This document shows, in pieces, positions 1-64,000 of a stretch of 64,000 nt of DNA. The notes below the pieces were generated by a model that was not told where the DNA came from, searched no databases, and worked only from the letters and a program-made list of their open reading frames with translations. The DNA is from Candidatus Parcubacteria bacterium (GTDB taxonomy: Bacteria; Patescibacteriota; Minisyncoccia; Sungbacterales; SURF-37). The position numbers and the translations under genes are program-made. The stretch is taken from assembly GCA_003599755.1 (NCBI GenBank), contig QZJO01000009.1, positions 150,362 to 214,361 on the forward strand, written 5' to 3'. Position 1 is the first letter of the stretch, and the number at the start of each line of letters is the position of its first letter.

Positions 1-309
1 GTCATGCCCTTCCCGAATTTTCTCCACCAGCGCCGGGATTCGCTCCGGCAGCGAATTCCCGTCGGGGCTGAAGGTAATGATGGCGTCTCCCGTAATATGC
101 GGCAGCGCCTCGAGATATCCTTGGCGGAGTCCGCGCTTTTTTTGACGGACGACCACGAGGCCGAGGGACTCGGCGTACTCCACCGTGCCGTCTGTCGATC
201 CCCCGTCCACGACCACAATCTGGTCCACCCACTCGCGCCGAATCTGCGGCATCGTACGGCGCATGCCCTCGATTTCATTGAGCGTCGGAATGAGCAAGCT
301 GACATTCAT
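1..309 (-). CDS. Glycosyltransferase family 2, Dpm1/GtrB-like polyprenyl-phosphate sugar synthase (N-terminal ~103 aa in window; gene continues past position 1)
   Basis: Reverse-complement translation from ATG at 307-309: MNVSLLIPTLNEIEGMRR...VVVDGGSTDGTVEYAESLG...ITFSPDGNS, i.e. GT2 N-terminus with DxD-type motif; start overlaps stop of downstream epimerase (ATGA). Confidence 0.7.
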   Translation of the reverse strand, partial: MNVSLLIPTLNEIEGMRRTMPQIRREWVDQIVVVDGGSTDGTVEYAESLGLVVVRQKKRGLRQGYLEALPHITGDAIITFSPDGNSLPERIPALVEKIREGHD

Positions 310-1241
310 ATGCGGTGCGTCGCCTTAAACCATGCGACAGTTTCGCTCAAGCCGTCGGTGAGCTTTACCGTGGGGCGGTAGCCGAGGATGCGGCGCGCCC
401 GGCGAATATCAACCCAGAACCGATCTACTTCGGCTGGTTTCGGCGGCTTGCGGATCGGTCGATTGTTCGGGCGGCCAAGAATCGCTGCGAGCGCGGCGTA
501 TAAATCCGCCATATCAGTCTCTTTGCCGGAGCCGATATTGAAGACGGGATCGCCCCGATACCCGCGGATCTCCATGGCCGCGAGATTGGCCCGGACAATA
601 TCGGTGACGTGGACATAATCGCGGGTCTTTGCGCCGTATATCGCCGCGCGCCGGCCGTTTGAAATTTTCAGTATGTAATCTTCAATAACCCGAGATACCT
701 GCCGCGGCCCGTAGACCGTGCTGTAGCGGAGAATGACAGAATCGAGGCCGTGATGCTCGCGGTAAAATTTCAGATACTGCTCACCCGCGAATTTTGAGAT
801 ATTGTACGGGGCAAGCGGCTGGAATGGCTCGGTTTCGGGCGTAGGAAATCGCCCGGCGTTCCCGTAAATATACCCCGACGAAGCGTAGAGCACTCGTTTC
901 GCCGTGTGCGCGCGAGAGAACTCGAGGAGATTGAGGAGGCCGGCGAGTCCTGCGACGTCGCGCAGCGGCTCGACTATGGAAACCGGAGGGTTGGATACCG
1001 CGGCGAACGCAAAAACATACTCGGGCTTCTCCCGGCGGAATACATTGCCGAGCGCCCGCGAAGCCGTCGGCATCCGGTAGAACCGGACGTTGGGGTGCAC
1101 GTTTTCGCGCCGTCCGCTGGACAGATCGTCCACCACGGCCACGCGCGCCCCTTGAGCGACGAGCGCATCAACCGTATGCGAGCCAATAAACCCCGCACCG
1201 CCGGCGACGAGCACCCTTCGATGGTTCCAAAATTTCTTCAT
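306..1241 (-). CDS. NAD-dependent nucleotide-sugar epimerase/dehydratase (extended SDR)
   Basis: N-terminal Rossmann motif VLVAGGAGFIGSH, YxxxK-type core; 311 aa. Confidence 0.8.
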   Translation of the reverse strand: MKKFWNHRRVLVAGGAGFIGSHTVDALVAQGARVAVVDDLSSGRRENVHPNVRFYRMPTASRALGNVFRREKPEYVFAFAAVSNPPVSIVEPLRDVAGLAGLLNLLEFSRAHTAKRVLYASSGYIYGNAGRFPTPETEPFQPLAPYNISKFAGEQYLKFYREHHGLDSVILRYSTVYGPRQVSRVIEDYILKISNGRRAAIYGAKTRDYVHVTDIVRANLAAMEIRGYRGDPVFNIGSGKETDMADLYAALAAILGRPNNRPIRKPPKPAEVDRFWVDIRRARRILGYRPTVKLTDGLSETVAWFKATHRI

Positions 1242-1312
1242 AGGGACAGATGCGGTTTGGCGGGGCTAATGAACGCTATTTGAATTCAAAAATATAGGGA
1301 AGTCAATGCCGC

Positions 1313-2671
1313 TCATTTCGCCGCACGAAGGATTGCAGCGGCAAGACGTTCGGCCGCGTGGCCGTCGAACGGGCCGCACTGTTCCGCGACAAGACGTGAG
1401 CGCGCCTCGCGATCTTGGGCAGGATCCGCCAGGTATGCCTGGATCATCCCCAATAATTCGTCAGGACTTTTGGGCATGCGGATCGCGCCGGTGGCGAGGG
1501 CATTTTTGTAGTGTGCCATCTGGTAAAACTGCGTCGGCGACTTCAACAGGCGCTCGTTCACGTGCATTTCAAAATCGATGTTAATGATCGGCTTATCGAA
1601 GCAGGCCGCGTCCACGCTCATGCTCGATGCATAGCAGATGAGCATCTCCATATGCGCGAGCGTATCGGCAAGGTGCGTGAGCTCATCTTCTCCCATGTCC
1701 CAATCCACGCCGCGCGCGGCCGAGAAGCGCGTCCCAGGACGATCGTAGCGGAGCCACGGCCGTCGTTCCATCTCCTGTTTCGCGAACGTGTCGTTGGGCT
1801 GGAAGCGCACAAAGAGTTTTACCTCCGGCCCGAACGAACCGTTCGTCTCCCAGCGATGCAAAAGATCGATGATGTCCCAGTCCGACGTGGAAAACGCCTC
1901 GCCCATCGGGGCGTACAGCACGAATCGCTCGTTCGGCGCAAGACCGATTTTTTTTAAAAAATCGGAGCGAAACGTCGGCCGATACCCTACATAGCGGTCA
2001 TACTGCGGAATGCCCGCAATCGCAATCCGTTCGGCCGGCATATCCGCGTATTGGATCGCCTCGTCGCGCACGATCGCATTGAACACCAGAAGCGTATCGG
2101 GAAGTAGGCGCAGCGCGGAGCGCGCCGTGAGTTTGTCCCACGAGTTGATGAAGCCGATAACCGGCACCCTGCGGCGCTTCGCCTCGCGCACGAGCGCGTT
2201 TTCAGCATCATCGAACAGATGCGCCGCCAATACCGCCCGCGGCTGATAGCGCTCGAACAACGGCGCAAAGGTATGGTCGCGCGCGAACCGCTCGTCGATG
2301 CGGCGCAGCCACGCCCGCACGCGCGGTCGCGCGAGCCAGCCGTTGATGCGTTTGCCGATGCGGTATCCCACCGCGCGCTCGCGACGCTCCCAGATCATGC
2401 GGCGGCGCAGATCCGTCGTCGCGGTCTTGAGCGTGAAAAATTTGAGCCGTGCCAAAAGCCGCTCCCAAAACCCGCGCGGCTGCCAGCGCACCACTTCGTA
2501 ACGCAGCCGCGGATCCGAAAATTCCTTTGCGTAATGTTCCTTGCGACTTTCGCTCGTAACGAGCAGCACCACTTCGGTATCGTCCCCGGCGAGCAGATAC
2601 CGTACGACGCCGGTACGCAAAAGGTTCTTTGCCTCCACGCCTTGAAAAAGCGTTACGAAGACCGTTTTCAT
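1313..2671 (-). CDS. TagF/TagB-family (Glyphos_transf) CDP-alcohol phosphotransferase-like polymerising enzyme, paralog 1
   Basis: Motifs GIPQYDRY (cf. TagF GYPRxD), VLYAPMGEAF (cf. vLYAPTwR), ICYASSMSVDAACFDKPIINIDF (cf. DYSSvmfDfaltgKPiI). Confidence 0.55.
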   Translation of the reverse strand: MKTVFVTLFQGVEAKNLLRTGVVRYLLAGDDTEVVLLVTSESRKEHYAKEFSDPRLRYEVVRWQPRGFWERLLARLKFFTLKTATTDLRRRMIWERRERAVGYRIGKRINGWLARPRVRAWLRRIDERFARDHTFAPLFERYQPRAVLAAHLFDDAENALVREAKRRRVPVIGFINSWDKLTARSALRLLPDTLLVFNAIVRDEAIQYADMPAERIAIAGIPQYDRYVGYRPTFRSDFLKKIGLAPNERFVLYAPMGEAFSTSDWDIIDLLHRWETNGSFGPEVKLFVRFQPNDTFAKQEMERRPWLRYDRPGTRFSAARGVDWDMGEDELTHLADTLAHMEMLICYASSMSVDAACFDKPIINIDFEMHVNERLLKSPTQFYQMAHYKNALATGAIRMPKSPDELLGMIQAYLADPAQDREARSRLVAEQCGPFDGHAAERLAAAILRAAK

Positions 2672-4032
2672 GACGCAGTGATGATCCGTTCTATGAATGC
2701 GACCGTGCGCTCGGCACTCTTGCCGTCGCGGAACGGCACGTATTTGGCGAGGCAGCGGCGGCGGCCGTCATGGTCGCGCGCCGGATCGGCCAGATAGGCA
2801 TTCACCTCGGCGGCGAGCGATTCGATATCATCCGCACGCCGCACGCCGCCTGCCTCGACCATGCCGCGATTATATTCATACTCATACACGACGCGTCGGT
2901 GCGACGGGAACCCGATCGTAATAACCGGGCGGTCGAAAATCGCGGCCTCGATGATAATGGTCGAGACGAAATTGATCACCACGTCGGCATACCGAAGCGT
3001 TGCCGAAAGATTCATAAGATCATCTTCTCCCATTTCGATTTTTTGTCCCCCGGCAGAATCGGGCCTGGTTTGCCGGCCGGCCCGTTCGAAATGCAGCCAC
3101 GGCGCATGCAGGCCTGCATACGTATCGAGCGCGTCGTTCGGATGGATACGGATAAGGATATTCGGCTCGCCGGCAATGTGACCAGCGCGGCGCATCTTTA
3201 CAAGCCCTTCCACGAGTTCGCGCCGCGGCGGATAGTTCGACGGCGTGGGCCCGGCAAGCACGATCAGGGACTTTTGTGGATCCAATCCTTTAGACCGTAA
3301 GAATGTTTCGCGAGACGGGAATGCCGGATCTTTCGGATCGGCGAAGTAGTGGTCGAACCGCAGGCAACCGGCAATCGCAAGCTCTTCGTCGCGGTAGCCG
3401 TGCAGCGATTTGGCATCCTCGATCATGACGCTATTCCATACGGCCAAGAAATCCGTTTTGCGCATCATCTTGCCGTTTGAGGTGAGATTGTCGTGATTGA
3501 TATTGATGGCAGCGGTGCGGATTCCCAGCGCTTTGGCCGCGACAATCACCTCGGCCTCGAACGGCGTAAAACCGGGAGTCGCCGTGATAACCAGCACGGG
3601 ATGCTCGCGTTGGAACAGCGGCTTGAGCGTATCGGGTACGCCCGCGAAGCGCATCTCCCAACGGGTCAAGCGATCGGTCGTAAAGAGCCAGCGCGGAAAC
3701 AGAATCCGCGCGCGCATCAATAGTTTCCGGAATGACGCATGCGGCCGCTCGTAGAAATGGCGCATGTACGACAAATGGTCGAACGCCCGGGTGAGCGGCA
3801 CGCGCAAATATTTATCGAAAACATTCCAGAGGCGAGGCCGCGCGAGCGGCACGCGCGCGTAGCTGATGGTGGGGCCGCGCGGATAGCGGTCGCGCTCGGC
3901 CACAGCCGCGTCGATAGCCGGCGTGAGCACGACGACGCGGAAGCGTTCGGCCAAAAGCTCAATGCAGCCGGTGCGCAAGACATCGGAATAGTGGCTGAAT
4001 TGCGCGAGTGCGACAAAAACCGTCGGCATCAT
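2668..4032 (-). CDS. TagF/TagB-family (Glyphos_transf)-like protein, paralog 2
   Basis: Same architecture as paralog 1 (AGCLRFDHY, IVLAGPTPS, TIIIEAAIFDRPVITIGF); ATGA overlap with both neighbours. Confidence 0.5.
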   Translation of the reverse strand: MMPTVFVALAQFSHYSDVLRTGCIELLAERFRVVVLTPAIDAAVAERDRYPRGPTISYARVPLARPRLWNVFDKYLRVPLTRAFDHLSYMRHFYERPHASFRKLLMRARILFPRWLFTTDRLTRWEMRFAGVPDTLKPLFQREHPVLVITATPGFTPFEAEVIVAAKALGIRTAAININHDNLTSNGKMMRKTDFLAVWNSVMIEDAKSLHGYRDEELAIAGCLRFDHYFADPKDPAFPSRETFLRSKGLDPQKSLIVLAGPTPSNYPPRRELVEGLVKMRRAGHIAGEPNILIRIHPNDALDTYAGLHAPWLHFERAGRQTRPDSAGGQKIEMGEDDLMNLSATLRYADVVINFVSTIIIEAAIFDRPVITIGFPSHRRVVYEYEYNRGMVEAGGVRRADDIESLAAEVNAYLADPARDHDGRRRCLAKYVPFRDGKSAERTVAFIERIITAS

Positions 4033-4760
4033 GCAGCCAGATTCGGGAAGCCGCCTTTTTTGAGAATCAACTCGGCAACGTCAAAATCAAAATCGGTATC
4101 AAGATCCACCTGCGGATGGTCCACAAAATACGGCAATACTTTGTCACCGATCACTGATTTTTTCTCGCGGAGCGTCTGGTAGCGGACCACACCGATATTG
4201 GCGTTCGTCGCGTAGACCTTCGGCAAGAGTTGGCGCGGCATATTGAAATGTTCGGGAATGGCGCTTTGCGAAAGGAACGGCACCATGAACGCCCCTTCCA
4301 GCTTCCACATTTTGTGCGGCGTCTTGTCTGGCTCGTGCACCGAGCGAACCGAATCCGCTTCGGGAAACCGCGATAGAAGATCGAGCGCTTCTTCGATTTC
4401 CTTCGGAGCGCGGATAGGTCCGGTCGGCCGCAGATGCACGACGATATCCGGCTTCCATTTCTCATGTGCCTCGAGCCAATCAAGGCAATGCTCGAATACC
4501 GGATAATCCGGCGTCAGGTCCTCGGCCAATTCCGCCGGCCGCAAAAACGGGACTTCGGCGCCATAGCGTTTGGCAACGTCGGCAATCTCCTCCGAATCGG
4601 TCGATACGATTACGCGGTCGATCGCCGGCGAGGCCTTGGCGGCGATGATGCTGTAGGCAATCAGCGGCTTGCCCGCCAAAAGCCGCAGATTCTTTTTCGG
4701 CACGCCCTTGGAACCGCCGCGGGCCGGGATCAGAGCGAGAACGGATGCATTCCTATACAT
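4029..4760 (-). CDS. Acylneuraminate cytidylyltransferase family (CMP-nonulosonate synthetase, NeuA/PseF/LegF-like), copy 1
   Basis: N-terminal LIPARGGSKGVPKKNL motif of CTP_transf_3 family; 243 aa. Confidence 0.8.
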   Translation of the reverse strand: MYRNASVLALIPARGGSKGVPKKNLRLLAGKPLIAYSIIAAKASPAIDRVIVSTDSEEIADVAKRYGAEVPFLRPAELAEDLTPDYPVFEHCLDWLEAHEKWKPDIVVHLRPTGPIRAPKEIEEALDLLSRFPEADSVRSVHEPDKTPHKMWKLEGAFMVPFLSQSAIPEHFNMPRQLLPKVYATNANIGVVRYQTLREKKSVIGDKVLPYFVDHPQVDLDTDFDFDVAELILKKGGFPNLAA

Positions 4761-4916
4761 ACCCGGTAGTAGAATTTCAAATATAATGACGTTTTCCCTT
4801 GCTATCCCTCTTGAATCTTTTCGAGATTACCTGGCATGCAAAATGGCCAGTCGGCCCAATTGAAATTTCACTACCGGGCATACATAAAACCTATACTGTT
4901 TACTACCAGAATGGAA

Positions 4917-4945
4917 CGGGGCGGGTTGCAGAGAACCCGCCCCGG
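4917..4945 (-). terminator. Candidate intrinsic terminator after GT-B gene (11-bp stem CGGGGCGGGTT/AACCCGCCCCG)
   Basis: Perfect inverted repeat 3 nt downstream of the stop at 4948, followed on the minus strand by UUCCAUUCU; lies in an AT-richer 187-nt gap that also has a TATATT element upstream of the NeuA-like start. Confidence 0.45.
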
Positions 4946-4947
4946 TG

Positions 4948-6150
4948 CTAACTACCTCCCCTTCTCTTCTCGACGGGAATCATCCCGACCGATGCATGAC
5001 CGGCACTATTGGCGATGATGGCGGCGGCGTACCGGTTTCCGTCCAACATCCCGAAGCGCCGCCGCAACTCTTCATTGCGGGCCCGAATGCCCGGCCGCAA
5101 TGCATCGCTGTCGGAGATCAGCTCTTGAAGGGACTCGCCGCGCCATACGATGCCAAGACCCAAGACCTCGATGCAGCGGTTGTTGTAGAGGATCTCCGGA
5201 TCATCAGCCGGGTCGAAGTCGGGCACCACGAGCGGCGTACCCGAGAGCTGCGACAACCACACCGACCCCCAGCCGGCCCGCGCGAATTGGAACAGGATCG
5301 CCGGATTCGGCACCACATGGGGCAGCATACGCTCGCCCCCGGGCACCGCGTCGGGATCGTTGGTATACAGATGCATGCCGAGCGCCTTGGCTTCCTGAAA
5401 GAGGCGCTCGAGCCCGGGAATCCCGGTTACGGTCACGAAGATACCGACATCGAGCGGGTCGTCGTTAGGCGCCGGCGGCGTGATCGTCGGCGGGATCGCG
5501 CGCTCCGTTCGATACCGGCGCATGCGGCCCTCCAGATACGAGAACGTGCCCGGCTCGGCGAGGCCAACGAACTTGGCCTTTTCTTCCAGAACGCGGAGCA
5601 TCGGGATCGCTTCGCGCACGAGATTGCGGTCGACCTTGACCATCTCGGATGATTCCCCGAGCACGTGCTCGAGAATCTCGGAGATATGAGCGAACGTGAC
5701 GTCGTAGCGCGGCGAGATGCCGAAGTCGACCCGCGGCGAACGAGCAAGCTGCAAGACGATGTCGCTTCCCGGCACGGCGTTCGATTCGCCGGACAGGTTC
5801 TGGACCGCGAGCTGGCCAGCAAGATACATCTGCGCATCCCGGCTCGCATCGGCGCCTTCGGTCACGAAGCTCTTGAGCGCGGTCTCGTAGTCGCTCTCAC
5901 CGTAGAACACCCGCTTCAGGATGGCGCCCAGCGTCGCATCCAGGAGGATCTCGCCCGGATGCTTTATGTCGTGCTGCGCGAATTCTTCGAGCATGACCCG
6001 CCTCTGGTCTTCGCCGTACACCCAGGGGACGATGATTCCGAGGCGCTCTTGGCGCCGGCCTTCCCGCGCGGCATTGAGCGCCAGCGCGAGTTCCACGGTT
6101 CGGAGGTACGGCCCCCGCCCGTAGGCGAAATTTACAACTGCGTAGCGCAT
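4948..6150 (-). CDS. GT-B fold glycosyltransferase/UDP-sugar hydrolase (MurG/PseG-like C-terminal signature)
   Basis: C-terminal ARAGWGSVWLSQLSGTPLVVPDF...DDPEILYNNRCIEVLGLGIV resembles the GT1/GT28 nucleotide-sugar binding motif; sits between NeuA-like and NeuB-like genes. Confidence 0.4.
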   Translation of the reverse strand: MRYAVVNFAYGRGPYLRTVELALALNAAREGRRQERLGIIVPWVYGEDQRRVMLEEFAQHDIKHPGEILLDATLGAILKRVFYGESDYETALKSFVTEGADASRDAQMYLAGQLAVQNLSGESNAVPGSDIVLQLARSPRVDFGISPRYDVTFAHISEILEHVLGESSEMVKVDRNLVREAIPMLRVLEEKAKFVGLAEPGTFSYLEGRMRRYRTERAIPPTITPPAPNDDPLDVGIFVTVTGIPGLERLFQEAKALGMHLYTNDPDAVPGGERMLPHVVPNPAILFQFARAGWGSVWLSQLSGTPLVVPDFDPADDPEILYNNRCIEVLGLGIVWRGESLQELISDSDALRPGIRARNEELRRRFGMLDGNRYAAAIIANSAGHASVGMIPVEKRRGGS

Positions 6151-6228
6151 GGCTGCTCCTTTCGACGCGTCAGTGAACTACCCGGATCAGCAATATCACA
6201 AATATACCGCCGACTCAAGCGCATCGAA

Positions 6229-7200
6229 TTATGCCGCGAGCGAGCGCTCGTCCCAATTTTGAACCCATTCTCCGCCTATATTACTGGCGAAGCGGCCGCG
6301 GTAATAGTCGCGGTTCAGCATCTCGGTATGCGTCATGTCGCGCGTCGCCGAACCGAGCATCACGCGCCAATCCGGAATTTCGCGTTCCAGCAGCGTCATG
6401 CGTTCCTCGCGCGACCGCTTGGCAAAATCCGCGAGCTCGCGCAATTGATCGGGATTGATGGATACCGGGCCATCCTTGGTAGCATCGGCCGGAAGAATCG
6501 TGAAATGCCGCTCGATATAATCGGCGCCCAGGGCCAACGCCGCCTTTGCCGCTTTGATCCCGTCGCGGGCGACGAGCGTATGGTCGGACCAGCCGACTTC
6601 GGGCGCGAATTGGCGGAGCCAATCCATGCGCGCCAAATTCGACATGGCAAGCGTATTCGGATAGCTCGTCACGCAATGGAGCATCGCATAGGGCTTGCCG
6701 GACGCCTTCAAGATTTCCGATGCCTTGGCGATCTCGTCATCGAGCGTCGCGCCGGTCGAGACGACCAAGCGGTCAAACGATCCGGTAAGATCCCGCAGCA
6801 TGGGAAAGCTCGCGCAGTCGTAGCTCGCGACCTTCACCAATTTCTCCTTCCACGGCAACGACGCCGCGAATGGGATGCGCTTCTTCGCGAACACGGTCAT
6901 CATCGGCGCCACGCCCGCCCGATGCGCTTCTTCGATGAAAAAATGATAGTCGTCTTCGGCCAAATCCAGCGACGCAAGCCGCGCCTTCTCCGGCTCGAAC
7001 GGACGCTGGATGGCTTTACGCACGCCGTTGGATTCCACGACGCCGGTTTCAAACCGCTCGCGGGGATGCAGATCTTCGGAAAAAATAATCTGGCCCTTCA
7101 CAATATCCGCGCCGGCCTCGGCCGCGCGCTGAATCATATCGCGAAGGACCCGGCGGTCCCCTTTGTGGTTCTGGCAAACCTCGGCGATTAGTTTGGCCAT
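6229..7200 (-). CDS. N-acetylneuraminate synthase family (NeuB/PseI/LegI-like), copy 1; no obvious C-terminal SAF domain
   Basis: N-terminal IAEVCQNHKGD (NeuB IAEIGxNHNGD motif), TIM-barrel-like length 323 aa. Confidence 0.75.
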   Translation of the reverse strand: MAKLIAEVCQNHKGDRRVLRDMIQRAAEAGADIVKGQIIFSEDLHPRERFETGVVESNGVRKAIQRPFEPEKARLASLDLAEDDYHFFIEEAHRAGVAPMMTVFAKKRIPFAASLPWKEKLVKVASYDCASFPMLRDLTGSFDRLVVSTGATLDDEIAKASEILKASGKPYAMLHCVTSYPNTLAMSNLARMDWLRQFAPEVGWSDHTLVARDGIKAAKAALALGADYIERHFTILPADATKDGPVSINPDQLRELADFAKRSREERMTLLEREIPDWRVMLGSATRDMTHTEMLNRDYYRGRFASNIGGEWVQNWDERSLAA

Positions 7201-7270
7201 GGAGGCTGAGAGTAGATACGCTTATATGACCCCAACGTAGCACACTTCGTTTCCGCGGAAATCATGCTAA

Positions 7271-7300
7271 AGAGAGAAGCCGCAGCGCACTGGCTGCGGC
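7271..7300 (-). terminator. Candidate intrinsic terminator downstream of small ORF 7323-7643
   Basis: Hairpin GCCGCAGC-gcactg-GCTGCGGC (7279-7300) followed on the minus strand by CUUCUCUCUUU. Confidence 0.4.
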
Positions 7301-7322
7301 TCCGCCGTGATGCAGAAAACGC

Positions 7323-7643
7323 CTACTCGTAGGCCCGCTTTGCTCCCTCGGACAGGCGTTGGAAGAACTCGTCGCCCTCGGTCGGGTTCGGGCCCAGATC
7401 CGGGCGCCTGCTCGGGTTCGAGGCATGTTTCGTTCCGTCTCGCCGAAACGCCTCGATGCCTCCCACGTTCTGAAGGGCGTCGAGCTGCTCCTCGGGAAGA
7501 TCGCCGCTCACGATGCCATAGCGCTCGAGGCGTTGCTGATTGATAGCCGTCATGCCGAGCGCCGCGAGGCGGTTGAGAACTTCCTGCTTTGTCGCCGGAT
7601 TAGCCGCGACATTTTTCTTGAGCACGATATGCACATTCATCCC
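7323..7643 (-). CDS. Hypothetical small protein (~106 aa from MNVHIVLKKN...)
   Basis: ORF in frame with a longer 146-aa reading; start chosen at internal ATG 7641-7643; no recognisable motif. Confidence 0.35.
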   Translation of the reverse strand, partial: GMNVHIVLKKNVAANPATKQEVLNRLAALGMTAINQQRLERYGIVSGDLPEEQLDALQNVGGIEAFRRDGTKHASNPSRRPDLGPNPTEGDEFFQRLSEGAKRAYE

Positions 7644-7713
7644 CAACCTCCAGCGGTTCGTATTTGAGCGGTACCACGATCCCGACTCGATTGACAATCG
7701 GATTGACCGGCAA

Positions 7714-8484
7714 TCACGCGACGGGCTTCCGACCGTCGACGGCCCAGCTGTTGCCATTAACATGAACTACCGAAACATGTTCCAAACCCGCCTGGCGCAA
7801 AAGTTCTTCGGCTTCGGATCGGCGATAATAGCGCGCGATCGCCGGCAGGAGCTGATCAAACGCGATGCTGTGCAAATGCGAAAAGCGGAAATTCCGAATT
7901 TGACGCAGGTACGGATGCTTCACCGGCCAGACGCGGAGGAATACGTACAGCGGCGCCGAGCAACCGTACGTCAGGACGTGCAATAGCGGCGGCGGCAGAT
8001 GGCTCGTGATGGCTCGACGCACCGGCGAGACGAACCGCTCGATCCATTCATTCCCCTCATATCCATAGACCCAGATATGCACCCGGCCGCCGGGCCTGAC
8101 CGCATCGGCGAGTTTCCGCACCGCCGCGGCCGGATCGGCAAGATGATGGATCACGCCGATCGAGAACGCGAGATCGAACTCGTTCGTCCATGGCGCGTCG
8201 TAAACGCTCAGGGTCTGGACGCGGACATTCGGATACGAGGCCAGGTTTGCTTGGGCCGCGGCAACGGAACGCCCGTCCGCATCGAACGCTACAACTTCGG
8301 CCGCACCCCACCGAAGCGCCCATACGCTGTTGCGGCCCATGCCGCAGCCGGCGTCCAATACGCGCTTGCCCGCGATATCGGCCGGCCCGAGCGGCGCCAT
8401 CCAACGCCGAAACTGCTCCTCGTATTCCGGGAGTACCGCTGCATAGGTCTGCCACTCGAAGGCGAAACGGTCGGCGGAAGCCAT
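7714..8484 (-). CDS. Class I SAM-dependent methyltransferase
   Basis: Motif I VLDAGCGMGRNS and downstream acidic-loop / PGGRVHIW pattern. Confidence 0.75.
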   Translation of the reverse strand: MASADRFAFEWQTYAAVLPEYEEQFRRWMAPLGPADIAGKRVLDAGCGMGRNSVWALRWGAAEVVAFDADGRSVAAAQANLASYPNVRVQTLSVYDAPWTNEFDLAFSIGVIHHLADPAAAVRKLADAVRPGGRVHIWVYGYEGNEWIERFVSPVRRAITSHLPPPLLHVLTYGCSAPLYVFLRVWPVKHPYLRQIRNFRFSHLHSIAFDQLLPAIARYYRRSEAEELLRQAGLEHVSVVHVNGNSWAVDGRKPVA

Positions 8485-8487
8485 GGA

Positions 8488-9066
8488 TCAGGCGCGTGAT
8501 GGTTTTTCAAAAATGAATTCGATCTCGTCGAACCCGCCGACCCAATAACACCAGAGGCGGCTGGCAAGCGCCGGCGCGGCATTCGCGAATGCCGAAACCA
8601 CGGCATTGACGGCGCGCGCGGCCGCGATGCGGACCGCGCCGTACCCCATGTGCGGTAAGAGATGGAAATGGGCAATGTAGCTCAGGCGCATGCGCCGCAG
8701 GAGAAATTCGGTGCCGGTATACCCGGACTTCGTGAACGCAGCATTGAAATATAACGGAAACGTCACGTCGAATCCGTGCGCGTGCTCGGCATGCGTAAAT
8801 CCACGGCTAAAGTGCGGCACTTTGACATGCAGCACGCCGCCGGGCCGGAGAATACGATTGAGCTCGGCCATCACCGCAAACGGCCGATCCAGATGCTCGA
8901 GAACGTGGAATGCCTCGATCCGGTCGAACGACCGGTCCGGAAACGGATACGGCAGGACGTTCAGATCGTGCACCACGTCGGGATGCACGCCGGCCTGCCA
9001 ATCCACGTTGACGTAGCCGTCTTTGCGGTCTTCGCCGCAGCCGAGGTTGAGTTGTTTCAGTTCCAT
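8488..9066 (-). CDS. Class I SAM-dependent methyltransferase (Methyltransf_11-like)
   Basis: LNLGCGEDRKDGYVNVD motif I and ILRPGGVLHVKVP motif. Confidence 0.7.
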   Translation of the reverse strand: MELKQLNLGCGEDRKDGYVNVDWQAGVHPDVVHDLNVLPYPFPDRSFDRIEAFHVLEHLDRPFAVMAELNRILRPGGVLHVKVPHFSRGFTHAEHAHGFDVTFPLYFNAAFTKSGYTGTEFLLRRMRLSYIAHFHLLPHMGYGAVRIAAARAVNAVVSAFANAAPALASRLWCYWVGGFDEIEFIFEKPSRA

Positions 9067-11018
9067 GATAGCCGCCAGACGCGCCAGGCATCCGGTGATT
9101 CCGCATCACTATAGACCGGCTCGGCACCGAGCCGCAACAGGCAATCCGGATCGCTCCGCATGGGCTCGACGCCCGGCCGCGCGACTACGTAGGCGATGCC
9201 GAGGCGGCGCAGACCATTGGGATCGCATGCGGACTGAAATGCCTCGTATGCGGCCAGCTCTTCCGCGTAGCCCCAGCCGACGATGAACGGGCCGGGCGCG
9301 AAGCGTCCAGTCTCGCGGATGAATTCCTCGCTGAACGGATAGAACCGGTCGGTATGCGCCGAGTTGCCCCGTACCCACGCATAAAGACGCGCCGCTTCGG
9401 GTACCGGCGCGTCGGGTATGCCGAGAAACGGCCGGGAAAAATCGCCGACGAATCCGAGCGGCGTCAACGTATAGATAACGAGAAACGCCAGCGCGGTTCC
9501 GCCCATGGCGAACGCCGCGACGCCGACCGCGGCCGTCCGCCAGGAAAACCGCCGCCACGCGCCGGATCGCTCAACGATTTCGGCGAGCAACATGCCGGCA
9601 AGAAACGAAAAGAGTTGGGTCGAAAACGCGAAGAACCGTTCCATTTCCCGCGGGCGGGTTTCGTAGCGAACCGCCAGCGGTACAAGAAACGCGATGGCCG
9701 GGATCATAGCTATGAACAGGGCCCTCGGATTACCGCGGAAGCGCCATGCCGCGAACGGAAACAGCGCGAGCGGCAGGCCGAACTCAAGAAAGAATGACGG
9801 ACGAAACGGCAACACGCCCTTGTCCGTAATTTCGGTATTCCAAAAATCCTCCACGAATGCGAATGCTTGCGGTTCCTCGGATTGTCCGAGCGTGGAGAGA
9901 ATCCCGCCCTGCCAAAACGCCATCGCGGTACCCACACCGAGTATGATTGCCGTGACGGCAATCGCGCGCCCCGGCGTCCCGGGTATCGCGCGCGCGAACC
10001 GAGTAGGCCAGATGCGGCCGAGCGGCCCGGCGGCGATCCCCGCGGCGACAAATGCCGCAAACAGTACGGCAACATGCGTCTCGAGCGCGAGCGCAGCGTA
10101 GCCGTACGCGATGCCTGCCACAAGCGCGAACGCGAACCAGCGCGTACCGGTCGCGAGCGCGCGCAGATAGGCGTAGAGAGCCACGAGCAGTACTGGCAAT
10201 CCGAGCGCCGTGGTGTGATTGGATGCCATCACGAAGCTCGAATCGAACCGCGGCGTTGTCATGGCCGCCAAAAACGCCCATGGCGCATCGCGCGCCTCGC
10301 CGAGTATGAATGTCTGCCAAAGGCCGACTATGCCGGGGACCACCGCGAGCCAAGCGAGTCCTCCGCCGATGCCGAAAAATACCGCGCCCCATACCGCCGC
10401 GTGCGTACCGAAGCCGAGCTCGCGCGCGAGCGCAAACGCCATGAGCAATCCGGCAAAAACGAAGAGGAACGTCTGCAGATCGTAACCGATCCACAGCGGC
10501 GTACCGGCTACGCGGGAAAATATCGCAGAGAGCATTTCGGGCGCGTAGTGGTACGCGACCGGATGATCGGGCGCGGACGGATCCGACACCGGCAGATTGC
10601 CTTCAGCGATCGTAGCTGCGAGCGGCAGATGGCCGAGCTTCACGTCTGAATCCTGCAACGTGCGGAGCGCGACAATACCGGCCAGCGCCGCGATGCCAAG
10701 CGCGATGCCGAACAGCACGAAGGCCTCGTGCCGCGAAATATCGCCGCGCTCAAGCGATGCCGCCTGCCGCGCGGCAAGCCATTGCCAGCCGAACGCGGCT
10801 GAAAGCGCCATGAGGCCGAGTATGAGCCAAACCGCGGCGTCGAACGGGAGGAAAAATCCCGCAGCGTTGACCGCCGCGCCGAGCGTTCCGAACCCGGCAA
10901 TGATCGCTATCGGCGCAACGGCCCAGACGCGCCGCTCGCCCAATATACCCACGGCAACAAGGCCGCCGAACGCGGCCGCGACCCCGAGCAGTCCGATAAA
11001 GAAAATAATGCTGAGCAT
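9057..11018 (-). CDS. Polytopic integral membrane protein with ~200-aa C-terminal soluble domain (possible glycan polymerase/GT-C-like; family unclear)
   Basis: At least 12 hydrophobic segments then a non-hydrophobic tail; architecture resembles the 40413-42131 protein. Confidence 0.45.
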   Translation of the reverse strand: MLSIIFFIGLLGVAAAFGGLVAVGILGERRVWAVAPIAIIAGFGTLGAAVNAAGFFLPFDAAVWLILGLMALSAAFGWQWLAARQAASLERGDISRHEAFVLFGIALGIAALAGIVALRTLQDSDVKLGHLPLAATIAEGNLPVSDPSAPDHPVAYHYAPEMLSAIFSRVAGTPLWIGYDLQTFLFVFAGLLMAFALARELGFGTHAAVWGAVFFGIGGGLAWLAVVPGIVGLWQTFILGEARDAPWAFLAAMTTPRFDSSFVMASNHTTALGLPVLLVALYAYLRALATGTRWFAFALVAGIAYGYAALALETHVAVLFAAFVAAGIAAGPLGRIWPTRFARAIPGTPGRAIAVTAIILGVGTAMAFWQGGILSTLGQSEEPQAFAFVEDFWNTEITDKGVLPFRPSFFLEFGLPLALFPFAAWRFRGNPRALFIAMIPAIAFLVPLAVRYETRPREMERFFAFSTQLFSFLAGMLLAEIVERSGAWRRFSWRTAAVGVAAFAMGGTALAFLVIYTLTPLGFVGDFSRPFLGIPDAPVPEAARLYAWVRGNSAHTDRFYPFSEEFIRETGRFAPGPFIVGWGYAEELAAYEAFQSACDPNGLRRLGIAYVVARPGVEPMRSDPDCLLRLGAEPVYSDAESPDAWRVWRLSWN

Positions 11019-11024
11019 ACGCTG

Positions 11025-12905
11025 CTATCGCCCCCTCCCGAGCCACCGCCGATGCCATAGCAAGAACACCATCAACGTCCAAAGCTGCTTGCGGTTGTCC
11101 CGCCGGCGGGCGCGATGGTCATCGAGCAGCCGCTGGACTTCAGCCGCGTCGAACAGGCCGACGGACGCAACCGAGCGAGGCGACAAAAGATCCGTCGCAA
11201 ATTCTCGAAGTTCGCCGTTCAGCCAGCGCGTCAACGGGATGCCGAAACCCTTTTTCGGCCGATCCGCGATGCCTGCCGGCAGTCGGGACCGCATGAGCGC
11301 CTTCAAAATGTATTTGGTCGTAAGGCCCCGGCATTTCCAATGGTACGGCAGCCGGTGCGCAAACTCCACGACGCGGTAATCGAGAAACGGCGCGCGCACT
11401 TCAAGGGCTGAACGCATGCTCGCGCGATCCACTTTCACGAGCACGCCATCCATCAGATACGCGCGCAGATATTCATACAGCACTCGCTGCATCGGGTCGG
11501 CATGCGCAAGCTCGGCGCGCCAGCGGTCCACGTCGTCGAATTCGTTTTCGGCCGCGAGCGCGCGCCACGCATCCGGCCGGAACAGGCGCGCGCGCTCGTC
11601 GCGATCGAACGCGGCAAGCCACCGCGCGTGACGATAGCGTTCCGGTCCGCGAAGCCCGCGCAGAAATCGCGTCGCCTTGAATCCGAAGCTGAAATTGGTG
11701 TCGCGCACCGGCAGGCGCGACACCCAGGACTCGGCTAATCCGCGCACCGCAGCGGGCAGCCGGCGTACGAACGCCGCGAGTCGTTCCGCGGGGAACGTCG
11801 GATAGCCGGCGAAAAGTTCGTCGCTGCCGTCGCCGCCGAGCGCGACGGTCACGCGGCGGCGGGCAAACTTCGCGAGCAAAGCGCTGGGCAACAGCGACGC
11901 GTCGGCCAACGGCTCATCGGCAAGATCGGCAATTTCCGGCACAAGCTTCAGTACGTCGCCGGCAACGAACGCCGTCTCATGGTGCGTGGTTCCGAGATAT
12001 TCGGCTACGCGCCGCGCATACGGCGCCTCGTCAAAACTCTCCTCGTGGAAGGAGATCGAAAACGTCTCGACCGGCGTACGACTCGCCTGGACCGCGTAGT
12101 AGGCCACGGTCGAGCTGTCCAGGCCTCCGGAGAGCAGCACGCCGACCGGCACGTCGGCCGCGAGGCGCGGAGTCACGCTTGCCGCGAGCAAACGATCGAG
12201 CTCGACCGTCGCATGCGCGAGGCCGATCGGCTCGGCCGGCGCATCCGGAAGGCGCCAATACGCGCCGGTGCGCTTCACGCCGTCCTTCCAGACCAGATAT
12301 GATGCCGGCGACAACTTTTGGATATGCTTGAAGATCGTCCGCGGGGCGGGAACGTATTCGTATGCGAGATACTTGTTGAGCGCGACCAGATCCAATTCGC
12401 GCGTCACCGCCGGATGCGCTACGAGCGCTTTCAATTCGGAACCGAATACCAGCGTATTGCCGAACGCGCCCCAGAAAAGCGGCTTTTTGCCGAAGCGATC
12501 GCGCGCGAGCGTAAGTTCGCCGGTCTTGGTGTCGAAGAGCGCGAGTGCGAACATGCCATTCAGCCGGGCGAATGCGCCGGTGCCGAATTCGTCCCAGAGC
12601 GCCAGAATGACCTCGGTGTCTGATTCCGAACGGAATGTTCGCCCGCGCGCGGCAAGTTCGGCGCGCAGTTCCCGGAAATTATAGATTTCGCCGTTAAACG
12701 TGATCCAAACCGTCCGGTCGGCGTTCGGCATGGGTTGGTGTCCGGCCGGGCTCAGGTCGAAAATCGCGAGGCGCGCGTGCGCAAGCCCCGCGCCCTCTCC
12801 CGTCCAAATACCGCCGCCGTCCGGTCCGCGGTACCGAATGGCGCCGATCATTTGTTCCAGATCATCCCGCCCGCCCGCACCGACGAATCCCGCGATGCCG
12901 CACAT
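11025..12905 (-). CDS. Asparagine synthetase (glutamine-hydrolysing) family amidotransferase, AsnB/WbpS/PseA-like
   Basis: Start at MCGIAGF (N-terminal nucleophile Cys2), RGPDGGG, SGGLDSS PP-loop motif; the upstream in-frame 56-codon extension is judged non-coding. Confidence 0.8.
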   Translation of the reverse strand: MCGIAGFVGAGGRDDLEQMIGAIRYRGPDGGGIWTGEGAGLAHARLAIFDLSPAGHQPMPNADRTVWITFNGEIYNFRELRAELAARGRTFRSESDTEVILALWDEFGTGAFARLNGMFALALFDTKTGELTLARDRFGKKPLFWGAFGNTLVFGSELKALVAHPAVTRELDLVALNKYLAYEYVPAPRTIFKHIQKLSPASYLVWKDGVKRTGAYWRLPDAPAEPIGLAHATVELDRLLAASVTPRLAADVPVGVLLSGGLDSSTVAYYAVQASRTPVETFSISFHEESFDEAPYARRVAEYLGTTHHETAFVAGDVLKLVPEIADLADEPLADASLLPSALLAKFARRRVTVALGGDGSDELFAGYPTFPAERLAAFVRRLPAAVRGLAESWVSRLPVRDTNFSFGFKATRFLRGLRGPERYRHARWLAAFDRDERARLFRPDAWRALAAENEFDDVDRWRAELAHADPMQRVLYEYLRAYLMDGVLVKVDRASMRSALEVRAPFLDYRVVEFAHRLPYHWKCRGLTTKYILKALMRSRLPAGIADRPKKGFGIPLTRWLNGELREFATDLLSPRSVASVGLFDAAEVQRLLDDHRARRRDNRKQLWTLMVFLLWHRRWLGRGR

Positions 12906-12909
12906 GGCA

Positions 12910-13875
12910 TTAGGGCGCGCTTCGCTCGTGCACGCTCTCGACGACATAAAACGGCTTCTGAGTCGCGGCGTATTGCGTGCGGATGAGCATCTCGGCGAAC
13001 AATCCCATAAGAATGAACTGCACGCCGATGATGGCGAACAGGACCGCGACCGCCGGCAGCGGCGTGGCCACAAACGATTTTCCCTCGCCGTACTTCAGCC
13101 AGACCATAACGGCGAAGGTCAAAGCGCTTGCCGCCAAACTCCAGAAGCCAAACCAGCCGAAGAAATGCATCGGCCGCGAACGGAATCTCCGAAAAAAATA
13201 ATGCGCGAACACGTCGAGTACGACCTTGAAGGTCCGGGAAAAGCCGTATTTGGACGTACCGAACTGCCGCGGCGAAAATCGAATCGGCACCTCGGCGATG
13301 CGCCCGCCGGCATGCACGGCCATCATGCGGTGCATGTCGCCAATGAACGCGAGCGATACGATCCGATCGCGGCGGTAGACCTTCAGCGGACAGCCGTGAT
13401 CATGCAGCCGAACGCCGCTGACCCATGAAATAAGCGTATTGGCGAGCATCGAGGGAATGCGCCGCGTGAACAGATGATCCCGCCAGCGATCGCGGCGCCA
13501 GCCCGATACCACGTCGTATCCTTCGGCAAACTTTTCCAGAAGCGATGGAATATCATCCGGATCGTTCTCCAGATCGCCGTCAAGCGTCACGATAATGCGA
13601 CCGCGCGAAGCATGGATGCCGGCCGCGAGCGCGGCGGTCTGGCCATAGTTCTCGCGCAAGCGAATGAAATGGAGCGGCGCGCATCGTTCGGCCGCGGCGG
13701 CCGTTCCATCGGTCGAGCCGTCGTCGACGAAAATAAGCTCCCAGGTCATCGGCATGCGCCCGAGCGCTTTGCACAGGCGCGCATGCAGCCGCGGCAGCGA
13801 TTCTTCTTCATTGAAAAACGGTACCACGACCGAAAGGTCGAGTCGCGCGATTGCATTGGCATCGGAATTCGGCAT
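12910..13875 (-). CDS. Glycosyltransferase family 2, Dpm1/ArnC/GtrB-like polyprenyl-phosphate glycosyltransferase with two C-terminal TM helices
   Basis: LSVVVPFFNEE, FVDDGSTDGT, VTLDGDLENDP motifs; hydrophobic C-terminus. Confidence 0.8.
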   Translation of the reverse strand: MPNSDANAIARLDLSVVVPFFNEEESLPRLHARLCKALGRMPMTWELIFVDDGSTDGTAAAAERCAPLHFIRLRENYGQTAALAAGIHASRGRIIVTLDGDLENDPDDIPSLLEKFAEGYDVVSGWRRDRWRDHLFTRRIPSMLANTLISWVSGVRLHDHGCPLKVYRRDRIVSLAFIGDMHRMMAVHAGGRIAEVPIRFSPRQFGTSKYGFSRTFKVVLDVFAHYFFRRFRSRPMHFFGWFGFWSLAASALTFAVMVWLKYGEGKSFVATPLPAVAVLFAIIGVQFILMGLFAEMLIRTQYAATQKPFYVVESVHERSAP

Positions 13876-13880
13876 GGAGC

Positions 13881-14942
13881 TTAGTGCACGTGGGACTCCA
13901 GAATTTGCTCGTCGGCTTCGATCATGACGCGGGCGGTCTTTCCGACGATTCGGTCGGCCATCGCCGGCGCCAATCCGCCTTTGCCCGGCCGTTTGAACGC
14001 GATCATATCCCGCGTAATAGCCATACCCGCCGCGATATCCCTGCGCGCCACGATAGCCTGGCTCGCCCAGTTGCGGCCGGTCTCGAGTCGCCGCAGCCGC
14101 TCTGCATCCGGCACCGGCCGCAAAGCCGCTTCCACATCGCGGATCTGGCGCACCATGAGCTTGAACTCCGCGGGCAAAAGCGCCCCCGGGTTATCGAGCG
14201 AACGCGGATCGTCCTTATCAAAGGTAAGGTGTTTTTCGACGACGCATGCGCCGAGCGCCACGGCAGCAAGGACAACCTGCCAGCCCACCGAATGATCCGA
14301 GATGCCGACCGGCAGGCCCGTCAATTCGCCGATGCGCCGCATCCGCGTAAGGTCGATTGCATCGTACGGCGTGGGATACAGCGTCGTACAATGCAGCGCG
14401 ATCATCGGCCCCGCGCCCGCCTGGCTGAGTGTGTCGATCGCGCGCACGACCTCGTCATCCGACTGTAAGCCGAACGATATCATGATGGGCTTTTTCGCCG
14501 CGCCGACCCGCTTGAGAAAATCTATGTTGCCCGCCTCCCCGGACCCGATCTTCAGAAACGGCGGATCGAATTCGCGGAGCAAAAGATCCAAACTCTCTTC
14601 CTCATGCGCCGTTGCGAAAAACGGGTAGCCCGCCGTGCGCGCGTAACGCGCGAGATCGGCGAGCGCCTCGAGTGATAGTTCCTTGTATTTCACGCGTTCG
14701 AACCAATCGAAGCCAAGCTCCGGCGCAAGGCGCTTGGCGACTTTCCTGCTGATTAATGCCTCGGTGTTCGTCACCTGAAACTTCACGATATCCGCACGCG
14801 CGGCCGCTGCGGCATCTACCTGGCGTTTGGCGAGTTCCAGATCTCCATAATTGGTAACGCCGCCTTCGCAAATAACGAAAACGGGTTGGCCGGGGCTGAT
14901 AATCCGACTGCCGGCGCGAAATGGCGGCTGGGATTGATTCAT
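13881..14942 (-). CDS. N-acetylneuraminate synthase family (NeuB/LegI/PseI-like) with C-terminal SAF domain, copy 2
   Basis: VFVICEGGVTNYGD motif, SAF-like C-terminus (IVARRDIAAGMAI...); start chosen at the ATG giving ATGA overlap with the upstream gene (alternative ATG at 14963). Confidence 0.8.
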   Translation of the reverse strand: MNQSQPPFRAGSRIISPGQPVFVICEGGVTNYGDLELAKRQVDAAAAARADIVKFQVTNTEALISRKVAKRLAPELGFDWFERVKYKELSLEALADLARYARTAGYPFFATAHEEESLDLLLREFDPPFLKIGSGEAGNIDFLKRVGAAKKPIMISFGLQSDDEVVRAIDTLSQAGAGPMIALHCTTLYPTPYDAIDLTRMRRIGELTGLPVGISDHSVGWQVVLAAVALGACVVEKHLTFDKDDPRSLDNPGALLPAEFKLMVRQIRDVEAALRPVPDAERLRRLETGRNWASQAIVARRDIAAGMAITRDMIAFKRPGKGGLAPAMADRIVGKTARVMIEADEQILESHVH

Positions 14943-15901
14943 AGCGGATGTCGGCGGCACCATTGCACGGTAAGCTCGGCGATATGAAGCATCGATTTTT
15001 CCGTGGCTTCTCTCGTAGCGCCGCCCAGATGCGGGACGATAATCATATTCTCATGAGTCCGGGCATAGTCAACCAGCGGATGCGTTTTGACGTGCGCGCC
15101 ATCGGGCGTCTCGCCGGCCAGCGTATCCACTGCCGCACCGGCAATGCGCTTGGCCTTGAGTGCAGCCAAGAGCGCGGATTCGTCCGCGATCTCGCCCCGC
15201 GCGGTATTGATGAACACTGCCGTCGGTTTCATCAGGCGGAAATGCCGGGCACCGAGCATACCGGCAGTTCTATCGCTGTACACGCAATGCACCGAAACGA
15301 CATCGGCGGCGCGCAACAGCGCGTTAAGCCCAGCGCGGCGCGCGCCGCCGCGAGCCATTGCGCTTGCCGAAACATACGGATCATAGGCGATCACGCGCAT
15401 GCCGAACGCGCGCGCATAGCGCGCGACATACGAACCGAGCCGCCCGAAGCCGATGACGCCGAAGGTCTTGCCGGCGAGCTCATGGCCACCGTACCGGCGC
15501 CGTTCCCAGCGCCCCGCCTCCAGCGAGCGCATGGCCCAGGGAATATTGCGCACGAGCGCGAGTACGAGCGCGAACGTCTCTTCGGCCGTGGACGGAATTT
15601 GGCGCAATACCGGGGAGTCGCCTTTGATATGCACGACAGCGATCCCCCGCCGCGCGGTTTCAGCGCGGTCGATGTGCCGCAGCTGTGTGGTGCGCGAGGC
15701 GACAAGCTCGAGGCGCGGCGCGCGATCCAGCACGGCTTTGGTGAAATTCACCTCCAGCCCTGCGACCACGACATGCGCGCGCGGCAAATTTTTAAAAAAC
15801 ACCGAGCGGCTGCCGAACGGAATAACGCGGCCGACGCGCGCCAGCATACGCATTGCCTGCGGGCTGAATTCCCGTTCTGCGATAAGGATAACGCGCTTCA
15901 T
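14939..15901 (-). CDS. D-isomer-specific 2-hydroxyacid dehydrogenase (NAD-binding; glycerate/phosphoglycerate dehydrogenase-like)
   Basis: GVIGFGRLGSYVARYARAFGMRV Rossmann motif; FINTARGEIADESAL; catalytic H in VPHLGG. Confidence 0.75.
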   Translation of the reverse strand: MKRVILIAEREFSPQAMRMLARVGRVIPFGSRSVFFKNLPRAHVVVAGLEVNFTKAVLDRAPRLELVASRTTQLRHIDRAETARRGIAVVHIKGDSPVLRQIPSTAEETFALVLALVRNIPWAMRSLEAGRWERRRYGGHELAGKTFGVIGFGRLGSYVARYARAFGMRVIAYDPYVSASAMARGGARRAGLNALLRAADVVSVHCVYSDRTAGMLGARHFRLMKPTAVFINTARGEIADESALLAALKAKRIAGAAVDTLAGETPDGAHVKTHPLVDYARTHENMIIVPHLGGATREATEKSMLHIAELTVQWCRRHPL

Positions 15902-16629
15902 ACGAGCCCTGCCCGAATTATGCATTCGGCGAGCGCCAAGTCGTTCGGCGTATTAATATCGAACGCGCCGAGCTCATCGATACCGAGACCGACGCGCCGA
16001 CCGACTTCAAGGCCGTGTTCTCGGAAAAATGCGTCGCGCCTGAACCAGTAGCAGTTGCCGAACGCATAGCGCCTGGGGTCCGATTGGCGCGTCGGATGGG
16101 CATAATGCATTTCGGGCTGATCGAATTCCAAAAATCCCTTATCAGTCATGCGGCGCACATGATAGGGATGGAAAATGCGCGGCACCTCGATACAGGTAAT
16201 GCCCGAATCGGCGCCCTTGGTCGTTACGAGTTCGAATAGCCGATCGATATGGTCCGACCGGATGAACGGTTCCGTGGGCTGAGCGAGCAACACGTATTCG
16301 GGTGCGTAGTGCTCATGCTCTTCAAGCCACCGGAGCGCATGATCCACGACGGGAATCATCGGCGTAGAATCCTCGGCCAATGCGGCAGGACGCACATACG
16401 GCGTCTCGGCGCCGTATTGGCGCGCAATCGCGGCGATCTCCTCGTTATCGGTATCGACGATCACCCGCCGTACTGAGTGCGCATGGTGTATTGCCGCCAA
16501 AACATACGCAAGCAACGGTTTACCGGCGAGGGGATGAATATTCTTTTTCGGAATCATTTTCGATCCCCCGCGTGCGGGAATGATCGCCAACGTTTCCTGC
16601 GGCTCGTCTCTGGTCACAGTCATGGTCAT
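15898..16629 (-). CDS. Acylneuraminate cytidylyltransferase family (CMP-nonulosonate synthetase), copy 2
   Basis: IIPARGGSKMIPKKNI motif; 243 aa. Confidence 0.8.
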   Translation of the reverse strand: MTMTVTRDEPQETLAIIPARGGSKMIPKKNIHPLAGKPLLAYVLAAIHHAHSVRRVIVDTDNEEIAAIARQYGAETPYVRPAALAEDSTPMIPVVDHALRWLEEHEHYAPEYVLLAQPTEPFIRSDHIDRLFELVTTKGADSGITCIEVPRIFHPYHVRRMTDKGFLEFDQPEMHYAHPTRQSDPRRYAFGNCYWFRRDAFFREHGLEVGRRVGLGIDELGAFDINTPNDLALAECIIRAGLV

Positions 16630-16640
16630 ACCGGAATCCT

Positions 16641-16689
16641 AAAGAAAACGGGGGTCGTCGTGAAGCGCTCTGCTCCCTCGACGACCCCC
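16641..16689 (-). terminator. Candidate intrinsic terminator after SQD1-like gene
   Basis: 11-bp perfect stem GGGGGTCGTCG/CGACGACCCCC (16650-16689) followed on the minus strand by GUUUUCUUU. Confidence 0.5.
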
Positions 16690-16695
16690 TCGAAC

Positions 16696-17883
16696 CTATA
16701 GCGATCGCGTCTGGCGCCACTGCACCGTCGGCATGATCGCCTCGCGGTTGATGGCTTCCTTGGCTTCGCTCACCCGCCGCAGGAGCGACTGCACCAGTTC
16801 ATCCGACAACGCGGTCGGCGTGAGCCCGAGACGCAGGAGGTGGTCGTTGCGCGGGTTGTAGTAGTGGTCTTCTGCTTCGACCCGCGGGTTCTCGATCCGG
16901 CGGATCGTCGCATCCCATCCGAGTATGCGAGCCGCGTCGCAGACGGCCTTGGCAAGCTCGAATACGGAAAAGACCTCGGTGAACTGATTGAACACCCGGA
17001 ATTCGCCTGCCGCGGGAGGGTTCATGGAGGCGAGCTCAACGCACTGAATGGTGTCGCGGATGTTGAGGAACCCGCGCTTCTGATTCCCTCCTCCGTACAC
17101 GGTGATCGGATGGCCGGTCGCCGCCTGCACGACGAAGCGGTTCAGCGCCGTTCCGAACACGTGATCGTAGTGGAAACTCGTCACGAGCCGCTCGTTCATG
17201 TCCGTCTCGGGAGTAGAGATGCCGTAGACGACTCCCTGGTTCAGATCGGTCGCCCGCAACTTCCAGATCCGGCAGGCGAAGGAAATGTTCCCCGAGTCGT
17301 GAACTTTGGACCAGTGGTACCAGGATCCTGCCTGCTTCGGAAACGGAAGGGTGTCCTTCCGCCCCCGATGTTCGATCTCGATGAAGCCCTCCTCGATGTC
17401 GATGTTCGGGGTTCCGTACTCACCCATGGTCCCGAGCTTCACGAGGTGCGCGTGCGGCACCACCTCCTGCATGGCGTACAGCACATTCAGGGTTCCGATG
17501 ACGTTGTTCCGCTGCGTGAACGTCGCGCGGCGATGATCGATCATCGAGTACGGCGCCGACGGCTGTTCGGCGTAGTGGATGATCGTCTCGGGCCGGAACT
17601 CCTGAAAGACGTCCTTCAGAAACTCGAAATCGCCCGCGATGTCGCCCAGAGAGCTTCGGATCCGGAGACCCGAGCACTCGCGCCAGGCGGCGAGTCGCTG
17701 CCGCAACGATGGAATCGGGAACAGCGGCATGGCGCCGACTTCCTCCTCCCACCGCCGCTTGGCCATGTTGTCTACGATCGCGACGTCATGCCCCTTGGCC
17801 GAGAAGTGCAGCGCCGTGGGCCAGCCAAGATACCCATCGCCGCCAAGAACCAGGATCCGGAGTGGGCGGAAGTCGATCCGCAT
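16696..17883 (-). CDS. UDP-sulfoquinovose synthase (SQD1/SqdB)-like extended SDR
   Basis: Diagnostic N-terminus RILVLGGDGYLGWPTALHFSAKGHDVAIVDNMAKRRWEEEVG matches the SQD1 signature (GGDGYCGWATAL...IVDNLVRR); strong SD AAGGAGG 4 nt before the ATG. Confidence 0.7.
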   Translation of the reverse strand: MRIDFRPLRILVLGGDGYLGWPTALHFSAKGHDVAIVDNMAKRRWEEEVGAMPLFPIPSLRQRLAAWRECSGLRIRSSLGDIAGDFEFLKDVFQEFRPETIIHYAEQPSAPYSMIDHRRATFTQRNNVIGTLNVLYAMQEVVPHAHLVKLGTMGEYGTPNIDIEEGFIEIEHRGRKDTLPFPKQAGSWYHWSKVHDSGNISFACRIWKLRATDLNQGVVYGISTPETDMNERLVTSFHYDHVFGTALNRFVVQAATGHPITVYGGGNQKRGFLNIRDTIQCVELASMNPPAAGEFRVFNQFTEVFSVFELAKAVCDAARILGWDATIRRIENPRVEAEDHYYNPRNDHLLRLGLTPTALSDELVQSLLRRVSEAKEAINREAIMPTVQWRQTRSL

Positions 17884-17963
17884 GCTGCCCTCCTTATGGG
17901 GACAAAGTATTGAGGAACTGCTATTCCTCTTATAGCGCTAAGTCCGGTAATTGTCACCATTGA

Positions 17964-18000
17964 CGCAAAAAATATGCTGCCTGGTTCACAGACAGCATAT
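17964..18000 (-). terminator. Intrinsic terminator after NeuC-like gene
   Basis: Stem ATATGCTG/CAGCATAT (17972-18000) followed on the minus strand by UUUUUUGCG (A-run 17965-17971 on the plus strand); starts 3 nt after the stop. Confidence 0.6.
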
Positions 18001-18003
18001 CCA

Positions 18004-19170
18004 CTAGCGCCCGATGACGAGGCGCTTGCGAAAGAGCGTTTCGTTGAGCTCGAGCGCTTTGACGATCTCGAGCACCCTGTTGCTCGCGCGCCCGTCACCG
18101 TAGCGCCGGCCGCAGGAGGCGAGCGCGGCGCGGAAACCCGGATCGCGACCGACGAACTCGATCGCCTCGCGAATAGCCGGTACCGCCAGAGGAACGTCGC
18201 GAACATTCGCTTCCCGATCGCGTCCTTGCTGGCGCGCACCGATGTTCAAAGCGGGGAGACGGAAATACGGCGCCTCTACGAACGCTGCCGACGAATTCCC
18301 GAGCATCACCTCGGCGCCGGCCATCAGACCGAGAAAATCGAAATTCTCGATGTTCGGAAACAGCCGGAACCGCGGATGCCCTCGCCGCTGCTCCAGAACC
18401 TCGATGATTTCGTCATAGCCGGGATCCGAACACGGGTATACGGCGATCCACGTGTGGCCGCTCGCGATCGCCGCCGCACACACCCGTTCCGCGACTTCGC
18501 GGTTCTCCGATGCTCCGAGGAACGTATCGGGATGCAGGATGAGGATACCGTAGCGCTCGCCCGGGCCGATGCCGTAGCGCCCGGCCGCTTCGCCGGGCGG
18601 CGTATACATCTGGCGCAAGATACGATCGATGTAGAGCGAACCGACGGCGTGCACCCGCCATGATTCTTCACCGAGCGCCCGAATGCGGGAGGCCGCTTCT
18701 TCGGTCTCCGCGAAATGCACATGGGCGAGCTTCGTGATCGCGTGGCGCTGGATGTCGTCGATGTTGCCCGACACCTCGCCGCCCTGGGTATGCGTCACCG
18801 CAATACCGAGGGTTACTGCGGCAAGCGCCACGATGAGATGCTCCGCGCGATCGGCATGCACCATGACGATATCGGGCCGCTCGCGTTCGAGCAGGCGCGC
18901 GGCCTCGCTCATGCAGCGGCCGAGGTTTTCTGCCCGCACAAGCGCACTGCCTCCGCGTCCGGCCCCCATCTCGATGCGATGTATGGCGCGCGCGGGAAAA
19001 AGATTTTCTGCCTCCCGTACCGTCGCCCCGAACTCGGCGGCCAGATGCATGTCGCCGAGCAGGATCATGAGCTCGAGATCAGGATCGGCTTCGATCGCAC
19101 GCATGAGCGGTACATACGCGCCGAAGCCGCCGCGCTTTCCCGAAAAGGCGCAAATTTTTTTTGGCTTCAC
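18004..19170 (-). CDS. UDP-N-acetylglucosamine 2-epimerase family (NeuC/LegG/WecB-like)
   Basis: Epimerase_2-like layout, HTQGGEVSG motif; GTG start at 19168-19170 preceded by SD AGGGAGG. Confidence 0.7.
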   Translation of the reverse strand: MKPKKICAFSGKRGGFGAYVPLMRAIEADPDLELMILLGDMHLAAEFGATVREAENLFPARAIHRIEMGAGRGGSALVRAENLGRCMSEAARLLERERPDIVMVHADRAEHLIVALAAVTLGIAVTHTQGGEVSGNIDDIQRHAITKLAHVHFAETEEAASRIRALGEESWRVHAVGSLYIDRILRQMYTPPGEAAGRYGIGPGERYGILILHPDTFLGASENREVAERVCAAAIASGHTWIAVYPCSDPGYDEIIEVLEQRRGHPRFRLFPNIENFDFLGLMAGAEVMLGNSSAAFVEAPYFRLPALNIGARQQGRDREANVRDVPLAVPAIREAIEFVGRDPGFRAALASCGRRYGDGRASNRVLEIVKALELNETLFRKRLVIGR

Positions 19171-19244
19171 CGGCCGCCCTCCCTTCGTTCAAAGATCTTC
19201 GACGTGTTGCTTCCGATATTGGTATCGCCGATCGGCGATCGGTG

Positions 19245-20285
19245 TCAATGCTCTTGAACATAGATGTGTCGTGACAGCCGCAACGGCGGCGCGATCGCCG
19301 TCGGCGCGCCTCCTTCGACCCGAAACAGCGCTCGCCTGCCGCCCGGCGCATCATTCGCATCAATGCGCGCCAACAAGAGTGGTTCGGTCAACGATCGATT
19401 GAAGGCCCGCTCCATGGTAAATCCAATCTTCATGCCGGCCGCGCGCGCCGCATCGGCGACTGCGACATTCACCTGACTCGCCGTGCCATACGGATAGGAG
19501 ATGCTTCTGACGGCCTCGGGCCTGATTCCGGCCGCGCGCGCGACGGCATCGCGGCATATCCGGATATCCGCTGCGGCGTCATCCGGCTTCAGCAGTCCGA
19601 GCGGTCGATGCCGATAACCATGGATACCGAGGTATCCGCGCGCGGCTAGATCCTTAAGCCCCTCTTCCGATATGTACCACGCGCGGACGAATCCCGTATC
19701 GTCGCCGTGATGTTCCGTAAAAACATCGGCAACCAGACGTTCCTCAAGCTCTTGGCCCAAGACGCCTTTGGTAAGGACGTATTTCACGCGCGCATCTTCG
19801 AGCGCGTCATATGCGTATTGCGCGCGGACCATCGCGTCGGCAATGCCGAGCGATGCGAGGTCGAACGGCATCCCCGTTATCCGCGTATATGCCGTTCCGA
19901 TCTGCTCAAGCAATTCCGCGGGGGGCATATGCGCGCGGAGCCAATGAACCATATGGATATGGAGCGGTCGCTTCTCGGCATACGGCAATCCATTCGCGAA
20001 AAACAGGGCTGGGATGCCGAGCGCATCGAGTATTGGCAACGCAATCGCATATTGGTCCGCGAGGCCGTCATCAAACGTGATGACGCAGGCGCGTTCGGGA
20101 AGCGGTTGGTCTCCCGCGAGCGCCGCGAGGATATCGGCCTGGCCTACGAATGCGAATGCGCGCGCCAGTTCCTCAAGCTGGCGGCGAAACACGGCGGCGG
20201 AGATCGCATAGATCGCCGGATGCGGGTACGCCGCCTCGCCGATGTAATGATAATTGACGGCAAGTAACTGCATACCCGGTGGCAC
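19245..20285 (-). CDS. Polysaccharide deacetylase (NodB/CE4 homology domain)
   Basis: VITFDDGLADQY NodB motif 1. Confidence 0.65.
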   Translation of the reverse strand: MPPGMQLLAVNYHYIGEAAYPHPAIYAISAAVFRRQLEELARAFAFVGQADILAALAGDQPLPERACVITFDDGLADQYAIALPILDALGIPALFFANGLPYAEKRPLHIHMVHWLRAHMPPAELLEQIGTAYTRITGMPFDLASLGIADAMVRAQYAYDALEDARVKYVLTKGVLGQELEERLVADVFTEHHGDDTGFVRAWYISEEGLKDLAARGYLGIHGYRHRPLGLLKPDDAAADIRICRDAVARAAGIRPEAVRSISYPYGTASQVNVAVADAARAAGMKIGFTMERAFNRSLTEPLLLARIDANDAPGGRRALFRVEGGAPTAIAPPLRLSRHIYVQEH

Positions 20286-20397
20286 AACTTCGAAGTTAAC
20301 GAGTAAATCCCCTAACCGTGAAAACCGCTATGCGCATGCGACAACCACGCGGCGGCGGATCGGTGTGAAAAATTTTGAAGTAGCGCCGCCGGACATA

Positions 20398-21198
20398 TCA
20401 CGCGACGATGGGAAACCGCGCGTCGCGCCGGGCGCGGTCCGCAAGATACGCCGGGATCATGCCCTGGGCGAATCGCTCGCGCATGCGGCGGATAGCATCG
20501 GCGTTGAAATCGCGGTTGCGGAATAGTTTTCCGCCGCCTGGTTGCTGCAAAACGGGCAGCACGGACCCGGCGGCATAGTCCGCAAGCGTAGCCGCGAGCG
20601 TTCGCGCACCCGCCTCGATCGTGCGGCAGCCGATGGTATGACAGTCATCATCCGGACCCATCGCTGGCCGCACTTGCCGGAGAATCGGACCGGCATCCAC
20701 GCGCGCGCTGGCAAGATGAATCGTCGCGCCTACGCATTCGGGCTCGCCCTCGACGAGCGGCCAGAAGTTGGTCGCCGTGCCGCGATAGTATGGAGAGAGG
20801 CCGAGATGGATATTCACGACGCGGTCGGGAAACGCGTTCAGAAGCCGATCCTGAATAATGCTCGATCCGAAGAGCACCACGTACGTCGGCCGACGCTCTT
20901 GAATCCAGGCAAACGCGGCATCGCTGTTCGCTTCGCCGTGCGCAAGCGCCACCGTATGTTCGGCAGCAACCGGAAAGGATTGCGCCTGACCGAAAAACCG
21001 CTGCTCCGCCGCGGCGAATCCCTCAACGTGCTCGCGCATCAACGGATCGGATTCGGGCGCGGGCGCGGCACCGGCGCGCTTCCCTTCCGCGATCACGCCC
21101 GCAAGATCGCAAACGGCGGCCAGCGCGTACGCGAGAAACCGATGCCGCGGCTTGGTGCTGGTAATCAGTACGAGTGATGGACGAGTTGGCGCCCTCAT
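20398..21198 (-). CDS. Formyltransferase (Formyl_trans_N; sugar N-formyltransferase/Fmt-like)
   Basis: VLFGSSIIQDRLLNAFPDRVVNIHLGLSPYYRG (N10-formyl-THF binding HxSLLPxxxG-type motif); start taken at the internal ATG giving ATGA overlap (ORF extends to 21270). Confidence 0.7.
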   Translation of the reverse strand: MRAPTRPSLVLITSTKPRHRFLAYALAAVCDLAGVIAEGKRAGAAPAPESDPLMREHVEGFAAAEQRFFGQAQSFPVAAEHTVALAHGEANSDAAFAWIQERRPTYVVLFGSSIIQDRLLNAFPDRVVNIHLGLSPYYRGTATNFWPLVEGEPECVGATIHLASARVDAGPILRQVRPAMGPDDDCHTIGCRTIEAGARTLAATLADYAAGSVLPVLQQPGGGKLFRNRDFNADAIRRMRERFAQGMIPAYLADRARRDARFPIVA

Positions 21199-21959
21199 GC
21201 GTCGCGTTTTGTGCATGCGTATAATATATCGGTGCCGAACCAAGCGCGGAATCGCTCCCGTCCGAACCAAACGCGTTGAGCCCCCGCGACTTTGAGCCAG
21301 CCGAAGCGGCTCTGACGTAGTTTTGCGATATCTAGCGTATATTCGCGCGCGCGAATGCGGAACGCAGGCGAGAATATCTTCTCGACAAGCGCCGGAGTAA
21401 AAATAGCGATGTGGTTATTCTTCGTCGAGTAGCGTTCGAGCTCGCCGCTGCGCAGAAAATTCTTCCTACTGAGCAGTGAAGCGACGTTCGGCATAGACCA
21501 AAAGAATATGCCTCCGGGTTTCAACACGCGCGCGACTTCGCGGACGAAGTGAAACGGGTTTTCCAGATGCGGCAGCACGCACCATGCAGTAACGAGATCA
21601 AACGATGCATCCGGCCATGGCAGCGGATCGCTCGAAAGATCGGCAGTTTGAAAATCGCGAATCAGGCCGCGCTCGCGGATTTCCGACGCACGATAGTCGT
21701 CGATGTCCACGGCGGCGATCGTGCGGATGCCGATGCGTCCCAGTTCCTCTGCGAAGTAACCGCTTGCGGTTCCGCAATCGAGAGCGTGAAGCTCTGAAAA
21801 CAAGGGAAGCTCCGACCGCCACCGCTCAATAAATGCCGCACCAATCCCGGCTGCGTCGCCGAAATGCCCCTCGAGCGCCGCGCGGGCTTTCGCGGCGGCA
21901 GGGCCGCGGATTTCGGCCGCGGTCAAATACGGAAGCGTAATTCTGTCTTTCTTAGGCAT
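21195..21959 (-). CDS. Class I SAM-dependent methyltransferase
   Basis: LDCGTASGYFAEELG motif I, VLKPGGIFFWSMP; start at MPKKDRITL (ATG 21957-21959); the long upstream in-frame extension is judged non-coding. Confidence 0.7.
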   Translation of the reverse strand: MPKKDRITLPYLTAAEIRGPAAAKARAALEGHFGDAAGIGAAFIERWRSELPLFSELHALDCGTASGYFAEELGRIGIRTIAAVDIDDYRASEIRERGLIRDFQTADLSSDPLPWPDASFDLVTAWCVLPHLENPFHFVREVARVLKPGGIFFWSMPNVASLLSRKNFLRSGELERYSTKNNHIAIFTPALVEKIFSPAFRIRAREYTLDIAKLRQSRFGWLKVAGAQRVWFGRERFRAWFGTDILYACTKRDA

Positions 21960-23310
21960 GCGTGCGTATGCCGATATGCTCGAGAAGCGCGTCGGCCACG
22001 CGCTCGGATGCCTTTCCATCTGGGTCGCTGCCGTATTGTTCGCGGATGATACGCCGCCGGCCCTCGCGGTCGAGCGTCGGATCGGCCAGATACCGCCGAA
22101 TCCAGGCACGAAACTCGTCGGCGGTATCGGCGCGCGCAACACCCCCGCTTTCCAAAATAGCGCGGAAATGAATATACCCGTACGGCCGTACGCCTTCAAA
22201 GCCGGTCTTGGGCGTGCGGTGGAAATTGGCGATGATCGTCGGTTTGTCGAACAAAGCCGCCTCAATAGCGATCGTTGAGGGGCCCGTCACCACGAGATTC
22301 GCATGCCAGATGCCATTGACCAGCATCGCGTCGTCTTCGGGTGTAAGATCCCGATCGCCCACCCGGTTCGGGTCATAGGTAACGCCGGGGCGGTCAAAAT
22401 ACATATGCGGCGGCGGGACAAACCCCTCAAGGCCGCTTACGCGGTCTGCGGGCGGAAACCGCACGATGACATTCGCATCGAGCTCGGCCAGAATATCCAT
22501 CGCATAGCGGTCGACATCATTTTCGCGAATATAAAGGTCTCCTATGGGTGCGAAAAAAATCAGCGGCTTTGCGGGATCGGCGTTGATGCGCCTGAAAAAT
22601 TCTTCGCGCGGAATTTTCAGCCCTTTCAGATACTGATCATAGTGCGGAATACCGACCACGCGAATGCGCTCGGCCGGCATGCCGTCCAGTTCGATCGCCT
22701 CGCGCCGCAATCGCTCGCTCCATACGAGCAGCTCATCGGGAAAGATGCGCAATAAGCTATGGATGGTAAGGTTGTCCCAGGATCGCACCATGCCGATCGT
22801 CGGAATGCCGCGGCGCCGGGCATCATGCATGAGCGCGATATCGTTTTCGTTCAATATGTCCGTGGCAAACACTAAATCCGGGCGCATCCGATCGAGCAGA
22901 TCCCCGAACAGTTCGCGGGGCCCGAGCACGCGATCAAGCCACCGAACGATTCGCGGCGCGGCCTTGGTCCGGCCGATCGCTTGCGAACCGTAATAGAGCG
23001 CTCGATACCACCACGGCTTGCCCAGGTACATGAGGTATTCTTCACGAATCCGAATGCTTTCGGTCGCAAGCATCAAACGCGCAAGACGCTTGCAGAACAG
23101 TCCGCGGCGCGTGCGCGTCGGCCTGCTTGCGACAACGCCGACGATTTCGACATCCTGCCGGGCGAACCGATCCGTAAAGTAGGATACTTTATAATCCGGC
23201 ACAACGACGACGATCCGATGTCCTGCCGCGAGCAGGCGCGGAATGATATCGGTCGCGATGATGTTTCGGGAAATGAGGAGGTGGAAGCTCGTTATGAAGA
23301 TCGTTTTCAT
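21952..23310 (-). CDS. TagF/TagB-family (Glyphos_transf)-like protein, paralog 3
   Basis: VVGIPHYDQY, IFFAPIGD, TIAIEAALFDKPTIIANF; start MKTIFITSF chosen (ATGA overlap). Confidence 0.55.
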   Translation of the reverse strand: MKTIFITSFHLLISRNIIATDIIPRLLAAGHRIVVVVPDYKVSYFTDRFARQDVEIVGVVASRPTRTRRGLFCKRLARLMLATESIRIREEYLMYLGKPWWYRALYYGSQAIGRTKAAPRIVRWLDRVLGPRELFGDLLDRMRPDLVFATDILNENDIALMHDARRRGIPTIGMVRSWDNLTIHSLLRIFPDELLVWSERLRREAIELDGMPAERIRVVGIPHYDQYLKGLKIPREEFFRRINADPAKPLIFFAPIGDLYIRENDVDRYAMDILAELDANVIVRFPPADRVSGLEGFVPPPHMYFDRPGVTYDPNRVGDRDLTPEDDAMLVNGIWHANLVVTGPSTIAIEAALFDKPTIIANFHRTPKTGFEGVRPYGYIHFRAILESGGVARADTADEFRAWIRRYLADPTLDREGRRRIIREQYGSDPDGKASERVADALLEHIGIRTHA

Positions 23311-24683
23311 TCGTTCTTGTTCATGACGGCTAGGCGGCTTCGCGCGCCAAGAATCTTCGCGAGCCGCGCGCTCGCGCCCCCGTCCAGCCGCCAGGCCTCT
23401 TGGGTTACGATGCGTGCCCTGCCGGCGCGATCGAGCTCCGGATCGCTGCAATACCGTCCAATCCATTTCCGAAGCTCTTCAGGGCTTTCAGCAAAGCGGA
23501 TGCCGCCGGCGGCGCGCAATGAAGCAAAATGATCGTAATCGTAGTAACGCCGAATGCTCTCATAGTAGGGACGGTTCGGGGTCGGGTCAAAGGCGATCGC
23601 TATCGCCGGCGTATCGTAGACCGCGGCGTCGATGAGAATCGTTGAGGGGCCGCCAACCACGACTTCCGCAAATGCGAGCGAATCGCGCAGCACCTCATCG
23701 TCCTCCAGCGTCAATTCGTTGTGCTTGAATCCTTTGCCCGTCCCCAGCTGCCGCCCGGGCCGGTGCACGAGCGCGGCGGGCGGCAGATCGGCCGCGATGC
23801 GCATGCTATCGCTCGGCGGAAGCCGCACCACGATCCGCCATCCCGCAGGCAGCGCATCCGCCAACAGCCGGATGACGAATCCGTCCAGATCGTTTTGGCC
23901 CAAATACCGATCCCCGGTCGGCGCGTAGAGCACGAACCGCTCGTCCGGCCGAAGGCCGAGACGCGCGGCGAAATCAGCGCGCGCATGCGGCGGCGCGCCG
24001 CCGTACCGGTCATAATGCGGGATGCCGATGACCTGAAGCGCCCCGCGCGGAATGCCATGGTACCGCGCCGCTTCTTCCGCGACGAGCTCGTTATTGACGA
24101 CAAGCGTGTCCGGAATCGTACGGACGAGACCTTTCGCCGTCAGATTGTCCCAGGAACGCACCATACCGATCGTCGGCACGCCCGCATCGCGCGCCGCCTC
24201 GATAAGACGTGCATCGGCATCCTGTTGGACATCGGTTGCGAACACCGCATCCGGCCGATACGCGCGCACAATAGCGCCGAATGGCTCGCGCGGCGCGAGC
24301 CAGCGGCTTACCTGCCGGATCAACGCCTGCGCCCAGCGCCGGTTACCGATCAGACGGACGAGCAGCGCGCCGCGGCCGCCCAATTCGGTCTTGCGCTTAA
24401 TCGCCAGCGAATGGGTATCCGTCGCCGCGAGCGCGAGATAGCGCAGCGCGGCCTCAAACCGCGTTGATGCGAACGCGACCGGATGGATAATAAGGCCGGG
24501 TCGCAAAAATTCCGAAAGAAAAAACAATTGCTTCTCTACAGGAACCAGCAGAACGACGCGCGTCGCGCCATCGGCAAGCAACGCATCCAGAAGCGGCGAC
24601 GATATGATGTTACGAGAAATAAGGACGTGAAAACTCGTCATGAGTATCGTCCTCGGTCGAACGGTCGGTGGTTGGCTAGTCAT
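23307..24683 (-). CDS. TagF/TagB-family (Glyphos_transf)-like protein, paralog 4
   Basis: VIGIPHYDRY, FVLYAPTGDRY, TILIDAAVYDTPAIAIAF. Confidence 0.55.
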   Translation of the reverse strand: MTSQPPTVRPRTILMTSFHVLISRNIISSPLLDALLADGATRVVLLVPVEKQLFFLSEFLRPGLIIHPVAFASTRFEAALRYLALAATDTHSLAIKRKTELGGRGALLVRLIGNRRWAQALIRQVSRWLAPREPFGAIVRAYRPDAVFATDVQQDADARLIEAARDAGVPTIGMVRSWDNLTAKGLVRTIPDTLVVNNELVAEEAARYHGIPRGALQVIGIPHYDRYGGAPPHARADFAARLGLRPDERFVLYAPTGDRYLGQNDLDGFVIRLLADALPAGWRIVVRLPPSDSMRIAADLPPAALVHRPGRQLGTGKGFKHNELTLEDDEVLRDSLAFAEVVVGGPSTILIDAAVYDTPAIAIAFDPTPNRPYYESIRRYYDYDHFASLRAAGGIRFAESPEELRKWIGRYCSDPELDRAGRARIVTQEAWRLDGGASARLAKILGARSRLAVMNKNE

Positions 24684-24781
24684 GGGAAACGAGCGGAATG
24701 CGGATCCGCTCATTTATAATACGGCTTCCCTGCCTGCCCTGTTTCCTCCCCGTGCCTGTCGCGCTCGGAACTCTTTGTACG

Positions 24782-26053
24782 TTACTCTCGCCGTTCCGGG
24801 TCCGCAGTGAGCGGCGCTCCCTTGAGCACATGCTCAAAGATCGCAAGCTCGCGATCAGCATATTTTTCCCAGGTAAACGTCCGGCGCACGAATTCGGCCG
24901 CATATGCGCTGATGCGCTCGTAGCGCGCCGGGTCATCCACGAGCGCGCGCACTGAGCGCGCGATATCGGCCGGATCCATGGCATTGGCCAATAGGCCGTT
25001 TTTTTCTTCGTCAATAATTTCGTGGATGCCGGCACCTCGCGAAACGACCGGCACGAGGCCGCAGGCCATGGCTTCGGTCGGCGCGAGGCCGTCGGATTGC
25101 ATGGTATGCGGATAGAGAAAAATATCTGCCTCGTGGTACCGCTCGATCAATTCTTTTTCGGAAATGCGCTTGAGAAAAATCACGCGCTCGGCCAGCTTGA
25201 GCTCGTCCACGAGCTTGAATAGGCGCGCCGCATACTCGGGATCCCCTGCCGGATCGCCGATGATGCGCAGGATCGCATCATAGCCCTGATCGGCGAGAAT
25301 CCTGGTCGCGCGAATTGCGTCCTCGAACCGGCGGTGCGGAAAAAATATGCCGCTAGTCAGCAAGTTTACTTTTTTATCCTTGGGCGCGGTGCGCGGCTTG
25401 TACGTGAACTGCGCGAGATTCGGGCCGTTGCGGGCCACGAACGCTTCACGGCCAAAGTAATCGCGCACCGCTTTCTGGTTGAATTTATCCACGACCACGA
25501 TTGCATCAAGCGGCCGGATGAACCGCCAATTCTCGTACGCGTCACGCATGCGATAGATCCATTGTTTCAAGAGCGGCTGGACATAGCGGTCCGGATCCAC
25601 GGCCGCAAGTTTGTCGACCAGATGCCGCATAGAATGTGTGTCGTTCGTATTCCAGACCGCGGGCACGCGCCGGGTGACCCGCGCGCGGAAAAACTTCACT
25701 GCGCGATGCGCGACGCGGTCATGCACGTTCAAGAGATCAACGTCGGGCTTAATAAGCTTTGCCATCGCTCTGGCCGAGCGTGTTTCGTGGCCCATGGTGA
25801 GCAATGTCGCGGCATAGCGGCCGAGCGGAATTGAGCGCAGCGTTTTATATTCCGGATCACGCGCCTGTTGAGGATCGAGCGCGATCACGTCGAATCCTTC
25901 CAGTAAGTCCGGGTAACACGCTTCTTTGGAATAAAAAAACGGATAGATGGTCACCTCGTGTCCCCGCGCGCGAAATTGATTCGCGAGATACAAAAACAGC
26001 CGCTGCGTGCCGCCTTTCACGTCCAGGCGGCGGATGACCATGGCGATCTTCAT
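24782..26053 (-). CDS. Glycosyltransferase family 4 (GT-B, Glycos_transf_1)
   Basis: N-terminal glycine-rich RRLDVKGGTQR, C-terminal E-x7-E-like PTEAMACGLVPV. Confidence 0.8.
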   Translation of the reverse strand: MKIAMVIRRLDVKGGTQRLFLYLANQFRARGHEVTIYPFFYSKEACYPDLLEGFDVIALDPQQARDPEYKTLRSIPLGRYAATLLTMGHETRSARAMAKLIKPDVDLLNVHDRVAHRAVKFFRARVTRRVPAVWNTNDTHSMRHLVDKLAAVDPDRYVQPLLKQWIYRMRDAYENWRFIRPLDAIVVVDKFNQKAVRDYFGREAFVARNGPNLAQFTYKPRTAPKDKKVNLLTSGIFFPHRRFEDAIRATRILADQGYDAILRIIGDPAGDPEYAARLFKLVDELKLAERVIFLKRISEKELIERYHEADIFLYPHTMQSDGLAPTEAMACGLVPVVSRGAGIHEIIDEEKNGLLANAMDPADIARSVRALVDDPARYERISAYAAEFVRRTFTWEKYADRELAIFEHVLKGAPLTADPERRE

Positions 26054-26075
26054 AACAATGCTGGGACAAAATTCT

Positions 26076-26081
26076 TACGGG
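26076..26081 (-). promoter_or_regulatory. Perfect TATAAT -10 element ~36 nt upstream of GT4 gene start (divergent from the IMPase promoter)
   Basis: Reverse complement of ATTATA at 26076-26081; no convincing -35. Confidence 0.3.
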
Positions 26082-26129
26082 CTGATTATAGCGGAGTGCG
26101 GCCAAATCGCAATGATGCGCATATTCCTA

Positions 26130-26157
26130 TTGACAATTTACAGAAAAGATATACAGT
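26130..26157 (+). promoter_or_regulatory. Sigma-70-like promoter for the IMPase-family gene
   Basis: TTGACA (26130-26135), 16-nt spacer, TACAGT; AT-rich patch; GAGGTGA SD before GTG 26207. Confidence 0.4.
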
Positions 26158-26206
26158 TTTTACAGCCAAACTGCCCTTCGACAACTTCAACCAGCGAGGT
26201 GAAAGT

Positions 26207-26995
26207 GTGAACTACGTGAATGAACTCGAATTCGCGCAACGAACCGCCCTGGATGCCGGAGTCCTCCTGCTCGACTTCTTCGGCAAGGCCCAAGAAGTAG
26301 AGCAGAAGAGCCGGACCGACTTTCGCACGCGGGCGGATCGCGAAGCCGATCTCCTGATTCGCGGCCGCATCGAGAAGTATTACCCGCTCGATGCGATCAA
26401 TTCCGAGGAACTCGACGCCAAGGAAACCGGTTCGCAGCGGCGCTGGATCGTGGATCCGCTCGACGGCACGACCGGCTTCGTGCTCGGCGACTGGAATTTC
26501 TGCGTCGCCATCGGGCTCGCGGTGAATGGCAAGATGGTGCTCGGCGTGATCTACTGCCCGAAGCGCGAGACCTGTTACTGGGCTGCCGCGCATACTCCGG
26601 CGATTGCGTTGATCATCGGACGGGGCTGCACCGCCATTCGCGTCAGCGACGAGATCAATCTCAATCGCGCCATCATCGCGCTCGAACCCGGCAAGGCGCC
26701 GGGACGCGAGCGCAAGGCCGACATGGAACGCCGACTGCTGGCCGATGACGGCGCGCGCATCTCGCTGACCTGGGCCAGTGCGGCGGTATCGCTCGCCGCG
26801 GTAGCGGCGGGCAACCTCGACGGCTTCGTCGGCCACAAGCTCGAGCCCTGGGATATGGCCGCAGCCGTGCCCATTCTGCTCGAGGCCGGCGCAAAGGTCA
26901 CGAACATCGCCGGTGAACCCTGGCAGATCGGCGACGAATCCATCGTCGCCGCCAACCCCGCGCTGCACGATCAGATCCTCAGGCGGATCAACTGA
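26207..26995 (+). CDS. Inositol monophosphatase family protein (IMPase/SuhB/CysQ-like)
   Basis: WIVDPLDGT motif, ~263 aa if started at in-frame GTG 26207 (ORF extends upstream to 25958 but overlaps the GT4 gene). Confidence 0.7.
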   Translation: MNYVNELEFAQRTALDAGVLLLDFFGKAQEVEQKSRTDFRTRADREADLLIRGRIEKYYPLDAINSEELDAKETGSQRRWIVDPLDGTTGFVLGDWNFCVAIGLAVNGKMVLGVIYCPKRETCYWAAAHTPAIALIIGRGCTAIRVSDEINLNRAIIALEPGKAPGRERKADMERRLLADDGARISLTWASAAVSLAAVAAGNLDGFVGHKLEPWDMAAAVPILLEAGAKVTNIAGEPWQIGDESIVAANPALHDQILRRIN

Positions 26996-27055
26996 TCGGA
27001 CACCCCGGCATCAAGCTCGACTGACCGTCGAGCGCAGTACCTTCGAGAAAATCGA

Positions 27056-27096
27056 GCGCCCCACAGAGAAAGACCTCTGCGGGGCGCGTTCGTTTT
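27056..27096 (+). terminator. Intrinsic terminator after IMPase-family gene
   Basis: Stem GCGCCCCACAGAG/CTCTGCGGGGCGC (1 mismatch) followed by GUUCGUUUU. Confidence 0.55.
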
Positions 27097-27173
27097 AATC
27101 TCGCAACACCATGCGTGTACTATTAACACGCTATAGCATAATTACAGTACATAGCGTAACCCACTCATGATTT

Positions 27174-28379
27174 TCACTTTTCTGAGCGGCGGTAATAAAG
27201 TTCCTCCAGTACCCGGGCAATGCGCTTGATATCTTGATTCTTGATAGCCGGATGGCAGCCGATGAGCAGCGCCCGGTTATGTAAAAAATCCGCTACCGGG
27301 AATGCATCGGGCTTTGGCGTATCCTGACCGAGAAATGCATACTGCCGAAGTAAATTGCCGCCCATGAAGCGCCGCGTTTCCACACCTACCCGCTCCAGTG
27401 CCGCGGCTACATCGGCCGCATCGCGGCAGCCGGGCGGCAACTGGCGGAGCGTCACCTGTAGCGCGTAATACGTATTGAATGAGCTCTTTGGCTCTTCTGG
27501 CAAAAATAATTTCTCATCCCGGATTAGCTTCCCGAACGCTCGCCAGTACGCCGCGACGATCGCGCGCCGCTTCCGGTTCATAGCCGGAAGTTTTTCGAGC
27601 TGCACCATGCCGATCGCCGCATGCAGATCCGTCATGCGCAGATTATAGCCGAGCCGATCGAACGCATAGCGCACATCATAGCGCGAGCCGGACGCGAGCT
27701 TCACAAACCGCTCGTTCGTGATGCGGCGGCCGAATTCGCGGATGGAACGGCAGAGATCCGCGAGCTTCGCGTCATCGGTCGCGATCATGCCGCCTTCGCC
27801 CGCGGTCATATTGTGCGCGACATAAAACGATGTCGTCGAAGCATCGCCGAAGCCACCGACGATCGTCTTCCCGACTTTCGCGCCGTGTGATTCGCAGCCG
27901 TCTTCCAAGATGCGGATACGATGGCGGCGCGCCCAGCGCACGATCTTGGGCGCATCGAGACACGGTACGCCGAGCGAATGTACGAGCACAATACCGCGCA
28001 GTCGCTTCGCGCCCGCAGCGGCGTGTTCAAGCGCTTCAAGCGTCATATTCCCCCGCTCATCTACGTCCACCCAGAGCGGCCGGAGACCGGCTTGCAGCAC
28101 CGGCATGACCGCGGTCGCGAATGTCAGCGCGGGTACGGCAACAAAATCGCCATCCTTCCAGCCATAGCGTTCTTTCACCGCAAGAAGCGCGATGAGATTC
28201 GCAGAAGAGCCGGAATTCGCGGCAATCGCCGTGCGCCGGCCGACTGCGCGCGCCCATGCGTCTTCGAACGCGCGAACGAACGGCCCCTGGCTCAATCGAC
28301 CCTGCTTAAGAACGTGCATCACCGCCGCAATTTCGCGTCGATCCGTGATCGGCCAGCCAATGGATACTCGCGTAGACAT
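27174..28379 (-). CDS. DegT/DnrJ/EryC1/StrS family PLP/PMP enzyme; His replaces the Schiff-base Lys (ColD/E1-like sugar 3-dehydratase signature)
   Basis: AIAANSGSSANLIALLA and TSFYVAHNMTAGEGGMIA; aligns to family motif sFhptKnlt-GEGG with H189 at the K position. Confidence 0.7.
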   Translation of the reverse strand: MSTRVSIGWPITDRREIAAVMHVLKQGRLSQGPFVRAFEDAWARAVGRRTAIAANSGSSANLIALLAVKERYGWKDGDFVAVPALTFATAVMPVLQAGLRPLWVDVDERGNMTLEALEHAAAGAKRLRGIVLVHSLGVPCLDAPKIVRWARRHRIRILEDGCESHGAKVGKTIVGGFGDASTTSFYVAHNMTAGEGGMIATDDAKLADLCRSIREFGRRITNERFVKLASGSRYDVRYAFDRLGYNLRMTDLHAAIGMVQLEKLPAMNRKRRAIVAAYWRAFGKLIRDEKLFLPEEPKSSFNTYYALQVTLRQLPPGCRDAADVAAALERVGVETRRFMGGNLLRQYAFLGQDTPKPDAFPVADFLHNRALLIGCHPAIKNQDIKRIARVLEELYYRRSEK

Positions 28380-28388
28380 ACCTATCGA

Positions 28389-29432
28389 TCATTCGGTCTT
28401 ATTTGGATGATCCTTGTACCACTCGTACGTCCGTCGCAATCCTTCCTCGAACGGAATTTCCGGCCTCCAGCCGGCCAGACGCTCCAGTTTCGTAATGTCG
28501 GGCAGCCGTCGCTTTACGCTGCCGGCCGGTGCGGGCTTACGAACCAATTCGCGCGGCGTCCAACCCGCAATTGCGAACAGCGCATCGGCAAGTGCGGCAA
28601 CACTTACCTCATTACGGTCACCGATATGCACGGTCTCGATGGGCTGGCCGTCGGTGGCCGAAGATTCCATGAGCATGCGCATAGCGCGGACCGCATCCTC
28701 GATATAGCAGAACGAGCGCGTCTCGTCCGCACCCATGAGCGCGAACGGATCCTCTCGGCTCGCGATCCGAAGCGAGAGCTGCGGAATCACGTGCTCGTAG
28801 CCCGCGCGCGGACCATAGAAATTATGCGGCCGTACGACCAGGCCGCGCAATCCGTACTTGGTCGCGTAATGAATCATGATCTGCTCGCCGATAAGCTTCG
28901 TGCCTGCATACGACCAGCGGGGGTTATACGGATCTTCGATCACGAGCGGCACGGCTTCGGGCGTAGGGAACGGCAGCGCGCCGAACGCGTGCAGCCCGCC
29001 GGCATACGCCTCGTTCGACGACGTAAAGCATATCTTGGCGCCGGGATTTTGGGCGCGCATCCAATCAAGGACAAAGAAAAGCGAAAGAATATTGATGCGC
29101 AGCACTTCATGCGGCATTTCGTAAAAGTTCTTCGTTCCATTGATCGCTGCAAGATGATAGATATGCGTAAAACCGGTACCGAGTTCTCCGTACGCAGCCG
29201 CGTTGGTCAAGTCAAGCGCCATAAAACGCACGCGCGGATTGGCGATGAGTTTATCGAACGCATCATCCATCCGACCGCGCTGCAAATTATCGGCGCTCAC
29301 GAGGTCGGCCTTGGTGGCGGTAAGCAAATGCCGCGCGAGGTGATAGCCGATGAACCCTGCACCTCCGGTGATGAGAATTTTTTCAGGCGCTGCCATGCGA
29401 TTCATCATGCCAAGCCGGGGCTGAAACGACAA
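28389..29432 (-). CDS. NAD-dependent nucleotide-sugar epimerase/dehydratase (extended SDR)
   Basis: ILITGGAGFIGYHLARHL, YAGTK active-site motif; start ambiguous among several N-terminal ATGs. Confidence 0.75.
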   Translation of the reverse strand: MSFQPRLGMMNRMAAPEKILITGGAGFIGYHLARHLLTATKADLVSADNLQRGRMDDAFDKLIANPRVRFMALDLTNAAAYGELGTGFTHIYHLAAINGTKNFYEMPHEVLRINILSLFFVLDWMRAQNPGAKICFTSSNEAYAGGLHAFGALPFPTPEAVPLVIEDPYNPRWSYAGTKLIGEQIMIHYATKYGLRGLVVRPHNFYGPRAGYEHVIPQLSLRIASREDPFALMGADETRSFCYIEDAVRAMRMLMESSATDGQPIETVHIGDRNEVSVAALADALFAIAGWTPRELVRKPAPAGSVKRRLPDITKLERLAGWRPEIPFEEGLRRTYEWYKDHPNKTE

Positions 29433-30728
29433 TCACGCCCGCGCGGCCCTATTTGAGTGACGGGGCCAAAAATTCCAAATGTCGATGAAACGTTTTGCCG
29501 GATAGCGCCTTGGGTCAATTGCGGCGTATGCCTTGTGCGGCGCGGCAAGGATTACGATATCCGATTCCGCAAGCACGGTCCGGACCGGATGAAACGCCGG
29601 ATCTTTGATGTATTCATCGGTGCAGAGAACTCGCTTGGCCTCGGCCTCGGCTATTTTTTTAAGCTTATACGACAACGAATCGCGCGGATCATCGCTTTCA
29701 CCCTTGAAGGCCATACCCAGGATTCCGACGGTCTTGGTTTTGAGCCAGCCGGGAGCTGCGGCTTCGGCGCCAATAAGCTCACGCAACGGATTTTCGTTCG
29801 CAAACCGTACCGTCGGCACCGCGGCCGGCGACGCGCCGTGGCGGAGCTTCTTCACGATGAAATTCGGCATGCCTTCATTGACAAGCATCGCCGCATGCCC
29901 GAGAAAAAAATTGTTCGAATGATACGCCGCAAGTTGCATCGTGTCCTTCAAGAGGCACGGCCCTGCCGCGAACCCCGGCGATGGCAGATCGCGATTGCGT
30001 GGATAGTCCTCGCGCATCGCTTGGTAAATACGGTGGTAGTCCAGGCCATGATCGGCCGCGATCATGAAGAATTGATTGCCGACCGCGAATTTGATATAGC
30101 GCCAGGCATTCGAGAATAGCTTCGCAAGCTCCGCCTCCACCGGCTGGGCGGTCGCCACGGTCTTGGGAGCTATGTTCCGAAAGAGCTTCGATACTTTCCC
30201 CAGCGTCTGCGGATCGAATGCCGAAACGATTTGGGGCAGTGTCATCAATTCGGCAAGCGCATTGCCCTCTACGATCCGTTCGGGACAAAACGCCACGTTA
30301 ACCCGCTTACTCCGTTCACGAAAATACCGCTGAATGCGCTCGGACGTGCCCGGATATACGGTGCTGCGTAAAATAAGCACCTGGCCGTTTTTGAAATACG
30401 GTAGGTAAGCATCAATAACCCGCGTGATCGCGTGAATGCTCGGATTTAAATATTCATCAACCGGCGTACCCACCACGAGCAACACGAACGCGCTTCGTCC
30501 AATGACGTCCGGAGTATGCGCGGTCGCGAGCTTGCGCTTCTCCAGCGCGCGGCGCAGTTCGCGGTCGCCGTCTTTTTCTTTAAACGGAAAACGGCCCCCG
30601 GCAATCACCTCCAGTGCCTCGCGGTTCGTATCGAACAGCACGGTCGAGACGCCGGCGTTAGCCATCGCCACCCCGAGCGGCAGGCCGACGTGTCCCGCGC
30701 CGCCGACAATGCAAAGGTCGTATTTCAT
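29433..30728 (-). CDS. UDP-glucose/GDP-mannose dehydrogenase family (nucleotide-sugar 6-dehydrogenase; WecC/WbpA-like)
   Basis: CIVGGAGHVGLPLGVAMA, GFAAGPCLLKD catalytic Cys motif, C-terminal UDP-binding domain. Confidence 0.8.
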   Translation of the reverse strand: MKYDLCIVGGAGHVGLPLGVAMANAGVSTVLFDTNREALEVIAGGRFPFKEKDGDRELRRALEKRKLATAHTPDVIGRSAFVLLVVGTPVDEYLNPSIHAITRVIDAYLPYFKNGQVLILRSTVYPGTSERIQRYFRERSKRVNVAFCPERIVEGNALAELMTLPQIVSAFDPQTLGKVSKLFRNIAPKTVATAQPVEAELAKLFSNAWRYIKFAVGNQFFMIAADHGLDYHRIYQAMREDYPRNRDLPSPGFAAGPCLLKDTMQLAAYHSNNFFLGHAAMLVNEGMPNFIVKKLRHGASPAAVPTVRFANENPLRELIGAEAAAPGWLKTKTVGILGMAFKGESDDPRDSLSYKLKKIAEAEAKRVLCTDEYIKDPAFHPVRTVLAESDIVILAAPHKAYAAIDPRRYPAKRFIDIWNFWPRHSNRAARA

Positions 30729-30850
30729 TACCTCCGATCTATACCATAGAATACTCGCCTCATGCGACCTCGGTTTTCAAAAGAAGATCGGCCGGTACAC
30801 GCGGTACGCCGGCTGCATAAGGCCAAAACGCCTCCTCCTTGAGAAAGGCG

Positions 30851-31561
30851 TTATGAAGGCGTTTTGACCAAAAAATATTTCCCGTAGCGCGAATCTGCTT
30901 GCGGCCGCCAGGGCGTATTCGCAAAAAATTCGTCAATCGCTTTTTTGGCACCAGGACATTTCACAGCTTCGTTGCCGCGCGCATATTCATCGAATAATAT
31001 GATTCCTCCTGGCGCAACATGCGGGAATAATTGGTCGAGACAGAGTTTATATGCCGCGTATAAATTTACGTCTAGATGCAGATATGCGATCGGGCCCATT
31101 TCCTCGATAACCGATGCCAGCACGTCTTCGAAAAATCCCGGTACGATGCGGACGCGCGCGTCATAGTACTCAGCCGGCACGCCGGCGCGCAAGAGAATCG
31201 GCCGCACTTCGTCGGCACGAATAATTTTCCACTGACCCTTTTTCCGATTGCGCGGACTCTCATCCTCTGGAGACACCTCCGGATATCCCTCGAACGAATC
31301 AAATCCCCAAATCACCTCCGGCCGTTGGTGCGCGAGCGCCAAGAGCGTAATCATCTGGAAACTCTTGGCCTTGCCCACACCCATCTCGACGATCGCGCCG
31401 GGCACGTTCTCGATTCGTTCGAACATACGATGGAAATACAAAAGCCGATCGACGTTCCCCCGAGTAAACGGGAGATTATATCGGGCATCGTGCGGCTCAG
31501 CCTTTCGCATTTCATAATGAAAGGGGTGCAGGATGCGATTGACCGATGACTTGATCGTCAT
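30851..31561 (-). CDS. TylF/MycF-family (macrocin O-methyltransferase-like) sugar O-methyltransferase
   Basis: GAIVEMGVGKAKS and IAYLHLDVNLYAAYKLCLDQLFPHVAPGGIILFDEY match PF05711 signatures. Confidence 0.75.
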   Translation of the reverse strand: MTIKSSVNRILHPFHYEMRKAEPHDARYNLPFTRGNVDRLLYFHRMFERIENVPGAIVEMGVGKAKSFQMITLLALAHQRPEVIWGFDSFEGYPEVSPEDESPRNRKKGQWKIIRADEVRPILLRAGVPAEYYDARVRIVPGFFEDVLASVIEEMGPIAYLHLDVNLYAAYKLCLDQLFPHVAPGGIILFDEYARGNEAVKCPGAKKAIDEFFANTPWRPQADSRYGKYFLVKTPS

Positions 31562-31685
31562 TGCAAGATTAACGATACCACTTCGGCTCGCGCTGAGCGA
31601 AATCGTTGGCTAGAGCATAATGCGCCTGTGGCGACAGGGTAACGAAATCGAAATTCGGCGGCAATCGACATATGCGCTGAATCGC

Positions 31686-32570
31686 TCACGCTACTGCATA
31701 GCGCACTCGCGGATCTAAGTCCGCCGGCGCACGCGCCGAAGGCGCATACTGCGTGGCGCGAGCGGAACCCGGCGTCGTAAAGACGCTCGTATACATCACG
31801 CGCTCTTTGGCCGTCGCATATCCGCCGCGGTGGATGCCGCTCGTATCGCAGAAAACCAGTGAGCCGGCGTTGCCCGTTGCGATGAAAATATCTTCGGGCG
31901 GAATCGTCCGCTCGATGAATGCCGGATCGGGATGGCGACTCCTTTGCTTGGGCGCGAACGGAAACAGATGCCGCCAGCGCCCGCCCTCTTGCGTGCCGCG
32001 AATATACGTAAACGGTCCCGCTGTCTCATCTACGTCCGATAAATAGAGAAACGTTTTCACCATGCGCCGATCGTCCGGATCGGCATGCCAGCGCTGGGAA
32101 GCATACGGATTCGTGCCAGTCGGCACGGGTACCGTTACGTGCAACCAAAATTCGCGAAACTTCGGCCACATGCCCAAATACGCGGAAACGACATTAAGCA
32201 TCGGATCGCTCAGTGATGTCCGCAACAGCGGATGATTGAAATCCAATATATGCGGTCCACCCCAGAGATCTACTAAAAAAGAGTCCTTCTTGCCATCGAT
32301 AGGGCTGTCGCGTACCGCGCGAATACGCTCGTCTATGCCAAGACGGATCCGTTGGTCGGCAACCCAGGCCCGCAGCGCCGGCTTCAGATCAGGCCCGAAA
32401 AGATCATCCAGATGCGTAAGCGCGACGCCGTCGCGCCGCAGCAGCTCGGCAAGGCGGGATTCCTCGGCAGTGACCGCCGGTCGCCGAAATGCATGCCGAA
32501 TAACCGCCGGCATAGTTTTAAGCCGCCACACCAGTCTGGATTGCCGCAATCGCGCGCCAATATCCGCCAT
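31686..32570 (-). CDS. Putative Fe(II)/2-oxoglutarate oxygenase, PhyH-like (weak)
   Basis: WHADPDD ... GIHRG pattern suggestive of an HxD...H facial triad; otherwise no strong motif. Confidence 0.35.
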   Translation of the reverse strand: MADIGARLRQSRLVWRLKTMPAVIRHAFRRPAVTAEESRLAELLRRDGVALTHLDDLFGPDLKPALRAWVADQRIRLGIDERIRAVRDSPIDGKKDSFLVDLWGGPHILDFNHPLLRTSLSDPMLNVVSAYLGMWPKFREFWLHVTVPVPTGTNPYASQRWHADPDDRRMVKTFLYLSDVDETAGPFTYIRGTQEGGRWRHLFPFAPKQRSRHPDPAFIERTIPPEDIFIATGNAGSLVFCDTSGIHRGGYATAKERVMYTSVFTTPGSARATQYAPSARAPADLDPRVRYAVA

Positions 32571-32579
32571 ATGTCATTA

Positions 32580-33719
32580 CTATACGGTCCCGCGCGCGCC
32601 CGCGCGAATCATCGTATCATAGAGCGTGCGATAGCGAGCGATCACGGGTTCCCAGCCCATTCTCGCTGCGAATCGGCGTGATCCGGCGGCAAGCTGGGCG
32701 CGGAGCCCAGGATCACCGATAATCCGCCGCATCGCCGCGGCTGCCGCATGCGGATCGCGCGGCGGCACGACAAGGGCATTCTCCCCTTCCGCGATCGCAT
32801 CATCCGCACCGCTGCCGCGACTTGCCACTACCGGTACGCCGGCAGCCGCTGCCTCGAGAAATGCAAGACCGAAACCCTCAATATCCTTGCGGTCGTCCAC
32901 CGGCAGCAACATGAAAAGCTCGGCGTTCGCATAAAGCGCTCTGAGCAACGGCCAGCGGATGCCCTTGAGGGTCACGACCGACTCGGTAATGCCAAGCGAC
33001 TCGGTCAATTGCGGCTTCGGGCCGATGCCGCAGATTACATAATGCATAGCAGGGATCTGCCGCTTTAAATCCGCGAACGCGGCGAACGAATACGCGAATC
33101 CCTTGCGCGGTTTCCATGCGCCAACCGAGAAGATGTACGGTCGTAGCGATGCGATGAGTCGGTGCTCGTCCGGGCTGAGCTCTTGGTCCGGATGGGCGAA
33201 CTCTTCGGCGTCGATGCCATGCCGAATAACTTCTATGTCAAGGTCCGGCGCCCGCCGGAGTATTTCATCGCGGGTATTCCGCGACACCGCCGAGAGTACC
33301 GCGGCGCGCCGATATGCCCAGACCACGAGCGGCGCATACCAACGGTACAGCGACTGCACCCCGCCCGTCCCAATCGCGGTAATCACGATTGGCTTGCCGA
33401 GACCCAAGCTGGCAAGCACGGCGACCACGCCATAGGGGTAGCCATCGAGCGCGTGAATAACATCGGCTCCGCGAAACGCCCTGCGGATGCGCGGCAATGC
33501 GAACAGCATGCGCCAGCCGCTTTCGGACACAATAGGTCGCTCCCCGGGGTAGCCGGATGCGACGGACGTCAGCACGGTAATCACAAGCGAGGGATCATAT
33601 TCGCGCATGCGCTCTACGAAAAGTCGGCCGAACCGCCCTGCGCCCGTCGTTGCTTTCATATCGTGGTTGAGCAGACAGAGATTCACCCGCCCAACTTTTT
33701 CTTTCACATGAGTTTCCAT
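32580..33719 (-). CDS. Glycosyltransferase family 4 (GT-B)
   Basis: C-terminal EGFGLAFLEAAAAGVPVV E-x7-E motif. Confidence 0.8.
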   Translation of the reverse strand: METHVKEKVGRVNLCLLNHDMKATTGAGRFGRLFVERMREYDPSLVITVLTSVASGYPGERPIVSESGWRMLFALPRIRRAFRGADVIHALDGYPYGVVAVLASLGLGKPIVITAIGTGGVQSLYRWYAPLVVWAYRRAAVLSAVSRNTRDEILRRAPDLDIEVIRHGIDAEEFAHPDQELSPDEHRLIASLRPYIFSVGAWKPRKGFAYSFAAFADLKRQIPAMHYVICGIGPKPQLTESLGITESVVTLKGIRWPLLRALYANAELFMLLPVDDRKDIEGFGLAFLEAAAAGVPVVASRGSGADDAIAEGENALVVPPRDPHAAAAAMRRIIGDPGLRAQLAAGSRRFAARMGWEPVIARYRTLYDTMIRAGARGTV

Positions 33720-33735
33720 GATTATACGGGCAGGT

Positions 33736-35139
33736 TCATGGCTGCGGGATACGCGGATTTGCCGGTCGACGAATCCACCAGCGCGGCTTCAATACCGAGG
33801 CGACAACGGCGCGGAAAAGATCGCGATCCTCCCGCGATACGGTAAAAAAATCACGGAATCGAACGGTCAATTCGGGATACCGGCGCCGAAGATAATACGT
33901 GTAAAGTCCCACGCGGCCACCATAATCCACGAGAAAGGTCAGCGCCATTGCATAGAGTTTTAAGAGGGGTAGAAGCGTGAATGCGATGACGGCATTAATC
34001 GCGATCTCCGACAAAAACCGCTTAGCCAGAAGCTCCTGCTCGCGCAGCGTTACCAGAAACGACTTCTGATATTTGTATACGGCGTAAAGCGGCAACGTGG
34101 TCAATAGCAGGAGAACCAGTGGCAGCGCCGGTTCATACTTGGGCATGGCGAAGTATATGATTGGCGGCGCGACCAGAGCCGCGCCGAGCGCCACTGCCGT
34201 GCCCACCCAGACGCCGTACTTTAGCATGCGCCGATAAATTATTGCCAAACGTCCGCGATCACCCGCTTCCCACGGCAGAAGAACACCGAGCATCGCCGTC
34301 GGCACGAAACCCTGGAAAATCGTCAAGAGATTGACCGCGAATGCATAGAGGCCGACCGCCTCCGTGTTCAGGAACACCCGCACATACCAAACATCGATCC
34401 CCTTTGCCGCCCGGGACACGGCATAGCGCGTAAGAACCCAGACGCCATACCGCCGAATCAATCCGGGCAAAATCCAGCCGGCGGAGGGCGCAATGCCGGT
34501 AAAGAGTTCGCGCCAGCGGCGGAAAAAATAAAATGACGTATATGCAAGCGTGACGCCTGAAGCAATGGCGCCCGCCCACAAAACCTCGCCCAGTGTCAAC
34601 CCGCCTTGCCACCATAATGCAACAAGAAGGCCCAGCCGCGTCGTCTCGGCGATGATCTCGGCGCCGAATGCCGCAAAAGAAACTGTTGCGCGAAAGAAAA
34701 GCACCTGCATCGTACGCAGTGCCGGGAACAGGACAAGAAAGCTTGCGATGCGAACGGAGCCGCCGATGTCCTGATCATAGTATCGGGCGATGAGTTCCGC
34801 GCCGAAAAACACAAGCGCCCATACCGCAAACGCGATAATCGTTTTGGCGCCGATATACTCTGCCGCAAGCCGCTTCGCGTCCTTCCGCTTACCCTCGGCA
34901 GTGGCGCGCGCAAGGTCGTTCGTGACCGCCTCATCAAACAAGCCGCTGGTAAGGTGCACGGCAACCGCAACGGCGGTAAGAATAAGCTGGTAGAGGCCGT
35001 AGAGATATACCGATACTGTCGCGAGAATAAAAAAAGAGCTCGCGATGCCGAGGCCACGGAGAATCAGATGAATAATTTGCCCGCGCGATTCGCCCCAGAG
35101 GAGCGTTTCGCGAAACGAATACGTTGGAGCTCGTGCCAT
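33736..35139 (-). CDS. Polysaccharide biosynthesis protein / Wzx-like flippase (MOP superfamily)
   Basis: ~12-14 predicted TM segments, 467 aa, no soluble domain; location within the glycan locus. Confidence 0.55.
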   Translation of the reverse strand: MARAPTYSFRETLLWGESRGQIIHLILRGLGIASSFFILATVSVYLYGLYQLILTAVAVAVHLTSGLFDEAVTNDLARATAEGKRKDAKRLAAEYIGAKTIIAFAVWALVFFGAELIARYYDQDIGGSVRIASFLVLFPALRTMQVLFFRATVSFAAFGAEIIAETTRLGLLVALWWQGGLTLGEVLWAGAIASGVTLAYTSFYFFRRWRELFTGIAPSAGWILPGLIRRYGVWVLTRYAVSRAAKGIDVWYVRVFLNTEAVGLYAFAVNLLTIFQGFVPTAMLGVLLPWEAGDRGRLAIIYRRMLKYGVWVGTAVALGAALVAPPIIYFAMPKYEPALPLVLLLLTTLPLYAVYKYQKSFLVTLREQELLAKRFLSEIAINAVIAFTLLPLLKLYAMALTFLVDYGGRVGLYTYYLRRRYPELTVRFRDFFTVSREDRDLFRAVVASVLKPRWWIRRPANPRIPQP

Positions 35140-35180
35140 ATCAGTACTACCGCTCCGAAGAGCGCTCCGTCAGCGCCGCG

Positions 35181-37649
35181 TCAAAGCGCATAAATATCCA
35201 CGATCGAGCCGAACCGTTCCATGCGCCAGAGCTCGCGGATCGGCACGCCCGCGATCTCGCCGGAGAGTTCAATCGCCTGATCAAATTCCGCTCCGGCAGG
35301 ATACGGCGAAAACCGCTGAACGAGCTTCAACTCGCTAATAAGCGATCGGGTCTCCGGCTCAAGATCGGATTGATCTCGATAATTGTACTCCACAACCAAG
35401 TAACGATACCCGCGCTCGCGGAAAAATGCGGCATCCCGCGCATCGCGCTCCGGCTTTCCGCGCGCGATGAAATGAAGATTCAGGAATTCGTATGCCGGGC
35501 TCGGATACGCGTCGGACGAATGGCGCAGCAGCGCACGATCCGCGGCGCGCACGCCGGCCGCATCGGCGGCTTCAAGCGCACGGATACCGTCGGGCGTATT
35601 GATAAGCCGCAGGTACGGCGTGTCACCCACGATCTTTTCGCCCGCGGAGATATATTCTGCAATCCAATCCCGCGCCATAAGGCGGGTTTCCGTGCGGATC
35701 GCGAGCATATCGTATCGAAGCGCAAGAACCAGCGGAAAACCGAATACCGCGAGGAGTGACATCGCGGTTATACCGCGCCGCATGACGAAAACGCGCGTGC
35801 TTACAAGCTGCAGCAGGGCATCCAAGCCCGCGCCCGCAAGGATAGCGAGAACCGGTACGATGAACACCAGTGCGCGGGGAATCGCATTGAAAAACGCATA
35901 AAGAAACGAAATATAGGCAACAGCTACGACAACCGCCGGTATGACAAACGACGCTTTGCGCCGCCAAAGTATCGCTGCGCCGACAACCGCGGCCGCAAGC
36001 AACGGCAACTCATACCGCAGGAGAAGTCCGGCATATCCGCCCAAGAATGCGAGCCATTCCCCCATGCCTTTTCCCGCCAGAATGCCGAAGCGACGGCCGA
36101 GATCCCCGCCTACGGTTTCGCCTCCTTCGCCGCGCGTGAATCCATAGGGATACAAAAGAATCGTCATGCCGACCATGAGCACGGCGATACCGACCATCGC
36201 GAGCGGTCGTACGGAACGGATCCTTGTTCGCCAAGATTCGCATCCGAACAGATAATGCGCGAAAAGTCCGGGTATAAGCGCGATTGCGGCTGACGTATTG
36301 ACCGCGGTTGCAAGACCCGCGAATACGCCGGTAAGTATGTACGGACGCCATCGATCGCTCGTGCCGATACCGAAACTCGCGTACCACGCGAGATACAAGA
36401 GAAGCGCAGCCGGCATCCAATGGCGCACCACATGGGATAGCTGAATATGATAGAACGAGAGAGCGAGAAATGCGGCGGCAAACCATCCGGCACGCCGAGA
36501 CCCGGAAACGGCCTGAGTCATGCGCGCGACCAACGCAATCAATATGATGCTGAGTCCAAGGTTCGCAAGCCGGCCCGCCCACCAGAGAAACGTCGGATCG
36601 AGCGCCAGCATATCGCGCCATGCCGCAAGCTGCGGGAATCCGGCCAAAACGAAATGAACTGCCAGCGCGGGCGCGATAACCAGCAAATAAAAATAGGAAA
36701 GCAACGGCGGATAGTTCAGCACCGCGCGGAATGATTCTGCATGCAGCGCCGGAATCAGCGTGCGCTCTTCGAGCATTTTCAGCGCGCCGTAGATAAACGC
36801 CGGTTCATCATTCACCAAAAACAACGGGAAGCCGTATCCGATCGCCGGCAGCCGCAGCAAAACCGCGACCAATAAAATCCAGGGCAGTGGACTTTTCCAG
36901 CGCGCCGGAGCCAAAAACCACCGGGCCAACGACGCGTTCGATCCTTCGGGCAACAGCCGTATCCGCCACGGCTCCACGAGTCCCTCGGAGATGATGCTCC
37001 GTGAAATTTTGGACGTGCCGAGGCGCCGCTCGGTGAACGTTATGGGAACTTCCGCCATGCGCGCGCCGCGCCGCCAAAACATCATGCGCAACGTAAACCA
37101 CCATGCGTATCCGTTGGCGCGAACGTCGGCAAACGGTACGCGGCGCAAGAACTCCGTGCGCATGCAGGAAAATCCGGAGGTGCAATCCGCAAGCGGCAGG
37201 CCGGTGATCGTACGCACGTACCAGTTGCCGCCCCATGATAGCAAGCGCCGCCCAATGCTCCAGTTCTCGATCCGACCGCCGCGCACGTAGCGCGAACCCA
37301 CCACGAGATCAGCTCCTTCAGCCGCGCGGATCAGCGCCGGAATGTAGCGCGGATTATGGGAGAAATCCGCGTCAATCGTTATCACGAATTCGTCGGTACC
37401 GTCGGCAAGCACGCGCGCGAGCGCGTCCTGATACGCGGCGCGAAATCCCCGCGGACCCGAGCGCGTCATGAGCGCAACGCGCGGCTCCTTGGCGGCAAAC
37501 TCCCGCACGAGCTCGGCCGTGCCGTCGGGTGATTGATCGTCCACGACTAAAATCCGCGTGCCGTTTGGTGCGGCCGCCAACAGTTCTGCGATCAGCGAGA
37601 GGATATTCTCGCGCTCGTTGTACGTCGGGATAATGATGCGCGTCGCCAT
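35181..37649 (-). CDS. Fusion protein: N-terminal Dpm1-like GT2 polyprenyl-phosphate sugar synthase + C-terminal ArnT/PMT-like GT-C membrane glycosyltransferase
   Basis: N-term IIIPTYNEREN, VVDDQSPDGT, ITIDADFSHNP; C-term polytopic domain with first-loop motif FLVNDEPAFIYGALKMLE (ArnT/PMT 'DE' motif). Confidence 0.7.
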   Translation of the reverse strand: MATRIIIPTYNERENILSLIAELLAAAPNGTRILVVDDQSPDGTAELVREFAAKEPRVALMTRSGPRGFRAAYQDALARVLADGTDEFVITIDADFSHNPRYIPALIRAAEGADLVVGSRYVRGGRIENWSIGRRLLSWGGNWYVRTITGLPLADCTSGFSCMRTEFLRRVPFADVRANGYAWWFTLRMMFWRRGARMAEVPITFTERRLGTSKISRSIISEGLVEPWRIRLLPEGSNASLARWFLAPARWKSPLPWILLVAVLLRLPAIGYGFPLFLVNDEPAFIYGALKMLEERTLIPALHAESFRAVLNYPPLLSYFYLLVIAPALAVHFVLAGFPQLAAWRDMLALDPTFLWWAGRLANLGLSIILIALVARMTQAVSGSRRAGWFAAAFLALSFYHIQLSHVVRHWMPAALLLYLAWYASFGIGTSDRWRPYILTGVFAGLATAVNTSAAIALIPGLFAHYLFGCESWRTRIRSVRPLAMVGIAVLMVGMTILLYPYGFTRGEGGETVGGDLGRRFGILAGKGMGEWLAFLGGYAGLLLRYELPLLAAAVVGAAILWRRKASFVIPAVVVAVAYISFLYAFFNAIPRALVFIVPVLAILAGAGLDALLQLVSTRVFVMRRGITAMSLLAVFGFPLVLALRYDMLAIRTETRLMARDWIAEYISAGEKIVGDTPYLRLINTPDGIRALEAADAAGVRAADRALLRHSSDAYPSPAYEFLNLHFIARGKPERDARDAAFFRERGYRYLVVEYNYRDQSDLEPETRSLISELKLVQRFSPYPAGAEFDQAIELSGEIAGVPIRELWRMERFGSIVDIYAL

Positions 37650-37658
37650 CGCGAATGA

Positions 37659-38768
37659 TTACTTCGTAAACAGGGCAATAAATTGATCGCGCACGATTAC
37701 TCGATCATATCGGCGCACCCAGGCCGCTTCGATCTCGCCGATGGCCCGCCGCTCGTTCGCCGAGCGCTCCAAAAGATCGATCAGGGCCTCAGCGATGCGC
37801 TCGCTGTTCCCGCTCGGCGCAAGGTATGGCGTGAGCGCAGGCGGGGTGATTTCGCGCACGCCGCCGACATCGGTCGCGACATAGGGCGTACGGGCAGCCA
37901 TCGCTTCCAGCAGTACGTGGGGAAATCCCTCCTCTTCAGACGGCATCAAGAATGCATCCGCGGCTCCGAAATATGCGGCAATATCCCGCTGCGGCACGCT
38001 GCCGAGCAGCCGTGCGCCGGATGCAATGCCGCGCCGCTCCATATCCGCTCGGATTGCTTCCCGCTCCGGACCGTCGCCTGCAATCAATACCATAGCACGA
38101 GGCATGCGGGCCAGTATCCGCGCGGCGATATCGGGCAAAAGATCCGCGCCTTTGCGGCGCGACAAGCGGTGCGCGAAGAACACCACGGGGGCATTGGCCG
38201 CGATGCCGAAATTTTGGCGGATATCGCTGTCCCGCGCCGCGGCGCCAAAGAGATCGACGTCGATCCCATTGGGCAACACGCGGATGCGATCCGGCCGCAA
38301 TCCGTATATGCGCGCATAGGTCACGGCAAGACCCGGCGTGCCGGTCACGAGGATCGCATGGCGCAATACGAATCGAAATGCCGCTTCGGCGAATCGGTTT
38401 CGGCGATACAGCCACGGCATGCCGCAATTCCAATAATACGCTCGGCCGCCGGTGCAGCCGAATACGAGCCACGCGGCAAGTCCGCCGTAGATCGAATAAT
38501 GAACGTATGCATGCCGCACCCCGCTGATGCGCGCCGCAAGAAGCAGAACGAAGAGTTCGAGGAGCCGAAGCGGACCGAACGCGAAGCGCTGCGCGCGGAT
38601 GCGGTATGCGGCCTCGGGAATCGCGCCCCGCGCCCGCTCGGCAATGACCAGAAGATCAAGCGCCGATGCGGCATCGCCGAGTAATGCGTAGATATATGAA
38701 AAATGGCTGCCCGTGGCAGCGTCGTATTCCGGCAGTATGAAGACCGCCCGCGGCCGGTAAGAAGTCAT
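37659..38768 (-). CDS. Glycosyltransferase family 4 (GT-B)
   Basis: EEGFPHVLLEAMAARTPYV E-x7-E motif. Confidence 0.8.
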   Translation of the reverse strand: MTSYRPRAVFILPEYDAATGSHFSYIYALLGDAASALDLLVIAERARGAIPEAAYRIRAQRFAFGPLRLLELFVLLLAARISGVRHAYVHYSIYGGLAAWLVFGCTGGRAYYWNCGMPWLYRRNRFAEAAFRFVLRHAILVTGTPGLAVTYARIYGLRPDRIRVLPNGIDVDLFGAAARDSDIRQNFGIAANAPVVFFAHRLSRRKGADLLPDIAARILARMPRAMVLIAGDGPEREAIRADMERRGIASGARLLGSVPQRDIAAYFGAADAFLMPSEEEGFPHVLLEAMAARTPYVATDVGGVREITPPALTPYLAPSGNSERIAEALIDLLERSANERRAIGEIEAAWVRRYDRVIVRDQFIALFTK

Positions 38769-38771
38769 AAT

Positions 38772-39455
38772 TCAGCGATTGAGTTCTTCGCGCATGCGCG
38801 CGAGGCGGAGCTCAGTCCCCAGATCCTCCCACCGGCCGCGGTGCTCGAACGCGCGAAGTTTTCCTTCCGCGGCAAGTACGGGAAACAAATGCTGTTCAAG
38901 CATGGAAAATCCCTGCGGTAGACGGTCGCGATGCTCGGGCTCCAATACATACAGCCCCGCATTGATATGCCCAGCCGTCGGTTCGCTCGGCTTTTCCCGA
39001 AACTCCTTGATCAAGCCGTCCTCGATGTGCAAAAGACCAAAGTCGCGCGCATCATCCCGCCAATGAGCGGCCATGAGCGCGTGGCCGGGCACATGCGAGC
39101 GCGCGAGCGCGAGAAAATCGAAATCCGCGATCGTGTCGCCGTTGAGCACCGCGAACGGTTCTCGAAAATCCGCGGCCGCAAACCGGACCGCGCCGCCGGT
39201 TCCCAATGCCTCGGGCTCTATCATCCAATCGCACGCGAGACCGCGATCGGTCACGAAGCGAATGATCTGATCCGCACGAAAACCGAGCGCGAGCCGCACG
39301 CGGGTGAATCCGGCGTCCGCGAGCGCCCGGAGCTGCCGCTCCAAGATCGCCTGCCCCCCGATTTCGACAAGCGCCTTCGGAATATCGCGCGCGGAATTCG
39401 GCAGCCGCGTGCCGCGGCCGCCCGAAAGTATCAATGCCGGGAAGGATTGCTGCAT
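38772..39455 (-). CDS. Sugar-1-phosphate nucleotidylyltransferase (NTP_transferase family)
   Basis: ALILSGGRGTRL pyrophosphorylase motif, GTGGAV. Confidence 0.75.
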   Translation of the reverse strand: MQQSFPALILSGGRGTRLPNSARDIPKALVEIGGQAILERQLRALADAGFTRVRLALGFRADQIIRFVTDRGLACDWMIEPEALGTGGAVRFAAADFREPFAVLNGDTIADFDFLALARSHVPGHALMAAHWRDDARDFGLLHIEDGLIKEFREKPSEPTAGHINAGLYVLEPEHRDRLPQGFSMLEQHLFPVLAAEGKLRAFEHRGRWEDLGTELRLARMREELNR

Positions 39456-39472
39456 GGATCAATGCGAATTCC

Positions 39473-40411
39473 TTAGGTAATACCGGTTTTCGCGCCTTCC
39501 CGTTGCGCCATATCCGGCGACCGTTCGGCGAATATGCAGAAATTATCGCGAATATTCACGGGGAGCGCGAGCCGATTCAGGGGCGTGCGCCCGATCCAGC
39601 GGCTTGCCGCATCCCAGAAGCCGATTCCTTGCCAGCGCGCGAGCATGGAAAATACGTAGGCCGGCGTGAAGCGCTTGCCGAATTTACGCACGGCAAGCGG
39701 TCGGAATCCGGTGCTGCGCAATAACGCAGCGGCGTTTGTCGCATTAAAATACGAAAGATGCTCGGGCGGACAGTAGGCGTGCCATCGGGTACCGAACACG
39801 CGCGCCCAAGCGCTCGATGCATCGGGCGTATTGATCGCGATGATGCCGCCCGGCCGCAAGAGCGCACGGCAGCGCGCGAGCATGCTCGCCGGATCGCTGA
39901 CATGCTCCAGAACGTCCATGAGCGTAATGGCATCAAATGCGCCGGGCGGCAAAGAAACCGTTTCCAGCGTGCCGCATCGTACGTCGAGCCCTGCCGCGTG
40001 AGCTCGCCTGCACGCAAAGGACGAAATTTCGACCCCCGTACCGCGCCAACCCTCCATCTGCGCCATGCGCAGAAAAAATCCGGTTGCCGCGCCTATGTCC
40101 AAGAGCGCGCCGGGCGGCGAACGAAACGAACGAATCGTCGCGAGAACGGACGCGAAGAACGATTCCATGGCGATCTTATCTTCATCGTAGTCGGCATAGC
40201 CGAATCCTGCGGCCGCGCCGCGAAAATAATCTTCATCGTAGATTGCCTCGGTAGACGGAGGCGCGGGCCATACGAATCGAAAGTCGCAGGCCGGACACCG
40301 CCAAATGCGCCATTCCCGTTTTGTGAACGCGAATACTGCCGACGCTTGGCATACCGGGCACTGCAGCGGGGTCTGGACGGTATCGGCATGCATCACCAGC
40401 GGTCCGGACAT
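39473..40411 (-). CDS. SAM-dependent methyltransferase with N-terminal Zn-ribbon
   Basis: CPVCQ...CPACDF Cys4 ribbon then LDIGAATGFF motif I; start at MSGPLVMH (ATG 40409-40411). Confidence 0.65.
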   Translation of the reverse strand: MSGPLVMHADTVQTPLQCPVCQASAVFAFTKREWRIWRCPACDFRFVWPAPPSTEAIYDEDYFRGAAAGFGYADYDEDKIAMESFFASVLATIRSFRSPPGALLDIGAATGFFLRMAQMEGWRGTGVEISSFACRRAHAAGLDVRCGTLETVSLPPGAFDAITLMDVLEHVSDPASMLARCRALLRPGGIIAINTPDASSAWARVFGTRWHAYCPPEHLSYFNATNAAALLRSTGFRPLAVRKFGKRFTPAYVFSMLARWQGIGFWDAASRWIGRTPLNRLALPVNIRDNFCIFAERSPDMAQREGAKTGIT

Positions 40412-40412
40412 A

Positions 40413-42131
40413 TCAGAGGCGTACGCGATACAGTTTGAATTCGCCAATTTGGGCCGCCGGTTCCAAAAACGGAAATTGTTCGAACGGCAGCTCAGGATCG
40501 CGGACAACATCCCATACGATATAATCGACGCGGTACCGCCTCAGCGCCTCGCGGAATCCCATCGCGCGCAATTCAGCCGCGCCGAGAAGCGTTGTCACAA
40601 TGTATTCATCCGCCGCCGGCAGCGGACGCGGCTCGAATCCCAGTAACCGACGCAGCCGATTGCCTTGCGCGATATGCGCCCGCAGGTCAATGCCGTAAAC
40701 GCCGACCAGCGCCCGCTCGTGCGCCGCCACGAACGCCGCATCAAACGGATCCGCAAAAAAATTCTGGATGATGAACCGGTCGGCAAGCTCCGCATCGGAC
40801 ACAAAAAAGAGCCGCGCCAGCTGATCGAAGTATACGTTCGCATGTGTCGCTATGGGAATCAAACCGGAAAGATCCCCGGACGCGTATACGACCGCATCCC
40901 GGGGAACCTCCCGATCGATCCAGCGGAACAATGGTTCATAGCGCACCCAGGCCGCGCGCCGAGCTTTCGGCGGTTCGAATAATTCGGGAATATCGCGCAC
41001 GGCCGGCGCAGCCAACACGATCGCGGCACCCAACGCTCCGGCGGCCACCCACCGGCGCTGCATCGGCAAGCGCGCCATGATCCGTCCCGCGAGAAATGCA
41101 GCTGTCGCGACGAACCATAGTCCGGCGGGCAATAGATAATGGCTTGAGAACTCTAGATTTTTACCCGTGATGAGATGCTGATTAACACTAATCACTATTG
41201 CCGCGATACCGCTGATAAGAACCAACGCCTCAGGCCTTGTCGTCGACCGCTTCCGCAACCATATCCCTGCGAGTACGGCGAACAAAAGCACCGCAGGAAT
41301 AACGATGGCGATACCCGAGGGGAATCGCGTCTCGATCATGCCGATGCGGTGCAGCGTTTCTGCGTATTCAGGCAATCGGATTGCCTGAATGAAAAACCAA
41401 AGATACGGCAGCGCTACCAGCAGTGCACCCCCGAACACCATCGAAAACTGCCGCGCTTGCTCGCGCTTATTCGAGAGCCAAAATACGGCCGCCAAGAGCG
41501 CCGTGCAGATAAACGCGAACACCGCATAATACGTATAGAGATACGGAAGCAAGCCAATGCTTGCCGCGGCAATAGCGAGGGCGCCGCGCCGCGCCGGCAG
41601 CGCTTGCGCTATAGCCAGAAGCGCTATGATCGCCGCGAGCAAGACCGGTATATGTAATTGCGGACTTACGCTACGGCCGAATTCGTGAGGGAACATTCCA
41701 ACAAAAAAAATCAGCGCCGCAGCAATAGCGATCGCGCGGCTCCATGCCAGACGCAGAAACAAAAGATATGCGGCAAGCACTGCAAGCGCGGGCAACACGA
41801 AATCAAGGATAATACTTTGCGCGATGACGTACGGGCCGATCACGAACAGTGGAAGCGCGATCAGGAATTCGCCCAGGAATATGGGCGCGGGCGGTTTCGA
41901 TTTATGTTCGGCCAGATACGGATTCCCGATGGTGACATGGCCGTCTACAACTTCTCGGATGCGCGCGAAATATAATGCTTCGTCATCGGCTCGCATATGC
42001 GCCGGACTATTCAACGGAATATCGTACCGAAGCCAATGCCAAAGCGGCGTAGTGACGAGCATGGCGCTCACGAAAAATGCCAAACCAAATGCCGCCCCAT
42101 GGCGTTGCAATGTCGATATCAATCCGGTCAT
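40413..42131 (-). CDS. ArnT/PMT-like GT-C family membrane glycosyltransferase (putative)
   Basis: Polytopic N-terminal domain with first-loop RADDEALYFARIREV (DE motif) plus ~180-aa C-terminal soluble domain. Confidence 0.5.
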   Translation of the reverse strand: MTGLISTLQRHGAAFGLAFFVSAMLVTTPLWHWLRYDIPLNSPAHMRADDEALYFARIREVVDGHVTIGNPYLAEHKSKPPAPIFLGEFLIALPLFVIGPYVIAQSIILDFVLPALAVLAAYLLFLRLAWSRAIAIAAALIFFVGMFPHEFGRSVSPQLHIPVLLAAIIALLAIAQALPARRGALAIAAASIGLLPYLYTYYAVFAFICTALLAAVFWLSNKREQARQFSMVFGGALLVALPYLWFFIQAIRLPEYAETLHRIGMIETRFPSGIAIVIPAVLLFAVLAGIWLRKRSTTRPEALVLISGIAAIVISVNQHLITGKNLEFSSHYLLPAGLWFVATAAFLAGRIMARLPMQRRWVAAGALGAAIVLAAPAVRDIPELFEPPKARRAAWVRYEPLFRWIDREVPRDAVVYASGDLSGLIPIATHANVYFDQLARLFFVSDAELADRFIIQNFFADPFDAAFVAAHERALVGVYGIDLRAHIAQGNRLRRLLGFEPRPLPAADEYIVTTLLGAAELRAMGFREALRRYRVDYIVWDVVRDPELPFEQFPFLEPAAQIGEFKLYRVRL

Positions 42132-42179
42132 ACGTCGGTACGATTACGCCGCGGCATACCCAACGATGCTACCACACAA

Positions 42180-43340
42180 CTACACCCGCGCCAGGCCCCC
42201 CAGAATCCGCTCGGCGCGCGCAGCCCAGGTATACCGCTGGACCGCCTGTTGGGCGCGTGCGGCGCGATGCGCCGCTTCCTGGGGATGTTCAATACCGGCA
42301 CGAATCGCATCAGCGAGTGCCGCCGCATTATCCGGCTCTGCAAGCGCGACAGTGGTCTTGTCCACGATTTCGCGGATCGAGGGCAAATCTGATGCCACGA
42401 TCGGCCGGCCCGATGCCATGTATTCGAATAATTTCATGGGCGAGGTATGCAACCGCGACTCTTCGTCCTTGGCCGTGTTGGGCAGTACTAAAACGTCCGC
42501 GGCTCGCAGCCATATCGGCATCTCACTCCATGGCCGCTGGCCGAAAAACCGCACCCGATCAAACGGGTCGCCTCCGGCCCATTGCCGCACCGCCCCGATC
42601 GCGGCTTCATCCCCGCCCACAATGCATATCAGATAATCGGCGGGCAGCAGGCGCGATGCCCGGAGCAAGGTCTCGACGCCCTTCCAGCGGAAAAGTTGCC
42701 CCGTATAGCAGACGATCTTTTTGTCCTGCGGCAGACCGAGTTCCGCGCGCGCCTCGTCCGCGGCGAGCGTGCTTTGGAATTGTCCAACATCCGTGCCATT
42801 CGGCCAGGATACGATACGCTCCGCAGAAATGGAAAAATCTCTTTGCAACATTGCCACCTTCGCGCGGGTCTGAGTCACGATGCAACGCGCGCGCCGCAGC
42901 ACGCGCGCGTACCAAAAACTTTTGACCGGATAGGAGTGGATATCGTAGGCGATATACGGCGCGACAAAACTCGCGAAAAACAACGGAATATGATCATGCG
43001 AGAATACGACGGCATCGCGCAGCCGGTGGACGCGCAGCGCGAGCCAAACCGCGGCAACCAAAGAAAATGAAAACAGCTGAACCGGAAACCAAATACGCTG
43101 GCCGAATCCTAGCCACAACAAATCGAAACTGGGCACGCGGACAATGCGGAAATTTTTTGGCACGCCGTAAAACGCATATGGATCATCTTTGATCGGATTC
43201 CAACGCCACGGCACCACGACCGTAGTCGGGATGCCGGCCGCGGCGAACGCGGAGGCGAGCTTTACGGTGGCCAAGCCGTGCGCTTTTTCGGTCGGCAGGC
43301 GGGCGTTGGTCACATATACGATTTCGGACGGGAATTTCAT
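42180..43340 (-). CDS. Glycosyltransferase family 4 (GT-B)
   Basis: Start at MKFPSEIVYV (ATGA overlap with the upstream gene); C-terminal KLFEYMASGRPIV motif. Confidence 0.75.
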   Translation of the reverse strand: MKFPSEIVYVTNARLPTEKAHGLATVKLASAFAAAGIPTTVVVPWRWNPIKDDPYAFYGVPKNFRIVRVPSFDLLWLGFGQRIWFPVQLFSFSLVAAVWLALRVHRLRDAVVFSHDHIPLFFASFVAPYIAYDIHSYPVKSFWYARVLRRARCIVTQTRAKVAMLQRDFSISAERIVSWPNGTDVGQFQSTLAADEARAELGLPQDKKIVCYTGQLFRWKGVETLLRASRLLPADYLICIVGGDEAAIGAVRQWAGGDPFDRVRFFGQRPWSEMPIWLRAADVLVLPNTAKDEESRLHTSPMKLFEYMASGRPIVASDLPSIREIVDKTTVALAEPDNAAALADAIRAGIEHPQEAAHRAARAQQAVQRYTWAARAERILGGLARV

Positions 43341-44428
43341 ACGAACGATTCGCGGTATCGGTTCCGGTATTCCGCCTCGGTCCCCGGCTCCATGGCGAGC
43401 ACGACGCGCTGGGCCTCGGCAGCCATGGTCTTGGTCCACTCGCCTTCCCGGCGAGCCGCAATCAATGCGCCACCCAGAGCCGCGGCACTCCCCGGGAGAA
43501 CCACGCGGCCGGTTTTCTGGTCTTGAATGATCTCGCCTGCGATCCCGACGTCGGTCATGATTACCGGCAACCCGGCAGCCGCGGCCTCGATCACGCCGCG
43601 GTTATATCCTTCATGATTCGACGTAAGCAAAAAGCAGTCCGTTCCTTTATAGTACGGTAAAAGATCATCCTGCCATCCAAGGAATTCGACGCGTTCAACG
43701 CCGAGCAGCCGTTCGCGTTCCGGCCCATCGCCGACCACAACCATGCCGCTCCGAGGAAATTCCTTGCAGAGCACCGTGAAGGCCTCGAGTGCGAGAGGAA
43801 TATTTTTCTCGCGCACGAGGCGCGCGGCAAAGAGCACGATCCAATCGTACTGCGGGAATTTAGCATGAAGATCGAATGCCGGCGCGGCAGCGGCAATGGC
43901 CGAGCGATCCACGAAAATCGGCAGCACGCGGATGCGGCCCTCCGAAATGCCCCGCGCGACCAGCGAACGCTTGATACGCTCGGATACGACGCGAAATCGC
44001 GCGGCGCGGCGGATAACATACCGTGCAATCCAGAAGCGAAGCCGATCTTTGATCGATTGCCGCCGGAAGGCGGGCGCGAAGAAATCCGCGTGCAGCTGCA
44101 CGTGCAGCGGTACGCGCGTGCGCCGCACAGTAAGCCATCCGGCAAGACCGGATTCGGCTGGATCTTGGGCGCTCACGCAATCGATAGCCGTCTTTTTCAG
44201 TAACGCGCGCGCGATCCGCGCGGCATCAAACGGCCGGAACGCCGGCTGGCGGGAATTGGTCGGAAAAATTCGGGCATTAGCCGCGATCGCGGTCTCTGAA
44301 AATCCCGGCGGCGTCATGACGACGATATCGAGCGTATCGAACAGCGACGCATAGCCGGCGATGCGCTGGCGCGCGGCCGAGTCAGGGCGGAACAATTCGC
44401 GGTCCGTGCCGATAACTAAAAGCTTCAT
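43337..44428 (-). CDS. Glycosyltransferase family 4 (GT-B)
   Basis: HEGYNRGVIEAAAAGLPVI E-x7-E motif. Confidence 0.8.
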   Translation of the reverse strand: MKLLVIGTDRELFRPDSAARQRIAGYASLFDTLDIVVMTPPGFSETAIAANARIFPTNSRQPAFRPFDAARIARALLKKTAIDCVSAQDPAESGLAGWLTVRRTRVPLHVQLHADFFAPAFRRQSIKDRLRFWIARYVIRRAARFRVVSERIKRSLVARGISEGRIRVLPIFVDRSAIAAAAPAFDLHAKFPQYDWIVLFAARLVREKNIPLALEAFTVLCKEFPRSGMVVVGDGPERERLLGVERVEFLGWQDDLLPYYKGTDCFLLTSNHEGYNRGVIEAAAAGLPVIMTDVGIAGEIIQDQKTGRVVLPGSAAALGGALIAARREGEWTKTMAAEAQRVVLAMEPGTEAEYRNRYRESFV

Positions 44429-44545
44429 CCCGTTAGAAATAGGACGCAGACGCCATAGGCGCCAGGCCGACTGAATTATTGCTGATAAAATCCAATTTCG
44501 ATCTGTGGTCCATAGTCAGGACGCGTCCGCGATGTCTAACGGGAT

Positions 44546-46864
44546 TCATGCCTGGACCCGATCAATATTATCGAGCCAGCGCCGAGCAACCTCCGGCCAG
44601 CCGGATTTCCCGGGAAACGCGGCGATGCGCGCCGAAAGTTCCGCGCGATGCCGCGGACTCGCCACTGCCGCGATGCCTGCCGCAATCATTGCTTCATCGA
44701 GCGGGTCGACAAGCACTGCCAAATCCCCGATCCATTCGGCAAATCCGGTCTCGCGCGTGAGCAATACGGGCGTGCCGGCCGCGATACATTCCAAAACGAG
44801 ATTCGGGCTTACGTCGGACAGCGACGGCAGCGCCACGGCCGCTACCGCCGCGATGCGCGCGGCCAATTCTTGCCGCCCGAGGGACGGCAGCACGCGGATG
44901 CGATCCTCGGCCCCGGCCGCGCGGATGGCAATATTAAGCGCGTGGCGCTCCGGTCCCTCGCCGATGAGCTCCAGCCGCATCGAACGCGGAGCTTTTTTCG
45001 CAAACACGCGCACCAAACGGCTGAGATTCTTCACGCGCACGAAACGGCCCGCAAACAACAGTACCGGCTCGCGCGCTTCCGCTCCGGTACCGCCGGCGGG
45101 AACCGGCGGCGAAATAATCGCGATGCGTGCGGGCGCGATGCCATAACCGGCAGCAAGGGTTTTCTGGCGCCATGCGGATGAGCAGACGAACTGCCGCGCT
45201 TGGGTAAAGGTCCGACGCGTCATGCGCCGGATCAAACGCTCTTTGCGCGTAAATTCAAACACGGTGATGTGCTCTGAAAATTTCGGCAGCGTAAGATCGG
45301 TACCCGTTCGCTCGATGTACGACTCCCATAGCCGATCCCCTTCGATGCGCAGAATCAATGGCCGCCGCCAGAGTCGCGCGGCTGCGGCGACCGGTACGCC
45401 AACCCCAACCGGATCAAGCGCGATCACCGCATCAGCAAGCCGCAGATGCCAAAGCGCCTTCAGAAAATACATGCCCTGACGCAGACCGGGCGGCAGGCGC
45501 ATGGATACCGTACGGAGATGAAATCCTTCGGAGTACGGTATTGCGCCCTGCGGCCGATAACTTAGTACCGTCACCCAGCGGCCGGCGGCAGCCATTTCTT
45601 GAGCCAAACGCCATGCATAGGTCGCGGGGCCGCCGAGTGCGGGCGGCACAAACGGCGTTGCCAAAAGCACGCGCGCTGCCGCGCGCTGTTTGACCAGCGG
45701 CACGAATGCAGTCCTGAATGATTCGGCGATCGCGTCCCATTGATAGAATTTCTTCACCGTCTCACGACCCGCCGCACCCAGCCGCTGGCGCAAAAGACCG
45801 TCGCCCAACAGCCGCGATAATTTCGCCGCCAGATCCTGATAATCATCTACCTTAGCGGCAATACCGTTTTCGCCGTCACGCAAAAAATCTGTAATACCGC
45901 CTACTGCGGTCGCCACCACGGGCACGCCTGCAGCCATAGCTTCCAAGAACGATACGCCAAGTCCTTCGGAACGCGACGGCCGACAATAGATATCCGCAAT
46001 CGCCAGATACCGCGGAATATCCGCATTAGGAACCGAGCCGACAAACTGTACGCGTTCCGCCACACCCAGCGTTCGCGCCAATGTCACGAGGCGCTCTCGC
46101 TCGTGGCCATCGCCGACGATGACGAGCGCCGATGGTGATGCGCCACTCTCGCGATGCATCCTGGCGAACGCACGGATCAAAACATCAATCGCGTTTTTCT
46201 CGACCAGGCGCGACGTGGTGACAATGACGCGGGCATCGGAGGCGATGCCGAGGCGCTTCTTCAGCGCTTCGCGATCCTCGACCGACATGGGATTCTGAAA
46301 TACTGAAAAATCGATACCGTTGGGTATGACGCGCACGCGGCCGCGATAGCCGAATTGGCGAGAGAAATCGCCGAGGTATGAGCTGATCGCCTGCACTTCG
46401 TCGGCGCGGCGCAGTGCGAACCGCCATGCAAATCCAGTCATGCCGAACCGACCATGGCGGATATGCGCTTCCGAGTCGCCCTCCTGCAACGTCTGAAAAA
46501 CCGGTATGTGATCCCAAAACCGCAGCGTATTAATAAAATATGGAATAAGCCCGGACCAATTCACCATCACCGGCCAGAAGAACGCGGGCTTCGTGCGCCG
46601 CATCATACCGAGCACCTTGATCGTCCCCCAAAACGGCAAGAGGAACTTATCGTAGCGGGTGCCTAGGCCGACCCGCACGATCACGCCCTCTTCCCGAAAC
46701 TGCATGGGCGCAAGATCGCGGTTCATGCGCGCGGTAATAATAAAAAAGCGGTACTCCGAAGCGAGCCGCCGCGCGACATGTTCGATTGCGATCTCCGCCC
46801 CGCCGATATACGGATGGTATGCGGTGGTAAAGACCAAGACCGCGGGCTTTTCGGTAGCCATCAT
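44546..46864 (-). CDS. Tandem two-domain GT4 glycosyltransferase (bifunctional, 772 aa)
   Basis: Two complete GT4 units: residues ~1-380 (SEGLGVSFLEAMAAGVPVV) and ~390-772 (VLLATPFVPPALGGPATYAW...). Confidence 0.7.
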   Translation of the reverse strand: MMATEKPAVLVFTTAYHPYIGGAEIAIEHVARRLASEYRFFIITARMNRDLAPMQFREEGVIVRVGLGTRYDKFLLPFWGTIKVLGMMRRTKPAFFWPVMVNWSGLIPYFINTLRFWDHIPVFQTLQEGDSEAHIRHGRFGMTGFAWRFALRRADEVQAISSYLGDFSRQFGYRGRVRVIPNGIDFSVFQNPMSVEDREALKKRLGIASDARVIVTTSRLVEKNAIDVLIRAFARMHRESGASPSALVIVGDGHERERLVTLARTLGVAERVQFVGSVPNADIPRYLAIADIYCRPSRSEGLGVSFLEAMAAGVPVVATAVGGITDFLRDGENGIAAKVDDYQDLAAKLSRLLGDGLLRQRLGAAGRETVKKFYQWDAIAESFRTAFVPLVKQRAAARVLLATPFVPPALGGPATYAWRLAQEMAAAGRWVTVLSYRPQGAIPYSEGFHLRTVSMRLPPGLRQGMYFLKALWHLRLADAVIALDPVGVGVPVAAAARLWRRPLILRIEGDRLWESYIERTGTDLTLPKFSEHITVFEFTRKERLIRRMTRRTFTQARQFVCSSAWRQKTLAAGYGIAPARIAIISPPVPAGGTGAEAREPVLLFAGRFVRVKNLSRLVRVFAKKAPRSMRLELIGEGPERHALNIAIRAAGAEDRIRVLPSLGRQELAARIAAVAAVALPSLSDVSPNLVLECIAAGTPVLLTRETGFAEWIGDLAVLVDPLDEAMIAAGIAAVASPRHRAELSARIAAFPGKSGWPEVARRWLDNIDRVQA

Positions 46865-46877
46865 GAGTAGTACTCGC

Positions 46878-48425
46878 TCAGCCGAATTTCCGCTTCAAGG
46901 CGATCACGCCGATCGCCAGAAGGGCGCTTGCGCCAGCACTGATCCCGAAAAATAACCACGTGCGCGATTGGCTTGGCAATGCGGCGGATAGCGCCGCGGT
47001 CTCGCCTGATGCCGGGACCGACGGCGGCTCAGATTCCCGGGCCAGTATCACCGGCGGTTCCACAGGCGGAGGCGCGGACGTCCGAAGAGCTGCCGCCGGA
47101 CGCGGCATCGGCGCCGGTGCGGCAGCAACGTTCACTGCAACCGCCGGTTTAGCCGGTGCGACAAGGCCGGGCGTGGCAACGCGCTCCACGACAAATGCAT
47201 CGCCATTGCGCACCCAGCTGCCGCTGCCTGGAGAACCGACCAGTGCCGCCGCATCCAGAATCATGCCGCGCGCATCGGCGAGCGTGATCGCGGGCGCCGG
47301 CTTGAGCCACGTGGCGCTGTTCGGAAACGCGATCACGCCCCCTGCCGCAATCAATGTATTGGCCGGAATCGCAAAATTCGTTCCCGCATCATCAGTCAAG
47401 CGAATGCCGGCAAGATCGATGCGCGCGTCGCCGGCGTTGAAAATTTCGACGAACCCATCGTTGCCGGGCTTCACTTCGCTGATGATGAGTTTGGGCGGAT
47501 ATACGATAATCATCCGCCAGTCCGCGCCTGCAAGTTCGCCCGATGATACAGAAAGGTGCGCGTGATACGTTCCCGGGAAATAATAAATATGCGTCAGGGC
47601 TTTGCCTTCTTTGACCCAGCCGTCGCCGAAATTCCAGAGGAATCGGGCGTTCGGGATGAGCTCCTTGTTCAGGCCGTACGCAAGTCCGCGAAATTCAACC
47701 ACCGCGCCGGCAATCACCGTTGTATCGTCCCCCGCGTCGGCGCCGAGTCCCTGCGGCGGCGCGACGGCGATATCCCCGCCCCCTGCGGTCGATTGGTCGG
47801 TATCCGCGCCGCCGGACGACGTAGGCGGCGGATTCGAACCCGGATCGGCCATGCCGGGCGAAGTCATAATGCGCCAAGCGCTTGCCGACCCACGCACGCC
47901 ATCGGCAGCCAATCCGATCGAATCGCCTTCGGCGAGCGAACCAGTATCCACGAACGTTCCCGCGGTCCAGAGGCCGGCTTCGGCCGCGGCCGATTCCCAG
48001 GTCTTTCGCTCGCTCGCGCCGGGCTTTTGGTAGCGGACAAAATCCTCGATCGTATCTGCGGAGCGGCCACCGGGCCGGAACAATGCCACTGAGCCGGACG
48101 AGTTGCCCATGTTTGTCGTCGGCGACGCATGATAATGATTCGCCGCATCGCCGGTTCCGGATGCGCGTAGATGAATCGTCAAAAATGAATGACCCGCAAG
48201 GGATGTCCCTGCGGGAAACGCATAATACCCGATGCCGTCCGGATACAGTTCCCAGCCGCTCAAATCCGCGGGGTTCGATCCGGCATTATAGAGCTCGATC
48301 CTCTCAAGACCCGTGTCCGCGCCGGCCGGATCAAACAGAATCTCATTGATAACCACTGCAGCCCCAGCACCGGCAGGGACGGCTGCGATGATCAAAACCG
48401 CCAATATACCGGGAAAGATACGCAT
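46878..48425 (-). CDS. Secreted/cell-surface protein with two lamin-tail domains, a PKD-like domain, Pro-rich linker and C-terminal TM anchor
   Basis: Signal peptide MRIFPGILAVLIIAAVPAGAGA; LTD motifs VINEILFDPAGADTGLERIELYNAG and IISEVKPGNDGFVEIFNAG; PKD-like WNFGDGW; C-terminal WLFFGISAGASALLAIGVIALKRKFG. Confidence 0.7.
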   Translation of the reverse strand: MRIFPGILAVLIIAAVPAGAGAAVVINEILFDPAGADTGLERIELYNAGSNPADLSGWELYPDGIGYYAFPAGTSLAGHSFLTIHLRASGTGDAANHYHASPTTNMGNSSGSVALFRPGGRSADTIEDFVRYQKPGASERKTWESAAAEAGLWTAGTFVDTGSLAEGDSIGLAADGVRGSASAWRIMTSPGMADPGSNPPPTSSGGADTDQSTAGGGDIAVAPPQGLGADAGDDTTVIAGAVVEFRGLAYGLNKELIPNARFLWNFGDGWVKEGKALTHIYYFPGTYHAHLSVSSGELAGADWRMIIVYPPKLIISEVKPGNDGFVEIFNAGDARIDLAGIRLTDDAGTNFAIPANTLIAAGGVIAFPNSATWLKPAPAITLADARGMILDAAALVGSPGSGSWVRNGDAFVVERVATPGLVAPAKPAVAVNVAAAPAPMPRPAAALRTSAPPPVEPPVILARESEPPSVPASGETAALSAALPSQSRTWLFFGISAGASALLAIGVIALKRKFG

Positions 48426-48476
48426 GGCCGTTCTCTCTACCGTACTGCTCGGACCAGCGCCCGCCAAGAAATAGTT

Positions 48477-48506
48477 GTCCCCGCCTACTCTCGGGCAGGC
48501 GGGGAC
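48477..48506 (-). terminator. Candidate intrinsic terminator after ORF 48511-48936
   Basis: Perfect 10-bp stem GTCCCCGCCT/AGGCGGGGAC followed on the minus strand by AACUAUUUCUU. Confidence 0.45.
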
Positions 48507-48510
48507 GAGC

Positions 48511-48936
48511 TCAGCGCTTCGGGTAGAGCTCAGCGCGGTCGATGGCGTCCACCTGATCAGCCAAGGCGATGAGAATCCGGACCACCGAGCGGAATTTATC
48601 CAGGAACGCGGGCTTGAACGTGGCAAGTACCGCTGCCTCGAGTGAGAGAAGCCACTCCGAGAGATGCTCGATGGATCTGAACACTCCATTCACACTGAGG
48701 CAGAGCTCATCACCTTCCGCTCGTATCTCGAACCGTGCCGAAAGCTCGCAAACTTGCGAACCCCCGATGCGCCGCACGTCGTCGATGAAAACCCAGCCGG
48801 TAAATATTCCGTGGGTATGCATGAACGGCCCGAAGGTCTTTCCCGCAGTTACCATGGAACTCTCCTTTCGCCAGCAGGCCTCCAACTTCCCTATCACGGC
48901 ATCCGACTCCCCGCAAGGGAAAACTTCGCGTACCAT
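48511..48936 (-). CDS. Hypothetical protein (141-aa ORF; possibly shorter from internal Met)
   Basis: ORF with protein-like composition between locus end and GT-C gene; no motif recognised. Confidence 0.35.
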   Translation of the reverse strand: MVREVFPCGESDAVIGKLEACWRKESSMVTAGKTFGPFMHTHGIFTGWVFIDDVRRIGGSQVCELSARFEIRAEGDELCLSVNGVFRSIEHLSEWLLSLEAAVLATFKPAFLDKFRSVVRILIALADQVDAIDRAELYPKR

Positions 48937-48944
48937 ATAAGGCG

Positions 48945-50681
48945 ATGCCCCACAGCACTGTCGCCCGCATTCTGTTTTTGATCATTCTGGCTCTTGCGGC
49001 AATTTTGCGTTTGGCGAATCTCCACCAGGGCGATCCGTTGAACGATGAAGTCGCTTACGCGTTTCGCGCGGTGGCGCTGATCGATTCATACGCTGCCGAA
49101 GAAACGCCGCTTGAGAAGCTCGACCCGAACCGGCCGAGCTGGCTTTCGTTTTCCTTCCATGACCACCCGCCGCTCGTGTTCTGGGTTCAGCATGCTGCGA
49201 TAACGCTCTTCGGCGAAACGCTCTGGGCCGCCCGTCTGCCGTCGGCGTTGCTCGGCATTATTTCGGTATGGCTTATATTCCTCATCGGCCGGCGCATCGC
49301 GACTCGCCCCGCTCCGGCTCCGGCGAAGCGGGCCGAACGATCAGGCCTGATTGCCGCGGCGCTGCTTGCGGCTACGATTCACCACGTATATATATCGCGC
49401 ACCGCGCAGCAGGAGGCATACGTCATCTTCTTTTTGCTCTTGGGCATATGGTTTGCACTCAAATCCCGAGAACAGCCCCGTTACCTCATCGCGCTCGGCG
49501 TAACGGCCGGACTGGGATTTCTCGCCAAATACACCACGCTCGTACTGTTTCCCATCGCTGCCGTCCTATTGACTCCCGTGCTGCGCGAACATCTCCGCCG
49601 CCGCGAGTTCTGGATAGGCGCCGCAGCCGCCGTTCTCGTCGCAAGCCCGGTCCTGATCTACAATTTCCAGCTCTGGCGTACCCTCGGCCATTTTGATCTC
49701 CAGTTCGCGTACCTTTTCGGCAATGCCCCCGAATCGTGGCAGCAAAGCCCCGGCAAGGACATCGGCTCGCTGGGCCATCGGATTGCCGTATTTCTGCCGC
49801 GCCTTGGCCAGACCAACTCATGGTTATTTCTCTCGTTCGCCGTCGCCGCGATCGCGGGATTCGCGGCGGGGTTGACACGCGCTCCTCGAGACACGTTTCG
49901 GCGCTTCGGCGTCATCGCGGCCTCGCTTGTAGCCGTCACGCTGCTTCTTTTGGCCATCGGTCCCTCCATCCGGTTCCTCGCCCTCCTTACGCCGTTTCTT
50001 GCGCTCGCGATCGGCATATTCCTCGATCGCGCGCTGACGCGGCTGCCGCAGCGCTTCGCAGCCGCAGGGATAGCCGCCGTCGTTTTTTTTGCCGCATTTG
50101 AGGCAGCATACAGCTGGAACAACGAAATCGCGGCCGTGCCGGTCGGTTCAAGACCGTGGTTTATCTCTCCCTTGCAATATGAAACCCCGCGTCTCGGCTA
50201 TACGGAACTGGAAGCATGGTTTGCGCATGAATTCGCCAATACATATCCGGTCATAACATTCGAAACGACGTTTGCGTTTACTCAAGAACTCCAAGAGCGC
50301 TCCATACGCCGCATGCGCCAGGCCGGCGCCTCGTCCCGGGCGGCGCTCATCGTGACGTACGGCGATTTTACCCCGCATGCCGAACTCTGGACGTTCGAGC
50401 GGCGGAGGATGCATCAGGGCTGGCCGATCCTTTCGCTTGCCGACTACCAGGCCGCGATTGCCGAGCAGGGACCCGAATTTTTCGCCGCGGCCGGATTTAC
50501 GGAACTCCATATCGTCATCTCCGCGACCATGGTGATTCCCGATGCGCTCAAAATGCTCATTGCAACGCCGGGAACCGAAGAGACCGCCATTCAAAATCCG
50601 GCCGGCAAAACCGCATTCCGGATATTCACCATCCCGCTTACCCAAGCTTTTCGGCCGATCGCATCGCCGGTACAATGGTAA
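48945..50681 (+). CDS. ArnT/PMT-family GT-C glycosyltransferase (dolichyl/undecaprenyl-phosphate-sugar dependent)
   Basis: Polytopic; first-loop LNDEVAYAFRAVALIDS DE motif typical of ArnT/PMT_2; 578 aa. Confidence 0.75.
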   Translation: MPHSTVARILFLIILALAAILRLANLHQGDPLNDEVAYAFRAVALIDSYAAEETPLEKLDPNRPSWLSFSFHDHPPLVFWVQHAAITLFGETLWAARLPSALLGIISVWLIFLIGRRIATRPAPAPAKRAERSGLIAAALLAATIHHVYISRTAQQEAYVIFFLLLGIWFALKSREQPRYLIALGVTAGLGFLAKYTTLVLFPIAAVLLTPVLREHLRRREFWIGAAAAVLVASPVLIYNFQLWRTLGHFDLQFAYLFGNAPESWQQSPGKDIGSLGHRIAVFLPRLGQTNSWLFLSFAVAAIAGFAAGLTRAPRDTFRRFGVIAASLVAVTLLLLAIGPSIRFLALLTPFLALAIGIFLDRALTRLPQRFAAAGIAAVVFFAAFEAAYSWNNEIAAVPVGSRPWFISPLQYETPRLGYTELEAWFAHEFANTYPVITFETTFAFTQELQERSIRRMRQAGASSRAALIVTYGDFTPHAELWTFERRRMHQGWPILSLADYQAAIAEQGPEFFAAAGFTELHIVISATMVIPDALKMLIATPGTEETAIQNPAGKTAFRIFTIPLTQAFRPIASPVQW

Positions 50682-51931
50682 TTATGAACACCTCCAAGCT
50701 TGGACTCATCGGCGCCCTCGTAATCGCCGGCACCCTAATGGCACACTCAGCCGCAGCTGCCACACGGGAAGAAATGATTGCGTCATTGCAGGCGCAAATC
50801 GACGCGCTGCTAGCGCAACTGGCTATGCTCCAGCCCTCGGCGCCACCATCAGTTGTACTACCGTTTACGGAAACCTTGCACCTTGGCTCCCGAGGTCAGG
50901 AAGTGCAAACTCTGCAAAAATTTCTCCGGGACTTTTCGCTCAACCAACCGCACATCTATCCCGAAGGGCTCGTAACTGGGTATTTCGGCCCGTTGACCGA
51001 GGCGGCCGTCAAGCGGTTCCAGATACACTACGGCATCGAGGCCGTAGGCATCGTAGGCCCCAAAACGCGCGCAAAATTGAATGTGCTAGTTCCGCCCAAG
51101 CCGCCAGCGCTCGTCCCTACGCCGGTGACCCCGCCTCCACCCGCTCCTGCCCCAACGCCAGCGCCGGCCCCCGCGCCAACGCCCGCTCCGGCGCCTACGC
51201 CGACCCCTCCGCCTCCGCCTGCATATATTCCCACCCCTTTCCAGCTTGGATTGCCTACGATCAGTGCATTCAAATGGGGATCAACATCGCTGAATCTCAC
51301 GTTCGCGCATGATCCGGGAAATTATACCCGCTCCTACGCGATATACCTGAAAAAATCCGGGGAAACCGCGTTTACCAAATTCGGACCCTACGCGATGCCG
51401 AACATCGGCGAAAGCACGACCGCGGCCGACGGCACATCCCTGCGGCGCATTGCCGTAAACGTTTGGGAATGGAAGCAGCCGGTGGACTACGCGACCCAGG
51501 CCGATGGTGATTACACGGCGTATCTGACGGCCGTCGGCGATGGCGGCGTGGAAAGCCAGGCAACGCCGATGTGGGGCGCGGTTCTCTATTCGGCAATTGA
51601 ATTTGACGAATTCCACCACGACGCGCCGATCCAAGCGGTCATCAACAACGTATTTTCCGATTTCCCGCTCCGCATGCGCATCGCCAATTCCCAAAGCGAT
51701 CTCTATTATAAATACTGGATCTACGACGGCGATACGCTCATCTGGGACAGCGCGTATACCAACCAGGCCGCAAGCTCCAAGATCGAAGTAAGTTTCCAGA
51801 ATCTCGACGGGTACCCGTTTGAGAACGGCAAATCCTATCGCATACGCGCCGAGTCGTTCGACAACAATGTCGGCAACGACTCGCAGATCAGGCAAAAACC
51901 TGCGGAACGGACTCTCACGTACGTCCCGTAG
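50675..51931 (+). CDS. Secreted peptidoglycan-binding (PG_binding_1) domain protein with Pro/Ala/Thr linker and C-terminal beta-rich domain
   Basis: Signal peptide, coiled-coil IASLQAQIDALLAQLAMLQ, PG_binding_1 (LHLGSRGQEVQTLQKFL...GYFGPLTEAAVKRFQ), PAPAPTPAPAPAPTPAPAPTPTPPPPP linker. Confidence 0.75.
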   Translation: MVIMNTSKLGLIGALVIAGTLMAHSAAAATREEMIASLQAQIDALLAQLAMLQPSAPPSVVLPFTETLHLGSRGQEVQTLQKFLRDFSLNQPHIYPEGLVTGYFGPLTEAAVKRFQIHYGIEAVGIVGPKTRAKLNVLVPPKPPALVPTPVTPPPPAPAPTPAPAPAPTPAPAPTPTPPPPPAYIPTPFQLGLPTISAFKWGSTSLNLTFAHDPGNYTRSYAIYLKKSGETAFTKFGPYAMPNIGESTTAADGTSLRRIAVNVWEWKQPVDYATQADGDYTAYLTAVGDGGVESQATPMWGAVLYSAIEFDEFHHDAPIQAVINNVFSDFPLRMRIANSQSDLYYKYWIYDGDTLIWDSAYTNQAASSKIEVSFQNLDGYPFENGKSYRIRAESFDNNVGNDSQIRQKPAERTLTYVP

Positions 51932-52014
51932 TATCCCCGCCGCCGAACCCATGAACGAGGAGCTCCATTCCTCTCCGCCGCTCGGCGGCGGGGTATCCTG
52001 GAGATAAACAAATG

Positions 52015-52044
52015 AAAAGAACCCGCCGAGCGGGTTCTTTTCAT
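52015..52044. terminator. Bidirectional intrinsic terminator between convergent genes
   Basis: AAAAGAACCCGC-CGAG-CGGGTTCTTTT: GC stem flanked by an A-run and a U-run. Confidence 0.6.
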
Positions 52045-52056
52045 GGGTGAGCAAGC

Positions 52057-52857
52057 TCAGTTCCCTTGCTTTTTTGCGATCCGCTCCAGCGCCGCGCGAG
52101 CCGCCGCTCGCTCGGCATCGGACAGATCGGTCAGGCCGAGTAATGTTTCGTAATATTTCTTTGCCTTCGCGTATTCCCGCTGCTCTTCATACAGCGACGC
52201 CAAGCCCCCCACAAGCCCCGCGTCTTCGGAAGCGACGCGGAGGCCGGCGAGAAGAACTTCTTCCGCACGACCCGGATTATGTACGACTTCACGATAGAAA
52301 GCCCCGAACCCGTAGTAATACGCGGCGTGATTCGGATCGCGATCGATCGCGGCCTGGAACTTCGCCTCGGCCTTGGCCGGCTCTTTCAAATAATAACCGT
52401 ACAGCAGCGCGAGATTGTAAAATGGCAGGCCGTCGCTGGGAGAAATGATGTTGAGGTATTCGTAGGCATCGCGCGCACCAGCGTCGTCGTTATAAAAATG
52501 CTTGATATACGCCACGCGCATCCAAAGAGCCGGTACGCGAGGGTCTTTTTCGAGCTGATGCGCGATATCCGCCAATTCCGCGCGCAATTTCGCGTCGGTC
52601 TCCGGCGGCACCTGTTTGAGAAAATCCGGATCAGCGTTGAGCGTTGCTACGGCAACACCCAGATAGTTCGGCGTCTCGCCGTCGATCATCGGCGTCCCCG
52701 TGGCCATGCCAACGTCGATCGGCGCGTCGGCAGGACCATCTGCCGCACCGGGCATTTTGCCATAATACCGCCAAACAACCGCTGCGATTACAGCGGCGGC
52801 AGCGACGAGCGTAACGATTCCGAGCGTGCGATAGTTGCGAAAGCCAATCCCAAGCAT
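52057..52857 (-). CDS. Membrane-anchored TPR-repeat protein
   Basis: N-terminal TM helix, C-terminal TPR-like repeats (YYYGFGAFYREVV..., AKAKKYYETLLGL). Confidence 0.55.
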   Translation of the reverse strand: MLGIGFRNYRTLGIVTLVAAAAVIAAVVWRYYGKMPGAADGPADAPIDVGMATGTPMIDGETPNYLGVAVATLNADPDFLKQVPPETDAKLRAELADIAHQLEKDPRVPALWMRVAYIKHFYNDDAGARDAYEYLNIISPSDGLPFYNLALLYGYYLKEPAKAEAKFQAAIDRDPNHAAYYYGFGAFYREVVHNPGRAEEVLLAGLRVASEDAGLVGGLASLYEEQREYAKAKKYYETLLGLTDLSDAERAAARAALERIAKKQGN

Positions 52858-52887
52858 ACGAACGCCAGTGTAGCGGAAATCGCGCCA

Positions 52888-53433
52888 TTATTCAAACGGG
52901 GCACTCCTATGGTTCGGATTGACGTGATCCGGCGTAAATGGGATTTCGGCGTAGGGCATGCCGCCTCGCCAGTTGCGGATCCCGATCGCGACGTGGTGCA
53001 TAAGATTGGCCGGCAACGCATCAAGCGAGAACCAGCGAAGTTCATCGCATTTATGCGGTTCGCGGTTTTGCGGCTCGCCCTGCCATTGTTCGACAAGAAA
53101 AAATAAATCCACGCGCTCACCGGTTTTGTCGTGCTTGGCGCGATACATCGTGTGCACGAGCCGAGCAGCCGCAGGATCAAACGTAATACTGATTTCCTCC
53201 ATTGCCTCGCGCGCCATTGCTTGGAGCGGCAATTCGCCGGCCTCAATATGGCCGGACGGCACCGTATACCAACCGTCATAATAGCCGGTGTTGATGCGGC
53301 GGCTGAGAAGAATTCCGCCATCCCGATGCAAGATAAGATATACGGCCGGAACCGCTTTGTGCCGATCCTTCACCTGCCCGATGTTTCCGGTAGATTCAGT
53401 CATGAAAATATGAGCTGTATGCAAATGCTGCAT
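52888..53433 (-). CDS. NUDIX hydrolase
   Basis: Nudix box GHIEAGELPLQAMAREAMEEISI; start ambiguous (MQHL at 53433 or MTES at 53403; ORF extends further upstream). Confidence 0.7.
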   Translation of the reverse strand: MQHLHTAHIFMTESTGNIGQVKDRHKAVPAVYLILHRDGGILLSRRINTGYYDGWYTVPSGHIEAGELPLQAMAREAMEEISITFDPAAARLVHTMYRAKHDKTGERVDLFFLVEQWQGEPQNREPHKCDELRWFSLDALPANLMHHVAIGIRNWRGGMPYAEIPFTPDHVNPNHRSAPFE

Positions 53434-53587
53434 TGAGTTTACCCGAAAATTGTATAGAAAAATTCGGCGGGCGCATGCGATCATGATACCGCGGGATAAC
53501 TCAAAAGCCCCGGCATGGCCGGGGCTTTTGGCAACGCTAAACCCCGCCCACAAGGGGCGGGGTTTAGCCGAGTCACAAGGAGAACTC

Positions 53588-56500
53588 TTAGAGCGTGAAG
53601 GTCTTCGGCTCGGCACCGTCAGACGGCAAGCCAGGGATCTGGAAGCCGTTGTACCAGTCCGGACCCATGATGCCGCCGCCAGAACCACTGTGCGTGGTCG
53701 TGGAGTTGCCGGACCAGATGAAGTCATCACCCGATCCTATGGCATCGTTGTTCGAACCGGTAGTCAGTGCAGTGCCGCCGGAGGTACCAGCCTGCGCGGC
53801 ATCAACATACGGCGCCGTTGTGGCGAACCCGTAGTTGATCGCGCCTGCGAGGAAGCCGGCGTCATCGTACGCCGTGGTGCCGCCACTGGTATTGGCGATT
53901 GCCGGATACCATGTGCCGTCGCCCATGAGGCGAACCGTTGCGGAGTCGCCGGTATCGGCGCCGCTCACGTCACCGCGAAGCTCGAAGTAGTACGTCGCGC
54001 CTGCGGGAATGTGGAGCGATTCTGCCGATGTGACCGCGGAAGCCGAGGTATTCGACGGGTTGAAGTAGATCGCGAAGTCCGTTGTGGTCGCGCGATCACT
54101 TTCCATGCCGTCTACCACGCTGTCGGACGAACCGAACAGCGAGCCCTGGTTCACCGGATTTGCGGCGAATGCGTCGCCCGAAAGCGTAGTACCGACTTTC
54201 GAGGTATACGCGTAGAGCTTCAGGTTGGTAACCGAGAAGTCCGTCGTGAAGACGCCACCAGATACGCCCGTAGTCTCGTCAGAAGTCGTGGAGACCTGGA
54301 AGGTCACCTTGTAGAGCGAGACGCCGTTCGTGCCCGACGGGGCAGAGACGGAGAAGCGATACAGCGGCTTGCCGCTCTGATCGGCGAAGCTCGACGAGAT
54401 ATCCCCGAGCAGCGGCGTGATCGTCGGGTATGCCCGTACGACGCGGACACCATTCGAAGCGGTATCAGCGCTCGAGGAGCGTACGGTGTCCGATGATTGC
54501 GTGCCGATGCCGTAGGTCGTCGAGAGGCCGTTTTGGTTCACCTGGTCGAAGTCGACCGCAACGAGGTGGCCTGGCCGGCCGGACTCGTTGTTGCCGATGG
54601 GTGCGAGCTGCGCTTTGACCGTGACGATCTTGTCAGTGTCTTTCGCAACCGTGAGGCCCGTGGTGGTGACGATGATGCCCGAATCCGAAGAGGATGCGGA
54701 GACCTCGCCTACCTTGGTCGAGCCGTCCCAGACCGAAAGCTTGATCAGGTCAGCCGGCGTGTTCGAGGCGGTGTTCGAGAGCTGCAGCGTAAGCTGCTTC
54801 ACGTCCATGCCTTCATTGGTCGCCGTCAGGCGGAGCTTCAGCATTTCGATTTCCTGACCCGCGAGCGCGAGGCGCGTTCCCGCTGGCGCTTCTTGCGCGA
54901 TCGTGAAGGTGCCGCCGGCCGAGAAGGTCATGAGGTTCGATACCGAGGACGAGGCCACCGCCGGGTTGATGGTGTTACCGGAGGTAAGACCGGTTCCCTG
55001 GATGGCGCTCGAGCCGTATTCGTCACCCGCGAGCGAGAACTGCGCCGATGCGCCCGTGCCGCTCTTGGAGATGTCGCACTTCACGGCAACCGTCTTCGAA
55101 GTTCCTTTCGGAACGACCAAGGCGTTGTCGAGCGTGAAGGTCAACTCGTGAATGCCTGCCGTGGACGGATTCTGAATGTTCGAACCGGTGTTGAGGGCAG
55201 TAGTGCCGTCGAACATCTGGCAGTTCGATACATCGGATGTCACGGAAGCGTGGAGCTGGACGCGCGCCTGGTTGAAGCGAACGTCTTCACCCGAGTTGGA
55301 TGCGTCGAAGATGAGGTTGGCGAAGGTGAAGGCCTGAGCGCCGCGGATCACGCTTTGCGCGGTCGGCGAGTTGCCAACCGATACGTTCACCGCGCCGGTC
55401 TTCACGGTCATCGAGACGCCCGATACGGTGCCGGTGTTGGCAGTCGTAATGGAAGCGCCCGAGGTTTCGCCGCGAACCGAGGTCCAGTCGGAGTTCGGCG
55501 TAGTCGAAGCGGACACCAAGGTGTCGGCATCGAAGTCCGTCGAGAGCTTGCCCTTCAGGACGTAGACATTCTTCCCGACCGGGAAGGTGACCGCATCCGT
55601 GTAGGTGAAGACCATCTGGCCGTCGGCCGTGCCGGAGCCGTCCTTCGGACCCGCAACGACCGCGCCCGTCGCGTTGTTGACGAGTTTGACGTCGGTGTAA
55701 TCGGCTTCGGTAACGTTGGAGTCGTTCTTATTGGTCGAGACGCGCACGACGATAGAGGAAACCGTAATCGGTTCACCCTTCACGTCGACGTCGAAGGCGC
55801 CGAGCACCTGGTCGTTCAGGTTAACCGCAATGTTCTGCGCCTGAACGGCGTTCGATGCGGTAACCGTGAGCGTACCGTTGCCGACGGTCGCTTCGTATGC
55901 GTCCCATACCGGGTTCACGTCGTCGTCGAGCGTGCCGTCGTCGTCGGTCTGCGAATCATTCTGGTCGGAAGATACCGCCGGCGTAAGGCCGAACCCGAAC
56001 TGCTTGCCGACAACATAGATGTCGGTCAGGCGGTAGAGGTCAAAGTCCACACCGCGGTTTGATCCGCCTTCGATATCGCCTTTGACGTACACCTCAACGC
56101 TGTTGCCTTTCTTGATGTCCACGCCGCTGCCGAAGGAAGCCGAGTAGTACTTGCCGTCGGAGGAAATGACTGCGGCGTGATCCGTGCCGCCCACGTTGAT
56201 GACCACGTTCTTCAGGTCAGACGCTGCAGCCGAACCGGACTGGTTGAAGGTGATCGACTTCAAGCTTACGTCCTCGTCCGAACCCGCGGTCAGGCGGAGG
56301 CCGGTGAAGATGTAGCCCTTGGTGCCGATTTCCTTGGTCTGGCCGGATCCCGGATCGTTCACGCCCTTTTGGAAGGTGAGCGAGCCGATGGTCAGGGTCG
56401 CGTTCATGGTGATGGAGCTGCCGACGATCGGAAGCGAACCGCTCACCGAGGACGAACCCGCATCAACCGCGACAACCGCAAACCGCGCGATGGAACCGCC

Positions 56501-57297
56501 GTCAGTTCCTGACGCGGGGCGGTTAAAGGCAATCGTCAGCGTGCGGGATGTTCCGCGCGCAACCGTGAACTTTTCGTTCAAGATCGCCTGGTGGTTCGAG
56601 TTGAGGGTCTTGGAGATGCCGATCTGGAGGCCGTTCTCATCGAGGAGTACGACGCCCGAAACCGACGAATCGTTTGCCGGGCCCTGGCGCTCCACCGTGA
56701 TGGAGTTGACCGTCACGTCACCGTCAGCAGAGGCGGTAAGCGTGATCTTGGTTGCCGGGACGCGCGCGGCGTTCAACGGAGCGAGCGAGTCGCCCGGTTG
56801 GGACGCCGTGGATACCGAGAGGCCGGAGCCAACCGGTCCCGGAGGCGTCGGCGTACCCGGAGGCGTCGGGGTTGGCGTCGGCGTCGCAGCCATGAGCGCG
56901 TTGTACTTCGCGCGCGAGATGGAGCCGAAGTAACCGGCCGTCGGGCTTACGCCGTTTGCTGCCTGCCATTTCGATACGGCTTGCTGGGTGCGAGCACCGA
57001 AGTAGGTGGTCTCGTTCCCGGGCGAGCCGGCACCGCTGGCCGCAACTTGGTGGCCCGCGGCGTTGAGATATTTCTGCAGGCACATGACATCGTCACCCGT
57101 GACCCCGATGGTGAGGTCGCGCGTGAAGGTGCACTTGGCCGCAGTACCGCCGCCGCCTTGCTGACCAAGGAGCGCGTTCAGTTGCGCTTGCAGTTGCGCG
57201 ATCTGAGCGAGCAGCTCTTCGATCGTTACCGCGGAAGCCGTTGAGGCGCTCGCGAGCAACGCGACAGTCGAGAGAGCAACGATGACTTTCGCCATCG
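53588..57297 (-). CDS. Giant secreted cell-surface protein (1236 aa): signal peptide, coiled coil, PG_binding_1 domain, then ~1000-aa Ser/Thr/Gly-rich beta-rich region (S-layer/adhesin candidate)
   Basis: Start MAKVIVALSTVALLASASTASA preceded by SD AGGGAGG; IEELLAQIAQLQAQLNALL; PG-binding CLQKYLNAAGH...TYFGARTQQAVSKWQ; Pro/Thr linker PTPTPTPPGTPTPPGP. Confidence 0.75.
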
Positions 57298-57348
57298 TTC
57301 CTCCCTTAGGAAGAAATCTATTCATAGCGACTGATTCACTGATTAGCG

Positions 57349-57370
57349 ATTCCGCCGGATGGCGGAATCA
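57349..57370. repeat. Perfect 9-bp-arm palindrome GATTCCGCC-ggat-GGCGGAATC in leader region
   Basis: Read directly. Confidence 0.6.
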
Positions 57371-57684
57371 ATCTTCGAGGCCGGCCGCTTCGACGCGTTA
57401 GTGCGGCGCATGCCTGAAGAGTTACGGAATAATTAATGCGGATAGCGAATGGAGGTTTGTGGTGAGGATTCGCGAGGGGCTTTTTTGTGCCCGCTGCGGC
57501 CGGAACGGGAATCGAGCGGCGGATGCTACCGCCGTCCTGCAATCCCCCATCCGGACGCAGAGGGAGATCGACCGGGCCTGAAACGCGAACCCCGGGAATT
57601 GGGTAACTAAGATAGGATTCGAGAAACGTAACCTTGTTCGCTCAGTTGTCAACGTTCTGTCCGACCTGGCACATGCGTTCCAGC

Positions 57685-57733
57685 CAGGATCTCAAGCGGG
57701 TTTCCGCGGAAAAGAAACGTTCTTGAGATCCTG
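57685..57733. repeat. 12-bp-arm inverted repeat CAGGATCTCAAG ... CTTGAGATCCTG with 25-nt loop
   Basis: Read directly; potential RNA structure or protein-binding site upstream of the giant gene. Confidence 0.6.
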
Positions 57734-57876
57734 CCTGCAACTTTAGAATCACGAATAGAACTGGCTGCCAATAAATGAGGACGTGCTAAAAACGGCTCGG
57801 TAAGCCCTCACCTCATTGGCGACTGGGGTATCACTTGCCCCATTATATAGCGGCCTTTTTCCTCGGCAACCATTTA

Positions 57877-57885
57877 TGTGGATAA
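57877..57885. promoter_or_regulatory. Perfect DnaA box TGTGGATAA (reverse complement TTATCCACA)
   Basis: Exact 9-mer consensus. Confidence 0.5.
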
Positions 57886-57992
57886 GTTCTCCTGAGGAAA
57901 ACGCTGATGAGCACTATATTTCCGCACACTTTTCGCAAGAGAGCAAATCCGGTCAAAAAAGAACGAGGATGCCCTCATGCCTACGATTCGCG

Positions 57993-58001
57993 TGTGGATA
58001 A
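57993..58001. promoter_or_regulatory. Perfect DnaA box TGTGGATAA, same orientation, 116 bp from the first
   Basis: Exact 9-mer consensus. Confidence 0.5.
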
Positions 58002-58099
58002 GTAACGCCCTGCGCCGCTCACCAGCGCAATAGGCGAGGATCTGACGCTGGGACTATCCGTAGCATTCAAGAGCTATTCGAAGCTATTGCAAAAACAAA

Positions 58100-58275
58100 A
58101 TTTTATTGGATAATTTTTATCTGATCTCTATCGGACATGCCTCGAGGTATATTGACCATATAAAATGAACATTTTCCTATCAGACATCTATCGGACATAA
58201 ATATTCACGCATATCGGACATTGGTTAAAAACGCCTCAGGAATCCATAAATCCTGAGGCATTTCTATGTCCGACA
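58100..58275. repeat. AT-rich island (~30% G+C by count) with five copies of a TATCGGACAT-like 10-mer (58129, 58178 variant, 58189, 58212; inverted near-copy at 58266) and hairpin GCCTCAGG...CCTGAGGC
   Basis: Direct counting: 58081-58200 contains 37 G+C in 120 nt; repeats read directly; degenerate DnaA-like TGGATAA at 58107-58113. Confidence 0.6.
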
Positions 58276-58340
58276 AGTTTCGTTTCCGATATGGCGTCCC
58301 CTAGATCCGTTGATAGCCAAACGAAACGAATCGGATGAGC

Positions 58341-59048
58341 TCACAGAGCTTTAGCCGTTCCCCGGTTGTACGAATAGGTCGTCCAACGATTGTCCCCGTG
58401 GCGGGATATGATGCCTGCGGTAACGAGCTGAAGAAGATCGCGCTGGATGGTCTTCTCGCTGACTATTGCGTCAAACAGTTTGACGATGTCGCTGATCTGC
58501 GCGTGCTCGACGGTTTGGAGATGTTCGATGATCTTTTTCTGTCGGGCGTTGAAGAGAAGCGCGGCTGGCGCCTGTTGCTCATTCACGGCTACGGGGATGG
58601 ATGCGGCCGTTGCCTCCTCTAAACGTACGGATTCTGCCGTAGAATTGGCCGGCGCAAGCGAAGACAATGGTTTAAGCGTTACGGGCTCGGCTGGAATGGA
58701 TGCCATGACCGGCGGCTCAAACACGGCCACTGCATCGGCAAGATCCTGATAGGCCTGACACAGACGGTCTTTGTTTTCGGCGCTGACTAACCCGAGGTCG
58801 GCCGCGAGCCGAATGAGCTCTTGCGCGCCGGCCGAGGCCGCGCGCACCATGTCGCTGCCCGCCTCCGATCCGCCGAGAATCGTGACCGCTGCCACGGCCG
58901 AAATCACCTCGGCCGCTTTTTGCCGAAGCGTGGTGCGCAACGCCGGATCGAACCATTCCGGATTGCTGACGCGCCAGACCGCTTGCGCGGCCGCGAGCGC
59001 CCGCGAGCGCAATTGAGCCGCTTGTTCTTGAAATTCACTACTGGGCAT
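58341..59048 (-). CDS. Putative regulator: N-terminal four-helix-bundle-like domain fused to C-terminal DeoR-type winged HTH
   Basis: C-term KKIIEHLQTVEHAQISDIVKLFDAIVSEKTIQRDLLQLVTAGII; N-term LRQKAAEVIS...RAASAGAQELIRLAADLGLV loosely matches the four-helix-bundle family; start at MPSSEF (the ORF extends to 59195). Confidence 0.4.
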   Translation of the reverse strand: MPSSEFQEQAAQLRSRALAAAQAVWRVSNPEWFDPALRTTLRQKAAEVISAVAAVTILGGSEAGSDMVRAASAGAQELIRLAADLGLVSAENKDRLCQAYQDLADAVAVFEPPVMASIPAEPVTLKPLSSLAPANSTAESVRLEEATAASIPVAVNEQQAPAALLFNARQKKIIEHLQTVEHAQISDIVKLFDAIVSEKTIQRDLLQLVTAGIISRHGDNRWTTYSYNRGTAKAL

Positions 59049-59283
59049 ACGATGCGGCCATCCTAGCGAGCTTAAAAAATATTCGCAAACAGAAGAGCGC
59101 CGACACGGAATGCCGACATTCTTCCGTCGGCCCGCGTCGGCGCTGGCTATTTGTCCTTCCGTTCCCACGGCGGAGATCTGCGGCATGCGCCGCATCGACC
59201 CGTTCCCTGGGTAGACATCTGTGACACCTGTGCGCCGCAGAGTTCACAGTTGACCAGAAGCGGCAGCATCCCCATCCCCCTCC

Positions 59284-59550
59284 CTACCGCCGCTTCGCGT
59301 AGACGCGGAACGTCTCCTCGGTGACATTCATGATCCTCGCCTCGCGGCCCGCGGAGAGCCAGAGCTCCATCGCCTCCATTTCCGGGATCGAATAGCGTTC
59401 GGCGATGGTGGCGAGCTCGCCGGCCTGGAGATTGCACTCCTCTGCGATCTGGGCTTCGCTCATCTCGCTGTCACAACCGACCGCATTGCGGGTCGCGATG
59501 AAGCGGAGATACTCCTTGGCACTCGACTTATACTTCTGCGTTCCATCCAT
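59284..59550 (-). CDS. Small (88 aa) HTH-containing hypothetical protein
   Basis: Strong SD GAGGAGG 6 nt upstream; MSEAQIAEECNLQAGELATIAERY helix-turn-helix-like segment. Confidence 0.45.
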   Translation of the reverse strand: MDGTQKYKSSAKEYLRFIATRNAVGCDSEMSEAQIAEECNLQAGELATIAERYSIPEMEAMELWLSAGREARIMNVTEETFRVYAKRR

Positions 59551-59562
59551 ACTCTACCTCCT

Positions 59563-59853
59563 CTATCGAATCGGAATGCCTTGCCCGCGATCGCGCTCCT
59601 TCAGGCGGTCTTTCAGCGGCGAGCCGCTGTAGTTCACCCAGTAGCGTCGATGTGTGTGCACCAACGGTCGGCCCGGTGCGCGGCTCTCCACGAACGTCTG
59701 GCGATCCTCCGGTCTCGCATCGCGAAATACTTCGATGAGCACCACATCCCCTCGCCACTCGATGTGTCGCAAGGCAGTTCGCGGCGTGACGATTTCAGTC
59801 AGGAACTGTTCGAGCCCGAATGGCGCAGCCAGTCGATTCATAATCGTGGCCAT
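59563..59853 (-). CDS. Hypothetical protein (96 aa)
   Basis: SD AGGAGG 7 nt upstream; AT-rich TATAAT-containing region upstream; no motif recognised. Confidence 0.45.
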   Translation of the reverse strand: MATIMNRLAAPFGLEQFLTEIVTPRTALRHIEWRGDVVLIEVFRDARPEDRQTFVESRAPGRPLVHTHRRYWVNYSGSPLKDRLKERDRGQGIPIR

Positions 59854-59889
59854 TGCTATCCTCCTGTCTCAGGAAAAACATAATATTAT

Positions 59890-59934
59890 AAGAAAGTCAA
59901 ATATGCTACCGACCTGCCGTGTGGCAGGTCGGTA
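59890..59934 (-). terminator. Intrinsic terminator after clpB
   Basis: Perfect 12-bp stem TACCGACCTGCC-gtgt-GGCAGGTCGGTA followed on the minus strand by GCAUAUUUGACUUUCUU. Confidence 0.6.
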
Positions 59935-59957
59935 CACATCGCTATCGATAGAGAACT

Positions 59958-62624
59958 CTACACCGATGCGCCGACCGGCTCCTTGGTCGGCTGCGGCTGG
60001 GCTTTGCCGAAGACCACCGTGCCGTCTTTGACACTGACAAGCACCCGATCCCCCGCCTGAATCCGGCCGCTGATGATTTCTTGCGCGAGCGGGTTCAGAA
60101 CATAGGTCTGGATCGCCCGCTTGAGCGGCCGCGCGCCGTAATGCGGGTCGAATCCCTTGTTTACGATGAACGTCTTCAGTTCCGGCGTGAACGCAAGCTC
60201 CACGCCCTTGCGCGTCGTGCGCTCTTTCATGCGGCCAAGCTGGATATCCACGATCGCTTCGAGAATCGGCCTGGTCAGCGAGCTAAAGATGATGATTTCG
60301 TCCACGCGGTTCAAGAATTCGGGCCGGAAATTGCGTTCCAAGGACTTGCGGATCTTGTCTTTGAGATCCGTCTCCTCGCGCTCGCGGCTCATCTCGGCCT
60401 CCATCGCAAAGCCGATCTTCGCCAAGTCGGACATAAATTCCGAACCGATGTTCGAGGTCATGATGATGATCGCATTTTTGAAGTTGACCACGCGGCCCTT
60501 GGCATCGGTCAGCCGGCCGTTGTCGAGGATCTGCAACAGCACGTTGAACACCTCCGGGTGCGCCTTTTCGATCTCATCGAAGAGAATCACCGAGTACGGC
60601 CGGTGTTTGATCTTCTCGGTCAACTGCCCGCCTTCCTCATAGCCGACATAGCCGGGCGGCGAACCGATGAACTTGGCCACCGTGTGGCGCTCCATGTATT
60701 CGGACATGTCCACGCGGATGAGCGCCTTTTCATCGTTGAACAAAAATTCGGCAAGGGTCTTGGCCAATTCGGTCTTGCCCACGCCCGTGGGCCCGAGGAA
60801 CATGAATGACGCGATCGGCCGGTCCTCATCCTGAATACCGGCGCGCGATCTGCGCACCGCATGAGATACCTTTTCGATGGCCTCGTCCTGGCCGATAACG
60901 CGCTGTTTCAACACGTCTTCGAGGCGCAACAGCTTGTCGGTCTCGGATTCGAGCATGCGCATCACCGGGATGCCGGTCCAGCGGGCGACCACGGTCGCGA
61001 TATCCTCCTCAGTCACCTCTTCTTTCATCATCTTGCGCTCGTGCTGCACCTTCTGGAGCTTTTCTTCCGAGCCGACGAGCTCCTGCTCGGCGTTCGGAAT
61101 CAAGCCGTAGCGCAGTTCCGCGACGCGCTCAAAGTTGCCTTCGCGTTCGCGAATGTCGGACTCCTGGCGCAATTCGTCGAGTTTCTTTTTCTGGGTGCGA
61201 ATCGAAGCGATGAGATCCTTTTCCGATTGCCAGCGGCCTTCCAATTTCTTGGCTTTGGCTTTGAGCGTTTCGATTTGCTTGGCAAGCGTCGCGGTGCGCT
61301 TCTTGGCCGCGGGCTTGGTCTCCTGCTTCAAGGATTGGCGTTCGATCTCGAACTCCGCCAATTCCCGGCGAATTTCTTCCAACTCCTTGGGCATGGAATC
61401 GATTTCCAAGCGCAGGGATGAAGCCGCTTCGTCCATGAGATCCACGGCCTTGTCAGGCAAGAAGCGGTCGGTAATGTAACGCGAGGAAAGGTCCACGGCC
61501 GACGTGATCGCGCTGTCGGCGATGCGCACGCCATGATGCACCTCGTAGCGCTGCTTCAAGCCGCGCAAAATCGTGACTGCCTCTTCGAGCGACGGCTCTT
61601 CGACGTACACCGGCTGGAACCGCCGCGCGAGCGCGGGGTCTTTTTCAATATGCTTATGATATTCCTTGAGGGTCGTGGCGCCGATGGCCCGAAGTTCGCC
61701 GCGCGCCAAGGCGGGCTTCAGCATGTTCGAAGCATCAATCGCGCCTTCGGCCGCGCCCGCACCCACGATGGTATGCAACTCGTCGATGAAAATGATGTAT
61801 TTGCCCTGCTGGCGCTCCAACTCGCGCAGGATCGCCTTCAAGCGGTCCTCAAACTCGCCGCGGTACTTCGTTCCGGCCACCAATGAGCCCAAATCCAAAC
61901 TAATCAGCTCTTTTTCCTTGAGCGACTCGGGCACCTCGCCCGAGACGATACGCTCGGCCAAGCCCTCGACGATCGCGGTCTTGCCCACGCCCGCCTCGCC
62001 GATGAGCACGGGATTGTTTTTCGTCCGACGGCTCAATACCTGCATCACGCGGCGGATTTCCTCGTCGCGGCCGATAACCGGATCGAGTTTTTCCTCGCGC
62101 GCGAGCTTCGTGAGGTTGCGCGCGTATTTCTCAAGCACGTTGAATTTCGCTTCGGGCTCGGGGTCGGTAATGCGCTGTGCGCCGCGCAGTTCCCCGAGCG
62201 CCTTCATAACGGTCTCGTGATTCACGCCATGCTCGGCCAACAGATCCTTGGCCAAGGACGGCACCATGGTCAGCGCGAGGAACAAATGCTCCACCGAGAT
62301 GAATTCGTCCTTCATCTGGCCGGCTTCGCGATGCGCTTGCTCCATGACGCGGCCCAAATCCTGGGATAAATACAAGGACGCGATGCCGCCGCCCCCGCTC
62401 ACGCGCGGCTGGCGGTCCAGAGTATCCAAAAGTTTTTCCGAAAACTGCGCAACGTCCTGCCCGATGCGGTCTAATACCTCGTCGATCGTGCCTTCTTCCT
62501 GCAGCACGAGCGCGGCGAGGATGTGCAACGGAGTAATTTGCTGGTGCGAGCGCTCGACGGCCAAATCGTGCGCGCGTTTAAGGGCTTCTTGGGCTTTGAT
62601 GGTGAAATTGTTGAACGGAGTCAT
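59958..62624 (-). CDS. clpB: ATP-dependent chaperone ClpB (Hsp100, two AAA+ modules with middle coiled-coil domain)
   Basis: Clp N-domain repeats, Walker [16 protein letters not shown] and [15 protein letters not shown], long coiled-coil M-domain, 888 aa. Confidence 0.95.
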
Positions 62625-62640
62625 GCGTGATGTGCTACGA

Positions 62641-62677
62641 ATTTGCCGTCAGTATAGCAAAAATCCGGCAAAAATCA
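62641..62677 (-). promoter_or_regulatory. clpB promoter (-35 TTGATT, 16-nt spacer, -10 TATACT) with inverted repeat TTTGCCG...CGGCAAA bracketing the -10
   Basis: Reverse complement of 62650-62655 = TATACT and of 62672-62677 = TTGATT; IR arms at 62641-62647 and 62665-62671. Confidence 0.5.
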
Positions 62678-62737
62678 AGGATCCTCGATACCGCATCATT
62701 ATCTCTATTACCGCGCGGCCAAGATCTTGGTCAGCGG

Positions 62738-63952
62738 CTAGGGTGTCGGCCGCTCGGCAAGCTCTACGGTAACCGTAAACGTGTCGTTTCCCCGCCGCAC
62801 CGCGAGGCGCACGGAGTCGCCGGCCTTGCGTTCGCGGATCAAGCTGGCGAGCGGGCGGTCCAGATTCACGGCCGTACCGTCGAACTCCACGATAATATCG
62901 CCCTCGACGAGACCCGCCGCGGCTGCGGGACTGCCTTGAATCACCGCGCTCGAGCCTTCGCCGCCGACCAAGAGCGCGCCCTGATCCACGGGGAGATTCC
63001 GCTCCTCGGCCAGTTCTTTGGTGATCAGCTGGTAGCGGATACCCAAGTACGGATACACGATGCGGCCCCGTTCGCGCACGCTCTCGACATCGCGCCGCGC
63101 ATAGTTCGACGGTATGGCAAAGCCGATGTTTTCGGCGCCGCTGGCCATTGCCACGTTGACGCCGATAACCTCGCCGCGCAGGTTCAAAAGCGGCCCGCCC
63201 GAATTGCCGGGATTGATGGCCGCATCGGTCTGGATCAGTTCCTGCAATTCCTCTACTTCGCCGCGGCCGCCGCTGGCGAATACGCTCCGGTGCAGGCCGG
63301 AAACCACGCCGACGCTCACCGTGTTCGAGAACTCGCCGAGCGCGTTGCCGATGGCGATCGCGGTCTGGCCCGGCTTGATAGCGTTGGCATCGCCAAACGC
63401 GAGTATGGGCAGATTCTCGCGATCCACGCGCAGCACCGCCAAATCCTGGAATTCATCACGCGCAAGCACGCGGGCCGGCGCGCTCGAGCCGTCGTTGAAA
63501 AACACCGTATAATCCGCGGTCGTGTCGGCCACAACGTGGCGATTCGTGATGATCAATCCGTCGGCCGAGACGATGAATCCCGATCCGGCCGAAATCTCTT
63601 GGCGTTCGGTCTGGCCGGGATCTTCGGGCGTGATGCCGAAAAATTGCTGAAAGAACGGATCCTCGGCAAACGGTGAAAACCGGTCCACGACCGGCACGTC
63701 CTTGGCCGCGACAATGCTGACGACCGCCGGCGACGCGCGCGCCACGACCGCAACCACGGCCTCCTCATGCGCCTGCGCTTGCTCTTGGTCTTGGGCAAGA
63801 ACGTTTTGCGCCGTGTCGGCAAGTCGCGCCACGATGTCGGCCGGCCGCTCGCCGGTTACCAGGCCGTAGGTCGCCGCTGCCGTCAATGCCGAACTGCCGA
63901 TCGCGACCGCGACCACCAACGCCAAAAATTGTTTTCTAGTCCACGCTTCCAT
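62738..63952 (-). CDS. htrA: HtrA/DegP-family periplasmic serine protease (trypsin-like domain + PDZ)
   Basis: N-terminal TM/signal; catalytic-triad context IITNRHVV (His), GNSGGPL (Ser); C-terminal PDZ-like GDIIVEFDG. Confidence 0.9.
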   Translation of the reverse strand: MEAWTRKQFLALVVAVAIGSSALTAAATYGLVTGERPADIVARLADTAQNVLAQDQEQAQAHEEAVVAVVARASPAVVSIVAAKDVPVVDRFSPFAEDPFFQQFFGITPEDPGQTERQEISAGSGFIVSADGLIITNRHVVADTTADYTVFFNDGSSAPARVLARDEFQDLAVLRVDRENLPILAFGDANAIKPGQTAIAIGNALGEFSNTVSVGVVSGLHRSVFASGGRGEVEELQELIQTDAAINPGNSGGPLLNLRGEVIGVNVAMASGAENIGFAIPSNYARRDVESVRERGRIVYPYLGIRYQLITKELAEERNLPVDQGALLVGGEGSSAVIQGSPAAAAGLVEGDIIVEFDGTAVNLDRPLASLIRERKAGDSVRLAVRRGNDTFTVTVELAERPTP

Positions 63953-64000
63953 ATACAGTGACGAAAATAATCAGTCGTCTACCGCCTCTACGCGCCGCAC

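Follow-up and report, generated by a model that had tools for sequence, protein, structure and literature searches.

The 64-kb window analysed here, a stretch of a 264-kb Parcubacteria contig, contains four genes (A to D) for GT-B proteins of the TagF superfamily, which we infer with moderate confidence to be glycosyltransferases that depend on CMP-nonulosonates, in line with a proposal for Tannerella forsythia. Between the gene pairs A/B and C/D lie two genes for NeuB-family synthases, two for PseF-like CMP-sugar synthetases and one for NeuC. Because A to D bracket two nonulosonic acid gene sets, attachment of those sugars is likelier than synthesis of a teichoic-acid-type phosphate polymer.

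The region from about 0.3 to 48.7 kb of the window is a single glycan locus (genes discussed here in Table 1) with all of its genes on the minus strand; the presence or absence of genes at this locus was judged within the window. Besides A to D, it encodes several NDP-sugar enzymes and no fewer than nine glycosyltransferases of conventional type (seven GT4, two GT2). Synthetase 1 scored 157 bits with the PseF model TIGR03584 (cut-off 205.7), and the scores of synthase 1 with the NeuB and PseI models were under their cut-offs. The ORF at 4948-6150 had no match in Pfam, NCBIfam or PDB; judged from its position only, it could act as a PseG-like or another GT-B enzyme. The likely methyltransferase start at 21959 gives an 8-nt overlap with the end of C, and in P0124 and L041 family members carry this domain as a fusion. 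In the related locus L001, the family array likewise has a GT4 gene immediately upstream.

Table 1. Genes of the glycan locus discussed in the text (window coordinates).
Feature	Position	Strand	Remarks
Paralog A, 452 aa, subfamily 6	1313-2671	-	motifs INSWDK, GIPQYD, VRFQP; PF04464 21.9 bits
Paralog B, 454 aa, subfamily 4	2668-4032	-	motifs NINHDN, GCLRFD, IRIHPND; PF04464 33 bits
CMP-nonulosonate synthetase 1, PseF-like cytidylyltransferase	4029-4760	-	PF02348; immediately upstream of B
ORF, 400 aa	4948-6150	-	between cytidylyltransferase and NeuB-family synthase; no family match
NeuB-family nonulosonate synthase 1	6229-7200	-	PF03102 7e-43
Asparagine-synthase-type glutamine amidotransferase	11025-13073	-	same gene after family array in L001 and L003
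NeuB-family nonulosonate synthase 2, with SAF domain	13881-14963	-	TIGR03569 256 bits, under cut-off
D-2-hydroxyacid / phosphoglycerate-dehydrogenase-like enzyme	14939-15925	-	between synthase 2 and synthetase 2
CMP-nonulosonate synthetase 2, PseF-like	15898-16629	-	140 bits
NeuC-type (hydrolysing) UDP-GlcNAc 2-epimerase	18004-19170	-	TIGR03568 302.7 bits, above cut-off 235.9
Polysaccharide deacetylase	19245-20285	-	same domain fused to family member in P0234
Formyltransferase	20398-21198	-	ORF to 21270; likely start 21198 or 21216
SAM methyltransferase	21195-21959	-	directly after C; ORF to 22265; likely start 21959
Paralog C, 452 aa, TagB/TagF-superfamily GT-B, subfamily 12	21952-23310	-	motifs VRSWDN, GIPHYD, VRFPP, TGPST
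Paralog D, 468 aa, subfamily 11	23307-24713	-	PF04464 24.5 bits
GT4 glycosyltransferase	24782-26053	-	directly upstream of D

The original prediction of two tandem TagF-like genes at about 21952-24683 was borne out by two adjacent minus-strand ORFs (21952-23466 and 23307-24713); 24683 corresponds to the second Met codon in D, an alternative start, and the ORF of D begins at 24713. The predicted motifs were present in both C (VVGIPHYDQY, FDKPTIIANF) and D (VIGIPHYDRY, YDTPAIAIAF). C itself starts with the ATG at 23310 (MKTIFITSF...), from which the 452-residue product is identical over its full length to NCBI protein C4552_02860, and this start overlaps the stop codon of D in ATGA. The pair A/B lies 17.9 kb away on the same strand, as expected from the predicted four copies in two pairs about 18 kb apart, and also has an ATGA overlap. 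B overlaps in this manner with both the upstream cytidylyltransferase and the downstream A, and its start reaches 4 nt into the end of cytidylyltransferase 1. Both pairs are translationally coupled.

BLASTP identities were 38% (C-D), 33% (A-D), 32% (B-C), 31% (A-C), 30% (B-D) and 28% (A-B), with E-values of 1e-27 to 1e-81, and this pairwise comparison identified the four genes as real paralogs. At the DNA level, C and D shared motif-sized matches only (47 nt or less), and the longest match between the two pairs was one stretch of 118 nt with 70% identity. Near-identical copies, which had been named as the sign of an artefact, were not found; given 28-38% identity and no long DNA similarity, the copies are neither an assembly artefact nor a recent duplication. 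Gene conversion between the pairs was ruled out by the same lack of long DNA matches. The divergence of A to D is ancient: they sort into four separate, old subfamilies, and each has 29-163 relatives in other Patescibacteria genomes that are closer than any partner in the window. The orthologues of A and B in L030 are 59% and 65% identical, respectively. Duplication followed by divergence, one of the two explanations first offered, accounts for the origin of A to D, but the divergence did not take place within this locus. Pairing is not a peculiarity of the locus either, since two to four copies within 10 kb are the rule across 78 related loci.

A to D have the GT-B fold (AF2 model, pLDDT 94.5). 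Comparison with eight TagF-family proteins by hhalign gave a probability of 99.5% and an E-value of 1.9e-22, and only a broad 79-sequence family profile reached TarL among the solved structures (E 5.6e-8, residues 209-446). When single sequences were used to search the solved structures, C gave a chance-level match and B none. Among proteins of solved structure, significant sequence relatives were limited to two cytidine-nucleotide enzymes, TarL and Cps3D. With PF04464 (cut-off 22.1 bits), B (33.0) and D (24.5) scored above the cut-off and A (21.9) just under it, and C had no match. By profile alignment, the C-terminal domain is homologous to the cytidine-nucleotide domain of TarL, and the cytidine-pocket Pro (TarL P395) and a ribose-binding acidic residue are conserved in the family. 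The N-terminal, acceptor-side domain gave no sequence-level alignment with TagF.

Two histidines are essential for catalysis in TagB, TagF and TarL (PMC10901376). In the loop equivalent to that of the first one (W-H; TarL H300, TagF H444), C and D have VRSWDN, A has INSWDK and B has NINHDN; no His occurs in this loop of A, C or D in either candidate register, and W-D is near-invariant there across all subfamilies. The second histidine (TarL H433, TagF H584), which contacts the alpha-phosphate, is replaced by Pro in C and D and by Gln in A, and is His in B; TarL K431-M432-H433-P434 aligned with R284-F285-P286-P287 of C. The alignments show that the TagF histidine pair is lost in A, C and D and that one histidine is kept in B, the most TagF-like of the four. 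Both global and local hhalign placed the W-H motif on A164-R165 of C, inside a predicted helix, a placement that we consider unreliable, and MAFFT with SpsB-type proteins placed QHG on SWD, one residue off. The register that would place D179 on the TagF histidine is tentative.

The family is large, with more than 2,000 clusters at 50% identity, and almost exclusively found in Patescibacteria; several members are publicly named "CDP-glycerol glycerophosphotransferase family protein". The 78 related loci are species-representative and were gathered with a 16-sequence alignment; 40 of them were counted as long. A NeuB or CMP-synthetase homologue was found within 10 kb in 28 of the 40 long loci, and no such gene in the other 12. 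This linkage varies by subfamily, with 29/45, 17/36, 24/32 and 3/4 for the four types found in the window and low values in subfamilies 5 (4/19) and 14 (3/13). Four phyla show this subfamily-specific association, so that linkage to NeuB and CMP-synthetase genes recurs within Patescibacteria as well as elsewhere. Outside Patescibacteria, the nearest relatives likewise adjoin nonulosonic acid genes, and the plasmid-borne relatives retrieved with C as query were only ones adjoining such genes. A Rhizobium plasmid protein (174 bits to the family HMM, SWD and RCHP motifs) is encoded immediately downstream of neuB, neuC and a gene for an acylneuraminate cytidylyltransferase, and SpsB-like proteins of the Bacillus cereus group are encoded directly before a pseC/G/H/I operon. 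Family members also occur as double-domain proteins and as fusions with methyltransferase or polysaccharide deacetylase domains; among these fusions, none of the family domain to CMP-synthetase or NeuB was found.

If A to D were true TagF-like phosphotransferases, they would use a CDP-activated donor to transfer polyol- or sugar-phosphate into a teichoic-acid-like polymer, as TarB, TarF, TarK and TarL do. The superfamily matches described above, the PF04464 scores of B and D, the conserved cytidine-pocket Pro and ribose-binding residue, and the HP histidine and GxxRxD motif retained by B are in keeping with this. So are the sets of several paralogs, typical of teichoic acid pathways, and the envelope of Patescibacteria, thought to be Gram-positive-like. 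We nevertheless regard this reading as unlikely. Four distinct phosphotransfer steps, as originally suggested, are doubtful, since A, C and D lack both essential histidines (PMC10901376) and B has only one. The suggested multi-step phosphate polymer finds no counterpart in gene content: neither tagD, tarI/tarJ nor any other CDP-polyol gene is present within the 64-kb window, and the genomic link is to CMP-nonulosonic acid synthesis. Searches of the 78 related loci with probe sequences gave a TagD-like gene in two and a TarI-like gene in none. The N-terminal domain, which could not be aligned with that of TagF, also speaks against this reading. The label "TagF-like" holds only at the superfamily level (GT-B fold, TarL-like C-terminal domain).

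We consider it quite unlikely that A to D are ordinary GT-B glycosyltransferases which use UDP-, GDP- or dTDP-sugars from the locus, their position beside nonulosonic acid genes merely reflecting the clustering of glycan genes. Fold searches returned generic GT-B matches (GT1 and GT4 families, PimA, MurG), C has a weak Glyco_transf_4 match (27.3 bits), the locus encodes NDP-sugar enzymes, and SpsB of B. subtilis sets a precedent for misleading adjacency. However, cytidine-nucleotide enzymes are the only significant sequence relatives with solved structures, the locus is already supplied with conventional glycosyltransferases, and the NeuB/CMP-synthetase association depends on the subfamily and recurs across four phyla. 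We consider it very improbable that A to D are no transferases but GT-B enzymes which epimerise or hydrolyse nucleotide sugars, as NeuC and WecB do: none of them matched the Epimerase_2 (PF02350), NeuC or WecB models, the resemblance is one of fold only, a genuine NeuC is already encoded in the locus, and the sequence homology points to TagF and TarL.

As CMP-nonulosonate-dependent glycosyltransferases, A to D would be peripheral GT-B enzymes of the TagB/SpsB/TagF superfamily, from a family expanded in Patescibacteria, with a CMP-activated nonulosonic acid as the likely donor. A Pse-like sugar could be supplied by the PseF-like/NeuB-like set beside B and A, and a Neu/Leg-like sugar by the NeuC/NeuB/cytidylyltransferase set beside D and C. 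The four enzymes may differ in the acceptor to which each adds its nonulosonate or in the linkage that each forms, and the product would be a surface glycan, lipid- or protein-linked. The near-invariant Asp of S-W-D (D179 in C) is a candidate catalytic base in place of the TagF histidine, and the invariant Arg (R284 in C) may take on phosphate binding. Translational coupling and the single-chain double-domain relatives suggest that tandem partners work successively on one glycan. The methyltransferase, formyltransferase and deacetylase encoded downstream of C could modify the transferred sugar. Weighing against this reading are the low BFO_1060 scores, the lack of a D/E-D/E-G motif, the 12 long loci with neither NeuB nor CMP-synthetase homologue inside 10 kb, the tentative register of D179 and the fact that adjacency can mislead. 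Only tentatively do we extend this to a Patescibacteria clade in which Asp-based glycosyl transfer from CMP-nonulosonates has replaced histidine phosphotransfer and in which coupled pairs and arrays build nonulosonate-rich, possibly polymeric surface glycans.

Few transferases are known for pseudaminic, legionaminic and related acids, and what is known of the TagB-like candidates comes from a single genetic study of T. forsythia (PMC5420450) and a single negative result in B. subtilis (PMC7439481). Our search of the literature on nonulosonic acids in Patescibacteria and on biochemically proven TagB-like Pse/Leg transferases yielded nothing beyond these two reports. A large family whose catalytic centre is altered and whose genes are tightly linked to nonulosonic acid genes offers many candidate transferases and suggests a route by which a phosphotransferase scaffold could be re-used in glycosyl transfer. 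It also points to elaborate acidic surface glycans in Patescibacteria, which could shape attachment to hosts. The public name "CDP-glycerol glycerophosphotransferase" is probably a systematic mis-annotation. If the Asp-based clade is real, it is a previously unrecognised clade of TagF-superfamily enzymes for which that name is systematically wrong, and sialic-acid-like coats would be common in these ultrasmall episymbionts.

Like A to D, the TagF/TarL/TagB enzymes (PF04464; PDB 3L7I, 8VA1) have the GT-B fold with a homologous C-terminal cytidine-nucleotide domain, a helical insertion in the N-terminal domain and multi-paralog gene sets, and their GxPxxD, (Y/F)AP, TDYSS-like loop and DKP motifs align with the window proteins. 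Unlike them, the window proteins lack the N-terminal polymerase-type extra domain and have no CDP-polyol genes nearby, and in A, C and D W-H is changed to W-D and H-P to P-P or Q-P. The Bacillus SpsB-type proteins (TagB/SpsB, COG1887) are of similar length (about 467 aa), and are encoded directly beside pse/leg operons, but they retain the TagF-type QHG and PHP histidines; apart from them and the one Rhizobium protein, the plasmid collection yielded no relatives. SpsB of B. subtilis proved dispensable for Leg transfer (PMC7439481); adjacency to nonulosonic acid genes can mislead. The GT-B sialyltransferases (CAZy GT38, GT52, GT80) share the fold, the CMP-sugar donor and an acidic base with the mechanism proposed here, their Asp or Glu being a parallel for the putative role of D179, although A to D had no detectable sequence similarity to these three families and lack the sialyltransferase D/E-D/E-G motif, B alone carrying HP.

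A close parallel is with Tanf_01245 and TFUB4_00887 of T. forsythia, founding members of the BFO_1060 family, which are Pse/Leg-derivative transferases supported by knock-out (PMC5420450). Among curated families, BFO_1060 (NCBIfam NF046086) matched B and C best, at 55 bits with an E-value of about 5e-15 and mainly over residues 138-254; the individual scores were 55.4 for C, 55.0 for B, 40.2 for A and 16.6 for D, all far under the cut-off of 200 bits. A, C and D have neither of the two motifs reported for the T. forsythia enzymes, D/E-D/E-G and HP; [DE][DE]G is missing from B as well, which alone has HP at the structurally relevant site (IRIHPND). The window proteins differ also in forming their own Patescibacteria-centred family. 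What they share with the T. forsythia enzymes is a TagB-like GT-B architecture of about 445 aa, a proposed CMP-nonulosonate donor and a position beside CMP-Pse/Leg biosynthesis genes, and this last trait of the BFO_1060 family was found for the window genes as well as for the related loci and the Rhizobium and Bacillus relatives.

The two neighbouring TagF-like genes originally predicted at 21952-24683, D and C, were found on the minus strand at 21952-24713, with every one of the motifs quoted for them present. Position 24683 is the second Met of D. The C gene was taken from a listed ORF of 21952-23466 and begins at 23310, because its homologues and the identical NCBI protein (hypothetical protein C4552_02860, Candidatus Parcubacteria bacterium, 263,839-bp contig) begin with MKTIFITSF. 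D's stop codon overlaps the start codon of C in an ATGA, and B and A, the first pair, are joined in the same way; the start of B falls within the stop of the preceding cytidylyltransferase gene.

Features of the glycan locus and its flank (sf, subfamily)
Feature	Coordinates	Strand	Remarks
Paralog A	1313-2671	-	first pair with B; sf6, 32 members
Paralog B	2668-4032	-	first pair with A; sf4, 4 members, merging with sf3 at a looser cut
PseF-like cytidylyltransferase, set 1	4029-4760	-	directly before B
Soluble ORF	4948-6150	-	400 aa; between PseF-like cytidylyltransferase and NeuB-like synthase
NeuB-like, set 1	6229-7200	-	with PseF-like 4029-4760
Large ORF	9057-11018	-	12 hydrophobic segments
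NeuB-like, set 2	13881-14963	-	
PseF-like, set 2	15898-16629	-	
Gene between NeuC and PseF-like, set 2	16696-17883	-	UDP-sulfoquinovose synthase model 479 bits, cut-off 575
NeuC, set 2	18004-19170	-	score above cut-off
Paralog C	21952-23310	-	452 aa; sf12, 36 members
Paralog D	23307-24713	-	468 aa; sf11, 45 members
GT2 fused to PMT_2 domain	35181-37649		
Nucleotidyltransferase	38772-39455		the one other nucleotidyltransferase; akin to generic sugar-1-phosphate enzymes
Large ORF	40413-42131	-	10 hydrophobic segments
Surface protein	46878-48689	-	603 aa; lamin-tail and PKD domains; first in glycan locus
PMT_2 protein	48945-50681		
Peptidoglycan-binding-domain protein	50675-51931	+	just outside glycan locus
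Peptidoglycan-binding-domain protein	53588-57325	-	just outside glycan locus

Pairwise identity among A-D was 28-38% in BLASTP (E 1e-27 to 1e-81), and their DNA likeness was limited to motif-sized matches, except for one 118-nt stretch with 70% identity between the pairs. This rules out an assembly artefact, gene conversion and any recent duplication; near-identical copies, named in the original prediction as the mark of an artefact, were not seen. Among 186 family members from 78 species-representative loci, between 29 and 163 proteins of other genomes are closer to a given paralog than its nearest partner in the window is, and average-linkage grouping placed the four in four different subfamilies. 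Duplication followed by divergence holds true, but as an ancient, clade-wide event and not a local one.

The related loci are nearly all from Patescibacteria (Paceibacterota, Giovannoni-, Sung-, Taylor- and Harrisonbacteria), and the majority have 2-4 family genes inside a 10-kb stretch, frequently as translationally coupled tandems. The commonest pair is sf11 then sf6 (n=16); the D-to-C order recurs in locus L022 and the B-to-A order in L030. Multi-copy sets of this kind are usual in Patescibacteria. When 1.84 billion representative proteins were searched with the profile, 2,075 clusters were obtained at E <= 1e-30. The family is an under-studied variant of something already known. Some family domains are fused to a SAM methyltransferase (P0124, L041:2-1744) or a polysaccharide deacetylase (P0234), the same kinds of partner as the genes downstream of C. 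Two family domains share one chain in P0121 and P0126, and such chains suggest that tandem partners act together. Double-domain relatives are 897-944 aa long, and L004:13160-15907 is listed among the double-domain or fused proteins. A three-gene array, sf12 then sf14 then sf5, is conserved in L012, L014, L016, L019, L028 and L032, usually without a NeuB or cytidylyltransferase gene within 10 kb.

Matches of A-D to curated families are weak. Against PF04464 (Glyphos_transf, cut-off 22.1 bits), B scored 33.0 bits, D 24.5 and A 21.9, whereas C had no hit; with NCBIfam BFO_1060, whose cut-off is 200 bits, B and C each reached 55. Comparison by hhalign with eight genuine TagF-family proteins from plasmid records (probability 99.5%, E 1.9e-22) establishes membership of the TagF superfamily, at which level the label "TagF-like" is correct. 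Among solved structures, a 79-sequence family profile matched only TagF-like enzymes: TarL (E 5.6e-8, spanning the entire C-terminal domain) and Cps3D (E 2.6e-4). The confident AlphaFold model of C (pLDDT 94.5, 54-sequence alignment) predicts a GT-B fold whose N-terminal domain carries an insertion of five helices. The values tabled with this model were 24.6 for a NeuC-type 2-epimerase (5zlr), 20.6 for TarL, 19.7 for TagF and 15.6 for polysialyltransferase.

TagB, TagF and TarL cannot do without two invariant histidines; in TarL, H300 is the base, stacked on W299, H433 touches the alpha-phosphate and P395 shapes the cytidine pocket (PMC10901376). HMMER and hhalign both aligned R284-F285-P286-P287 of C to K431-M432-H433-P434 of TarL. 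The H433 site is occupied by Pro in sf11 and sf12, Gln in sf6, Tyr in sf5 and sf14, and His in sf3 and sf4, so that B alone among A-D retains the histidine (IRIHPND); the Arg two residues upstream is invariant across subfamilies. In TagF-family proteins, strand five of the N-terminal domain is followed by (I/V)Q-x-W-H-G; the equivalent strand is followed by VRSWDN in C and D, INSWDK in A and NINHDN in B, with W-D near-invariant in all subfamilies. The register is not settled here: W-H falls on A164-R165, inside a predicted helix, in hhalign, and the SpsB-type QHG of Bacillus falls on SWD, one residue off, in MAFFT. Whichever of the two is used, A, C and D show no histidine at the W-H site. Both the Pro of the cytidine pocket and the acidic residue that binds the ribose (D/E350) are conserved. 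From these alignments we read the nucleotide-binding half as probably kept and the chemistry-bearing residues as altered.

The region from ~0.3 to 48.7 kb is a single minus-strand glycan locus. GT4 and GT2 glycosyltransferases are numerous in it, beside a Wzx-like flippase, NDP-sugar enzymes and polytopic membrane proteins of PMT_2 type or unclassified. Its nonulosonic acid genes form two sets, the second of which includes a 2-hydroxyacid dehydrogenase. D and C form the upstream edge of the nonulosonic acid block, and C is followed in overlapping frames by a methyltransferase, a formyltransferase and a deacetylase; B and A form the downstream edge, right behind the cytidylyltransferase.

The gene at 16696-17883, flanked by NeuC and the second cytidylyltransferase, is a hint that the Parcubacteria glycan may contain a 6-deoxy sugar that is sulfonated or unusual in some other way. 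The lamin-tail/PKD surface protein could receive the glycan; a similar protein (L001:1-328) heads locus L001, followed by GT4 genes. Neither of the two large ORFs with hydrophobic segments matches Pfam or NCBIfam; each is a candidate glycan polymerase, ligase or GT-C-type transferase. Pfam, NCBIfam and PDB sequences gave no match for the soluble ORF, which by its position may be a PseG-like hydrolase or another transferase. One of the peptidoglycan-binding proteins has 1,245 aa; beyond them lie a Nudix protein, a DeoR-type regulator, ClpB and an HtrA-like protease. G+C is ~56-65% throughout, a high value among Parcubacteria genomes, and neither pair coincides with a compositional break.

A NeuB or CMP-synthetase homologue was found within 10 kb of a family gene in 28 of the 40 long loci and 44 of all 78. 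TagD-like genes were present in two of the 78 and TarI-like genes in none. Linkage was high for sf11, sf12, sf6, sf3/4 and the small sf7, sf9 and sf10, and low for sf5 and sf14; this subfamily specificity serves as an internal control. With Tyr at the second TagF histidine site, sf5 and sf14 may use a different donor. Independent contig look-ups placed NeuB and/or cytidylyltransferase genes close by in L003 and L004, and neither nearby in L001. Outside Patescibacteria, tblastn of 72,556 plasmids gave only 55 records. A Rhizobium protein with SWD and RCHP motifs directly follows a neuB-family gene, neuC and an acylneuraminate cytidylyltransferase; all the others are Bacillus cereus-group SpsB-like proteins, which directly precede a pseC/pseG/pseH/pseI operon in the two records examined. 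The Rhizobium sp. WL3 plasmid (L091:536-3318) also encodes, shortly before its neuB-family gene, two further hypothetical proteins of ~450-475 aa. One has a weak score of 15 bits against the family profile, and the two may be more distant paralogs.

The best-supported reading, to which we give somewhat better than even chances, is that A-D are CMP-nonulosonate-dependent glycosyltransferases on a TagB/TagF scaffold, the donor being predicted from gene context and the altered catalytic residues. The four old subfamilies would then differ in acceptor or linkage specificity when transferring the two nonulosonic acids of the locus. That they are true phosphotransferases building a teichoic-acid-like polymer is unlikely, B being the most plausible of the four for such chemistry. 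The polymer with four phosphotransfer steps, one of the two options originally proposed, is not well supported: the TagF histidines are missing in A, C and D, and the 64-kb window yielded no gene for CDP-glycerol or CDP-ribitol. Ordinary NDP-sugar glycosyltransferases, in a locus that does hold NDP-sugar enzymes, appear slightly less probable still. An epimerase-like function is very improbable.

For the CMP-nonulosonate reading there is a parallel in T. forsythia, where the terminal nonulosonic acid of the O-glycan requires TagB-like proteins beside the Pse/Leg locus (PMC5420450). Against its linkage-based part count the dispensability of B. subtilis SpsB for Leg transfer (PMC7439481) and the TagF histidines retained by Bacillus SpsB-type proteins. 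Both histidines are essential in TagF, TagB and TarL, whereas A, C and D are without both and B keeps the second only.

Follow-up and report, generated by a model that had tools for sequence, protein, structure and literature searches.

In three-component glycosylation systems a cytoplasmic GT2 enzyme makes a polyprenyl-phosphate-linked monosaccharide, which is flipped across the membrane and then transferred outside by a GT-C enzyme (PMC11127046, PMC7389260). GtrB/GtrA/GtrC, CsbB/GtcA/YfhO and ArnC/ArnEF/ArnT follow this logic. In eukaryotes, DPM1 as the producer and the PMT/ALG mannosyltransferases as the consumers of the sugar lipid are separate proteins. In Mycobacterium tuberculosis, Ppm1 (Rv2051c) is an anchor-less Dpm1-type mannose synthase fused to a polytopic membrane domain (D1-D2), whereas in Mycobacterium smegmatis Ppm2 and Ppm1 are split and interact (PMC3485146). 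The membrane partner of Ppm1 is Lnt-like (CN-hydrolase), lies N-terminal to the GT2 domain and does not consume its product.

In this study, we describe an 822-aa protein of a Candidatus Parcubacteria bacterium in which an N-terminal GT2 and a C-terminal GT-C glycosyltransferase lie in one reading frame. It is encoded in the window, the whole stretch of 64,000 nucleotides that was analysed. The protein shares the logic of the three-component systems and, in contrast to these and to the eukaryotic enzymes, merges two of the three components in a single polypeptide. As in M. tuberculosis Ppm1, an anchor-less Dpm1-type synthase is joined to a polytopic membrane domain, and as for the mycobacterial pair, the two parts are fused in some lineages and encoded by adjacent genes in others (PMC3485146). 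The first-pass annotation of this DNA held that domain order and partner differ from those of Ppm1, and this is correct: the membrane partner is a GT-C, lies C-terminal to the GT2 and is probably the consumer. We consider it probable that two neighbouring genes of one extracytoplasmic glycosylation pathway have truly fused, and recently in evolutionary terms. Its parts are:

35181..37649, minus strand: whole fused ORF, 822 aa plus stop codon (ORF listing; public protein P0001 is identical)
36954..37649, minus strand: GT2 domain, aa 1-232, GT-A fold, polyprenyl-phosphate hexose synthase-like, without a transmembrane helix of its own
37365..37373, minus strand: DXD metal/nucleotide-sugar motif of the GT2, D93-A-D95
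36894..36953, minus strand: linker, aa 233-252, LLPEGSNASLARWFLAPARWK (alignment with split relatives)
35697..36893, minus strand: GT-C transmembrane module, aa 253-651, >10 hydrophobic helices by model and hydropathy profile
36768..36818, minus strand: first extracytoplasmic loop motif LVNDEPAFIYGALKMLE, aa 278-294, with the putative catalytic D281-E282
35184..35696, minus strand: C-terminal soluble alpha/beta domain, aa 652-822, predicted to be extracytoplasmic

The N-terminal half had been proposed at first pass to be a GT2 of the polyprenyl-phosphate sugar synthase type, and both its fold and its intact motifs bear this out. It has a GT-A fold, is closest to characterised polyprenyl-phosphate GT2 enzymes (Dpm1/Ppm1/DPMS/GtrB/ArnC type), matches ArnC and GtrB in fold and shares 44-48% identity with the catalytic domain of actinobacterial Lnt-Ppm1 fusions. 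All four aspartates of D37-D38 and D93-x-D95 are conserved in the 21/21 aligned GT2 homologues. By homology, the domain is predicted to synthesise a polyprenyl-phosphate sugar from an NDP-sugar. Its matches to NCBIfam equivalogs are all far under their cut-offs and therefore do not assign the sugar; mannose is our best guess. A hydrophobic segment was not found within aa 1-257. GtrB and ArnC carry transmembrane helices and Pyrococcus furiosus DPMS (PDB 5mlz) has four of its own, whereas the GT2 half has none. Its membrane anchor is the fused GT-C, and the GT2 of split relatives, which ends ...EPWRIRFSKS, is likewise devoid of a transmembrane helix.

The C-terminal half had been described as a polytopic GT-C whose first loop carries an acidic DE motif of the PMT type. 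This description holds, since the half matches both GT-C profiles and GT-C folds, with ALG12 as the top fold match. D281-E282 sits approximately 5-15 residues past TM1, in a loop that, judged from the topology, faces outward. Both residues are conserved in 30/30 orthologues (invariant D37/E38 of alignment A3) and are retained as DEP in P0248 and P0183, two distant fusions. The score against Pfam PMT_2 is marginal (28.2-29 bits, cut-off 26.1); among members of the GT-C family, 22/32 match PMT_2 and 18/32 match PMT at E <= 0.01. The family profile matched no solved structure among PDB sequences, even at E <= 10. Given the marginal PMT_2 score and the lack of a PDB sequence match, the assignment to a PMT_2-like subfamily, different from the GT-Cs of the three-component systems, rests on fold and motif. 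Identity with ArnT (GT83) was rejected, as there is no sequence match and ALG12, AglB and Pmt4 all match the fold better than ArnT does. Enzymes of the GT39 PMT family carry MIR domains, which are located in a large luminal loop. No MIR domain is found among the Pfam matches of the window protein at E <= 0.01, and its extracytoplasmic domain forms the C-terminus (aa 652-822) rather than an internal loop; identity with eukaryote-type GT39 PMTs (PMT1/2/4) was rejected on these grounds. The GT-C half differs from the PMT/ALG enzymes both in the absence of a reported Pfam MIR domain and in the absence of a sequence match to a solved GT-C. The C-terminal domain is modelled by AF2 with secondary structure from E672-676 to E816-821 at pLDDT > 90, contains no hydrophobic segment past aa 651 and possibly serves in acceptor binding. 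The GT-C family occurs widely across Patescibacteria and comprises ~16,600 representative clusters (E <= 1e-3).

In all loci with an orthologous GT-C (9/9), GT2 and GT-C are encoded by two neighbouring genes, ordered as in the fusion. A 235-aa GT2 (67-70% identity) lies directly upstream of a ~580-aa GT-C (38-51% identity), and where flanks were recovered the gene order is GT4-GT2-GT-C-Wzx-GT4. Among 29 clusters of GT-C orthologues 27 are stand-alone, and a GT2 is attached only in the window protein. Since the genes are split and adjacent at every orthologous locus examined, the window protein is, by this comparison, a recent and lineage-specific fusion of neighbouring genes. The pairing of GT2 and GT-C predates the fusion: in distant members of the GT-C family, Dpm1-like GT2 genes without TM helices (30-37% identity) lie within ~0.15-3 kb. 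The fused form is known from a single assembly, with one cluster member on one contig. An exact-sequence look-up of P0001 in a gene-position index found no second copy. Scans of metagenomes and GTDB with the full protein, dominated by the GT2 peptide pattern TYNERENI and informative only for L087-L089, yielded neither a closer relative nor a second copy of the junction, and no relative was found that is close enough to reveal the mutational path of the fusion.

The architecture itself is not an unusual one. An N-terminal GT2 on a GT-C recurs in P0183 and P0248 and in unrelated PMT_2/TMEM260-like subfamilies. P0183 and P0248, remote relatives within the GT-C family, have the same architecture; at 27-28% identity they align with the window protein from end to end and share its YG(F/L)P...DEP loop. 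P0183 recurs unchanged in three independent sample assemblies, and its locus encodes a GtrA gene. Unrelated GT-C subfamilies with an N-terminal GT2 are represented by P0017, P0019, P0032, P0045 and P0104, TMEM260-like fusions by P0025 and P0095, and GT2-GtrA-PMT_2 triple fusions by P0113 and P0120. Similarity between the GT-C halves of these unrelated fusions and the window GT-C was not detectable. The three GT2 fusions inside the GT-C family are apparently independent, the window copy having arisen on its own, out of a split pair that its closest relatives still have. We found no papers describing GT2-GT-C fusions or the listed database fusions in the open-access literature, which does not prove their absence. 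The fusion of this split pair is a neat but modest variation on a known glycosylation system, and comparable uncharacterised fusions are known from public databases.

The genomic context provides further candidates for the pathway:

33736..35139, minus strand: Wzx-like MOP-family flippase gene, immediately downstream (Pfam Polysacc_synt, 49 bits)
37659..38768, minus strand: GT4 glycosyltransferase gene, immediately upstream with a 9-nt gap (Pfam; synteny in L004)
38772..39455, minus strand: sugar-1-phosphate nucleotidylyltransferase (Pfam NTP_transferase)
48945..50681, plus strand: second, stand-alone GT-C (PMT_2, 95 bits)

The Wzx-like gene holds the same position in L001, L002, L004, L005 and L006, and in L001 a GT4 gene of equal size lies farther upstream. 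It is possible that the nucleotidylyltransferase supplies the NDP-sugar donor; its best NCBIfam match is mannose-1-P guanylyltransferase, at 111 bits far under the 440-bit cut-off. No NCBIfam equivalog-level call was obtained for the GT2, the Wzx-like gene, a 572-aa neighbour and the nucleotide-sugar enzymes. The second GT-C is a possible further consumer of the same lipid-linked sugar. A GtrA-family flippase gene, as in the GtrB/GtrA/GtrC systems, did not turn up in the window: an ad hoc GtrA HMM of 14 sequences, limited in sensitivity, gave a best match of E = 2.3 among the six-frame ORFs of the window and, with the same limitation, nothing better than E ~0.2 at the loci of four split relatives. 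The flipping step is thus without a candidate other than the Wzx-like gene.

We propose that the cytoplasmic GT2 (aa 1-232) would act like Dpm1, Ppm1, GtrB and ArnC and load polyprenyl phosphate with the hexose of an NDP-sugar, while a flexible linker of ~20 aa would connect this anchor-less domain with TM1, the first helix of the GT-C. A flippase would then bring the sugar lipid across the membrane. On the far side, where its D281-E282 loop and the outer C-terminal domain would be placed, the GT-C would pass the sugar to an extracytoplasmic acceptor, either a surface protein or a cell-wall glycopolymer, possibly the product of the surrounding GT4/Wzx-like cluster. Conserved adjacency and recurrent fusion suggest that the GT2 product is the donor for the GT-C, and topology predicts the GT2 to be cytoplasmic and the DE loop to lie across the membrane. 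The fusion would represent the covalent form of the relatives' adjacent pair, tethering the anchor-less synthase, fixing a 1:1 stoichiometry and co-localising producer and consumer. By analogy with M. tuberculosis Ppm1 and the split Ppm1/Ppm2, tethering and 1:1 co-localisation are its likely effect, and the split GT2 and GT-C of relatives would be expected to interact physically. The first-pass annotation went further, in that the fusion would channel the donor. True channelling is not possible in the predicted arrangement, whose two active sites lie on opposite faces of the membrane: direct hand-over is topologically impossible and the sugar lipid must still be flipped.

A real fusion whose GT-C does not consume the GT2 product is an alternative that we regard as unlikely. 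The GT-C might serve mainly as a membrane anchor, like Ppm2 or DPM3, with the lipid-linked sugar feeding other GT-Cs, e.g. that at 48945-50681; or it might act as a ligase or oligosaccharyltransferase, transferring a Wzx-flipped polyprenyl-diphosphate glycan en bloc. However, the family shows no variation at D281-E282 and many further GT-C positions, which argues for a catalytic GT-C and not a mere anchor. A producer-consumer pair best fits both the recurrent pairing of distant members with an anchor-less Dpm1-type GT2 and the three apparently independent GT2 fusions in the family. Moreover, ALG12, the top fold match, and Pmt4 both use Dol-P-Man.

It is unlikely that the fusion is an artefact of sequencing, assembly or consensus, with two genes in the actual organism, as in its relatives, and a stop codon lost or a frame shifted by error where they meet. 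That the nine orthologous loci examined are all split and the fused form lies on only one contig speaks for such an error, as does the Sungbacteria relative L005, in which the GT2 and GT-C genes share ~28 nt in different frames and could be fused by a single indel. In the window, a check for a hidden stop or frameshift revealed none, and both halves lie in one frame. In the alignment, the linker replaces the stop codon, intergenic spacer and start codon of the split relatives. The stretch from EPWRIR to LVNDE, in which the 20-aa linker lies, is free of stops in all three frames, which rejects a simple stop-codon miscall; for the same reason a single indel would not restore the normal GT2 end but would give a ~50-aa extension overlapping the GT-C start. 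The linker, with pLDDT < 50 at aa 239-247, is GC-rich like the flanking coding sequence, in contrast to the AT-rich spacers of L001 and L004. In addition, the catalytic residues of both halves are all retained, the like architecture of P0183 is verified in three independent assemblies, and a junction that is in frame and free of stops would, a priori, be an improbable product of error.

Even with a genuine fusion in which the GT-C consumes the GT2 product, the protein might be a self-sufficient make-flip-transfer machine, its GT-C module or domain interface itself carrying the polyprenyl-phosphate sugar over the bilayer to the outer active site of the GT-C. This idea, which we think very unlikely, stems from the lack of a detected GtrA-type flippase nearby and from the tethering of the synthase onto TM1. 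To our knowledge, the flipping mechanism of Dol-P-Man-type lipids is an unsolved question, for which the GT-C family would then be a tractable bacterial model. Least probable of all, as judged from the sequence, is separate translation of the GT-C, additionally or mainly, from an internal TTG (codon 242) to give two proteins: the linker contains GAAGGA followed by this in-frame TTG 12 nt on, and the product would begin M-ARWFLAPARWKSPLPW with an N-terminus near the orthologues' in length, but a ribosome-binding site usually lies closer to its start codon than 12 nt, and since no stop terminates the GT2, the full-length protein would be produced regardless.

The fusion creates no new reaction and no new fold, and comparable fusions have been in public databases unremarked. 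Beside Ppm1 D1-D2, it is a second example and a mechanistically different one, because the membrane partner here is probably the consumer. It provides a single-chain construct for the biochemistry and structure of donor synthesis coupled with extracytoplasmic transfer. As a natural 'Rosetta stone' it points to the anchor-less Dpm1-like synthase and the uncharacterised PMT_2-like GT-C as a working, probably physical pair. This offers a testable functional assignment for many genes now annotated as 'hypothetical' or generic 'glycosyltransferase'.

At window positions 35181-37649 (minus strand) we find one ORF of 822 amino acids that begins with ATG and is free of internal stops. It belongs to a same-strand gene run, with a GT4 gene upstream (9-nt gap) and a Wzx-like gene 41 nt downstream. 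Pfam assigns Glycos_transf_2 to aa 5-169 (93.5 bits) and PMT_2 to aa 357-493 (28.2 bits, cut-off 26.1 bits). The first-pass annotation had claimed a single-polypeptide fusion of a Dpm1-like GT2 (polyprenyl-phosphate sugar synthase) and an ArnT/PMT-like GT-C (polytopic membrane glycosyltransferase). The fusion and the identities of both domains, an N-terminal Dpm1-like GT2 and a C-terminal GT-C, are borne out, and the first-loop motif it quoted, LVNDEPAFIYGALKMLE, lies at aa 278-294. The identical public protein is named 'glycosyltransferase [Candidatus Parcubacteria bacterium]' and is encoded on a 263,839-bp contig.

By sequence, aa 1-232 match Pyrococcus furiosus dolichyl-phosphate mannose synthase (PfDPMS; E 4.8e-30) and ArnC (E ~1e-12), and Foldseek ranks PfDPMS ahead of ArnC and ArnC ahead of GtrB. 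This half shares 44-48% identity with the catalytic domain of Lnt-Ppm1 fusion proteins from actinobacteria and reaches no equivalog cut-off in NCBIfam. D37-D38 and D93-A-D95 are present, and 21 of 21 homologues retain the aspartates. No segment ahead of residue 258 is hydrophobic. In the AlphaFold2 model (input alignment of 53 sequences; mean pLDDT 92.2, pTM 0.83) pLDDT falls below 50 at residues 239-247 only. An anchor-less, cytoplasm-type GT2 is joined via a disordered linker of ~20 aa to the first transmembrane helix (TM1) of the GT-C.

The C-terminal half (aa 253-822) is a true GT-C. Its acidic loop comes after TM1, with D281-E282 directly past the helix and conserved in 30/30 orthologues; at family level, PMT_2 is matched by 22 and PMT by 18 of 32 orthologues. 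The model ends in a soluble alpha/beta domain of ~170 aa. The family profile gave no sequence match to solved structures, and no Pfam MIR domain is reported in the window protein; the family is therefore a distinct PMT_2-like subfamily, and GT39 or GT83 proper is ruled out on the same grounds. Searching 1.84 billion representatives with a profile yielded 16,599 relatives of the GT-C at E <= 1e-3. Some members carry other domains at the cytoplasmic N-terminus, namely a methyltransferase (P0139, P0142 and P0007, the last at L167 367-3141), a GT4 (P0157) or a HAD phosphatase (P0224, P0243). In this family the N-terminus seems to serve as a general docking site for glycan-modifying enzymes of the cytoplasm.

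The C-terminal half has its closest relatives in stand-alone proteins 565-638 aa long. Their loci were recovered from several lineages, among them Candidatus Sungbacteria MAGs and two MAGs with a Saccharibacteria label. At every recovered locus a 235-aa GT2 without transmembrane helix lies directly upstream of the GT-C; the former is 67-70% identical to window aa 1-232, the latter 38-51% to aa 253-822. Four loci (L001, L004, L005, L006) share the full window gene order, GT4 - GT2 - GT-C - Wzx-like - GT4. The junction is an AT-rich spacer of 115 nt in L001 and 177 nt in L004, a ~28-nt gene overlap in different frames in L005, and a ~510-nt spacer with a small extra ORF in L087 and L089. This ORF (starting MTEIQ..KPYDL.ERTF.FA...; L087 ~4760-5150, L089 ~4765-5130), found in the MAGs labelled Saccharibacteria, occurs neither in the other relatives nor in the window. 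Among 29 orthologue clusters (90% identity) the window protein is the only one with a GT2; one other, P0007, has an extra domain, its methyltransferase standing in place of the GT2. These comparisons make the window gene a lineage-specific fusion of two genes that were ancestrally adjacent. The pairing itself is older than the fusion, since distant stand-alone family members have Dpm1-like GT2 genes without transmembrane helices (30-37% identical) within ~0.15-3 kb.

The 20 kb around the fusion form a glycan cluster with several GT4 genes, a DegT-type aminotransferase, a 4,6-dehydratase-like gene, an NDP-sugar dehydrogenase, TylF-like and other methyltransferases, a sugar-1-P nucleotidylyltransferase and a weak TagF-like match. 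Further features of the window are:

23307-24713 (minus): TagF-like CDP-glycerol glycerophosphotransferase gene, the weak match
40413-42131 (minus): 572-aa ORF without Pfam or NCBIfam match
44546-46864 (minus): 772-aa ORF with two complete tandem GT4 modules (Glyco_transf_4 + Glycos_transf_1, twice)
46878-48689 (minus): 603-aa protein with two Lamin Tail Domains and a PKD domain, adjoining the cluster
48945-50681 (plus): stand-alone second GT-C (PMT_2 95 bits, PMT 36 bits), 11 kb away from the fusion and on the other strand
50675-51931: PG_binding_1 protein, following the second GT-C

The tandem-GT4 ORF is a second intra-cluster fusion within the same operon-like run. The 572-aa ORF could encode a membrane polymerase or ligase of the glycan pathway that has so far escaped recognition; the relatives' clusters also hold no-match genes (573 aa in L004, 521 aa in L005 and L006). 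The 603-aa protein is a candidate surface protein and possible glycosylation acceptor. TagF-like genes accompany the cluster here and, as clear matches, in L004 (12073-13398) and L005 (10317-11675), a hint that these Patescibacteria may have a polymer resembling teichoic acid. A search of limited sensitivity detected no GtrA-family gene in the window or in the loci of four split relatives; the only flippase-type gene in view is the Wzx-like one, which sits directly downstream in the relatives examined.

We propose that the GT2 would form a polyprenyl-phosphate hexose at the inner membrane face, that a flippase would move it across, and that the GT-C would pass the sugar to an extracytoplasmic acceptor, perhaps a surface protein or a glycopolymer of the wall. 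Mannose is our best guess for the hexose because of the Ppm1/DPMS similarity and the ALG12/Pmt4 fold matches. The second GT-C could use the same lipid-linked sugar. The donor channelling put forward in the first-pass annotation does not hold, since the two active sites lie at opposite membrane faces; instead, the fusion would tether an anchor-less synthase and keep producer and consumer in one place at a fixed 1:1 ratio. The GT-C of a real fusion might, however, be an anchor or an en-bloc ligase that does not consume the GT2 product, as the second GT-C, the adjoining Wzx-like gene, the oligosaccharyltransferase fold matches and the unrelated N-terminal domains that the family tends to carry would allow. 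Given the invariant catalytic loop and the repeated pairing with Dpm1-like GT2s, we regard this as unlikely and favour the GT-C as consumer.

The rarity implied at first pass was not upheld. Among the best 150 of the 16,599 relatives, P0183 (803 aa) and P0248 (779 aa) are GT2-GT-C fusions that align end to end with the window protein (27-28% identity, YG(F/L)P...DEP loop included). Three separate sample assemblies encode an identical P0183, whose cluster also includes another member from NCBI. Its locus (L168, 9559-11016 and 13700-14170) holds an MBOAT acyltransferase, a separate GtrA-family gene and another PMT_2 gene; in contrast to the window, a flippase candidate can be recognised close by in this lineage. 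Other N-terminal-GT2 fusions have GT-C halves without similarity to that of the window: PMT_2-type (P0017, P0019, P0032, P0045, P0104), TMEM260-like (P0025, P0095) and GT2-GtrA-PMT_2 triple fusions (P0113, P0120). The architecture thus recurs in public data and arose more than once. We found no paper describing it in the open-access literature.

P0183 and P0248 also lend independent support to the window ORF, which is present in one assembly only; two large scans (metagenome, GTDB) gave no closer relative. Stand-alone GT2s terminate ...EPWRIRFSK(S/L)-stop, whereas the window reads through (...EPWRIR-LLPEGSNASLARWFLAPARWK-SPLPWILL...) and rejoins the orthologues' N-terminal tail and TM1. Between EPWRIR and LVNDE none of the three frames contains a stop codon, so a single indel would not give back the normal two-gene layout, and the junction hides no stop that could have undone the first-pass claim. 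The linker is GC-rich like the flanking coding sequence, in contrast to the L001 and L004 spacers, which are AT-rich, and all catalytic residues are retained in both halves. An artefact is accordingly quite improbable. That the protein is a self-contained make-flip-transfer enzyme is very doubtful, and so is a separate translation start for the GT-C at an internal TTG with GAAGGA ahead of it.

A precedent for a synthase either fused to or split from its membrane partner is Ppm1, which is fused (D1-D2) in M. tuberculosis and split into interacting Ppm2 and Ppm1 in M. smegmatis (PMC3485146). As the first-pass annotation had noted, order and partner differ here: the membrane partner is C-terminal and probably consumes the GT2 product. 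The window protein is a variant of the known three-component scheme (GT2 synthase, flippase, GT-C), with two components fused, a synthase without its own anchor and no GtrA-type flippase in view. As a Rosetta-stone link, the fusion gives a large, uncharacterised GT-C family of Patescibacteria both a partner and a role.

Follow-up and report, generated by a model that had tools for sequence, protein, structure and literature searches.

In the Gram-positive Caldicellulosiruptor bescii, proteins with Pro/Thr linkers depend for their glycosylation on the GT39 enzyme Cbes_1864, which is encoded near the acceptor gene celA; deletion of this enzyme abolishes the glycosylation of secreted proteins and exposes those proteins to proteolysis (PMC6151902). 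In streptococci, GtrB together with a GT-C enzyme glycosylates extracytoplasmic Ser/Thr-rich disordered regions, which modification protects those segments from proteolysis; PgtC2 of that system belongs to the YfhO family, and the acceptors are membrane proteins and LPXTG adhesins (PMC11092751). The locus described here lies in a 64-kb window (the whole stretch of DNA that was analysed) of a Parcubacteria (Paceibacteria-type) genome. As judged from the published description, its GT-C resembles Cbes_1864 in size (~556-578 aa), in homology to the DPM-protein-mannosyltransferases, in belonging to a host not known to have lipid A, and in the closeness of its gene to that of a secreted multidomain protein with Pro/Thr linkers; the differences are that the candidate acceptors are peptidoglycan-anchored surface proteins instead of cellulases, and that the lineage is the Patescibacteria. 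With the streptococcal GtrB/PgtC2 and Pgf systems the locus would share a GT-A that makes an Und-P-sugar, a GT-C that transfers the sugar outside the cell, and targets consisting of unstructured Ser/Thr-rich segments beside folded extracytoplasmic domains, although the GT-C here is of the PMT_2 type and not, as PgtC2, of the YfhO family.

A preliminary description of this DNA had singled out three genes, here called GT-C, SP1, and the giant, all of which are real and have the domain content then reported. The features of the locus are the following:

35181-37649, - strand: GT2::GT-C fusion, 822 aa (Pfam Glycos_transf_2 and PMT_2)
46878-48425, - strand: LTD-PKD-LTD surface protein, TM-anchored at its C-terminus and carrying a signal/TM segment
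48945-50681, + strand: GT-C, 578 aa, membrane glycosyltransferase
50675-51931, + strand: SP1, 418 aa, peptidoglycan-anchored surface protein
52012-52044, unstranded: probable bidirectional terminator, a palindromic GC-rich hairpin between an A-run and a T-run
52057-52857, - strand: TPR protein, 266 aa, carrying TPR repeats and a single TM helix near the N-terminus (residues 11-29)
52888-53400, - strand: Nudix hydrolase gene (Pfam NUDIX, E 6e-20), between the giant and TPR genes
53588-57295, - strand: giant, 1235 aa, peptidoglycan-anchored surface protein
57842-57869, - strand: sigma-70-like promoter match, TTGCCG-16-TATAAT (10/12 positions)

The region is the junction of two convergent operons in a conserved cell-envelope/glycan locus: the giant is transcribed convergently with the GT-C/SP1 operon, and the TPR gene, the Nudix gene, and the hairpin stand between them. 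GT-C, placed immediately upstream of the surface-protein genes in the preliminary description, is so with respect to SP1 but not to the giant, which lies 2.9 kb away. Glycan genes make up approximately 48 kb of the window; among their products are a Wzx-like flippase, TagF-like transferases, numerous GT4s, and the fused GT-C. The hairpin, found in a terminator scan and read directly in the sequence, has a 15-pair stem; the count of terminator-like matches in the region is not above the shuffled expectation, and it is because of its position and stem length that we regard it as the probable terminator common to the GT-C/SP1 and giant/Nudix/TPR units. Promoter-like matches are likewise no more numerous than after shuffling; the one listed precedes the start of the giant by ~520 nt and falls within a gene-free leader of ~1 kb in which a search against Rfam found no family. 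The Nudix gene, with a homologue near the giant in 1 of 80 other loci, is an insertion specific to the window. The LTD-PKD-LTD gene, divergent from that of GT-C, encodes a conserved member of the envelope locus holding GT-C (Pfam LTD, E 1.6e-28, plus PKD; TM segments predicted) whose long ORF likely has its true start at M89 (nt 48425); its homologues adjoin GT-C in six loci from relatives, such loci being labelled L and a number (L003, L047, L078, L089, L090, L093), and occur also in the giant loci L081 and L084.

GT-C matches the full Pfam PMT_2 profile (E 7e-27, positions 1-160/160) and, like the actinobacterial Pmt (GT39), exceeds the cutoff of the Pfam PMT model (E 6e-9; 36 bits versus 22.7). 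About 10 TM helices are predicted (9-11 by hydropathy), together with a C-terminal alpha/beta extracytoplasmic domain of ~170 aa (residues ~400-570), which domain is found in ArnT, AglB, and PglB but not in Pmt. The model is confident for a GT-C_A fold and closely similar both to protein-glycosylating GT-Cs and to ArnT; the fold gives no indication of the acceptor class. In the Foldseek and profile searches the best matches were to ArnT (GT83, the lipid A aminoarabinose transferase), likewise a TM bundle with a C-terminal periplasmic domain, and the sequence profile is slightly nearer ArnT (34.9 bits) than ScPmt1 (28.7 bits). Orthology with either enzyme was rejected: GT-C reaches 32.7 bits where the NCBIfam ArnT equivalog requires 567, and 21 bits where the Pmt equivalog requires 800, while the Pfam scan of GT-C contained no PMT_4TMC domain. 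The NCBIfam Agl23 family matches weakly (31 bits). What had been called a PMT-family enzyme is thus one as regards the PMT_2 and PMT matches, yet not a Pmt orthologue and just as close to ArnT; judged by its sequence, GT-C belongs to a Parcubacteria-specific clade within Pfam PMT_2, from which ArnT and Pmt are equally distant. The DE motif, a feature of actinobacterial Pmt that had also been pointed out here, is indeed present in the first loop (D34-E35) and is invariant in 22 homologues, the HDHPPL motif being invariant as well; since the DE motif occurs in ArnT too, it cannot discriminate between Pmt and ArnT. We know of no lipid A synthesis in Parcubacteria, so that an ArnT-type acceptor would fall away, and the candidate "Arn pathway" genes of the window score better against the models for RfbH/PseC, dTDP-glucose dehydratase, UDP-ManNAc dehydrogenase, and PgaB than against those for Arn proteins.

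GT-C enzymes of this class use polyprenyl-monophosphate monosaccharides and not nucleotide sugars, and we infer that GT-C is an inverting, polyprenyl-phosphate-sugar-dependent enzyme whose active site, at D34-E35, would face the outside of the membrane. The proposal that the neighbouring glycan locus supplies the sugars accordingly requires an amendment: nucleotide sugars would not serve GT-C, whereas the GT2 domain of the fusion, the only suitable lipid-sugar supplier in the window, would. That N-terminal domain matches the NCBIfam AglJ, ArnC, and Dol-P-hexose transferase models, all below cutoff, and shares 38-41% identity with the standalone GT2 proteins flanking GT-C orthologues; it resembles a polyprenyl-phosphate-sugar synthase, and we consider that it probably supplies the donor. 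The C-terminal half of the fusion is a PMT_2-type GT-C paralogue with NDE and PPL motifs (hhalign probability 96.4% against the GT-C family). The partner GT2 is of the AglJ/ArnC/PpgS/PgfS type, and its weak matches to the ArnC and PgfS models recall the ArnT/ArnC pair and Pgf, respectively; with the actinobacterial Pmt/Ppm1 system the locus would share a lipid-monophosphate sugar donor from a DPM1-like GT2 as well as Ser/Thr-rich, Pro-rich segments in secreted proteins.

The TAA stop of GT-C (50679-50681) overlaps by 7 nt the ATG of SP1 at 50675, as had been observed before, and a second ATG in the SP1 frame is found at 50684. GT-C is operonic with a secreted, peptidoglycan-anchored protein bearing a long Pro/Thr linker. 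The two surface proteins are organized as follows:

SP1, N-terminal to PG_binding_1: signal peptide, then the amphipathic LQAQIDALLAQL segment
50891-51079, + strand: SP1 PG_binding_1, residues 73-135 (Pfam E 3e-14)
51083-51241, + strand: SP1 Pro/Ala/Thr linker, residues 137-189, ~50 aa
51242-51928, + strand: SP1 C-terminal domain, ~229 aa
Giant, N-terminus ahead of PG_binding_1: signal peptide, then the LQAQLNALL segment
56939-57100, - strand: giant PG_binding_1, residues 66-119 (Pfam E 9e-9)
56831-56890, - strand: giant Pro/Thr hinge AATPTPTPTPPGTPTPPGPV, residues 136-155
Giant, after the hinge: body of ~8 tandem beta-sandwich domains

The same N-terminal module (a signal peptide, the amphipathic LQAQ segment with its conserved LQAQIxALLAQ, and PG_binding_1) opens both proteins at 32-35% identity over ~125 aa (E 1e-8 to 5e-11), the profile-profile comparison by hhalign giving a probability of 99.8% and an E of 1.9e-29 over 135 columns, and a search of the 64-kb window found no other carrier; these scores and that absence indicate homology instead of a chance resemblance, which bears out the matching N-terminal architecture originally claimed. 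In place of the short coiled coil of that claim, what is seen is the conserved amphipathic segment, a putative coiled coil. Equally confirmed is the claim of a Pro/Thr linker followed by a divergent beta-rich part, in that the module leads in each protein into a Pro/Thr/Ala hinge and then into beta-rich bodies unrelated to each other; the Pfam scan assigned no family to the C-terminal domain of SP1 or to the body of the giant.

The start of the giant is the ATG at 57295, preceded by the Shine-Dalgarno sequence AAGGGAGG; the 53588-57297 and 1236 aa first given for this minus-strand gene must be corrected, since 57297 is out of frame with that start. The AF2 model (pLDDT 83) has an all-beta body that matches Ig-like domain arrays in Foldseek (PrgB, E 4e-12; integrin legs; the S-layer protein SbsC, E 2e-5), all with low TM-scores of 0.1-0.2. 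The giant thus resembles Geobacillus SbsC and Enterococcus PrgB as a secreted, wall-anchored chain of beta-sandwich domains, and the S-layer glycoprotein loci in having its gene beside glycan-synthesis genes; unlike S-layer proteins, however, its anchor is a coiled-coil-like segment plus PG_binding_1, and not SLH, CWB2, or LPXTG, and for such a protein it is unusually conserved, the best 120 of at least 1486 matches being 40-70% identical over the full length. Among the matches listed, all source-named homologues belong to the Parcubacteria/Patescibacteria group or to an unclassified "bacterium". The giant is Thr/Ser/Gly-rich, as had been stated, though not extremely so (T 11.5%, S 11.3%, G 11.3%), and these residues are distributed over the folded beta domains; the sole stretch dominated by Pro/Ser/Thr, of 30 aa, is the hinge, which is P/A/T-rich in 76 homologues, some with poly-Thr. 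The TPR protein (weak Pfam TPR_8 and TPR_17 matches) is the giant's constant downstream partner: a homologue lies directly 3' of the giant in L030, L039, L047, L078, L081, L083, L084, and L090, and a TPR gene follows the giant in 41 of the 54 metagenome loci with room for one. The giant and that partner are a conserved major wall-anchored surface structure of the lineage.

Among the readings weighed, protein O-glycosylation of the Pro/Thr/Ala hinges is the best supported, although we hold it tentatively, at somewhat less than an even chance. The SP1 operon, the linkers, the recurrent proximity to the giant, and the experimental precedents of Cbes_1864 and the streptococcal GtrB speak for the O-glycosylation system envisaged in the preliminary description; the family-wide partners of GT-C, namely GT2 and DUF2079, do not, nor does SP1 qualify as its dedicated acceptor. 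The GT-C→SP1 pair is kept, at 39-48% protein identity, in L089, L090/L091, L086, and L003, the relatives showing both genes, the single exception being the SP1 homologue of L087/L088, with no GT-C upstream. The SP1 family is small (19 clusters, of identical architecture, in 1.84 billion representatives), and the linker, some 50-80 aa long, is Pro-rich in all its members and also Thr-rich in most. The pairing is, however, limited to the window's clade, whose GT-Cs are 46-48% identical; SP1 is a clade-specific addition and, its family being tiny and that of GT-C widespread, cannot be the dedicated acceptor.

A lesser yet still substantial possibility is that the target of GT-C is a non-protein glycoconjugate of the envelope (a wall polysaccharide, teichoic-acid-like polymer, or lipoglycan), which it would decorate or extend on the outer side of the membrane, using the same lipid-linked monosaccharide, in which circumstance the adjacency of the surface-protein genes would reflect only their shared membership in an envelope locus. 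GacL, YfhO/GtlB, and the mycobacterial PimE/Mpt/Aft transfer sugars from such donors onto non-protein glycoconjugates. In 81 GT-C orthologue loci, counted with genome relatedness uncorrected, the most frequent neighbour is a same-strand polyprenyl-phosphate-sugar synthase GT2 (37/81), and a DUF2079 multi-TM membrane protein is nearby in 24/81; surface proteins are not among the most conserved neighbours, and the gene downstream of GT-C is, family-wide, not a secreted Pro/Thr-linker protein. The triad of GT2, PMT_2 GT-C, and DUF2079 fits the making of a wall polymer or lipoglycan equally well, with which the ~48 kb of glycan genes, the second, fused GT-C, and the top matches to ArnT are also in keeping. 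No GT-C was present within 10 kb of the giant in 13 of 16 full-flank loci, nor in L081, L083, and L084, which retain the HtrA-ClpB-giant-TPR-glycan genes-LTD-double GT4 synteny; and the entire neighbourhood being an envelope/glycan locus, the proximity of GT-C to surface-protein genes may be incidental. Against a wall polymer, of which we know none in Parcubacteria, stand the translationally coupled GT-C→SP1 pair, kept despite low identity, and the repeated relocation of GT-C genes beside or inside the giant-TPR unit. GT-C lies beside the giant in varied arrangements (L093, L030, L039, L080, L126, L127), in 7/81 and 3/16 loci (~10-20%, compared with the 3-5% roughly expected of a gene present once per ~0.8-Mb genome); at least five gene orders (L093; L030 and L039; L080 and L127; L126; L047 and L078) preserve that proximity, which argues for its selection and not for inherited synteny alone.

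It is improbable that another enzyme of the locus attaches a glycan to the surface proteins and that GT-C then supplies its terminal sugar, in the manner of the archaeal AglS, which puts the last mannose on the S-layer N-glycan from Dol-P-Man. The Wzx-type flippase and the many cytoplasmic glycosyltransferases would imply a lipid-linked oligosaccharide in need of transfer, the giant always adjoins glycan genes, and the weak Agl23 match points the same way; but the scanned ORFs of the window contain no Wzy_C/PglL/WsaB-type O-oligosaccharyltransferase domain, and the familyless multi-TM proteins at 40413-42131 and 9057-11018, which could be a ligase or polymerase, show no relationship to known families or to GT-C. 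Least probable is a neutral synteny inherited within one clade, with the common module merely marking two unrelated wall-anchored proteins: the clade restriction of the GT-C→SP1 pair and the modest, phylogenetically uncorrected enrichment near the giant would agree with this, but the start/stop overlap persists at ~40-48% protein identity, and GT-C is retained, in those five or more gene orders, beside giants that are only ~30-43% identical.

Under protein O-glycosylation, then, a GT2 synthase (a 236-aa neighbour of GT-C in relatives, the N-terminal domain of the fusion here) would use a nucleotide sugar to charge polyprenyl phosphate with one sugar residue on the inner side of the membrane, across which the lipid-linked sugar would be flipped. 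GT-C would thereupon attach the sugar to hydroxyl groups of Thr/Ser residues within the Pro/Thr/Ala hinges of secreted surface proteins, unstructured segments linking the peptidoglycan-binding module to the beta-rich body. SP1, putatively co-translated with GT-C from one operon, would be a candidate acceptor, further candidates being the giant and perhaps also the LTD/PKD protein; and the glycosylation of the hinges would stiffen them and shield them against proteases.

The region between 46.9 and 59.2 kb, which encodes the PMT_2-type membrane glycosyltransferase (GT-C), the surface protein SP1 and the far larger surface protein that we call the giant, is organized in the following way.

Features of the 46.9-59.2 kb region
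46878-48425, minus strand: LTD-PKD-LTD surface protein
48945-50681, plus strand: GT-C glycosyltransferase, 578 aa
50675-51931, plus strand: SP1, surface protein with PG_binding_1, 418 aa
52012-52044: long, palindromic hairpin between an A-run and a T-run
52057-52857, minus strand: TPR protein with a single TM
52888-53400, minus strand: Nudix hydrolase
53588-57295, minus strand: giant, surface protein with PG_binding_1, 1235 aa
57296-58340, minus strand: gene-free leader of ~1 kb 5' of the giant, without any ORF of at least 80 aa
58341-59195, minus strand: DeoR-type regulator; ClpB and HtrA come next

On the basis of this layout, and of the overlap of the GT-C stop codon (TAA, 50679-50681) with the start of SP1 (ATG, 50675)—an overlap that the preliminary description had claimed and that was borne out—we consider the GT-C and SP1 genes to be one two-gene unit. 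The giant, Nudix and TPR genes form a second unit, convergent to the first, and the hairpin at 52012-52044 is common to both. The giant starts at the ATG at 57295, with AAGGGAGG just 5' of that codon; the end at 57297 formerly assigned to it is out of frame, and its position on the minus strand had been missed. The ClpB and HtrA of the window were named from their own sequences and from a gene order matching that of relatives labelled Clp/AAA and Trypsin/PDZ by Pfam.

The Nudix gene (52888-53400, minus strand) splits the giant from its TPR partner, a Nudix homologue being found nearby in 1 of 80 other giant loci. The ORF at 48511-48936 (minus strand; 141 aa, unmatched in Pfam) lies where the relatives L087, L090, L091 and L084 carry a gene with a PaaX_M domain (187-192 aa), divergent from the GT-C; it may represent a degraded or divergent regulator gene, or no gene. 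Upstream of the giant, a strong sigma-70-like match at 57842-57869 on the minus strand would imply a leader of ~520 nt, and long gaps are present 5' of the giant in relatives too (550-860 nt in L081, L083 and L084). Highly expressed S-layer genes possess long stabilising 5' UTRs, and the giant leader could be such a 5' UTR or an RNA element of a new type; an Rfam search of 44000-64000, the 1-kb leader included, returned only sub-threshold chance matches, at terminator hairpins.

Regarding the class of the GT-C, Pfam PMT_2 matched it over the whole model (E 7e-27, 95 bits), while the match to Pfam PMT was far weaker (36.2 bits vs a cutoff of 22.7, E 6e-9, profile positions 59-236 of 245). The C-terminal four-TM domain PMT_4TMC gave no match in the GT-C at E <= 0.01, nor did it figure among the precomputed Pfam domains of any of 81 GT-C homologues. 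The protein's scores on the NCBIfam equivalog models of ArnT, Agl23 and Pmt all lay below the cutoffs, four-fold at the least and almost forty-fold at the most, with 32.7 bits on ArnT (PRK13279, cutoff 567) and 21.1 bits on bacterial Pmt (NF058602, cutoff 800). Invariant in a 22-sequence GT-C alignment were D34-E35, S70, H72-D73-H74-P75, K195-Y196 and H249-F250-D251, the first of these, in the first extracytoplasmic loop, lining up with the 'FDEV' of ScPmt1; such an Asp-Glu motif is not exclusive to PMT, being also present in the fused paralogue encoded at 35181-37649 and in ArnT. In the AF2 model, which is confident (pLDDT 87, pTM 0.89), a TM bundle precedes an alpha/beta domain of ~170 aa at the C-terminus, and Foldseek on that model placed ArnT at the top (E 3e-9), then STT3, ALG12/9 and Pmt4; the GT-C family profile, for its part, gave 34.9 bits with ArnT and 28.7 bits with ScPmt1, and a sequence search of the PDB with the single GT-C query gave no matches. 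The N-terminal conserved TM module and the catalytic acidic residue in loop 1, by which the GT-C_A fold is recognized, are both there. From these profile and fold results we assign the GT-C to the GT-C_A class and to Pfam PMT_2, as an orthologue of neither Pmt nor ArnT; its earlier designation as a PMT-family enzyme holds at the level of the PMT/PMT_2 match and fails at that of Pmt orthology, with PMT_4TMC absent and the Pmt equivalog missed. The acceptor is told neither by the sequence nor by the fold.

The database entry P0001, from a Candidatus Parcubacteria MAG, is 100% identical to the window GT-C; and all 81 protein homologues, along with the related loci (the best 80 of 245 confirmed stretches), belong to Patescibacteria of the Paceibacteria type—Niyogi-, Harrison-, Sung-, Ryan- and Giovannonibacteria among others—the titles 'Micrarchaeota' and 'Gammaproteobacteria' of two loci looking like mislabelled bins. 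Close relatives come from groundwater assemblies of the Hainich (L090, L096, L098). The window's own giant and SP1 did not come up in the protein searches, and the contig collection gave no exact match to the GT-C, so the genome of origin may be only incompletely covered there. We clustered the ORFs lying up to 7 kb from the GT-C, in either direction, in 81 loci (80 with orthologues, and the window), and found as the commonest neighbour a same-strand GT2 of ~236 aa (37 of the 81 loci), which matches Pfam Glycos_transf_2 and the NCBIfam models AglJ, ArnC, Dol-P-hexose transferase, PpgS and PgfS and is, judging from those matches, probably a polyprenyl-phosphate-sugar synthase of the GtrB/DPM1/ArnC type. 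The GT-C clade is in this manner genetically associated with a GT2 of the polyprenyl-phosphate-sugar synthase type. Other neighbours were a multi-TM DUF2079 protein divergent from the GT-C (24/81 loci, for example at 8496-9956 of L045, and not in the window), on which a literature search found no paper; a methyltransferase-like protein (18/81); and, downstream, a small membrane protein of ~130 aa (~8 loci). A giant homologue lay at most 10 kb from the GT-C in only 7 of the 81 loci, and a secreted P/T-linker protein directly 3' of the GT-C was restricted to the window's own clade.

The 48 kb upstream constitute a glycan locus that comprises two NeuB, two CMP-sugar cytidylyltransferases, a UDP-GlcNAc 2-epimerase, TagF-like transferases, a Wzx-like flippase, many GT4s and methyl- and formyltransferases, and that also contains the following membrane proteins.

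Membrane proteins of the glycan locus
9057-11018, minus strand: multi-TM protein, 653 aa, with ~10-12 TM helices and, C-terminally, a soluble domain
35181-37649, minus strand: GT2::GT-C fusion, 822 aa, in which a second PMT_2-type GT-C, with NDE and PPL motifs of its own, makes up the C-terminal half
40413-42131, minus strand: multi-TM protein, 572 aa, with ~10-12 TM helices and, C-terminally, a soluble domain

In the fusion, donor synthesis and transfer would reside in one polypeptide. Its N-terminal domain is 38-41% identical to the standalone neighbour GT2 and is the only homologue of that protein in the window. Since polyprenyl-monophosphate monosaccharides are the donors on which this class of GT-C draws, the fusion GT2 domain is the only candidate in the locus for a direct supplier of sugar to the GT-C; the proposal that the neighbouring glycan locus could provide the sugars would accordingly hold for that domain and not for the remaining genes, whose different product must be attached by an enzyme other than the GT-C. 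In the 1-30728 portion, the two NeuB-type synthases, the two cytidylyltransferases and the 2-epimerase are accompanied by three TagF-like transferases, a formyltransferase and an aminotransferase of the PseC/RfbH kind, a set which suggests that this reduced-genome bacterium makes one or two sialic-acid-like sugars (nonulosonic acids) and attaches them to a polymer. The Arn (aminoarabinose) pathway was considered and rejected, in that the sugar dehydrogenase, dehydratase, aminotransferase, formyltransferase, deacetylase and fusion that looked Arn-like score nearer, in NCBIfam, to RfbH/PseC, dTDP-glucose 4,6-dehydratase, UDP-ManNAc dehydrogenase and PgaB, their scores on the Arn models staying under the cutoffs throughout; Parcubacteria are not known to make lipid A. 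With the threshold relaxed to E <= 1, Pfam still had no family for the products of 40413-42131 and 9057-11018, and their consideration as further GT-C paralogues was not supported (hhalign probability <2%); each may be a new type of polymerase, ligase or transferase serving the glycan locus.

The N-terminal architecture that SP1 and the giant were proposed to have in common proved to be real in both pairwise alignment (32-35% identity over ~125 residues, E 1e-8 to 5e-11) and the alignment of family profiles (hhalign probability 99.8%, E 1.9e-29, 135 columns), the aligned part consisting of the signal peptide, an amphipathic LQAQIxALLAQ segment and PG_binding_1. This module is absent from every other ORF of the window. 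It is followed by a Pro/Thr/Ala hinge of ~50 aa in SP1 and of ~20 aa in the giant, the latter hinge peptide including AATPTPTPTPPGTPTPPGPVGSGLSVSTASQPGDSLAPLNAAR, and then by bodies that are mutually unrelated, neither with a Pfam match. In P0208, the SP1 orthologue at 6193-7455 of L090, the N-terminal module is 46% identical to that of the giant and nearer to it than to other SP1 modules, the CTFTR...C motif included, from which resemblance we conclude that the module is evidently exchangeable between the two families. The giant had been described as extremely Ser/Thr/Gly-rich, which is an overstatement: S+T+G amount to 34% and are located in folded beta domains. A conserved Cys pair, C54 and C71, flanks the start of PG_binding_1 in the module, and another, C542 and C590 in alignment A2 (residues ~692 and ~740 of the full protein), is invariant within one beta domain of the giant; disulfides in the extracellular protein are possible, and the Parcubacteria lineage has minimal redox machinery.

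The SP1 family is tiny: an exhaustive phmmer search of 1.84 billion representatives with the C-terminal domain yielded no more than 19 homologous clusters, and neither a word-index search nor Pfam gave a match; hhalign found the domain unrelated to those of the giant. Full-length members possess a single architecture, with Pro-rich and mostly Thr-rich linkers of ~50-80 aa. Where the context was visible, the order GT-C, SP1 was kept in L089, L090, L091, L086 and L003, the pairing in L086 resting on a 34-aa upstream fragment whose end resembles, in a comparison by eye, the consensus C-terminus of the GT-C; in L087 and L088, SP1 directly follows the PaaX_M and LTD genes without a GT-C. The whole order of the window—LTD / GT-C, SP1 / TPR, giant, DeoR, ClpB—is repeated in L090, at identities of 48% for the GT-C, 39% for SP1 and 60% for the giant.

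The giant is very widespread: at least 1486 homologues were found, the best 120 listed being nearly all of ~1150-1300 aa and 40-70% identical (the closest database match of the window giant, 68%), and every match with a named source came from a Parcubacteria or Patescibacteria group bacterium or an unclassified 'bacterium'. In the AF2 model of residues 151-1235 (pLDDT 83) the protein is all-beta, with about eight sandwich domains, for which Foldseek returned Ig-like arrays (PrgB, mastigoneme proteins, integrin legs) at low TM-scores throughout, the match to the S-layer protein SbsC being weak (E 2e-5, TM 0.10). The S-layer anchors SLH, CWB2 and SLAP were not found in the giant, whose sole detected domain is PG_binding_1. 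Highly expressed proteins with peptidoglycan-binding domains have been reported in methanogen-attached Paceibacteria (PMC10936435); the one such gene that could be traced is 2079 nt long and for that reason not of the giant family, and the proposed link to the giant was rejected on this gene.

In a reverse census, taken from the giant in 80 metagenome loci, the TPR gene was directly 3' of the giant in 41 of the 54 loci with room for it, and a GT-C was present in 3 of the 16 loci whose flanks both extend 5 kb or more. Across the Paceibacteria one gene order is kept, namely HtrA, ClpB, (regulator or NTP-transferase), giant, TPR, glycan genes; in L081, L083 and L084, for instance, HtrA and ClpB are followed by one or two small genes, the giant, the TPR gene and glycan genes—and then, in L081 and L084, by an LTD/PKD protein and a double GT4 of ~770 aa—with no GT-C within 10 kb, the contig of L081 having one (L020) ~30 kb off. 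Together, the giant and the TPR protein look like a core module of the envelope in this lineage. Where the GT-C and the giant occur together, their order varies as follows.

Gene orders of loci with GT-C and giant
L093: GT-C, giant, TPR
L030, L039: GT-C, DeoR, giant, TPR
L080 (3557-11593): giant, GT-C, TPR, GT-C
L127 (9719-18301): giant, GT-C, GT-C, TPR
L126: giant, GT-C
L047, L078: giant, TPR, …, LTD, GT2, (DUF2079), GT-C

The tightest clustering seen was that of the distant relatives L080 and L127, in which one or two GT-C paralogues stand between the giant and the TPR gene. This repeated closeness in varying orders suggests a functional coupling. At ~10-20%, it exceeds a rough expectation of 3-5% only a few-fold, in loci that are phylogenetically non-independent.

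As the most likely mechanism, which we nevertheless hold only tentatively, we propose a two-step glycosylation of surface-protein hinges, in which a GT2 would make a polyprenyl-P-sugar and the GT-C would then move the sugar, outside the membrane, onto Thr/Ser of unstructured hinges; the acceptors, which we infer to be the hinges of peptidoglycan-anchored proteins, would be SP1 in cis, the giant too, and perhaps the LTD protein. Such a scheme has experimental precedents in bacteria without lipid A: in C. bescii a GT39, encoded near celA, is required to glycosylate Pro/Thr-linker proteins (PMC6151902), and in streptococci GtrB and a GT-C glycosylate Ser/Thr-rich disordered regions, shielding them from proteolysis (PMC11092751). 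The main rival, that the GT-C decorates a wall polymer or a lipoglycan, is a serious contender and draws its force from the family-wide triad of GT2, GT-C and DUF2079 and from the glycan-locus context. That the GT-C might instead add an AglS-like terminal sugar to a glycan already on the protein we consider improbable, and the complete lack of a functional link among the GT-C, SP1 and the giant, to which their recurrent closeness is opposed, is a slighter prospect still.

The glycosylation of hinges may also be placed in a wider and distinctly more doubtful reading, according to which the giant would be a conserved glycoprotein of Paceibacteria that is anchored to the wall and serves as their major surface protein or in the manner of an S-layer, its hinges and those of SP1-type proteins would be O-glycosylated by the lineage-specific GT-C, and the TPR protein would act as the acceptor-presenting subunit. 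Under that reading the separately encoded GT-C and TPR proteins would be a 'split' counterpart of the eukaryotic TMTC, in which a GT-C is fused to TPR, and the first case of protein glycosylation described for the candidate phyla radiation; none of the 81 GT-C homologues lists a fused TPR domain.

With respect to novelty, the enzyme class and the two-step logic are already known, and existing annotation designates the GT-C as a 'GT39 family protein' or a phospholipid-carrier-dependent glycosyltransferase; the advance is therefore one of context and not of kind. Four elements are new: a GT-C clade specific to Parcubacteria has been delimited together with its partners, SP1 and the giant have been found to have a wall-anchoring module in common, SP1 has proved to belong to a tiny family, and the giant/TPR pair, which is very widespread, has been recognized as a core module of the envelope. 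Our literature search found no paper on any of these four subjects, nor anything on GT-C/GT39 enzymes of the candidate phyla radiation.

The Parcubacteria and their relatives are ultra-small, mostly uncultured and attached to other cells, and to our knowledge almost nothing is known of their envelope biochemistry. For so poorly known a lineage, protein glycosylation by the GT-C is a reasonable hypothesis. If the GT-C does glycosylate wall-anchored proteins, no earlier protein glycosylation system would have been assigned in Parcubacteria and their relatives, and the extensive and variable glycan loci of these genomes would be connected with surface structures that can be identified. Apart from the question of glycosylation, the giant/TPR module matters as a target for cryo-ET, metaproteomics and host-attachment work.
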